Position numbers and translations under genes: made by a program. Below the pieces are notes generated by a model. It worked only from the letters and a program-made list of their open reading frames with translations, searched no databases and was not told where the DNA came from. From Arenibacter algicola (GTDB lineage Bacteria > Bacteroidota > Bacteroidia > Flavobacteriales > Flavobacteriaceae): a DNA stretch of 32,000 nucleotides. Below, piece by piece: positions 1-32,000 of the stretch (position 1 is the stretch's first letter; each line of letters starts with the position of its first letter). The stretch covers positions 1,992,230 through 2,024,229 of the forward strand of contig NZ_JPOO01000003.1 in NCBI RefSeq assembly GCF_000733925.1, in the 5' to 3' direction.

Positions 1-1933
1 CTCTTTTATAAAGATTACTTCCGTGATCCTGTACATAATTGGCCAAAACACCTCTTCCCGAACTGGCAGCTTCCCACAATCCGTCTGGTTGGTACACTTT
101 AACACTTCGTCCACCTATTTCAGGGTTTAGCAAGCCACTGGTAGCCAAGGCATGGTCACGTACCATTTCCGCATTAAATCGCAAGCGCGACATTCTTGAC
201 AGGTATTTATTCTCTGGGTCAACAGCCAGTTTATCCTTACTTATGACCGATGATTGCTTATATGTGGCAGACATGACAATTTTCTTGATCATGCGTTTCA
301 TATCCCAGCCGTTCTCCATAAAATCTGCCGACAACCAATTCAACAGATGGACATTGGTAGGCAAATCCCCTTGCATACCAAAATCGCCGGATGATCTTAC
401 GATTCCTGCCCCAAAAATCTCTTGCCACATTCGGTTTACAAATACCCTACTGGTCAAAGGGTTTTTGGCATCGAACAACCACTTTGTCAAACCTAAGCGG
501 TTGCGCTCATAGGCACTATCATCATAGGCCAAAACCGATGCAGGAGCTTGGGCCTTTACTTCTTCGCCAACATCGTCATATACGCCTCTATTTAGAATAT
601 GTGTGGTTCTAACATCCGGCCTTTCTTCAATGACCATAACGTCTACATCCTCTTCTTCCTTTTTATTAATGAAAGGAAGTTCTTTTTGGACAAGCTCGTC
701 AGTAATTGTAATTATAGGAGCCTCCGCCAATATTTCCCCTTTGTTTTGCCTAGGGGGCATTCTATCAAAAAATGCAAATGTGCTGAAATAGTCCTTTTGT
801 GAAATAGGATCATATTTATGGTCGTGACATTTGGCACATTCCAATGTCAATCCCAAAAATGCCTTTCCAAAGGTATTGGTTCTATCGGTTACATTTTCGA
901 CCCTAAATTCTTCTTCGATGATACCAGCTTCCTGGTTAATTTTATGGTTTCTATTGAATCCTGTAGCCAAAATTGTCTCCATATTCTTCTGGGGAACCAG
1001 ATCGCCCGCCAATTGGTAGGTGACAAATTTCTCATAACTGTAATTTTCATTAAAGGCGTGAATCACCCAATCCCGCCAAGGCCACATGGTTCTCAACTGA
1101 TCGTTTTGAAACCCGTGCGAATCGGCGTAGCGGGCAACATCCAACCAGTGGCTAGCCATCTTTTCACCATAATGATCGCTGGCCAATAGCTCGTCGACAA
1201 CTTTCTCGTAGGCATCGGCAGCATCATTCTGGATAAATTTTTTCTGCATTTCGGGTGTTGGAGGCAGTCCTGTTATATCCAAGGAAACTCTTTTTAAGAG
1301 TCGTTCTTTATCCGCCATGGGATTGGGAGTCAGGCCCACGTCCTGTAATTTTTGTAGAACAAAATAATCTATTTCATTATTGACCCAATCTGCATTTTTC
1401 AACTTGGGCAGCTCGGGTTTGTCAACGGCCACAAAAGCCCAATGAGGTTCATAGGCCGCCCCTTGCTCTATCCACTTTTTTAAAATTTGGATTTCATAGG
1501 AAGACAATTTTAAATTGGAATCTAAGGGAGGCATGAGCTCGGTACTGTCCTTTGCCGTTATTTTTTGATAGAGGACCGACTTTTCCAAATTATTGGGAAC
1601 AATGGCGAATTCGTTTTTCCTGTCCTTGAGCGCCTTAAAGGCCCCTTCAGGAGTGTCTAACCGCAAATCTTCGGCTCTTTTATTGACATCTGGCCCATGA
1701 CAGGCAAAACATTTATCGGATAGTATGGGACGGACATCAAAATTATAATCCACTACCTCAGGAATTTTTTTCGATGGAATTGCTGCATATTCACCTTTTT
1801 GTTTGCAAGAGATTAAGAAAATGAAGAGTAATCCGAGGTATAGTATAATTGACTTTCCCCTGGAATTAAATTTTTGTATCTCGGTATTGCATGCCAATAT
1901 GGCCAACAAGAACATAATAAGGGTTTTCTTCAT
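1..1933 (-). CDS. PSCyt1 (CxxCH haem-c) / DUF1549 / DUF1553 (PSD1) family protein; C-terminus cut by the window edge
   Basis: Absent from the ORF track because it has no stop inside the window. My translation of the minus strand from ATG (complement of 1931-1933) stays open to base 1: no tta, cta or tca triplet occurs in the plus-strand phase starting at position 2. The product begins MKKTLIMFLLAILACNTEIQ. It contains SDKCFACHGPD (a CxxCH haem-c site typical of the PSCyt1 domain). Further on it contains LTLECAKCHDHKYDPISQKDY and RVFVNRMWQEIFG, which I recognise as DUF1549/DUF1553 hallmarks. The plus-strand ORFs at 39-1189 are antisense shadows. Confidence 0.85.
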   Translation of the reverse strand, partial: MKKTLIMFLLAILACNTEIQKFNSRGKSIILYLGLLFIFLISCKQKGEYAAIPSKKIPEVVDYNFDVRPILSDKCFACHGPDVNKRAEDLRLDTPEGAFKALKDRKNEFAIVPNNLEKSVLYQKITAKDSTELMPPLDSNLKLSSYEIQILKKWIEQGAAYEPHWAFVAVDKPELPKLKNADWVNNEIDYFVLQKLQDVGLTPNPMADKERLLKRVSLDITGLPPTPEMQKKFIQNDAADAYEKVVDELLASDHYGEKMASHWLDVARYADSHGFQNDQLRTMWPWRDWVIHAFNENYSYEKFVTYQLAGDLVPQKNMETILATGFNRNHKINQEAGIIEEEFRVENVTDRTNTFGKAFLGLTLECAKCHDHKYDPISQKDYFSTFAFFDRMPPRQNKGEILAEAPIITITDELVQKELPFINKKEEEDVDVMVIEERPDVRTTHILNRGVYDDVGEEVKAQAPASVLAYDDSAYERNRLGLTKWLFDAKNPLTSRVFVNRMWQEIFGAGIVRSSGDFGMQGDLPTNVHLLNWLSADFMENGWDMKRMIKKIVMSATYKQSSVISKDKLAVDPENKYLSRMSRLRFNAEMVRDHALATSGLLNPEIGGRSVKVYQPDGLWEAASSGRGVLANYVQDHGSNLYKR

Positions 1934-2085
1934 TTTGAAATCTTTTTTAAATTCTCATTTAGAATCAGTATTAACTTCAGTCATACTTTGACAAATTAAA
2001 AGATTCTGTTCGCAACTATAGTTTGCTGAACCACAGCTATGTATTTAAGCGTTAAAATTCAATGTTCTATTATAATTTTTAAAAA

Positions 2086-2113
2086 GGTAATGCACTCTTT
2101 CAAGTGCATTACC
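2086..2113 (-). terminator. Rho-independent terminator after susD-like gene 1
   Basis: Perfect 10-bp inverted repeat ggtaatgcac (2086-2095) / gtgcattacc (2104-2113) with an 8-nt loop. On the minus strand it is followed directly by TTTTT (complement of aaaaa at 2081-2085). It lies 59 nt downstream of the stop at 2172. Confidence 0.7.
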
Positions 2114-2171
2114 ACAATTAACTCAAACTAACTCAACTTTACAAAAAATATACAATTTATTGTTCCAAAAA

Positions 2172-3692
2172 TTAATACCCGGGATTTTGTTGCAAATTTG
2201 GATTTACGTCCATTTCAGATTGTGGAAATGGCCATAAATAATGTTTTGCTGGATTAAAAACACGCGGCACACCACTATCAGGCTCAACCAAGGTATTAAG
2301 ATAGGTTTCGGCCAATTTCCATCGCTTGATATCTCCAAATCTTCTTCCTTCCAAAGCAAATTCGACCCTTCTCTCATTCCAAATTCGGGCTCTCATTTCG
2401 TCTTTTGTCAATCCATCCGGGAGGGGTGGCATTTCAATTCCTGGCCTTCCGCGCACAGTGTTGACCGCATCATACACTTCAGTCGTAGGGCCGCTAATTT
2501 CGTTTGTTGCTTCAGCGTAATTCAACAACACCTCTGCGTATCTAATTAATATCCAATCCTGTTCGCTCAAAGTAGAATAATCTACTGGAAGTTCTTCTAC
2601 ATCAGCTCCCTTCGTTGGCATATATCCTGTAGATGAGGGCGTATTATAAGCATATGAAACAACCTCGCCCGATGCTTTTATGGCTGGGTCATCGAATGGT
2701 TTCAACGTCAATTCAAGCCGTGGATCACGGTTTAATTTATAATTCGCAGGGTCATACAAAGGAGATTCACTAATCGGCAGGCCATCTGTGCATTCAAAGG
2801 CATCCCTCAATTCCTCGCGAGGATGCCAGGCTCCCCACCATTCCATTTGAATATCCTGTTGGCTAGAATTATCAGGATTTAAATATCTTGTCGAAAACAT
2901 AATTTCAGGATTTCCGTCTTGACCGTAAACTAAGAACATGTTTTTAAAATCATCGGAAAGACTAAATTTTCCTTCGGTCATTACCTGATTTGCCGCTGCT
3001 GCTGCACCTGACCAATCACCCTGAAAAAGCAGCACCCTTGATTTAAGCGCCAATGCAGAACCTTTTACGGCATGTCCGGTACTACTGTAATCCGTATTGG
3101 GCAATTGAGCAATAGCAACATCCAAATCCGCAATAACCTGAGCAATTACCTCAGCCTTTGAACTTTGCGCAACCTTGGCCTCGTCAATGTTTTCAAAAGG
3201 TTCGGTATATAGTGGTACACCCCCATAATAATCGGTCAACGTAAAATAAAACAAAGCCCTTAAAAATAGCACCTCTGCCTTATAAACATCTATGGTACTG
3301 GCAGGAATAGGAGTTTTATCAATATTGGCCAAGAAAAAATTACATGAAGCAATGCCTCTATAACAATCGGTAAAGACAGATGAAATAAGTCCCCCCGATG
3401 TAGCTTCAATAAGGCCTAAGGCCATATTTTGTGCATTCCCGTCACCCCTACTGGCCTCGCCACCAAGTACGTCAAAACTCAGGTTATGAAAATTGAATGT
3501 ATTAGTATTCAACCGTGAATAACACCCGGCCAAGGCCATGTCGGCATCGTTCTGTGTATTCCAGAATGTAGGGCTGGATATTTCCGTCAAAGGGTTTTTA
3601 TCCAAAAAATCATTCTCGCATGACATTGTAAAAAGTGCTAATAAGACAATTGTGTAACTTATAACCTTGCCCCTATTTATATATATCTTCAT
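2172..3692 (-). CDS. SusD/RagB-family outer-membrane glycan-binding lipoprotein
   Basis: 506 aa. Lipoprotein signal LLALFTMSC followed by acidic residues (CENDFLD). Sits 17 nt downstream of a SusC-type gene. Typical SusD C-terminus (RRVEFALEGRRFGDIKRW ... QNPGY). Confidence 0.93.
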   Translation of the reverse strand: MKIYINRGKVISYTIVLLALFTMSCENDFLDKNPLTEISSPTFWNTQNDADMALAGCYSRLNTNTFNFHNLSFDVLGGEASRGDGNAQNMALGLIEATSGGLISSVFTDCYRGIASCNFFLANIDKTPIPASTIDVYKAEVLFLRALFYFTLTDYYGGVPLYTEPFENIDEAKVAQSSKAEVIAQVIADLDVAIAQLPNTDYSSTGHAVKGSALALKSRVLLFQGDWSGAAAAANQVMTEGKFSLSDDFKNMFLVYGQDGNPEIMFSTRYLNPDNSSQQDIQMEWWGAWHPREELRDAFECTDGLPISESPLYDPANYKLNRDPRLELTLKPFDDPAIKASGEVVSYAYNTPSSTGYMPTKGADVEELPVDYSTLSEQDWILIRYAEVLLNYAEATNEISGPTTEVYDAVNTVRGRPGIEMPPLPDGLTKDEMRARIWNERRVEFALEGRRFGDIKRWKLAETYLNTLVEPDSGVPRVFNPAKHYLWPFPQSEMDVNPNLQQNPGY

Positions 3693-3709
3693 AATATTGT
3701 ATTTTAAGA

Positions 3710-6700
3710 TTAAATTTTCAATTTAACTCCCATGGTGTATGTTGTCAGCTGAGGGTAAGCCGTAAACCAACCCGTATTGGCTTTTTCAGGATCGGATCCC
3801 GGCCACTTGGTGAAAGTAAATAAATTGTCGCCGGACATATACACATTAACGCCTTGCAAACCAATCGTTTGGCATAATTCTTTAGGTATATTATATCCAA
3901 TAGACAGATTCTTCAATCTGAGATAGGACGAATCCAACAACCAGTAGGTGTTTGGTGTTCCTGTGACAGGTCCATATCCGGTAACAAACATGGCAGGATG
4001 AGAATTGGTAGAACCTTCACCTGTCCATCTATTGTTTACAAAATCAACGGTTGGGGGCGATCCCTGCATGTATGGCGTAAGTCCCCAAGCCAAGGTCTGG
4101 ACATGTGCTTTGGATCCTTCGACTCCCTGAAAAAATAACGATAAATCAAAGTTTTTGTAAGAAAGGTCTACTGTACCTCCATAAAAGGACTTAGGGTATG
4201 CTCCTTCTATTACAACCCTGTCATCAGCATTTATGGTACCATTGTTATCCGCATCCTTAAATTTCAGGTCTCCCGGTTTTGGATTGAAAGGATGTATGGG
4301 AGCTGCATCGATTTCAGCCTGGTTTTGAAATATTCCGTCGAATTCCACCAAATAATGGGAGTTAAAAGGAAGACCTACCTGAGTAGTGGTATTTCCATAG
4401 GTCGGAGACAATATTTCCAATACTTCATTTTTGTAACTGGAATAATTAATACTAGCGCTATAAGAGAAATCGCCAAAACTTTTCTGGCTGCCTACCACAA
4501 GATCGATACCGGTGTTTTTCATTTTACCGAAGTTTACTGTTGGTGCCGACAGACCTATACTTGCAGGTACCGGAATCTGATAAAGGATATCATCGGTAAC
4601 TTTGTTATACCAGTCAAAAGTAAAGCTAAACAAACCATTAAGCATACTAAAGTCAACCCCAATGTCGGTCATGGTGGTTGTTTCCCATTTCAGATTCCGA
4701 TCTACCATGCGGTTCTGAATAACGCCTGGTTCGGAAGATATAAACGGGTAGGAAGTAGTTGATAAAACTTCTTGATAAGGATATAGTCCAACATTTTGGT
4801 TGCCCAATTGGCCCCAAGAAGCTCTTATTTTAAAATTGTCCAACCAATCCACATTTTCCATAAACGCTTCTTCTGAAACCCTCCATCCAGCAGATAAGGA
4901 AGGAAAGAATCCCCATCGCGTATCTGGTGAAATTCTAGAAGTGCCATCGTATCTTGCATTGGCCTCAAGTAAATATTTGCCCTGATAATCATAGGTGGCA
5001 CGACCAAAATATGATTGTATCGCCCATTCCGTTGCCCCTCCTCCGGTAGATTGACCATTGGAAGCGCCGGCATCAAGTTCCTTTAGATCGTTGGTTGGAA
5101 AATTAATTCTCTGACCTCTAAGATATCTGTCTTTAAATCCTTCTTGATTATATCCTATCAATACGCTAAGGTTGTGATCTTCAAAGTTCTTGGTAAAATT
5201 CAAGGTCGAATAAAATGTAGACAACTTGCTAGTGGTCCATATATCATTTACCCCCAGTCGCCAAGTAGCATTATTATGGGCATATGAACCATCTTTAAAG
5301 TAATAGTTATCAACCGCATGCTCGTGATTCTTATATTGATTGTTGTCGATAGTAAGTGCATATTTGGAATTCCAAGTCAAATCTTTGGTTAGATTAATCT
5401 CACTGTAAAACTGAGGCAGAACATTGTACCGGGTCTCTGTCATAAGACCACTTGCATCTTGCGCATCAGGGTTTCTTACTGTCCATTCAGCAATATCGGA
5501 ACTATATCGGGCCACATATCCTGTACTACCATCCGGTAAAGTCATCGTAGGCGTATAATTAGGAGCCGCACCGTATATGGCAAGTATTTGATAGTCCACG
5601 TTATTGTCCCAGTTACTTCTGGTTATGTCCTTGTTGACAAACTGTATATCACCCCCGATCTTAATCCAATCATTCAATCTTGAATCAACGGTCACTCGTC
5701 CGTTGAATCTTTGATATTCGTAATTACTTGTAATACCGGGTTGGTCCAGATAACCAAGGGATACACTGAAAACAGTGTTTTCATTTCCCCCACTTATGCG
5801 AAAAGACTGGTTATTCACAATGGCGGTATTAAAGGTATGGTCGATCCAATTAAAATTGGGATAATTAACCGGGTCGTTAGGATTGTTCCTAAAGCCATCA
5901 ATTTCCGCTTGGGTAAAGTGTGGGGCTTGACCATTCCTTGCCCTAGCTTCGTTCCAAAATTGCATGTAGTCCGCTGAATTATATAACAATTCAGGTAATC
6001 TGCTAGCGCTCTGCGCCTGAATATTTCCGTGATAGTCAATTACTAGACTGCCTGCCTTGCCTTGTTTTGTTGTTATCAGGATAACCCCATTTGCGGCACG
6101 GGCACCGTAAATGGCACTTGACGCGGCATCCTTTAAAACGGAAACCGATTCAATGTCATTTGGATCAAGATTGGTCATGTCACCACTTATACCGTTTATT
6201 AGCACCAATGGATTACTTCCTGCTCCACTAAATGTGCCTATTCCCCTTATGCGCAAAGTATTGCCTTCATCTCCGGGTTTACCGGAAGACGATGAAACTT
6301 GAAGACCAGGAACTCTACCTTGGAGTAAATTCTCAACATTGGCAGATGGCCTTTTGATAAGTTCCTCGGAACTAACCGTTGCTACAGAACCTGTAAGATT
6401 TTCCTTTTTTTGCGTGCCATAACCAACCACAACCACTTCTTCCAAACCAGCGGCATCTTCCTCCATACTAACAACAATATCAGTCTGTCCACTTAGAGTA
6501 ACTTCTTTGGTTGAAAATCCAATATAGGAAACAATCAATACAGCATTTTCGCTTGCTATTTCCATTGAAAATTTACCATCAAAGTCAGCTGTAACGCCAT
6601 TGCTCGTTCCTTTTTCAATGATATTAGCTCCCGGTAAGGGGGAGCCGTCCACATCTGTCACAGTACCACTTACTTGAAATTGTAATTTCTTGTCCAAAAT

Positions 6701-7102
6701 CTTAATTGAACTACTTTCCACGGAATTCGTTGGACTTTTTTTAACCACGATAGTTCCGTCATCTGTAAAGTTATAAGTAAAACTTAAAGGCGATAAGGCT
6801 TTGTCCAATAAGTCCCCAGCTTTAATTACACCTTTTTTTAGGTCAATATTAGGCGAGGTTTTGATTAGGTCATGGCGATAAATAAACTTATAGTCAGTTT
6901 GCTTATTTATTAGCCGAAATACCTGTTTGACGTTTAAGGTAACATCAGAATCGATGATGATCTCGGCATTTTGAGCCTCTCCATTTAAAGGACTGAGTGC
7001 AAATGAAATCGAACAAAAGAGGAAAATAATGGATTTCATAAAAAGGCGTAAAAGAACTTTGCCAAATAGGCAAGGTGGTCGGTTGGTTAATTTAATTTTC
7101 AT
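3710..7102 (-). CDS. SusC/RagA-family TonB-dependent transducer with N-terminal STN signalling extension
   Basis: 1130 aa. An STN-like segment (about aa 50-122, VTLNVKQVFRLINKQTDYKFIYRHD) precedes a carboxypeptidase-regulatory-like domain (VSGTVTDVDGSPLPGANIIEKGTSNGVTADFDGKF). Plug motifs follow (LKDAASSAIYGARAANGVILITTK). The beta-barrel ends ...YTMGVKLKI. A more plausible start is M22 (ATG at 7039), giving the signal peptide MKSIIFLFCSISFALSP. Confidence 0.93.
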   Translation of the reverse strand: MKIKLTNRPPCLFGKVLLRLFMKSIIFLFCSISFALSPLNGEAQNAEIIIDSDVTLNVKQVFRLINKQTDYKFIYRHDLIKTSPNIDLKKGVIKAGDLLDKALSPLSFTYNFTDDGTIVVKKSPTNSVESSSIKILDKKLQFQVSGTVTDVDGSPLPGANIIEKGTSNGVTADFDGKFSMEIASENAVLIVSYIGFSTKEVTLSGQTDIVVSMEEDAAGLEEVVVVGYGTQKKENLTGSVATVSSEELIKRPSANVENLLQGRVPGLQVSSSSGKPGDEGNTLRIRGIGTFSGAGSNPLVLINGISGDMTNLDPNDIESVSVLKDAASSAIYGARAANGVILITTKQGKAGSLVIDYHGNIQAQSASRLPELLYNSADYMQFWNEARARNGQAPHFTQAEIDGFRNNPNDPVNYPNFNWIDHTFNTAIVNNQSFRISGGNENTVFSVSLGYLDQPGITSNYEYQRFNGRVTVDSRLNDWIKIGGDIQFVNKDITRSNWDNNVDYQILAIYGAAPNYTPTMTLPDGSTGYVARYSSDIAEWTVRNPDAQDASGLMTETRYNVLPQFYSEINLTKDLTWNSKYALTIDNNQYKNHEHAVDNYYFKDGSYAHNNATWRLGVNDIWTTSKLSTFYSTLNFTKNFEDHNLSVLIGYNQEGFKDRYLRGQRINFPTNDLKELDAGASNGQSTGGGATEWAIQSYFGRATYDYQGKYLLEANARYDGTSRISPDTRWGFFPSLSAGWRVSEEAFMENVDWLDNFKIRASWGQLGNQNVGLYPYQEVLSTTSYPFISSEPGVIQNRMVDRNLKWETTTMTDIGVDFSMLNGLFSFTFDWYNKVTDDILYQIPVPASIGLSAPTVNFGKMKNTGIDLVVGSQKSFGDFSYSASINYSSYKNEVLEILSPTYGNTTTQVGLPFNSHYLVEFDGIFQNQAEIDAAPIHPFNPKPGDLKFKDADNNGTINADDRVVIEGAYPKSFYGGTVDLSYKNFDLSLFFQGVEGSKAHVQTLAWGLTPYMQGSPPTVDFVNNRWTGEGSTNSHPAMFVTGYGPVTGTPNTYWLLDSSYLRLKNLSIGYNIPKELCQTIGLQGVNVYMSGDNLFTFTKWPGSDPEKANTGWFTAYPQLTTYTMGVKLKI

Positions 7103-7109
7103 AAATTTG
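7102..7109 (+). promoter_or_regulatory. Candidate Bacteroidota -7 box (TAAATTTG = TAnnTTTG) pointing antisense to the fecR-susC transcription direction
   Basis: Exact match to the TAnnTTTG -7 consensus on the plus strand. A near -33 element (GTTG, 7082-7085) lies about 20 bp upstream. No plus-strand gene lies downstream, but a plus-strand terminator follows at 7152-7192. Confidence 0.3.
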
Positions 7110-7114
7110 TAATG

Positions 7115-7192
7115 GTTTAGTTAAACATAGTTTTAATTAATCTACTTGGACAAAGGCCGTTGCTGTGGAAGGTGCTGGCCTTTTCCTTTTTT
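7115..7192 (+). ncRNA. Candidate short cis-antisense sRNA in the anti-sigma/susC intergenic gap (DonS-like arrangement)
   Basis: Bounded by the plus-strand TAAATTTG box (7102-7109) and the plus-strand hairpin plus T-tract (7152-7192). It lies antisense to the susC leader. The ends are inferred, not observed. Confidence 0.25.
7152..7192 (+). terminator. Plus-strand hairpin plus T-tract (intrinsic-terminator-like) with no plus-strand CDS upstream
   Basis: aaaggcc (7152-7158) pairs with ggccttt (7177-7183), leaving an 18-nt loop. It is followed by TTTTCCTTTTTT (7181-7192). On the minus strand the same hairpin is followed by GTCCAAGTAGA with no U-tract, so it is directional for the plus strand. 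Confidence 0.4.
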
Positions 7193-8354
7193 ATTTAATA
7201 ATAATTGTTTTATTGGCAATTTCAAATTTTAACTGGCCCTCACTGGTAGCTTCAATAAGTTTAAGAATATCTTCTACCGCATTGGTTCTTTCCAATATTC
7301 CCGTAAAGACAAAATTCTTTTGTTTGGCATTCTCAAAAATAACCTCAGTATCATACCATCTTGAAAGTACCGTCATTATTTCCTCCAAGGGTTTTTCATT
7401 AAAGGCAAACAAACCTTTTACCCATGAAATTTCCTGGGACACATCAATTTCCTCAATATCTATTTTATCACTTTCATGACTAATTCTAGCCTGTTGGTTG
7501 GGCATTAGGGTTTCACTAAACTCACCTTTTTTTATTTTGATTTTCCCTTCAACCAAGGTGGTAGCCATAACCGGGTCATTATTATAGGCCTTAATGTTAA
7601 ATTCCGTACCCAAAACATCAATCTCTTGGGATTTTGTAAGGACTTGAAATGCAGCGCCTTTGTGTGCGGTACTTGGCGAAACCTTAAAATAAGCCTCACC
7701 ATATATTAGTTCTACCTTCCGGGTTAGACCTTCGGCAAATGTCACTGGATATTTTAATTTGGTTTCTGAATTCAGCCACACTTCCGTACCATCCGACAAT
7801 TTGATAAAAAATTGGCCACCTCGAGGAATGGTCAAATAATTGTACAACTGTTCTTTTTCAACTTCATTATTATGCTTTTTTTCAGCATAGACCAATTCCT
7901 CCCCGTTACTACTTACCCCACCGGTTTGAAATTTTTTCCCTTTTTCCAGCGCCACCTCATCCCCATTTTCCAGGGTAAGGATGGCCTTATCCGTCCCAGC
8001 TACTATAGTTTGTGGCTGTTTAACATCTACTGTCGCAATTTTGTCATCAGTAATATAAGCTAGGTAAAAGACCGTGCCTATTACTAGTAAAACAGAAGCA
8101 GTGAAGGCTATTCTCTTGTACAGGTTCATTCTTGCTATCCGCTTGTCCTTTTTAAGCCTGTCCTTAATAGATTCCTTGGCTTTATTAACATCGTATTCTG
8201 TCATGGAAAGTGTACTTATATATTGTGTTTTAACAAGACTATTAAAGACTCGCAACCCTTCTGCCGTTTTTAGCAAATCTTCCAATCTTTCCAACTCGGA
8301 ATGATTGGCCTCCTGATTTAGAAACTTGACGATTATTTTTTCTACTTCGGCCAT
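7191..8354 (-). CDS. FecR-family anti-sigma factor (single-pass membrane sensor with C-terminal SusC-STN-interacting domain)
   Basis: 387 aa. One TM helix (IAFTASVLLVIGTVFYLAYI, about aa 82-101) follows a cytoplasmic N-terminal region. The periplasmic FecR-like beta-rich region includes LSDGTEVWLNSETKLKY and AYFKV. It lies directly upstream of the STN-bearing SusC and next to an ECF sigma gene. Confidence 0.9.
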   Translation of the reverse strand: MAEVEKIIVKFLNQEANHSELERLEDLLKTAEGLRVFNSLVKTQYISTLSMTEYDVNKAKESIKDRLKKDKRIARMNLYKRIAFTASVLLVIGTVFYLAYITDDKIATVDVKQPQTIVAGTDKAILTLENGDEVALEKGKKFQTGGVSSNGEELVYAEKKHNNEVEKEQLYNYLTIPRGGQFFIKLSDGTEVWLNSETKLKYPVTFAEGLTRKVELIYGEAYFKVSPSTAHKGAAFQVLTKSQEIDVLGTEFNIKAYNNDPVMATTLVEGKIKIKKGEFSETLMPNQQARISHESDKIDIEEIDVSQEISWVKGLFAFNEKPLEEIMTVLSRWYDTEVIFENAKQKNFVFTGILERTNAVEDILKLIEATSEGQLKFEIANKTIIIK

Positions 8355-8473
8355 CTTTAACTCAACAATTATGCATCTAATACGCTCAAATTTTACATAC
8401 CCCTCTATTTTTTGTGTATTTTTTTTCGATATTCAAAAAAAAATTTTTGTAATATTGAGAATAACCAATTTTA

Positions 8474-9073
8474 ATGGACCACCTAAAAAACCAATATTTA
8501 GCCGAAAGATTAATTTCTGGGGATTGCAAAGCCTACGATTTTTTAATGGATACATATTACCAAAGCTTGTGCGCCTATGCCCAGTCTTTGTGCCATGATC
8601 ATGCCTTGGCCGAAGATATAGTTCAAAACGTATTTGTTAAGATTTGGGTTAAGAGAAAAAAAATTAATCCAGATTTTTCCATCAAGAGTTATTTGTATAA
8701 ATCCGTCTATAATGAGTTTATTAGTCAATACAGAAAAACTAAACCTGTTCTGTATTTGGAGAAAAAATATTTTGAGGCTATCGATGTGGTGGCGGAAATA
8801 GAACCGGAAGAATTGGAGGGCTTAATAAAATTAATGAATGCCGAAATTGATAATTTACCGTCCAAATGCAAAGAAATATTTTTAATGAATAAGAAGGAAG
8901 GACTTACCCATACCGAAATCTCGGAATACCTCAACATCTCCATTAAAACCGTAGAAGGCCATATTACACGGGCCTTTAAAATATTGACAGAAAAACTGGG
9001 CACCAAAGTGGAAGCCGTGTTATTCTTACTTTTCGATTTCAAAAAACAAAAAAGAAGGTCTTCTTTGGGGTAA
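8474..9073 (+). CDS. ECF-type RNA polymerase sigma-70 family factor
   Basis: 199 aa. Region 2-like AEDIVQNVFVKIWVKR. Region 4 HTH LPSKCKEIFLMNKKEGLTHTEISEYLNISIKTVEGHITRAFKIL. Divergent from fecR across a 119-bp gap. Confidence 0.9.
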   Translation: MDHLKNQYLAERLISGDCKAYDFLMDTYYQSLCAYAQSLCHDHALAEDIVQNVFVKIWVKRKKINPDFSIKSYLYKSVYNEFISQYRKTKPVLYLEKKYFEAIDVVAEIEPEELEGLIKLMNAEIDNLPSKCKEIFLMNKKEGLTHTEISEYLNISIKTVEGHITRAFKILTEKLGTKVEAVLFLLFDFKKQKRRSSLG

Positions 9074-9107
9074 AGTCTTAGCAGTCTTTATAATTTGCAG
9101 CCGGAAA

Positions 9108-10541
9108 TCAATGAAAACCCGGCATTGGTAAATTAAGATCGGCATTTTCCAAGATCAGTACCCAATCCTGCCCTCTTCCAGAAGTAGGCGGCTTATAGGT
9201 CTGAATACCATCGGTGTCCGATGTGCCCAAATGATGGGACACACCATATCTGGGATCGTACCAAATAGCCTTTTTATTTAAACCTGAAATCATTCCCTTG
9301 TCCACCGTAAAGGCCTTCCCACTGGGGGTATAGATCATTGCAAAAGAGGCATCCAGTGCCAATACCGCCCTTATGGGCTCACCATTTATTTCCATGCTAT
9401 TTTTGATCAACTCGGGCTTGGGAGTCAATTTAGAAAAGGAACGTGCCTCCATTAAGGTTTTAAGATGTTTCATTTGAAAGGCCCCAGGATGGTCCAAGGC
9501 ATCTTTCCACGGTATTGCGGCCCCAATAATTGGACTATTATCCGGCGAATACATCTGCCAAATATTATTATTCCCATAGGTATGTCCGCAAGCCCCTGCA
9601 AAAACAGACCAATAGGCCGCCTGCCGTGCGTCATAATCGTCAAAGCGATCCTTTGGATCCGTACCTTTAAAATAAAACCCTACCGGTATACTTTCGTATC
9701 TCGGTTCTCCGTCCAAGGTCGGTTTCATGGGCTCTAAAGCATAATCATGCTCCGCATAAAGTCCGTTGTCATGCCCATGTTGACCATGGGAAGATTGATA
9801 CATATTAAAATCAAGCCACTCGGCATCATGAAAATAATCCGACGACATTCCGGGTCCCCTGGGATGGAAAGTGATAAGCTGTTGGTCATTACTTCCCTGC
9901 TTCAGCCCTAGCGCCATTGCCTCCACAATTTTGCGATCATTTTCCGTTCGTATATTTCTATCTCCACCCAATATCCAAATAACAGGTTTGCCCTTATATC
10001 TTTTCCCTAAAAACAGTCCAAATTCCTCAGCACTTTCTGCTGTAAAAATGATGTCCTTTTCACTTAGGGAACTCCAATAACTTCCCCAGGTGGGAAGCAT
10101 TCCCATAACCAATCCCAAAGAACTTGCCTTATCCACTATGGCGTCTACATGCTTAAAATAAGCCTCATTGGGTCTTTTTGGGTCTTTATTGAATAAGGGC
10201 AGGTCCCCATTGGCATTAGGAACGGAAATACCGTTCAGTTCTGATAAAATAACTGCCTGTATAACCGTAAAACCTTTATCTGCCCTATTATTTAGATAAT
10301 GATCTGCCTCCTTCATATCCAGTCTATGAAACAACTCCCAAGCGGTATCTCCCAGGTAGAAGAATGGTGTGCCATCTGATTTTTTAATAAATCTGCCGTT
10401 ATCACTTATTTGAAGGGATTGCCCAATAACGGATTGAAAATGCAAAAACACCAAAACCAGTTTAACATAAAAAAGTAGTTTTCCCATAACATTACCTAGT
10501 AGAATTTTGTAATAACCTCCTAATATCTGAAAATTAAACAT
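9108..10541 (-). CDS. DUF4038 / GH140-like glycoside hydrolase with C-terminal collagen-binding-like beta domain
   Basis: 477 aa. The N-terminal signature DGTPFFYLGDTAWELFHRLDMKEADHYLNNRADKGFTVIQAVILSELNG matches what I recall of DUF4038 (the GH140 apiosidase family). The C-terminus ends ...GRGQDWVLILE. The signal peptide fits better from M19 (ATG at 10487: MGKLLFYVKLVLVFLHFQSVIGQ). Confidence 0.75.
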   Translation of the reverse strand: MFNFQILGGYYKILLGNVMGKLLFYVKLVLVFLHFQSVIGQSLQISDNGRFIKKSDGTPFFYLGDTAWELFHRLDMKEADHYLNNRADKGFTVIQAVILSELNGISVPNANGDLPLFNKDPKRPNEAYFKHVDAIVDKASSLGLVMGMLPTWGSYWSSLSEKDIIFTAESAEEFGLFLGKRYKGKPVIWILGGDRNIRTENDRKIVEAMALGLKQGSNDQQLITFHPRGPGMSSDYFHDAEWLDFNMYQSSHGQHGHDNGLYAEHDYALEPMKPTLDGEPRYESIPVGFYFKGTDPKDRFDDYDARQAAYWSVFAGACGHTYGNNNIWQMYSPDNSPIIGAAIPWKDALDHPGAFQMKHLKTLMEARSFSKLTPKPELIKNSMEINGEPIRAVLALDASFAMIYTPSGKAFTVDKGMISGLNKKAIWYDPRYGVSHHLGTSDTDGIQTYKPPTSGRGQDWVLILENADLNLPMPGFH

Positions 10542-10566
10542 TTATTATACAATAAGTGCATAATCC

Positions 10567-10574
10567 CAAAAATA
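10567..10574 (-). promoter_or_regulatory. Candidate -7 promoter box TATTTTTG (TAnnTTTG) upstream of the GH140-like gene
   Basis: Plus-strand caaaaata at 10567-10574 reads TATTTTTG on the minus strand, 26 nt upstream of the first ATG (10541). I saw no clear -33 TTTG. Confidence 0.3.
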
Positions 10575-10825
10575 TAAGTCCCCAGTTATTAGAAAAATTT
10601 CGGTACATACTTTTCAATAGGATTGTCCCAGCCAAAAAAACAACACTTTTTAATAGCCTATTTTTAAGTCATTGGTTTACTTGCCACAATCATCCTAAGG
10701 CTAAGGGCATGGGAATTTTAATTTTTCCTGCCGCCATTAAGACCAACCCTTCCCAACTAATTTATTAGTAATTGTTTCCATCACTCAAATAGGCGGGCAA
10801 GTAGTATCTGTGCACTACTCTTAGG

Positions 10826-12943
10826 TTAATTTTTAGGTTTAAAAAATGCATTGGCCGGAATAGTTTCCCGTTCCAGGCTTGGACCGCTCCATTCCAATTT
10901 CAGGGATGATTTTCCCTTCCTAGGGCTCTTGTAGTAAATCCTATAAGGATGAAGTCCGGCTTTTAGTTTAATGCTTCCGCTTTTGGGCGAGTTTTGAAAA
11001 TATTCATAATCGGCATCAACTACTGCTGCATCGTGGATCCTAAGAAATGCCGCCGAATTTGCCGACATGTAAAAGGTATAATCACCGTCCGAAGGGACTC
11101 GGATATACCCCTCAAAGAACATGGCCCCGGAGCCATTACCGACATTTATCACACCGTTTAGCTGATCTACCTTACCTGTTTCAAACTGGTATAGCGTGGC
11201 CACTTCAGGTACCCAAGGAAAATCGCCCTTAAAGGCCTTCCACTGAATGCCGCTTTTCATTTCCCCTTCTGGTATAGAAGGAACTGGAACATCATCATAT
11301 GGTCTTAAAGCAGTACTATTTGGAATTCGGGACCCTAGGACCTTGTCCTTCATCTTTTGCTGCAAACTAGCAAGTTTAGGATCCTTGGCCAAATTTTGGG
11401 TCTGCTGTGGGTCCTTTAAAACATCATAAATTTCAAAAGGATCGTTATGCGATTTGATGTCGTAACGCAGTCCAACATAATTTTCAATGCGTACCATCTG
11501 CATTTGATTACGTGCACGTCCTTGATGTTCCGGTATAAAATCTGCATAGTCCGGTGTCTTTCCCGGCTGAAAGTACTCTATATAAATATTGCTCTCGGGC
11601 TGTGTTCCTTTTCCTAGTAAGGAAGGTAATAAGGATACCCCATCCGAAATAGCAGGTGCAGGAAGTCCAGCCATTTGCGCAAAAGTGGGCATCCAATCAT
11701 AGGAAATACTAGGAGTTTCAATATGGTTACCTGCCGGGATATTCCCTGGCCATAATGCCAATGTTGGCATTCGTACTCCCCCCTCCAAACAATCGCGCTT
11801 TATTCCATCGAAAGGCCCATAACTCTTAAAAAATGTGGGATCTATAGGTTCATTGGCCAAATAGGATTCCTTGGACGGGCCATTGTCCGAGGTAAATACC
11901 ACCATGGTATTTTCATCAATTTTTAAATCCTTGAGCAGTTGCAGTATATCGCCCACTGCATCATCTATCCGCCTAGTGTCCGTAGCATAACGCTTATACA
12001 CCTCTGGCCAGGCCAATTGTGCTGTTGCGGGATCCCCGTCATCGTCATAGGTGGCATTGGCATAATCTGGATGCATCCAAGAATCCACTTCTCCCAAAGC
12101 GGTATTGATCATTTTCCCCGGCTCTCCCAACCATTGCAGTCCGCCATTCAATCCACCACCTGCCGGATAGGCCTGGGTAGGCAACTCAAGAACGGCATGG
12201 GGCGTATCATAGGCCAGATACATAAAAAAGGGTTTGTCGGCATCCTCACTTTTTTTAAAATCAACGATCCATTTCTTAGCAGCGGCCGTAAATAAGTCTG
12301 TAGTGTAACACTTGTCAAGGTCATCGGCTATATTAACCCTATTTTCATACACCTCTTTCTTGCCTCTATAAATGCCTTCTTTGGGATAGTGTTCATGGCC
12401 ATCACCATGGCGTATATACCCCAAGTAATAGTCGAATCCTCTATTAAGGGGGTGTGCCGTCCAGTTAGGTGCCTTGCCTCCCTTGCCCTGCAAGCCCCAT
12501 TTGCCTATGGCCGCTGTGGTATAGCCCGCGGTCTGCAATACCGACCCCAAGGTATGGTTATTGTCCAAGGCCTTGTCAAACTGATTGTCCCTGATATTGG
12601 CATGACCCTGACTACGGCCCAATAACAGCGAGGCCCTGGATGGTGCACATACCGGGGCGGCGGAATAATGCTGCGACATCAAGGCGCCTTCAGCTGCCAT
12701 TTGATCCAGATTGGGCGTATACTCCCGTGGATGCGCCGCCCCTTTTTCCTTGGCCTTCATATTCTGAAAAAGTACCCCCAGATCCCCATAACCCAAATCG
12801 TCGGTAAGGATAAAAATGATATTGGGCTTTTTGTTTTCCCTATCAACTTCCGCTGTTACATTGCTTTGGGCAATTAGCCTATTTATGCCCACAATGAGCA
12901 TTAGGGCGAATATAATTTTTGAAGTCACTGTTTTATGAAGCAT
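10826..12943 (-). CDS. Cys-type (formylglycine) S1 sulfatase fused to a C-terminal PA14 domain
   Basis: 705 aa with a signal peptide. NIIFILTDDLGYGDLG metal-binding start and a CAPSRASLLLGR FGly motif (Cys99). The last roughly 140 aa read GYIRVPSDGDYTFYMSANSAAFLRIHDAAVVDAD...LKAGLHPYRIYY...LKLEWSGP, a classic PA14 pattern. Confidence 0.9.
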   Translation of the reverse strand: MLHKTVTSKIIFALMLIVGINRLIAQSNVTAEVDRENKKPNIIFILTDDLGYGDLGVLFQNMKAKEKGAAHPREYTPNLDQMAAEGALMSQHYSAAPVCAPSRASLLLGRSQGHANIRDNQFDKALDNNHTLGSVLQTAGYTTAAIGKWGLQGKGGKAPNWTAHPLNRGFDYYLGYIRHGDGHEHYPKEGIYRGKKEVYENRVNIADDLDKCYTTDLFTAAAKKWIVDFKKSEDADKPFFMYLAYDTPHAVLELPTQAYPAGGGLNGGLQWLGEPGKMINTALGEVDSWMHPDYANATYDDDGDPATAQLAWPEVYKRYATDTRRIDDAVGDILQLLKDLKIDENTMVVFTSDNGPSKESYLANEPIDPTFFKSYGPFDGIKRDCLEGGVRMPTLALWPGNIPAGNHIETPSISYDWMPTFAQMAGLPAPAISDGVSLLPSLLGKGTQPESNIYIEYFQPGKTPDYADFIPEHQGRARNQMQMVRIENYVGLRYDIKSHNDPFEIYDVLKDPQQTQNLAKDPKLASLQQKMKDKVLGSRIPNSTALRPYDDVPVPSIPEGEMKSGIQWKAFKGDFPWVPEVATLYQFETGKVDQLNGVINVGNGSGAMFFEGYIRVPSDGDYTFYMSANSAAFLRIHDAAVVDADYEYFQNSPKSGSIKLKAGLHPYRIYYKSPRKGKSSLKLEWSGPSLERETIPANAFFKPKN

Positions 12944-12993
12944 GAGCGGTTTATTTTTCTTGTCCGATTAAAAATGGTTTGGGCAAATTAGCA

Positions 12994-14538
12994 TTAATCT
13001 GCTTTATTGAAAACAAATGTGGTCAGCGATTTACCTAAGACCTGTATTTTACTTTTTCCAAATTGAGCATCTGGCATTTTACTAAGATTGTAAGATTCAC
13101 TGGTAACATAACTCTCGATTTTGGAATTTGATGGTATGTCTATATTTAATTCTAAATGCACAGCAGCAACCTGTTGATTAACTACAACCAGTACTATACT
13201 GTCATCAGCATTTTTATAGGCGGATAGCAACACCCCATCCTTTAGGTTTTCCTCTGTACTATAATTATCGTAGGTAACCGAGATCCTTTTGGCCCCGGGC
13301 CTGATGAATCTAGAGTAATTGCCAAAGGCCCATAGCAATTTTGAGCCGTAGAAATTCCCATCCTCACTTTCCTTATCAACATAAATAAGTCCATCCTTAA
13401 AGTCGTAAGGACTCATAGCCAACCACCAGTGCCAAGCACTGGCATTCGCAATAGTAAGATCGGCATGGATGAGGCGGGCTACATATAGCGCCGTGGGCAT
13501 GCCCAGATCCCTGCCTTTTCCCTTAATCTCCTCATTGTTCTCCAAAATGCAGTATTCGCTCATCCAATATTCCAAGGAAGGGTATTCCCCTAATTTTTCG
13601 ATTATTCGTTCCCTTTCCTTTTTAAGCTTCGATATATCCCAGGTAGTAAAATAACTATGGGCCGCGATCTTTGGTGCTACGGATTTTAGATCCCCCACAT
13701 AATTAGGACTTTCAGGACTAAAAAAAGATGCTATCTGATCGCTTCTATTAGGATGCTTTTCTTTATCCCCTGTTAAATAGTCAATTTGACCGGCTTCGGT
13801 AATTTCTATTTTGGAATCTATTTTCTGTTGAGCGAAAACGGAATCGATTACCCTTGTGGCATTGGCCAATTCATTATTGTTCCAAGGGGAACCTTCCTGT
13901 CCGCCTTTCCATTCCCATTGTGGTTCATTGAACGGACTTATATAATCAAAATCTACTGTAAGACTGTCCTTAAAATGCTTTAGCACCTTCGCTAGAAAGT
14001 TGGCATAATCCACATAATTGTCCGGGGATAAATTTGCGGCCAAGCCATCATTGGAATGTGCCTTATTGTTTCTGGTCATTTGTATGGGCGGACTATTGAC
14101 AAATGCAATGAATTGATTTACGCCACTTTCCTTTGCCGCCTGAAGAAACCACTGTTGCCCTGCCTGCTTTTGCCAATTGTAACTTCCGTCATCCTGTAAA
14201 AAGCCCTCGGCTCTTCTCCATGGATCCTTTATGCAACTTTCTTCAGCTTGGGCCGTACTTCCTGCCCCGATATTAAATCGCCAGGCAGACAAACCGATTC
14301 CTCTTGGTGATCCATCCGGATTATTTTCCTTACTAAACAACCACTCGGCCATTTGTTCCTTTTTTTTATGGGGCCATAAACCCGTATACTGTGCGGCCCA
14401 TGCATCGGAGGCCGCAAAATTGTAAATGGTCTGGAAATGGATATTCTTATTTATGCAAACTTCAATAGCCAGGTCTTGCTGTGCACCCGCCCAATTAAAG
14501 GCGCAACAAAGGAAATATATATTCAACCAATTTTTCAT
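12994..14538 (-). CDS. GH30-like (clan GH-A) glycoside hydrolase with C-terminal beta-sandwich
   Basis: 514 aa with a signal peptide ending AGAQQ. FQTIYNFAASDAWAAQ near the N-terminus. A candidate acid/base residue lies in SPFNEPQWEW and a candidate nucleophile in YWMSEYC. The C-terminal beta-sandwich ends ...SLTTFVF. The subfamily cannot be assigned by eye. Confidence 0.65.
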   Translation of the reverse strand: MKNWLNIYFLCCAFNWAGAQQDLAIEVCINKNIHFQTIYNFAASDAWAAQYTGLWPHKKKEQMAEWLFSKENNPDGSPRGIGLSAWRFNIGAGSTAQAEESCIKDPWRRAEGFLQDDGSYNWQKQAGQQWFLQAAKESGVNQFIAFVNSPPIQMTRNNKAHSNDGLAANLSPDNYVDYANFLAKVLKHFKDSLTVDFDYISPFNEPQWEWKGGQEGSPWNNNELANATRVIDSVFAQQKIDSKIEITEAGQIDYLTGDKEKHPNRSDQIASFFSPESPNYVGDLKSVAPKIAAHSYFTTWDISKLKKERERIIEKLGEYPSLEYWMSEYCILENNEEIKGKGRDLGMPTALYVARLIHADLTIANASAWHWWLAMSPYDFKDGLIYVDKESEDGNFYGSKLLWAFGNYSRFIRPGAKRISVTYDNYSTEENLKDGVLLSAYKNADDSIVLVVVNQQVAAVHLELNIDIPSNSKIESYVTSESYNLSKMPDAQFGKSKIQVLGKSLTTFVFNKAD

Positions 14539-14640
14539 CTCTGCTATTTATGGATTTTATAGTAGAAAAAAATACCCCTTTTCATCCTTACCAGCTGGCA
14601 TACATCTATGAATCGGGATAACACAAATTAATAAAAAGAA

Positions 14641-14659
14641 CCCTATGCAAATGATAGGG
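14641..14659 (-). terminator. Weak terminator-like hairpin downstream of the sulfatase at 14699-16189
   Basis: ccctat / ataggg 6-bp stem with a 7-nt loop. On the minus strand it is followed by TTCTTTTTATT. The short stem keeps confidence low. Confidence 0.3.
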
Positions 14660-14698
14660 CCCTTTAAAAACTAAACTAATCTAACTACTAACTATTTT

Positions 14699-16189
14699 TT
14701 ATTCTACACTTAAATAGGTACCTTGATCAAAAGTAAACACTTCGGAAGGTGTCCTAGCTTCCTTAAAAAGCAATTTCATTTCGGCTACTATTTCCGGATA
14801 ATCCTTGGCAATATTGTTCTCTTCTCCCAGATCGGCATCCAGATCATAAAGTTCCATCTGATCTTCGGTCGATTCAAAAACATTATACTTTACAGCTTTC
14901 CAATTGCCTTTTCTAATAGCTTGTCTGCCGCCTTTCTCATGAAACTCCCAATACAAATATTCGTGTTCCTTTTGCTCTTTTTCCTCTCCCAAAAGGGTAG
15001 GCAAAAAGGAAACACCATCTAAAGAAGGAGGTACTTCCATATTTGCAATACCTGCAAATGTTGGAAATATGTCCCAGAATGCAGAAACGTGATCTGTTCT
15101 GGTATTTGGTTTAACATGTCCTGGCCACTTAACTATAAGGGGAACCCGGATTCCTCCTTCATAAAGATCCCGTTTGGTTCCCTTAAATGGACCGTTGCTA
15201 TTAAAATAATCAGGATCGGCACCACCTTCAGTGTGTGGACCGTTGTCCGAGGTAAACATAACTATGGTATTGTCGGCAATGCCCAACTGTTCCAATTTGG
15301 CCATGATCTCCCCAACTTGATTGTCCAATATATGAATCATAGACACAAATGCGGCATGGGTTTCTTTCTGTGATTCGTAAGGACCATTTCTGTATTCCGG
15401 TCCATCATCCACCCCTTCATAAGCTTTTTCTGGAGGAAATTTACCCCTGTATTTTTCCATGATTTCCTCTGGAGCTGCAAGCTCTGCATGTGGTATAATA
15501 GATGCTACATAAAGAAAGAAGGGATTATCCTTATTGAACTCTATAAAATCGAGCGTTTTTTCATGTATTAGTTGTGGTGCATAAATCCCTTTCTTTGTTC
15601 CTGCATTTTCTTCCAGAACTAAAGAGTCCGTATTGGCCCATAGGTGGCGGGGGTAGTAATTATGCCCCAAGCGTTGGCAATTGTATCCAAAAAAAGTATC
15701 GAAACCTTGGTTCAATGGATCCCCTTCCGAACCTGGATATCCTAGCCCCCATTTACCAAAAACTCCAGTGGCATAGCCAGCTTTTTTCATGGCCTCCGCC
15801 AAGGTGTAGGTATTATCGGGTATGGGATACTGCCCCTCTGGTTGTATTTCCTTATTGCCACGTACAAAGGTATGTCCTGTGTGCATACCAGTCAACAATG
15901 CAGATCTAGACGGAGCACATACCGTACTACCGGAATAATGTTCGGTAAAAAGCATTCCTTGCCTGGCTAATTTATCTATGTTGGGTGTTGTAAACTTTTG
16001 CTGTCCATAGGCACTTAAATCCCCATAACCCAAGTCATCGGCCAAGATGTAAATAATATTGGGTTTGGCTACATTTTCCTGAGTGCTGTCTGTTTTGGAG
16101 GCCTCAGTTAGCTGACCTTTGTTTTTGCATGCAAATGCACAGGAAATAAGGAATATAAGTAATCCTAAATGGAGAAATTTTTTAGTCAT
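14699..16189 (-). CDS. Cys-type S1 sulfatase (arylsulfatase A / GalNAc-6-sulfatase-like)
   Basis: 496 aa with a signal/lipoprotein-like N-terminus (LLIFLISCAFAC). NIIYILADDLGYGDLSAYG, CAPSRSALLTGMH and MFTSDNGP motifs. Confidence 0.92.
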   Translation of the reverse strand: MTKKFLHLGLLIFLISCAFACKNKGQLTEASKTDSTQENVAKPNIIYILADDLGYGDLSAYGQQKFTTPNIDKLARQGMLFTEHYSGSTVCAPSRSALLTGMHTGHTFVRGNKEIQPEGQYPIPDNTYTLAEAMKKAGYATGVFGKWGLGYPGSEGDPLNQGFDTFFGYNCQRLGHNYYPRHLWANTDSLVLEENAGTKKGIYAPQLIHEKTLDFIEFNKDNPFFLYVASIIPHAELAAPEEIMEKYRGKFPPEKAYEGVDDGPEYRNGPYESQKETHAAFVSMIHILDNQVGEIMAKLEQLGIADNTIVMFTSDNGPHTEGGADPDYFNSNGPFKGTKRDLYEGGIRVPLIVKWPGHVKPNTRTDHVSAFWDIFPTFAGIANMEVPPSLDGVSFLPTLLGEEKEQKEHEYLYWEFHEKGGRQAIRKGNWKAVKYNVFESTEDQMELYDLDADLGEENNIAKDYPEIVAEMKLLFKEARTPSEVFTFDQGTYLSVE

Positions 16190-16201
16190 GGTGTTATTAT
16201 C

Positions 16202-16240
16202 AATTACATTGGGGCAAGAATACCTAACCCCAAAGTAATT
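16202..16240. promoter_or_regulatory. 13-bp-arm inverted repeat in the divergent sulfatase promoter region
   Basis: AATTACATTGGGG (16202-16214) and CCCCAAAGTAATT (16228-16240) are reverse complements at 12 of 13 positions, with a 13-nt spacer. It lies 13-51 nt upstream of the minus-strand sulfatase ATG and 55 nt upstream of the plus-strand sulfatase ATG. Confidence 0.4.
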
Positions 16241-16294
16241 AAAAATTATGCTACTACCTATGGACTTATTATATTTAACTGGATATAAAGTTAT

Positions 16295-17776
16295 ATGCCA
16301 AATACCTTCCTAAATATGAAGCACTCAATACATCACGCCATTATTGTCGTTTTGGCAATAATCTATTCCATACACTCCTGCAAATCCCCCAAAGAGAACG
16401 AGCCAAACAAGGCTCTTCCCAATATAGTTCTAATAAATGTAGATGATTTGGGCTGGAAGGATTTAGGGTTTATGGGCAGTGAGTATTATGAAACACCCCA
16501 TTTGGACGCTTTGGCAAAAGAAGGTATGGTATTTTACAATGCTTACGCAGGAGCTGCAAATTGCGCCCCCAGCCGCGCCTGCCTCCTATCCGGACTTAAT
16601 ACTCCGCGTCACGGCGTTTATACTGTGAGCCCTTCGGATAGAGGCAATCCAAAGACACGAAAACTTATTCCAATAAAAAACACAGACCACCTAAATGACA
16701 GCATATACACACTCCCCCACATGCTAAAGTCGGCCGGATATATTACCGGAAGTTTCGGGAAATGGCACGTAGGGAACGACCCTAAAGAACAGGGGATAGA
16801 TGTAAATGTTGGCGGAAGTGCCAGAGGAAACCCAGGAAGCGGGGGCTACTTTTCGCCATATAAAATAGATCATATCACCAATGGCCCCGATGGGGAGTAT
16901 TTAACGGACCGCATTACCAAAGAGGCCATCTCTTTTGTAGAAAAATACAAGGACACCACCTTTTTTCTCTACCTCCCCTACTATACCGTACATACCCCAA
17001 TTATGGGGAAAGAGGAACTGATTGAAAAATTTAAGGACAAAAAGGGATCCAATGGACAAAATAGGGCCGATTATGCCGCTATGGTGGCCTCTATGGATGA
17101 AAACGTGGGCAAACTACTTTCCACACTAAAAGCAAACGGACTGGAAAAGAATACTTTGGTAATATTTACCTCGGACAATGGTGGAATCAGGGCCATATCC
17201 GAACAAAACCCCTTACGTGCAGGAAAAGGTTCTTATTATGAAGGAGGAATACGCGTACCTTTACTGATAAAATGGCCTGGAAAAATAGAACCCAATTCCA
17301 GCTCTGCCACCCGTGTAAGTAATCTGGACTTTTACCCCACCCTACAAAATATTGTAAGCCCAGAGAAAAAGGCTCTGCTACTGGACGGAATTGACCTTAA
17401 ACCCATTTTTGAGGACAAAACCCAAGTGGAAAGGGACCTATTCTTTCATTTTCCTATCTACCTTCAGGAATACCAGGGTTTACAGGATGGTAGTCGCGAC
17501 CCATTGTTCCGTACCCGTCCTGGCTCAGTAGTTATTTCGGGTGATTGGAAACTGCATGAATATTTTGAAGACGGCGCGTTGGAACTTTACCATTTAATAG
17601 ATGACCCAAGTGAAGAAAATAATGTTGCCGAACAAAATCCGGATAAAACACAGGAACTCCGTAAGAAATTAATGGAATGGCGTGCCACAACCAATGCCAA
17701 GGTTCCAAGCCAAAGCAATCCAGAATACGATGCCGCTTTTGAACAACAGAAAATCAAAGAAAAAAGTCTGCGATAA
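16295..17776 (+). CDS. Cys-type S1 sulfatase
   Basis: 493 aa. NIVLINVDDLGWKDLGFMG, CAPSRACLLSGLNTPRHG and IFTSDNGG motifs. An alternative start at M8 (16316) gives the signal MKHSIHHAIIVVLAIIYSIHSC. Confidence 0.92.
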   Translation: MPNTFLNMKHSIHHAIIVVLAIIYSIHSCKSPKENEPNKALPNIVLINVDDLGWKDLGFMGSEYYETPHLDALAKEGMVFYNAYAGAANCAPSRACLLSGLNTPRHGVYTVSPSDRGNPKTRKLIPIKNTDHLNDSIYTLPHMLKSAGYITGSFGKWHVGNDPKEQGIDVNVGGSARGNPGSGGYFSPYKIDHITNGPDGEYLTDRITKEAISFVEKYKDTTFFLYLPYYTVHTPIMGKEELIEKFKDKKGSNGQNRADYAAMVASMDENVGKLLSTLKANGLEKNTLVIFTSDNGGIRAISEQNPLRAGKGSYYEGGIRVPLLIKWPGKIEPNSSSATRVSNLDFYPTLQNIVSPEKKALLLDGIDLKPIFEDKTQVERDLFFHFPIYLQEYQGLQDGSRDPLFRTRPGSVVISGDWKLHEYFEDGALELYHLIDDPSEENNVAEQNPDKTQELRKKLMEWRATTNAKVPSQSNPEYDAAFEQQKIKEKSLR

Positions 17777-17853
17777 AAATTCCTACTTTCTAGATTGCAC
17801 GGTCATTTGTTTTAGAAAAGCAATTCATTATCTTAGAAGCTAAACAAATTACC

Positions 17854-18318
17854 ATGCCAACCTACCACCTCAACGTCAACAGTTCCCGAAAAATGGTCGA
17901 GACGGAAGCCGACACCCCTTTACTATATGTCCTACGAGACTATCTGGAACTTAATGGTCCAAAATTTGGTTGTGGACTTGCACAATGTGGGTCGTGCAAA
18001 ATCCTCGTGAACGGAAAGTCCACCAACAGCTGTATGATTCCAATATCCTCTATTGGGGATGCTGAAATAATCACCTTGGAAGGACTTACTACCAATAAAG
18101 GTAAGCTACATGCCGTGCAGCAGGCTTTTGTGGACGAGCAGGCTGCCCAATGCGGTTATTGCCTCAATGGTATGGTGATGACCGCGGTTGGACTTTTAAA
18201 TTCCAACTCAAACCCAGATGAGATGGAAATCAAAACTGCACTGCAGGGTAACCTCTGTCGCTGCGGAACCCATACTAGGATCATCCGAGCTATTAAGACC
18301 GCAGCCAAAAGCCTATAA
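17854..18318 (+). CDS. [2Fe-2S]-binding small subunit of a xanthine-dehydrogenase/aldehyde-oxidase-family molybdoenzyme (IorA-like)
   Basis: 154 aa. Plant-type cluster CGLAQCGSCKILVNG...C, plus a second cluster QCGYCLNGMVM ... NLCRCGTHTRI. No signal peptide. Lies 12 nt upstream of the large-subunit gene. Confidence 0.88.
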   Translation: MPTYHLNVNSSRKMVETEADTPLLYVLRDYLELNGPKFGCGLAQCGSCKILVNGKSTNSCMIPISSIGDAEIITLEGLTTNKGKLHAVQQAFVDEQAAQCGYCLNGMVMTAVGLLNSNSNPDEMEIKTALQGNLCRCGTHTRIIRAIKTAAKSL

Positions 18319-18330
18319 TTTAAATCTGCC

Positions 18331-20553
18331 ATGACAGCAATACCACTTACAACCAGAAGAAAATTTATCAAAGACTTGGGCTATATCAGCGTGGGATTTA
18401 CATTGTTTGGAGCCTGCTCGGGTGTGGAAGACCCCATAATGGCCGCCCGACTAGATTATGATGGGAAACTACCAGGCAGCATGGGCCGTGCCAAAACCGT
18501 AAACGCCTGGTTGGAATTATTGGAGGATGGCACTATTAGGGTACTATCTGGAAAAGTAGAATTGGGACAGGGCATCCGCACTGCTATCCAGCAGGTGGCT
18601 GCCGAAGAACTGGATATGGATCTGGAGAAGGTACAAATTCATCTGGCAGAGACTGGTGTCACCCCTAATGAGGGCTATACCGGTGCCAGCGCTTCCATTC
18701 AGAACAGTGCCATGTCTGTTCGCTATGCAGCAGCTACAGCTAGACAGGAATTATTGCTCTTGGCGAGTAAAAAACTGAATACTGCTGTTGATAATCTATT
18801 GCTTTACAACGGCCTAGTTAAATCTAAACAAAACAAAGAATCCTTGACTTTTGCCGAGATACTTGATGGCGAACAGATAGAAAAAGAAGTAATGCTTCCA
18901 ATTCCCATAAAAGACAACAGGGAACATCGCTATGTTGGCAAAGCCATACCAAGACCAGATATAGAAGAAATGGTAAGGGGGCAGTCGACCTACATTCAAG
19001 ACCTACGCTTCCCCGGTATGGTGCATGCCAGAGTAGTGAGACCTCCGGGATATACTTCCCAACTGATTTCTTTGGATGACACCGGTTTAAAATCAGAAGT
19101 TTCAGGAATCATTAAAACGGTAAGAAAAGGAAGTTTTGTGGGCGTAATTACCGAAAGGGAATACCAAGCTGTAAAGGCAGAACAATATCTGAAGGACCAC
19201 TCGATATGGACGGCCCCCATACCCTTCCCTAAATCTGAAAATCTCTACGCACATATTAAATTGATTGCCTCCAGCCCGGAAACAGTGAAAAACGAAGGTG
19301 ATGTGGCAGCAGCATTTGAAGGCAATGAAACCCTTAAAGCAACATATACCAAACCCTATATTAAACACGCCTCTATGGGCCCCGCCTGTGGAATAGCGAT
19401 GTTTGACGGTGAAATATTGCATATCTGGTCCCACAGTCAAGGAATATATCCCATGAGGGAAGCCCTGGCGACCATGTTGAATATGGAACCCGATAAAATT
19501 CATATTACGAGTGTCCCTGGAGCGGGGTGTTTTGGCCATAGCACTGCCGATGATGCCGCCGCCGATGCAGCACTATTGGCCCTGCAACAACCCAACACCC
19601 ATGTTAGGGTACAATGGTCCAGACATGATGAGCACTTGTGGGATCCCTATGGTCCGGCCATGATCACCGAATTGGAAGCCAGTCTGGATAAAAACAATAA
19701 AATAAACTCGTGGAAAACCGAGGTGTGGACCGACTCCCATAGCACACGCCCGAACAAGGATGCCGGAACGGTATTGGCCGCCAGGTATTTGGAAAACCCA
19801 TACCAGATGAAGTCGAGAGGGTATTTGGGAGGAGGACATAGAAATGCCGATCCATATTACGGCATTCCCAATATTACCGTGAATGCACACTACTATGATG
19901 GACCCTTTCGCACATCCTCTTTGCGTAGCCTAGGATCGTTTACCAATATTTTTGCCATAGAATCGTTTATGGACACTTTGGCCGAAAAGGCGGGCCAAGA
20001 CCCCTTGGAATTCCGACTAAACCACTTGGAAGATAAAAGGGCCATAGGAGTAATCCAAAAAGTGCAAGCCCTTACCAGCGCACAAAATAACGAGGATGGC
20101 AAAGGGATTGGGTATGCCTTTATGAGGTATAAAAATACGGACGCCTATATTGCCGTTGCGGCCAAGGTTACGGTGGATAAAAATAACGGTAATGTGGGTC
20201 TTATTAAAATGTGGGCAGCTGTAGACGTAGGGGAGGTAATCAATATGGATGGACTCACCAATCAAATTGAAGGCGGGATGATCCAAGCAGCCAGCTGGAC
20301 CCTAAAAGAGGAGGTAACGTTCAATACAACAGAAATAACTAGTACAGATTGGATAAAATATCCCATTCTAAAATTTTCTGAAGTCCCTGAAGTGGAGGTG
20401 GCCATTATAAACCGTCCAAGCGAAGACGCCAAAGGTGCCGGGGAAGTCCCCGTTCCGCCAACGGCTGCGGCAATAGCCAATGCCATCTATAATGCCTCTG
20501 CCATACGTATTTATGATCTACCGATAACGCCAGAGAAAATTTTGAAATCCTAA
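18331..20553 (+). CDS. Molybdopterin-binding large subunit (IorB-like / membrane-bound aldehyde dehydrogenase-like) with Tat signal and lipobox
   Basis: 740 aa. The N-terminus TTRRKFIKDLGYISVGFTLFGAC combines a twin-arginine motif with an FGAC lipobox. Its size and its pairing with the 2Fe-2S subunit fit the IorAB two-subunit class. Internal motifs include GQGIRTAIQQVAAEEL and GAGEVPVPPTAAAIANAI. Confidence 0.82.
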   Translation: MTAIPLTTRRKFIKDLGYISVGFTLFGACSGVEDPIMAARLDYDGKLPGSMGRAKTVNAWLELLEDGTIRVLSGKVELGQGIRTAIQQVAAEELDMDLEKVQIHLAETGVTPNEGYTGASASIQNSAMSVRYAAATARQELLLLASKKLNTAVDNLLLYNGLVKSKQNKESLTFAEILDGEQIEKEVMLPIPIKDNREHRYVGKAIPRPDIEEMVRGQSTYIQDLRFPGMVHARVVRPPGYTSQLISLDDTGLKSEVSGIIKTVRKGSFVGVITEREYQAVKAEQYLKDHSIWTAPIPFPKSENLYAHIKLIASSPETVKNEGDVAAAFEGNETLKATYTKPYIKHASMGPACGIAMFDGEILHIWSHSQGIYPMREALATMLNMEPDKIHITSVPGAGCFGHSTADDAAADAALLALQQPNTHVRVQWSRHDEHLWDPYGPAMITELEASLDKNNKINSWKTEVWTDSHSTRPNKDAGTVLAARYLENPYQMKSRGYLGGGHRNADPYYGIPNITVNAHYYDGPFRTSSLRSLGSFTNIFAIESFMDTLAEKAGQDPLEFRLNHLEDKRAIGVIQKVQALTSAQNNEDGKGIGYAFMRYKNTDAYIAVAAKVTVDKNNGNVGLIKMWAAVDVGEVINMDGLTNQIEGGMIQAASWTLKEEVTFNTTEITSTDWIKYPILKFSEVPEVEVAIINRPSEDAKGAGEVPVPPTAAAIANAIYNASAIRIYDLPITPEKILKS

Positions 20554-20732
20554 ACAGGGAGATGGTCTAGAAAAATCAAGACAGGAGACACCTCTATTTT
20601 AGGAATAGCTTTTGATATTACTACCCTAACACCATTAAACTAGGACCTTACCAGGTAATTTCGCTTTCCCAGACTTCAGTCTGATCAGCTTAAAGGCCTG
20701 CCCAAGCAGGGATAAATCCGCTTAAAAGACAA

Positions 20733-20767
20733 AAGGAGCATTCCGTAATTATATAGGAACACTCCTT
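20733..20767 (-). terminator. Possible terminator hairpin downstream of the 588-aa lipoprotein gene
   Basis: aaggag (20733-20738) pairs with ctcctt (20762-20767), and an inner ttcc/ggaa stem lies across a 2x2 internal loop. On the minus strand it is followed by TTTGTCTTTT. It lies 54 nt past the stop at 20821. Confidence 0.35.
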
Positions 20768-20820
20768 GGCAGCTATAAAAGCTTCCACATTATGTCAAGG
20801 AAGATATTAAATGGGGGAAC

Positions 20821-22587
20821 TTAGTTTATTTCATAACCGTATTTATAATCTATAACAATATCATCGGCATATAATTTACCGTCTTTTTCCTTAACTTTTG
20901 CGGATGCCGGTATCATAACCAATAAACGCGAGGACTCCCCTTCAATATTAAAAGTAAAATCGAATTTCGTCTTTTGGGAAATAAACTTACGCTCAACAGC
21001 ATCGTAAATCTTTAAATCTTTGTCTCCAATTGAGATGATGACCTCTTTACTTTCCGCATTGGGATTGTAATATAAATAACTTGGGTATGCTTCTTCACGA
21101 TAAAAATCGGTAGCCAATAAATCCAATTGAAGTATATTTTCAATATTGGTTTTGGAAATAATAGCCCCGGCAACACCCACATGACCACTACCGTAAACAC
21201 TGAATTGGGAAACTTTCGGATTGTCCTTATTCCATTTCATTCCATCACCAATAGCTACTGGTGCCGCTATATCCAAATACAACCCCTCTTCTTCATAATG
21301 CGAACTTTTTATAAGGCCTTCATAAGCAATTACGCCTTTAGTGTGTTCTTTCTCTTCAGGTATCGTTTGATGGTCATCCGGTATTTCGTATGGGTAAAAC
21401 AACCTAGAAGCATTTGCGGCATTTAGCATCCATTTACCGATGGTATTGGCGTACCGTTGATCATAACGCACCAAAGGAACCAGTGGCCACATAGCGTCAT
21501 AGGTATTCATTAAAAAAGCAAAACCTCCATTATGGGTTGTACTGCCCACTAGCCCGGAAACGTCATATCCATTCCAATTATCCACAAGTACACCCCAACC
21601 CTCCCGGCAAGCGGAATTGCCATCAAAGGTCCAATCCAAAACTTCTGAAAAATCATAATTGGTCCCTTGCTCCGCATTCATTCTAGCGGCAACATAAGCC
21701 CCAAAAGGCATCAAAATTTCATAGAAATAGTTTTCCTTCTGATTTAAAAGTGCTTCCAAGGATGATTTGGCCCCCTCCAAATATTTTGGATCATTAAATT
21801 TTTGGTAAGCTGAATAAAGTACAAAGGCATGACCCGCCGCCGCATCTTGCTGAGTACATATCCATGTCTTATTGGGTTGCATGGTAGCATAATCAAAAAA
21901 GGAATAATCGTAGTTACCGTTTAGTACGGAGTCCGCTTCATAAAACTTATCTGCCACTGACTTTAATATGGTATCGTATTCAGTTGCCTGTGGATAAAGA
22001 TCGGCAACGGCATAGAACATAACATTTGGATAAACATCATACCACCAATCCCTGGCATAGCCACCACCAAGCTGAGCCACTTCGGGTCCGGTATTGTTCA
22101 TCATTATGTTCCAATTGGTTTCACTATTGTAGTAGTTCTTTAACATCCTTAAATAGTTTTCACCGTTTTGGTTGGTCTTGTCAATGCCCACCAAGCTTGC
22201 CCCTAGTACAGACCCAATACTTGCAAGCGATTCGTGAAAAATACCGTCATAATGTTCCTGGCCCTGTCTAACATCGCCCATAGCAGTATAAATCCCGTAG
22301 GTTTCTTGGTCAAAATTTTTTCTAGAATTATCCTTCCAAACTAAAGGCCAATATTCCCCTGTTTGATTTTCATCGTATACCTTTTTGTCATAATCTTTTG
22401 CCAAGCTGTTAAAATCCAAAATTTTGAAGGGCTTTGGCAGGTTAGGCATGGAATCGATCCTTAGAACACCAACCTGGGCTATCGGATTGGGAACCTCAAA
22501 CAGATCGGCTTTACTTGCATTTTTACATGAATTAAGTCCAAGAGTTAAAGTTAATAAAAGGACTATATAACGATTAAATATTTTCAT
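20821..22587 (-). CDS. Lipoprotein of unknown family; aromatic-rich body plus C-terminal beta-sandwich-like tail (candidate glycan-active enzyme)
   Basis: 588 aa. Lipoprotein signal LTLTLGLNSC. I recognise no family signature. The body is rich in W/Y/F (GGGYARDWWYDVYPNVMFYAVADLYP, REGWGVLVDNWNGYDVSG). The tail (EVIISIGDKDLKIYDA...SRLLVMIPASAKV) looks like a beta-sandwich. The start overlaps the MFS stop by 14 nt. Confidence 0.85.
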   Translation of the reverse strand: MKIFNRYIVLLLTLTLGLNSCKNASKADLFEVPNPIAQVGVLRIDSMPNLPKPFKILDFNSLAKDYDKKVYDENQTGEYWPLVWKDNSRKNFDQETYGIYTAMGDVRQGQEHYDGIFHESLASIGSVLGASLVGIDKTNQNGENYLRMLKNYYNSETNWNIMMNNTGPEVAQLGGGYARDWWYDVYPNVMFYAVADLYPQATEYDTILKSVADKFYEADSVLNGNYDYSFFDYATMQPNKTWICTQQDAAAGHAFVLYSAYQKFNDPKYLEGAKSSLEALLNQKENYFYEILMPFGAYVAARMNAEQGTNYDFSEVLDWTFDGNSACREGWGVLVDNWNGYDVSGLVGSTTHNGGFAFLMNTYDAMWPLVPLVRYDQRYANTIGKWMLNAANASRLFYPYEIPDDHQTIPEEKEHTKGVIAYEGLIKSSHYEEEGLYLDIAAPVAIGDGMKWNKDNPKVSQFSVYGSGHVGVAGAIISKTNIENILQLDLLATDFYREEAYPSYLYYNPNAESKEVIISIGDKDLKIYDAVERKFISQKTKFDFTFNIEGESSRLLVMIPASAKVKEKDGKLYADDIVIDYKYGYEIN

Positions 22588-23815
22588 TTTCTAGTTTATT
22601 TTGTTGCGTTAATAATTGTTTTGCAATTACTATGGCCAATAGTTGCAATGTCCCTATTATTAATAGAGCATATCGTAAAGCGATATCGGCATCACCAAAA
22701 AATGCGATACCTAGGAATGTACCAGCTCCTATAAGCCTGCCCACGTACAATCCAAATTCATGATTTAGTATATAGGCAAATTCGTTTCTGTTCTCCAGTT
22801 CGGAAAGTAAATCAATAACTTTAAGTTGAATTGGAAAATAGGCTATATCCAAAATAGGTCTAGCGATCAAAAGTAGAAATATAAAAATGATCACTCCAAT
22901 GGAACTAAACAATAAGGCATTGAACAAGGAAGCCAAAAAGAAACATATTAGACCAAAACTAAAAATAATGTGGCGGTGCTTTGGCTTGGATAATTTCCCT
23001 AAAATAAGCATTATAATGGCTGCTATTATTGCTCCTATGGATTGGGCCGTGCCCAATGCCCCTTCCGATGCAAAAAATTTCATCATTAAAATGGCTGGGG
23101 CCGTAACTATAAAACCCTGGGCCAACCCTTTTAACAAGGCCATTTGGAGCATTTTATTCCAAAGTTTATGAAACTTGAAATACAGGAACTTCTCGTTCTT
23201 CGGCTTTTCGTAGGTTCCAAAATGAAAAATAATTGAAGCAATAATGGTAAAAATAAAGACAGCAACCGTTACAACCTTATATCCTGAATTTACCCCTTCA
23301 TTAGTACTACCATTGCCAGTCATTAGATACCATCCTATAACAATAGGTACCAAAACTGCGGTGGTGGTATAAAAGAACGTGTCAAGTCCATAATAAAAAT
23401 TTCTAGTTCTATCCGATGTAGTCGCAAGTACTAGATAATCCCTATTGGACCAATAAAGACCAAAAGACATCCCCATTATAAGTCCAGCCGAAACCAATCC
23501 TGAATAAGAAATCTCTTTTAGCGACATCATAAAAACCATGGATACCCCGCTTAGCAACATCCCCAAAGAAAATAATCTTTTAATGTTTACACGGTTAAGT
23601 AAATACCCGTTAATATAAAAAGTAATGGGTATACCCGTATATATGGCCAATTGATACAACATCACCTTTGATGGATCATTGGAGTTCCTCATGATGTAGG
23701 ATGCCACAAAAATATCTATAACAGGCATAACAAATGCATAGACCAAATTTGTTAGGATCAATATTTTAGCACTCCTTGAAAAATCCTTTATTCCAATTTT
23801 AGCAACAACTCCCAT
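22574..23815 (-). CDS. MFS-type permease (probable oligosaccharide importer)
   Basis: 413 aa, hydrophobic throughout with about 12 predicted helices, and no signal peptide. Its start ATG shares one base with the GH130 stop (TAATG). Confidence 0.8.
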   Translation of the reverse strand: MGVVAKIGIKDFSRSAKILILTNLVYAFVMPVIDIFVASYIMRNSNDPSKVMLYQLAIYTGIPITFYINGYLLNRVNIKRLFSLGMLLSGVSMVFMMSLKEISYSGLVSAGLIMGMSFGLYWSNRDYLVLATTSDRTRNFYYGLDTFFYTTTAVLVPIVIGWYLMTGNGSTNEGVNSGYKVVTVAVFIFTIIASIIFHFGTYEKPKNEKFLYFKFHKLWNKMLQMALLKGLAQGFIVTAPAILMMKFFASEGALGTAQSIGAIIAAIIMLILGKLSKPKHRHIIFSFGLICFFLASLFNALLFSSIGVIIFIFLLLIARPILDIAYFPIQLKVIDLLSELENRNEFAYILNHEFGLYVGRLIGAGTFLGIAFFGDADIALRYALLIIGTLQLLAIVIAKQLLTQQNKLENENI

Positions 23816-24864
23816 TATTTCTTAAGTGATTTTAGTATTGATTCGATAGAAAGAGTTGCCAGGCATACGTGTTCATCCGAAGCTCCGTAGTAAACACTTA
23901 TTTCGTCCCCATTCACCAAATGGCCGTTGGTAAAAACTACATTGCCAAAAAAACCTGTTTTTTCATACTCGGCCAATGGTTCCATTATAGGTTCCTCAGA
24001 CCTTGCAATTACAATTGAGGGATCCTTTAAATCCAGCAACAAAGCCCCCAAACAATATCTATTTTTTTCCGTTGCCCCATGATAGATAGCCAACCACCCA
24101 TCTTTGGTTTTAATAGGTGAGGCTCCAGCCCCTAGCCTTTTGCTATCAAATTTGGAGGTTCTGGTTTTGGAAATGCATTTGTGATTTCCCCAATGAATAC
24201 CATCAGGCGATTCAGCTATCCAAATATAATTACCGCCCAATTCCGGACTACTAGGCCTATGCAGCGCATAGAACTTATTATTAATTTTTTCTTCAAAAAT
24301 GGTACAGTCCTTATTGTGCGGACTAAATATCATGCCTTTCTTATCAAAATCCTTCCAATCCCTGGTAGTTCTCAACCCTACACCCACCCCATTGGGGCTG
24401 ACCATGGTATATGTCAGGTAATAGACCCCATCAACTTTTGAAACCCTACAGTCTTCAATACCATAACTTTCGTATTCCCCTTCACCGAACAGTGCCGGAT
24501 ATTCCTCCAGCTCTGAGAATGTTATTCCATCATCGCTAAAAAGTAATCTAAGATGGGAAATGGTAGTTAGGTAATCCACTCCGTCATAATTGATGACCCT
24601 GGCATCTGAAGCATCCAACTTGGGGTCATCCAGCTTAAAATCCAAAATTTCTACCTTTCCAAAATCGTTATAAAAAGGGACGGATATTAGACCGTCTTTT
24701 TTGACAGTTCTTTCGGCAACACGAACTAGTAGTCCAATTTTTCCATTAAATTCGAATGTCCCCGGATTAAGCAAACATTCAATAAGCATATTCTTATTGC
24801 TTGGCTTTAAATCTTTGGGCGACAATAATGGATTTTCACTATATCTATTTGCAATATCTGTCAT
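23815..24864 (-). CDS. GH130-family glycoside phosphorylase/hydrolase (beta-mannoside-type), cytoplasmic
   Basis: 349 aa with no signal peptide. The N-terminus NPLLSPKDL...LLNPGTFEFNGKIGLLVRVAE, the catalytic-region GIEDCRVSKVDGVYYLTYT, LHRP, and GAGASPIKTKDGWLAIYHGA match my memory of GH130 (DUF377) proteins. Confidence 0.8.
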   Translation of the reverse strand: MTDIANRYSENPLLSPKDLKPSNKNMLIECLLNPGTFEFNGKIGLLVRVAERTVKKDGLISVPFYNDFGKVEILDFKLDDPKLDASDARVINYDGVDYLTTISHLRLLFSDDGITFSELEEYPALFGEGEYESYGIEDCRVSKVDGVYYLTYTMVSPNGVGVGLRTTRDWKDFDKKGMIFSPHNKDCTIFEEKINNKFYALHRPSSPELGGNYIWIAESPDGIHWGNHKCISKTRTSKFDSKRLGAGASPIKTKDGWLAIYHGATEKNRYCLGALLLDLKDPSIVIARSEEPIMEPLAEYEKTGFFGNVVFTNGHLVNGDEISVYYGASDEHVCLATLSIESILKSLKK

Positions 24865-24902
24865 ATTCCGTTCAGTTCTAGGTTGGGTAAAGTTTTTGAA
24901 AA

Positions 24903-24935
24903 GAGAAGTAGTATATAGAATTCATACTACTTCTC
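24903..24935 (-). terminator. Strong intra-PUL hairpin (terminator/attenuator or RNA-stabilising stem) between susD-2 and GH130
   Basis: Perfect 12-bp inverted repeat gagaagtagtat (24903-24914) / atactacttctc (24924-24935) with a 9-nt loop. On the minus strand it is followed by TTTTCAAAAAC. Confidence 0.65.
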
Positions 24936-24987
24936 AACTCCAACAAAACTTAACAATCAACTCAATAATTTATGTTTTTGATTTGTT

Positions 24988-26472
24988 TTAATAACCTGGG
25001 TTCTGGGTAATTGTTCCTCCAGACTTATCAATATCCCTTTGTGGTATTGGGAATAAATAATTATAGTCTTGGAAATTTCTCCCCAAATCGGATAATACGG
25101 TTTTTGCCGTTCCCCATCTTTTTAAATCATTGAACCTATGGGATTCAAAACCTAGCTCCACTCTTCTTTCAGACATTATCCATCCTAAAATTTCGACTGC
25201 ATTTGTTGACGCAGGTCTATCTGTTAATGTACCTAGAGGTACTATAGAACCGTCTGCAGTAGCGCTGTTCCTAGCCCTAGTTCTAATTTGGTTTATAATG
25301 TCGACCGCTCCTACATAATCCCCTGTTTCATTGAGTGCTTCTGCTTTCCATAGCAGGACATCGGCGTAGCGGATATAGACTTTATTGCCATAATCTATCA
25401 TATCTGTGGTAGATCCTATTATCTTGAAAGAACGTTTATCGTCAGGATTGGCAGTAGTGGTATATAGCAATCTTGGGTCATTTGCTTCAAAGGCCGCCAC
25501 AAAATCATCCGTTGGTGCAAAAAATCCCCAACCAATAACAAATCTCAATCCATTAGTATTGTTAGGCGTTTCGTCTGAACGATGATCGTAGGCAAAAATC
25601 ACTTCATTGTCAGCGAATTCCATTTCGGCGTTAAAACTATCAAAATAATTAGCATTAAGACTGTAATTTCCAAGGGCATCCAATTCCGCAATCGTGCTTA
25701 GCACCGAGGACCAATTCTCATTAAATAATGCAACTTTTGCCTGCAATGCAATTATGGCTCCTTTGGAAACTCTCCATGGTTCTGCCGGATCGGGGTACTT
25801 GGCGTTGGTTGCCAATGATTTTGCCAGGGCAATATCGGAGTTCACCTGGTTCATAACCTCTTCTTTTGGTGCTCTAATGGCTACGGCCAAGGCTTCCTCA
25901 AAAGAATCTGGAGTTGCACTAATTAAAGGTACATCGCCAAAATTATTCACTAAATCAAAATAGTAGTAGGCCCTTAAAAAATGTGCTTCTGACAAAAGTT
26001 GATTTTTTCGGGCATCGGTCATGCCTGCCGATTGGACGGTAGCCGCATCGGATAAAAACCCTATTGCCAAATTGGCCCTGTTTATTCCAATATAGTCATA
26101 AACCCAAATTCCGTTAAAAGCTTGGTTTTCCGGTGTAAAAGTGTAGTTGCCCACTTCATCCATCCAGGGCTGATCTCCATCCGGATTCCATTTTTTATTC
26201 ATGTCATTGGATGCGATATCCTGCAATACAATGTCATTTCTAAATACGGTCCCCAAATCCCATCTCCAACCTGGAATAACACCGTTCAGAGTGTTTTTTA
26301 AAGGTTGGTATATTGAGCTTACCGAAGCTTCAAGGGTCACCAAAGCCAAGTCATTGTCCACGATGTCCTCCGTTAGTAGCCCAATTGGCTCTTTTTCCAA
26401 TTCATCCATACAACCCACTGCAAGTGATGATATGAAAAGGACAATTAGTATTCTGTTAAATATATTTTTCAT
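24988..26472 (-). CDS. SusD/RagB-family outer-membrane glycan-binding lipoprotein
   Basis: 494 aa. Lipoprotein signal SSLAVGC followed by MDELEKE. RRVELGFESHRFNDLKRW ... TQNPGY C-terminus. Lies 18 nt downstream of susC-2. Confidence 0.93.
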   Translation of the reverse strand: MKNIFNRILIVLFISSLAVGCMDELEKEPIGLLTEDIVDNDLALVTLEASVSSIYQPLKNTLNGVIPGWRWDLGTVFRNDIVLQDIASNDMNKKWNPDGDQPWMDEVGNYTFTPENQAFNGIWVYDYIGINRANLAIGFLSDAATVQSAGMTDARKNQLLSEAHFLRAYYYFDLVNNFGDVPLISATPDSFEEALAVAIRAPKEEVMNQVNSDIALAKSLATNAKYPDPAEPWRVSKGAIIALQAKVALFNENWSSVLSTIAELDALGNYSLNANYFDSFNAEMEFADNEVIFAYDHRSDETPNNTNGLRFVIGWGFFAPTDDFVAAFEANDPRLLYTTTANPDDKRSFKIIGSTTDMIDYGNKVYIRYADVLLWKAEALNETGDYVGAVDIINQIRTRARNSATADGSIVPLGTLTDRPASTNAVEILGWIMSERRVELGFESHRFNDLKRWGTAKTVLSDLGRNFQDYNYLFPIPQRDIDKSGGTITQNPGY

Positions 26473-26490
26473 GATTACTATTTTTTTAAA

Positions 26491-29400
26491 TTAAAATTTA
26501 ACGTTTACACCAAACATGAAGGATGTAGAAAGTGGGTAGGTACCCTTATCTACTAAATCCGATGCTTCGGGATCCAAACCTGTATAATTGGTAGAGGTAA
26601 GGAGATTTCTACCGGATATATAAAGTCGTGCGCTGTCAAACCCTTGAACGCCATCTATGGTATAGCCAATTTCAATATTTTTCAAACGGAAATAGGATGC
26701 GTCTTCAACAAAAATACTTGAGACCTTGCTACTACCATTATCCTCAAAAGCAACCCTTGGAATACTATTGGTGCTGCCTTCTCCGTCCCAAGCCCCTAAA
26801 ATAGCCGCGGTGTAATTAAAAGGCCTTGTATCAAAATCTATGATCTTTTTCCCGTCATTATACCTGTCAATACCCTCTACTCCCTGAAAAAGCATGGACA
26901 TGTCAAATCCTTTGTATTCTCCTGTTAGGAAGATACCATAGGTAAGATCCGGGATAGAGGATCCTATAAATTCGCGATCAAAATCCGGACTTATTTTCCC
27001 ATCCCCATTAATATCCTTGAACCTAATGTCCCCTGGTTTGGAATTCCCTTCCAAAAATAAATGACTATCTATTTCTGCCTGATTCTGGTAAATCCCTTCC
27101 ATTCTATATCCGTAATAAGCATCCAAAGGCTGACCAACTACCGTTCTGGATTCGTTATTGACTATATTGGGCACATTTGGATGCAATTTTTCAACATTAT
27201 TTGTTACTGTTGAAAGGTTAGCGTTGATATTATATTTAAACTCTCGTTCTGAATTTCTAAAATTGACTGAAAATTCAAATCCCTTATTGCTCACCTCACC
27301 GGCATTGACTATGGTTGGCTGCAAATCGCCAAGGAAACCAGGTAAGCCTATAGGTAACAATATGTCCGTTGTGCTTTTGTCAAAATATTCCGCTGTAACA
27401 CCGACTTTGTTATTAAAAAGACCCAAGTCGATTCCAAAGTTGGCCTGAGTGGTAGTTTCCCATTTTAGATCGGGATTACCATAGCGTACTTTTCTAACAA
27501 TGCCTTCCGTTTGTTCTATTAATTCAGCGTAAGTGTAATTGTCTATATTTTGATTCCCCAGTTGACCCCAACTAGCTCTTAATTTTAAATCGGACAGCCA
27601 ATCTACTTCGCTTAAAAAATCCTCCCTTGATAGTGTCCAACCTCCAGAAACCGATGGAAAATATCCCCATCGATTATTTTCGGCAAACCTTGATGAGGCA
27701 TCCGCTCTTAAATTGGCGGTTATCATGTATTTATTGTCATAGGAATATGTAGTAGACCCAAAATAGGAGAACAGAGCAGATTCAGTACCTGCACCTGCGT
27801 TATTTTCGTCCAAGCCTTCACCTCCATAGGACAAATATCTAAACTCGTCTATGGAATATGGGAAACGCGCCCTGCTGGCAACGATGTCCGACTCTGTCTG
27901 TGTAACATATTCGGTACCGACCATAGCACTGAAGTCGTGTTTTTCACCGAACGACTTATTGTAATTTAAGGTATTACTAAAAGTTAGGGCCAAAGATTCC
28001 CCTCTTCTTTCACTTAGATTATTGGGCCTGTTCCTTCTTCCCAATCCTTGATCTATTGCACTTCCACCACCATCATCATCTCCGTAATTCTCATTAAATG
28101 TTTTGTCATGAAAAAAGGTAAGGTCTACCCCTACATTGGATCTAAAGGTTAATTCTTTATCCTTTAAAAAAGAATACTGACCATATATGTTGCCGAAAGT
28201 TTTGAATATTCTGGTCTGGTCATCTGAAAAATAAGCTTGCGCAATGGGATTTCCGACCATTTCGTACATAGTTCTGTTCAATCCTTGATCATAACCGGTA
28301 GCTGTAAAGAAAGGCATATCGGTAAAAGGATCTCTTTCGGAATAGGTTGGATCATTTACATCTTTAAAAACGGGTATTACGGGAGCCCTTAACAGCGCAA
28401 ATCGTATTAAACTTTCTCCTGTAGAAGGAACTTTGTCCTGGGTTGATGAAGACAATTGAACATTGGTCCCAATCTTTAATCTATCCGTTAGGTCGGCGTT
28501 GATATTAGATCTAAAATTCAATCTTCGGAATTTGTCATTATCATAAACCACTATACCATTTTCCCCATAGTATCCCAAGGATGTCAAAAATTGAACATTT
28601 TCACTACCTCCGCTGGCAGACAACTGTAGGTTTTGGGAACTTCCTCCCTCGAAGAGTTCATCCAGCCAATCGGTATCACCAAAATCTGCCCTGCCCCTAT
28701 CCGCAGTATATGGATTTGCTCCGGTATATGTATTGTTCCAAGCTTTCTCAGTAGTGTTTATATATTGTTCGGCATTGAGCATGGTAGGTAAGTTTGAAGC
28801 GGATTGAACACCATACCAGTACTCGGCCTCAAGCTTCATTTTTCCTGCTGAACCACTTTTAGTGGTAATCAGGACAACACCAGCAGATGCCCTTGAACCG
28901 TAGATGGATGCAGCCGCAGCATCTTTTAAAACCGACATGGTTTTTATATCGGACTGGTTCAAAAAGGTAATATCCCGAGACGGTACCCCATCCACAATAT
29001 ATAATGGATCGTTATTTCCAATAGTACCTACTCCACGGATACGAACTTGAATCCCACCACCTGGGGCTCCGCTACTGGAGGCAACCTGTACCCCAGCAAC
29101 TTGCCCCTGTAATGCTTGGGCAACATTGGAGGTTCTGGCTTTGTTCAAATCATCCACATCCACTACGGAAATTGCCCCGGTTAAAGTAGATTTCTTTAAA
29201 GTGGAATACCCTACAAGAACAACTTCATCCAAAGCATTTGCATCTACGGACATGGTAACATTAATTTGGGTTTGTCCATTGACCGGAATCGCCTGGGTCT
29301 TATAGCCTATATAGCTAAACAACAATACCGCATTGGTATCCACATTCGAAATGGTGTAATTGCCGTCAAAATCTGTAGAAGTTCCTATGGAGGTTCCTTC

Positions 29401-29535
29401 TATAATTACGTTTACCCCTGGCAGGGGACCTTCATCATCCGAGACGACGCCGGTAATGTTTTGTGCCAGCAGGGAGCTTCCAAAAAGAATGGCTCCGAGA
29501 AAAGTTAGCTTACTAATACAATTTTTCATCATCAT
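26491..29535 (-). CDS. SusC/RagA-family TonB-dependent outer-membrane transporter (no STN extension)
   Basis: 1014 aa. A signal peptide is followed by a carboxypeptidase-regulatory-like domain (ITGVVSDDEGPLPGVNVIIEGTSIGTSTDFDGNYTI). Plug motif LKDAAAASIYGSRASAGVVLITTK. The barrel ends FMFGVNVKF. Confidence 0.93.
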   Translation of the reverse strand: MMMKNCISKLTFLGAILFGSSLLAQNITGVVSDDEGPLPGVNVIIEGTSIGTSTDFDGNYTISNVDTNAVLLFSYIGYKTQAIPVNGQTQINVTMSVDANALDEVVLVGYSTLKKSTLTGAISVVDVDDLNKARTSNVAQALQGQVAGVQVASSSGAPGGGIQVRIRGVGTIGNNDPLYIVDGVPSRDITFLNQSDIKTMSVLKDAAAASIYGSRASAGVVLITTKSGSAGKMKLEAEYWYGVQSASNLPTMLNAEQYINTTEKAWNNTYTGANPYTADRGRADFGDTDWLDELFEGGSSQNLQLSASGGSENVQFLTSLGYYGENGIVVYDNDKFRRLNFRSNINADLTDRLKIGTNVQLSSSTQDKVPSTGESLIRFALLRAPVIPVFKDVNDPTYSERDPFTDMPFFTATGYDQGLNRTMYEMVGNPIAQAYFSDDQTRIFKTFGNIYGQYSFLKDKELTFRSNVGVDLTFFHDKTFNENYGDDDGGGSAIDQGLGRRNRPNNLSERRGESLALTFSNTLNYNKSFGEKHDFSAMVGTEYVTQTESDIVASRARFPYSIDEFRYLSYGGEGLDENNAGAGTESALFSYFGSTTYSYDNKYMITANLRADASSRFAENNRWGYFPSVSGGWTLSREDFLSEVDWLSDLKLRASWGQLGNQNIDNYTYAELIEQTEGIVRKVRYGNPDLKWETTTQANFGIDLGLFNNKVGVTAEYFDKSTTDILLPIGLPGFLGDLQPTIVNAGEVSNKGFEFSVNFRNSEREFKYNINANLSTVTNNVEKLHPNVPNIVNNESRTVVGQPLDAYYGYRMEGIYQNQAEIDSHLFLEGNSKPGDIRFKDINGDGKISPDFDREFIGSSIPDLTYGIFLTGEYKGFDMSMLFQGVEGIDRYNDGKKIIDFDTRPFNYTAAILGAWDGEGSTNSIPRVAFEDNGSSKVSSIFVEDASYFRLKNIEIGYTIDGVQGFDSARLYISGRNLLTSTNYTGLDPEASDLVDKGTYPLSTSFMFGVNVKF

Positions 29536-29657
29536 AAGAATTGTTTTAAATTTGGTTAATCAAGTTGAGCACTTTTTTTACTCCTAAAAGCAAGTCGGAA
29601 TAAATTATAACCTGCCTATAAATAGCCAGTTTCAAGTTGAAGTAAAATTAGAAGTAG

Positions 29658-29707
29658 GGTACACCAAAATGTGTACACTATTTAATCAAAAGTGTACACC
29701 AAATTGT
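29658..29707. promoter_or_regulatory. GTACACCAAA direct repeat pair flanking a GTGTACAC palindrome, upstream of susC-2 (candidate HTCS/AraC-type operator)
   Basis: GGTACACCAAAATGT (29658-29672) and TGTACACCAAATTGT (29693-29707) match at 13 of 15 positions, 35 bp apart. The perfect palindrome GTGTACAC lies at 29671-29678. The region sits 123-172 bp upstream of the susC-2 ATG and just downstream of the HTCS stop. Confidence 0.4.
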
Positions 29708-29739
29708 AAAACGTTTAAAATGAGAAGATTACATATGTT

Positions 29740-32000
29740 CTACAAACTAGACATAGCCTTAAGCTGATAATTTTTTGGAGTGATACTATACATTTTCTTA
29801 AATTCCCTATAAAAATAGGAACGGTTGTTGAACCCGGATTGATAGCAAACCTCCGAGACCGTAAGTGTATTTTTTCTCAAGAGCGCCGCCGCATGTTTTA
29901 ATCTTACGGTTCGTATAAGGTCCCCGGGAGAAAAGCCGTATATATATTTAATTTTTCTATAGAGCTGTGAACTACTAATTCCTAATTCTTTCTCTATGAA
30001 CAAACTTTGAAGGTTTTCATTTTCTATATTGTTATGAATAATTTTCAAAACCTTTTTCATGAAGTCCTTATGTTCATCATGCTCTAAAACATTCGTAAAG
30101 CTATCCATTGGTGTTTCCTTGGATAGATATTTTAGCATCACCTCCTTTTCTTCCAGGAGATTTTGAACTTTCACCTGCAAATAATCTGGATGAAAGGGTT
30201 TGGGAATATATGAATTTGCTCCACTTTCCAATCCTTCAATACTATGAATGACAGAATTTTTGGATGTAAGCATAATAAAAGGAATATGACATGTAAGGTT
30301 GTTGTTCCTTATTTTTTTACATAATTCCATTCCATCCATTTCCGGCATCATAAGGTCACTTATAATCAGATCTGGCATTTCCTTTTTCATTAATTCCAAA
30401 GCCTCGGCCCCATTATTGGCTGTTAGAACATTATATTTATCTATCAATAGTTCTTTTAAAAATACCCTTACATCTTTTTCGTCCTCAACAATCAAAACAA
30501 TTTTACGTTTATTTTGAAGAACATCAAGTGATGTTAATTTATTTGAAATATCTTCAGAATTGCCAGATCCATCTTCCAAAATGTTTTTTAGGTGATAGGA
30601 TATATTTACCTGCCCGGAATGCTCTTCCAATTCAGTATCCTTAAAGCTCCCCTTGTTACAGGGAAGCAAAACCTTAAATGAGGTCTCTTTCTTGACTTCG
30701 CTCGTAACCGTAATCTCACCTTTCAAAACTGTCACCAAACTTTTTACATATGCCAATCCTATCCCAGTCCTAAACTTATCGGTATCCGTATCCTTACTCT
30801 CATCCAACAATACAAATCTTGTAAATACGCGCTCCAATTTTTCTTTGGCAATACCCTCTCCAGAATTGGATACTATAATATTAAGAATATCGTAATCGTC
30901 CTCAATAAATAACTTTAGATTAATATTTCCATTTTCTGGAGTATATTTAAAGGCATTGGACAAAAGGTTAAATACGATCTTCTCAATTTTATCCTTGTCG
31001 AACCACCCCTGCAATAAGGATGGCATTTCCAATTCGTATTCAATATTTTTCTGAATGGCCCATTCATCAAATAATTCGGCAATTTGCTCTATTAAATTCA
31101 CTAGATCGAATTGCTTTACTCGCACCTCCACATAATTGCTTTCCGCTTTTCTAAATTCGAGTAATTGTTGTGTTAAAAAGAGTAATCTAGATGAGTTCCT
31201 TTCTATCATATTTATAAACCTCTGGTTCTTTTCACTTAAACCCACCATTTCTGATAGTTTTTGAACAGGTCCGGTAATCAAAGTCAAAGGAGTTTGGAAT
31301 TCGTGTGCTACATTGGTAAAGAAAGTAAGACGGTTTTGATGAATTTCTTCTTCTCTTTTTTGATTGATAATATTTTGTTTTAAAGATTGTTTTTTTTGAT
31401 AGTAACTGTAAATCAAAACAAGCAATAGAAGGAAAAGTAGCAAATAGACAGCGTATGCCACATTTGTTCGCCAAATAATGGGATCGATCTTAATATCTAT
31501 TGCTTTTGTGGGATTGCTCCAAATACCATCGCTATTGGTCCATTTTAACAATAGTGAATATTTACCAGGTGGTACATTCGTAAAGGAAATATTTCTTCGG
31601 TTGTTGATGTACACCCATTCGTTGTCAAAACCTATAAGCTGATAGGCATATGTGCATTTTTCACTGTGAATAAAGGTTAGGGCTGCAATGTCAATGTCGA
31701 AATAATTCTCATCGTGCTCCAAATTAATAGATGGAAAGCTGTTGCCGTTTGGGGAGACCACCAGATTTTGATAGTATGGCTCCTTCATATTTTGACCACT
31801 TATTTTATCAATAAGAATATCGGGAACAAACGGATCTTCTTCTATTTCCGAAGGCAAAAAATAGTTAAATCCTTTAATTCCCCCCATAAATACGTAATCA
31901 GAGTCGGCACCTTTATAAAAGGCTCCATCCGCAAACTCATTGTTTTGTAAACCCTCATTTTCGGTAAAATTGATAAATCTGGATTCATCGACTACAAAAT
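29740..32000 (-). CDS. Hybrid two-component system regulator (periplasmic propeller/Y_Y_Y sensor, TM, HisKA, HATPase, REC, AraC-type HTH); N-terminus beyond the window
   Basis: The track ORF starts at M (31887), but I checked that the frame stays open to base 32000 (...FVVDESRFINFTENEGLQNNEFADGAFYKGADSDYVFMGG...), which is propeller-repeat-like. Downstream I see a Y_Y_Y-like region (YAYQLIGFDNEWVY...PPGKYSLLLKWTN) and a TM helix. These are followed by the H-box NVAHEFQTPLTLI, an ATPase region, and REC (LIVEDEKDVRVFL...ISDLMMPEMDG). An AraC HTH lies at the C-terminus (VSEVCYQSGFNNRSYFYREFKKMY). Confidence 0.92.
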   Translation of the reverse strand, partial: FVVDESRFINFTENEGLQNNEFADGAFYKGADSDYVFMGGIKGFNYFLPSEIEEDPFVPDILIDKISGQNMKEPYYQNLVVSPNGNSFPSINLEHDENYFDIDIAALTFIHSEKCTYAYQLIGFDNEWVYINNRRNISFTNVPPGKYSLLLKWTNSDGIWSNPTKAIDIKIDPIIWRTNVAYAVYLLLFLLLLVLIYSYYQKKQSLKQNIINQKREEEIHQNRLTFFTNVAHEFQTPLTLITGPVQKLSEMVGLSEKNQRFINMIERNSSRLLFLTQQLLEFRKAESNYVEVRVKQFDLVNLIEQIAELFDEWAIQKNIEYELEMPSLLQGWFDKDKIEKIVFNLLSNAFKYTPENGNINLKLFIEDDYDILNIIVSNSGEGIAKEKLERVFTRFVLLDESKDTDTDKFRTGIGLAYVKSLVTVLKGEITVTSEVKKETSFKVLLPCNKGSFKDTELEEHSGQVNISYHLKNILEDGSGNSEDISNKLTSLDVLQNKRKIVLIVEDEKDVRVFLKELLIDKYNVLTANNGAEALELMKKEMPDLIISDLMMPEMDGMELCKKIRNNNLTCHIPFIMLTSKNSVIHSIEGLESGANSYIPKPFHPDYLQVKVQNLLEEKEVMLKYLSKETPMDSFTNVLEHDEHKDFMKKVLKIIHNNIENENLQSLFIEKELGISSSQLYRKIKYIYGFSPGDLIRTVRLKHAAALLRKNTLTVSEVCYQSGFNNRSYFYREFKKMYSITPKNYQLKAMSSL

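What the first reader, a model, noticed from the sequence alone, without database searches (positions are those of the whole stretch)
20821..22587. 588-aa lipoprotein with no recognisable family at the end of a GH130-MFS operon: candidate new glycan-active enzyme
Every other protein in PUL-2 has an obvious role: sensor, SusC, SusD, inner-membrane importer and cytoplasmic GH130. The locus lacks any recognisable secreted endo-acting enzyme. The one exported protein left is this 588-aa lipoprotein, and I cannot place it by motif. Its composition is aromatic-rich with repeated W/Y clusters, consistent with a helical-barrel type fold. Its roughly 100-aa C-terminal beta-strand-like tail is the layout seen in many (alpha/alpha)6 glycoside hydrolases and lyases. 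That makes it the best candidate for the missing depolymerase or periplasmic trimming enzyme, and possibly an undescribed CAZy family.
Basis: inference. Interest (0 to 1): 0.7.

Follow-up and report, generated by a model that had tools for sequence, protein, structure and literature searches.

The report
Orphan exported enzyme in mannoside locus
This is a real 588-residue exported protein from a large family that nobody has characterised; it is almost always encoded beside a sugar importer and a beta-1,2-mannobiose phosphorylase, so it is the best candidate for the still-unknown enzyme that cuts beta-1,2-linked mannose chains outside the cytoplasm.

Summary
The ORF is real. It lies at 20821-22587 on the minus strand, encodes 588 aa and has a lipoprotein signal (LNSC, Cys21). 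It is the last gene of the operon HTCS-SusC-SusD-GH130-MFS-X588.

No Pfam, NCBIfam or PDB sequence family matches it. The nearest solved folds are GH127/GH146, and only remotely (TM 0.31-0.39, 10% identity).

The family is large: more than 4,200 clusters at 90% identity and 1,035 at 50%. Its long members carry carbohydrate-binding and cell-surface modules.

In 95 of 102 related loci, GH130 and MFS sit directly upstream of X588. Relatives at 32-40% identity in Paenibacillus, Cohnella and unclassified MAGs also sit next to GH130, sometimes with a GT108 (DUF1861) gene.

The window's GH130 is 62% identical to Uhgb_MS, a beta-1,2-mannoside phosphorylase of subfamily GH130_4.

Best reading (confidence about 0.5): a periplasmic glycoside hydrolase of an undescribed family trims imported beta-1,2-mannosides to the disaccharide that MFS imports and GH130 phosphorolyses.

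Activity, bond specificity and CAZy status remain untested. Interest is moderately high.

The parts
20821..22587 (-). X588 coding sequence (588 aa plus stop), last gene of the operon
   Evidence: ORF list and translation. Homologues up to 100% identical. Codon positions verified.
22525..22587 (-). Signal peptide with lipobox LNSC; Cys21 is the lipidated residue
   Evidence: Read directly from the sequence. Marine orthologues keep a Cys at this place, whereas Flavobacterium orthologues have an SPI-type signal (ATA|Q).
21160..22476 (-). Conserved N-terminal segment plus alpha/alpha barrel (residues 38-476). It carries the conserved E119, E290, N304, E306, Y375, E423, D448 and Y465.
   Evidence: AlphaFold2 secondary structure, where model numbering equals protein numbering minus 1. 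Conservation over 124 members. Foldseek matches to (alpha/alpha)6 glycoside hydrolases.
20824..21159 (-). C-terminal beta-sandwich (residues 477-588) with the near-invariant motif around D494, L505, N508 and P509
   Evidence: DSSP strands from model residue 476 to 579. Conservation.
22574..23815 (-). MFS inner-membrane sugar importer; its stop overlaps the X588 start by 14 nt
   Evidence: Pfam MFS_1, E 1.5e-14. Directly upstream of X588 in 95 of 102 related loci.
23815..24864 (-). Cytoplasmic GH130, subfamily GH130_4 type (beta-1,2-mannobiose/mannoside phosphorylase)
   Evidence: Pfam Glyco_hydro_130, E 2.5e-49. 500 bits to PDB 9EQQ (Uhgb_MS) and 325 bits to Lin0857. 62% identity without gaps, with P206, N211 and R242 of Uhgb_MS conserved. 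Subfamily and activity from PMC12814180.
24988..26472 (-). SusD-like outer-membrane glycan-binding lipoprotein
   Evidence: Pfam SusD_RagB and SusD-like_3.
26491..29535 (-). SusC-like TonB-dependent transporter
   Evidence: Pfam Plug, TonB_dep_Rec_b-barrel and CarbopepD_reg_2.
29740..32000 (-). Hybrid two-component sensor/regulator, cut by the window end
   Evidence: Pfam Y_Y_Y, HisKA, HATPase_c, Response_reg and HTH_18. The reading frame is open up to base 32000. The full-length homologue in L133 is 1368 aa.

Best explanation
X588 is an exported enzyme, most likely periplasmic and tethered by its lipid anchor. It belongs to a large uncharacterised family built from an alpha/alpha barrel and a C-terminal beta-sandwich.

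Proposed pathway:
1. SusC/SusD import soluble beta-1,2-mannoside oligomers.
2. X588 hydrolyses them in the periplasm down to beta-1,2-mannobiose, or to very short oligomers. Conserved carboxylates at one end of the barrel do the chemistry; the candidates are E119, E290, E306, E423 and D448.
3. The co-translated MFS permease carries the product into the cytoplasm.
4. The GH130_4 phosphorylase splits it into mannose and mannose-1-phosphate.

Shown:
- the gene, its signal peptide, its fold class and the lack of any family assignment;
- the tight gene linkage to GH130_4 and a sugar importer, conserved across phyla;
- the fusion of family members to carbohydrate-binding and surface-anchoring modules.

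Inferred:
- hydrolase chemistry;
- the beta-1,2-mannosidic bond as the target;
- periplasmic location;
- which residues are catalytic.
For: - Fold: pLDDT 93.4, helical barrel plus beta-sandwich. All 22 Foldseek PDB matches with E<=1e-3 are glycoside hydrolases with an (alpha/alpha)6 barrel plus beta-sandwich.
- Conservation over 124 members at 32-100% identity: E119 93%, E290 93%, N304 98%, E306 90%, Y375 100%, E423 98%, D448 94%, Y465 99%, D494 98%, N508 100%. Several of these lie at or just before the N-terminal ends of alternate helices, the usual active-site end of such barrels (the placement is inference).
- Long relatives carry F5/8-type-C, Laminin_G_3, Big, PKD, fn3, SLH, choline-binding and T9SS tail modules. 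This is typical of secreted glycan-degrading enzymes.
- Synteny: GH130+MFS lie directly upstream in 95 of 102 loci from Flavobacteriaceae, Prolixibacteraceae, Bacteroidales and marine, soil and compost metagenomes.
- Distant relatives (32-40% identity) lie next to a GH130 in loci for 5 of the 8 sampled representatives (L047, L049/L050, L051, L054, L056); 4 of these GH130s are GH130_4-like and L054's is a weak hit nearer the secreted type.
- In Paenibacillus the operon is LacI-GT108(DUF1861)-GH130-ABC importer-X588. The DUF1861 protein matches Leishmania beta-1,2-mannosyltransferase/phosphorylases (E 4e-42), and the GH130 matches Lin0857 at 515 bits.
- The window's GH130 is 62% identical to Uhgb_MS, which phosphorolyses beta-1,2-mannobiose (PMC12814180).
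- Some loci add a BT3780-like secreted beta-1,2-mannosidase (449 bits, below the 550 cut-off).
- Location: there is no consistent acidic export motif after the lipid Cys, and Flavobacterium orthologues use ordinary signal peptides.
Against: - No activity data exist for any member.
- Structural similarity to known hydrolases is only at fold-class level (TM 0.31-0.39, rmsd 14-16 A).
- The natural source of beta-1,2-mannosides in sea water and soil is unknown (PMC4264767).
- An exported GH13 alpha-glucosidase-like gene follows X588 in 59 of 100 related loci, and two other unknown exported proteins recur. The real substrate may therefore be a heteroglycan, and X588 may cut a bond other than Man-beta-1,2-Man.
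- Uhgb_MS also accepts alpha-1,2-mannobiose as acceptor (PMC8950772), so the GH130 substrate could be a beta-capped alpha-mannoside.
- Seven loci carry orphan copies with no GH130 nearby.
Confidence: 0.5

Rival explanations
1. X588 is a glycoside hydrolase of the same pathway but cuts a different bond. Examples are an alpha-linkage or a bond to a non-mannose residue that attaches beta-1,2-mannobiose units to a larger heteroglycan or glycoconjugate. It would release the GH130_4 substrate without hydrolysing Man-beta-1,2-Man itself.
For: - An exported GH13 alpha-glucosidase-like gene lies within 6 kb downstream in 59 of 100 loci.
- Two further unknown exported proteins (about 818 aa and 441 aa) recur in the locus.
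- Uhgb_MS makes beta-mannosyl caps on alpha-1,2-mannooligosaccharides (PMC8950772).
- The core operon has only a disaccharide-type phosphorylase.
Against: - In other phyla the partners are GT108 plus GH130_4, the pair expected for pure beta-1,2-oligomannan turnover.
- The window's operon lacks the GH13 and the other accessory genes, yet keeps X588.
- None of the loci examined showed a GH92, GH76, GH38 or GH125 alpha-mannan enzyme.
Confidence: 0.2
2. X588 already belongs to a recently created CAZy family, or to a characterised family published only in subscription journals, that is absent from the libraries available here. It would then be an ordinary annotated CAZyme.
For: - dbCAN/CAZy could not be searched.
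- New GH families often lack Pfam, NCBIfam and PDB entries for years.
- The paper library holds open-access papers and preprints only.
Against: - No hit in Pfam-A 2025, NCBIfam June 2026, PDB sequences 2026 or PDB folds to April 2026.
- All source names are 'hypothetical protein' or name only an accessory domain.
- The only mannanases that the full-text search for '2-mannanase' identified are alpha-1,2 enzymes (GH99); no beta-1,2-mannanase appeared. No paper links an exported enzyme to GH130_4.
Confidence: 0.15
3. X588 is a polysaccharide lyase or a uronate C5-epimerase-like enzyme. It would have an alpha/alpha toroid plus beta-sandwich as in PL8, PL12, PL15, PL17 and PL21 and in D-glucuronyl C5-epimerase. 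It would act on an acidic glycan, with tyrosine as the catalytic base/acid.
For: - The only Pfam similarity is to C5-epim_C (12 of 36 members, best E 5.5e-4).
- Y375, Y465, N304 and N508 are invariant, and R302 and R395 are conserved.
- The Cohnella locus has KduI, KduD-like and aldolase genes a few kb downstream.
Against: - The Pfam hit is below the gathering score and covers a single helical hairpin, which also matches LanC-like proteins.
- No lyase appears among the top 50 Foldseek matches.
- The conserved partners are a neutral-mannoside phosphorylase and a sugar importer, with no GH88/GH105 or uronate-pathway genes in the core locus.
- There is no conserved histidine.
Confidence: 0.07
4. 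X588 is a non-catalytic glycan-binding lipoprotein (an SGBP-like accessory protein), or an AGE-type epimerase/isomerase that prepares the disaccharide for GH130, as cellobiose 2-epimerase does for GH130_1.
For: - PULs often encode binding lipoproteins.
- Foldseek lists cellobiose, glucose and mannose 2-epimerases/isomerases with TM up to 0.5 on the target side.
- GH130_1 pathways use such an epimerase (PMC12871903, abstract as listed, and general knowledge).
Against: - Binding proteins are normally beta-sandwich proteins encoded next to SusD, and are not fused to further binding modules. This family is.
- Conservation is very high, about 75% identity between genera, with invariant polar residues.
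- AGE-type epimerases are cytoplasmic and use two catalytic histidines. X588 is exported and has no conserved His.
Confidence: 0.06

Closest known systems
GH127 / GH146 beta-L-arabinofuranosidases (HypBA1, BT0349, Bll3HypBA1; clan GH-P)
   Same: They are the best structural matches (Foldseek E 6e-7 to 4e-5, probability 1.0). They share the catalytic (alpha/alpha)6 barrel followed by a beta-sandwich, are exported and act on glycans.
   Different: - Only 9-11% identity, TM 0.31-0.39 and rmsd 14-16 A.
- No Pfam hit to the DUF1680/GH127 model.
- GH127 uses a cysteine nucleophile held by a Zn-Cys3 site (established knowledge), whereas this family has no conserved Cys.
- X588 has one beta-sandwich, not two.
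Endo-beta-1,2-glucanases GH144 / GH162 (SGL) with the sophorooligosaccharide phosphorylase GH94
   Same: They have the same pathway logic, stated from my own knowledge of that system and not tested here. An exported (alpha/alpha)6 enzyme cuts a beta-1,2-linked homoglycan, a transporter imports the oligomers and a cytoplasmic phosphorylase finishes the job.
   Different: - The sugar is different: glucose rather than mannose.
- Neither family appears among the top 50 Foldseek matches.
- There is no sequence similarity in the PDB searches.
- The resemblance is an analogy of role, not membership.
GH130_3 beta-1,2-mannosidases (BT3780 type)
   Same: They are the only exported enzymes known to hydrolyse beta-1,2-mannosidic bonds. 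BT3780-like genes occur near X588 in some loci.
   Different: They have a five-bladed beta-propeller fold and act as exo-mannosidases. They are unrelated in sequence and structure to X588.
Cellobiose 2-epimerase / AGE superfamily (partner of GH130_1 in beta-1,4-mannan catabolism)
   Same: They share the (alpha/alpha)6 barrel, give weak Foldseek matches (E about 2e-3 to 6e-3) and are genomic partners of a GH130 phosphorylase and a sugar importer.
   Different: They are cytoplasmic, about 400 aa, lack a beta-sandwich and use catalytic histidines. X588 is exported, has an extra beta domain and has no conserved His.
D-glucuronyl C5-epimerase C-terminal domain (Pfam PF06662)
   Same: It is the only Pfam model with any signal: 18.6 bits over residues 225-283, seen in 12 of 36 family members. 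UniRef carries this name for one homologue.
   Different: The hit is below the gathering score (23.3). It covers 57 of 188 model positions, a generic helix-hairpin 'G.A..Y...GD.KYL..A' that is also shared with LanC-like proteins. There is no uronate context.

Membership tests
Any Pfam-A / NCBIfam family | Whole-protein score at or above the curated gathering or cut-off score | tested here: not met
   - Pfam best hit is C5-epim_C at 18.6 bits against a cut-off of 23.3.
- Across 36 members the only Pfam hits, with the E-value limit raised to 1, are weak: best E-values 5.5e-4 for C5-epim_C and 5.1e-3 for LANC_like.
- NCBIfam returns no family at E<=0.1.
GH127/GH146 (clan GH-P) | Sequence membership (DUF1680 / Glyco_hydro_127 model) | tested here: not met
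   No hit for X588 or for 35 homologues, even at E<=1. No PDB sequence hit with a profile.
GH127/GH146 (clan GH-P) | Catalytic cysteine nucleophile and Cys-rich Zn site | tested here: not met
   No Cys reaches 85% conservation among 124 members. X588 has 3 Cys, one of which is the lipid anchor.
GH127/GH146 (clan GH-P) | (alpha/alpha)6 barrel followed by beta-sandwich domain(s) | tested here: met
   AlphaFold2 secondary structure. Foldseek E 6e-7, but TM is only 0.31-0.39.
AGE superfamily / cellobiose 2-epimerase | Two catalytic histidines on the barrel; cytoplasmic location | tested here: not met
   No conserved His. Most members have signal peptides.
Polysaccharide lyases with an alpha/alpha toroid plus beta-sandwich (PL8/12/15/17/21) | Fold match to a lyase, a Tyr/His catalytic set, and a uronate-processing gene context | tested here: inconclusive
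   - No lyase among the top 50 Foldseek matches.
- Tyr is conserved but His is not.
- The core locus has no uronate genes.
- Lyase activity cannot be excluded by sequence alone.
Glycoside hydrolase (generic, carboxylate-catalysed) | Two conserved carboxylates placed in a substrate cleft | tested here: inconclusive
   Six Asp/Glu residues are at least 90% conserved: E119, E290, E306, E423, D448 and D494. Their geometry could not be measured because no coordinates are available.
Glycoside hydrolase (generic, carboxylate-catalysed) | Demonstrated hydrolysis of a glycosidic bond | not testable with these tools
   This needs an enzyme assay.
Bacteroidota PUL component | Encoded in one transcription unit with a SusC/SusD pair and a sensor, and conserved there | tested here: met
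   Pfam identifies the neighbours, the reading frames overlap, and the HTCS-SusC-SusD-GH130-MFS-X588 order recurs across genera.
Existing CAZy family (dbCAN) | Hit to a CAZy family HMM | not testable with these tools

The most novel reading that the evidence does not exclude
X588 founds a new glycoside hydrolase family, and its members are the first known beta-1,2-mannanases or beta-1,2-mannobiohydrolases. The locus is abundant: thousands of variants occur in marine, soil and compost metagenomes, and the module is also present in Paenibacillus, Cohnella and an unclassified MAG; X588 homologues alone also occur in Planctomycetota and Limnochordales. This would imply a substantial, so far unrecognised environmental pool of beta-1,2-mannosides, for example mannogen-like storage oligomers of protists or bacteria.
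Probability: 0.3. Interest if true: 0.75.

Novelty: new variant of a known kind. Interest (0 to 1): 0.6.

Why it matters
[quoted passage not shown] Their discoverers noted that no natural source of the substrate was known for the bacteria concerned (PMC4264767). No exported beta-1,2-mannan depolymerase appears in the literature that could be searched here.
- **A single testable candidate.** This family is the one unexplained, exported, enzyme-like partner of those phosphorylases in at least two phyla plus unclassified MAGs. It gives one clear candidate to express and assay.
- **Consequences if it works.** It would add a CAZy family and supply a tool for making or analysing beta-1,2-mannosides, which are Candida and Leishmania antigens. 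It would also give a marker gene for tracing an unrecognised glycan in marine and soil carbon turnover.

Tried and rejected
- **Sequence searches that found nothing.** Single-sequence and profile searches of PDB sequences gave nothing beyond a generic helix hairpin shared with LanC-like proteins. Relaxed Pfam scans of 36 members gave only sub-threshold C5-epim_C and LANC_like hits.
- **GH127-type mechanism rejected.** The family has no conserved Cys.
- **AGE-type epimerase rejected.** The family has no conserved His, and the protein is exported.
- **Cytoplasmic phosphorylase rejected.** Most members have signal peptides.
- **Accessory proteins are not paralogues of X588.** Profile-profile comparison with the recurrent 818-aa and 441-aa accessory proteins gave probabilities of 0.2% and 13%.
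- **Literature searches.** Searches for a beta-1,2-mannanase or for a described GH130-MFS PUL with this protein found nothing relevant. The GH130 diversity paper has no genomic-context text on GH130_4.
- **Promoter and terminator scan.** It was no better than shuffled sequence.
- **Apparently short sensor.** The 715-aa HTCS is an artefact of the window edge.
- **Orphan copies.** Copies in L005, L022 and L127 sit in contexts that were not identified (no family search was run on their neighbours), with none of the locus's partner genes nearby, and gave no functional clue.
Full report
**1. The observation**

The ORF is at the stated coordinates but on the minus strand. It runs from ATG at 22587 to a stop at 20821-20823 and encodes 588 aa. 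The N-terminus MKIFNRYIVLLLTLTLGLNSC is a lipoprotein signal with Cys21.

The X588 start overlaps the stop of the MFS gene by 14 nt, and the MFS start overlaps the GH130 stop by 1 nt. Upstream on the same strand lie SusD, SusC and a hybrid two-component sensor. Pfam identified all of these with strong scores. The sensor simply runs off the window: its frame is open to base 32000, and the full-length homologue in L133 is 1368 aa. Downstream the operon ends against a convergent 2Fe-2S / molybdopterin oxidoreductase pair.

Aromatic content is the highest in the window but only modestly so: W+Y+F is 14.3% and Tyr is 8%.

**2. No family assignment**

- Pfam gives only C5-epim_C at 18.6 bits (cut-off 23.3) over one helical hairpin.
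- With the E-value limit raised to 1, 12 of 36 family members show this hit and 7 show LANC_like. Nothing else recurs.
- NCBIfam (June 2026) gives nothing.
- PDB sequences give nothing, either with the single sequence or with a 36-sequence profile.
- Public names are 'hypothetical protein', or refer only to an appended domain such as 'discoidin domain-containing' or 'S-layer homology domain-containing'.

**3. Structure**

I predicted the structure with AlphaFold2, using an alignment of 36 homologues at 32-88% identity. Mean pLDDT is 93.4 and pTM is 0.91. The model has about twelve helices between residues 59 and 416, and an all-beta domain from about residue 477 to the end. Model numbering is protein numbering minus 1.

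Foldseek against the PDB finds only fold-class relatives:
- GH127 and GH146 beta-L-arabinofuranosidases: E 6e-7 to 4e-5, TM 0.31-0.39, 9-11% identity.
- Then fungal rhamnosidases, GH116, sugar 2-epimerases and GH76.

**4. Conservation**

I aligned 124 near-full-length members, down to 32% identity, to a family HMM. Conserved positions are:

| Residue | Conservation |
|---|---|
| E119 | 93% |
| E290 | 93% |
| N304 | 98% |
| E306 | 90% |
| Y375 | 100% |
| E423 | 98% |
| D448 | 94% |
| Y465 | 99% |
| D494 | 98% |
| N508 | 100% |

No His or Cys is conserved. This excludes the GH127 cysteine/zinc mechanism and the histidine mechanism of AGE-type epimerases.

Several conserved residues (E119, W182/Y183, D248, Y289/E290, Y375/D376) sit at or just before the N-terminal ends of alternate helices. 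In (alpha/alpha)6 enzymes this is the active-site end.

**5. Size and make-up of the family**

There are more than 4,200 clusters at 90% identity among the candidates scored and 1,035 clusters at 50% identity. Most members carry signal peptides.

Marine Flavobacteriia have lipoboxes, whereas Flavobacterium species have ordinary signal-peptidase-I signals. No consistent acidic surface-export motif follows the lipid Cys. This points to the periplasm (inference).

Longer members (700-2,467 aa) carry F5/8-type-C, Laminin_G_3, Big_3_5, PKD, fn3, SLH, choline-binding and T9SS tail modules. This is typical of secreted glycan-degrading enzymes.

Hosts include Flavobacteriaceae, Prolixibacteraceae, Bacteroidales, Paenibacillus, Cohnella, Limnochordales and Planctomycetota.

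**6. Gene neighbourhood**

I collected 126 loci from genomes and metagenomes at 50-99% identity.
- Of the 102 with enough upstream DNA, 95 have GH130 and MFS directly upstream on the same strand. Usually HTCS-SusC-SusD lie before them.
- Relatives at 32-40% identity keep the link to GH130.
  - An unclassified MAG has AraC / GT108(DUF1861) / MFS / X588 / GH130.
  - Paenibacillus sp. DS2015 has LacI / DUF1861 / GH130 / ABC importer / X588, here 993 aa.
  - Cohnella has ABC importer / GH130 / X588, here 2,467 aa and SLH-anchored.
  - Two further metagenome contigs also have an adjacent GH130.
  - Three representatives showed no GH130: two on contigs of only 2.7 and 6.2 kb, the third (two contigs, 10.8 and 22.8 kb) in an unrelated context.

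**7. What the partners do**

- The window's GH130 scores 500 bits against Uhgb_MS (PDB 9EQQ) and 325 bits against Lin0857.
- It aligns to Uhgb_MS without gaps at 62% identity and keeps P206, N211 and R242.
- Uhgb_MS and Lin0857 belong to subfamily GH130_4 and phosphorolyse beta-1,2-mannobiose (PMC12814180; PMC8950772).
- The Paenibacillus GH130 scores 515 bits against Lin0857.
- Its DUF1861 neighbour matches the Leishmania mannogen mannosyltransferase/phosphorylases MTP1, 2 and 4 (E 4e-42 to 2e-36). These are family GT108, which has bacterial bifunctional members (PMC10913872).
- Some Flavobacteriia loci add a secreted GH130 closest to the BT3780 beta-1,2-mannosidase model (449 bits, cut-off 550).

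All partners therefore point to beta-1,2-mannoside catabolism.

**8. Proposed mechanism**

SusC/SusD import soluble beta-1,2-mannoside oligomers. X588 hydrolyses them in the periplasm to beta-1,2-mannobiose. MFS imports the disaccharide, and GH130_4 converts it to mannose plus mannose-1-phosphate.

In genomes that carry a second copy, the picture extends to the cell surface. This copy is about 1,030 aa, about 35% identical, and has PKD, Laminin_G_3 and a T9SS tail (L021, L046, L133). It would be the surface depolymerase.

The gene, fold class, linkage and modular fusions are shown. Hydrolytic chemistry, bond specificity, location and catalytic residues are inferred. I put this reading at about 0.5.

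**9. What does not fit neatly**

- An exported GH13 follows X588 within 6 kb in 59 of 100 related loci, but not in this window. It resembles alpha-glucosidase, oligo-1,6-glucosidase and sucrose isomerase (385 bits to 8IBK).
- Two further exported proteins without any family recur. One is about 818 aa (23 loci) and the other about 441 aa (8 loci). Neither is related to X588 at profile level.
- The natural substrate may therefore be a heteroglycan, and X588 might cut a bond other than Man-beta-1,2-Man. This is rival 1, at 0.2.
- Other rivals carry lower weight: a lyase or C5-epimerase-like enzyme (0.07), a binding protein or AGE-type epimerase (0.06), and membership of a CAZy family not represented in the libraries here (0.15).

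**10. Literature**

The only mannanases that the full-text search for '2-mannanase' identified are alpha-1,2 enzymes (GH99); no beta-1,2-mannanase appeared. Searches combining GH130 with beta-1,2-mannan terms, PUL terms or 'new glycoside hydrolase family' found no description of this protein or locus. The discoverers of the beta-1,2-mannoside phosphorylases stated that no source of the substrate was known for their organism (PMC4264767). Subscription-only papers are not covered, so an existing description cannot be excluded.

**11. Verdict**

This is an uncharacterised, widespread family of exported enzyme-like proteins that is functionally coupled to beta-1,2-mannoside phosphorolysis. I rate it a new variant of a known kind, namely a PUL-encoded (alpha/alpha)6 glycan-active enzyme. 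Interest is 0.6.

Noticed in passing
L006:11735-13357 (also L034:11941-13566, L046:11777-13408, and many of L058-L136): An exported GH13 lies within 6 kb downstream of X588 in 59 of 100 related loci but is absent from this window. It resembles alpha-glucosidase, oligo-1,6-glucosidase and sucrose isomerase (Pfam Alpha-amylase E 1e-128; 385 bits to PDB 8IBK). An alpha-glucosidase in a beta-1,2-mannoside locus is unexplained.
   Followed up: partly
L028:4897-7353; L013:11770-14238; 23 loci in all: A well conserved exported protein of about 818-822 aa, with no Pfam or NCBIfam family, recurs either between SusD and GH130 or just after X588. It is not related to X588 at profile level (hhalign probability 0.2%).
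   Followed up: partly
L018:6099-7424 (also L011, L017, L020, L068, L091, L110, L111): A 441-aa lipoprotein with no Pfam or NCBIfam family sits between SusD and GH130 in 8 loci. Profile comparison with X588 is not significant (probability 13%).
   Followed up: partly
L021:4604-7696; L046:4501-7596; L133:17468-20569: Some loci carry a second X588 paralogue of about 1,030 aa and about 35% identity. It has PKD, Laminin_G_3 and a T9SS C-terminal sorting domain, which suggests a secreted or surface-bound depolymerase working with the periplasmic copy.
   Followed up: partly
L051:4476-5435; L049:7635-8564; L050:4690-5619: DUF1861 proteins lie next to GH130_4 and X588 relatives in Paenibacillus and in an unclassified MAG. 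They match the Leishmania mannogen mannosyltransferase/phosphorylases of family GT108 (E 4e-42). These bacteria therefore carry a three-enzyme beta-1,2-mannoside module.
   Followed up: yes
L006:13362-14558; L016:16227-17399; L070 and L071 around 16.3-17.5 kb: Secreted GH130 proteins closest to the BT3780 beta-1,2-mannosidase model (449 bits, below the 550 cut-off) occur a few kb from X588 in some marine loci. In L006 one lies beside a GH32, and in L016 one lies beside a GH63-like MGH1-like hydrolase and a LacI regulator.
   Followed up: partly
window 2172-17776: A separate PUL lies here. It encodes SusD and SusC (2172-7102), a FecR-type anti-sigma factor and an ECF sigma factor (7191-9073), a GH140-type 'apiosidase-like' enzyme (9108-10541), a sulfatase fused to a PA14 domain (10826-12943), a GH30 (12994-14538) and two more sulfatases (14699-16189 and 16295-17776). 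It presumably targets a sulfated glycan.
   Followed up: no
window 17854-20553: A 2Fe-2S subunit and a molybdopterin-binding subunit of an aldehyde-oxidase/xanthine-dehydrogenase-type enzyme sit between the two PULs, convergent with X588. The same pair follows X588 in other Arenibacter loci (L001, L002, L026).
   Followed up: no
window 29740-32000: The ORF list shows the sensor gene as 715 aa from an internal ATG at 31887. However, the frame is open to the window edge, and the full-length homologue in L133 is 1368 aa. The apparently short sensor is an artefact of the window end.
   Followed up: yes
L005:10001-11758; L022:10001-11734; L023:6143-7879; L127:9767-11641: Orphan copies of X588 (54-87% identical) lie with none of the locus's partner genes (GH130, MFS, SusC/SusD) nearby, three of them in Arenibacter genomes. 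Their role is unclear.
   Followed up: partly
L057 (TARA_R110000822 scaffold) and L026 (Arenibacter sp. F20364): The window's locus is 99% identical, at protein level, to a Tara Oceans metagenome contig across the six genes from HTCS to X588. It is 97-99% identical to Arenibacter sp. F20364 across the five genes held in that locus (SusC to X588). The window therefore most likely comes from an Arenibacter genome.
   Followed up: partly
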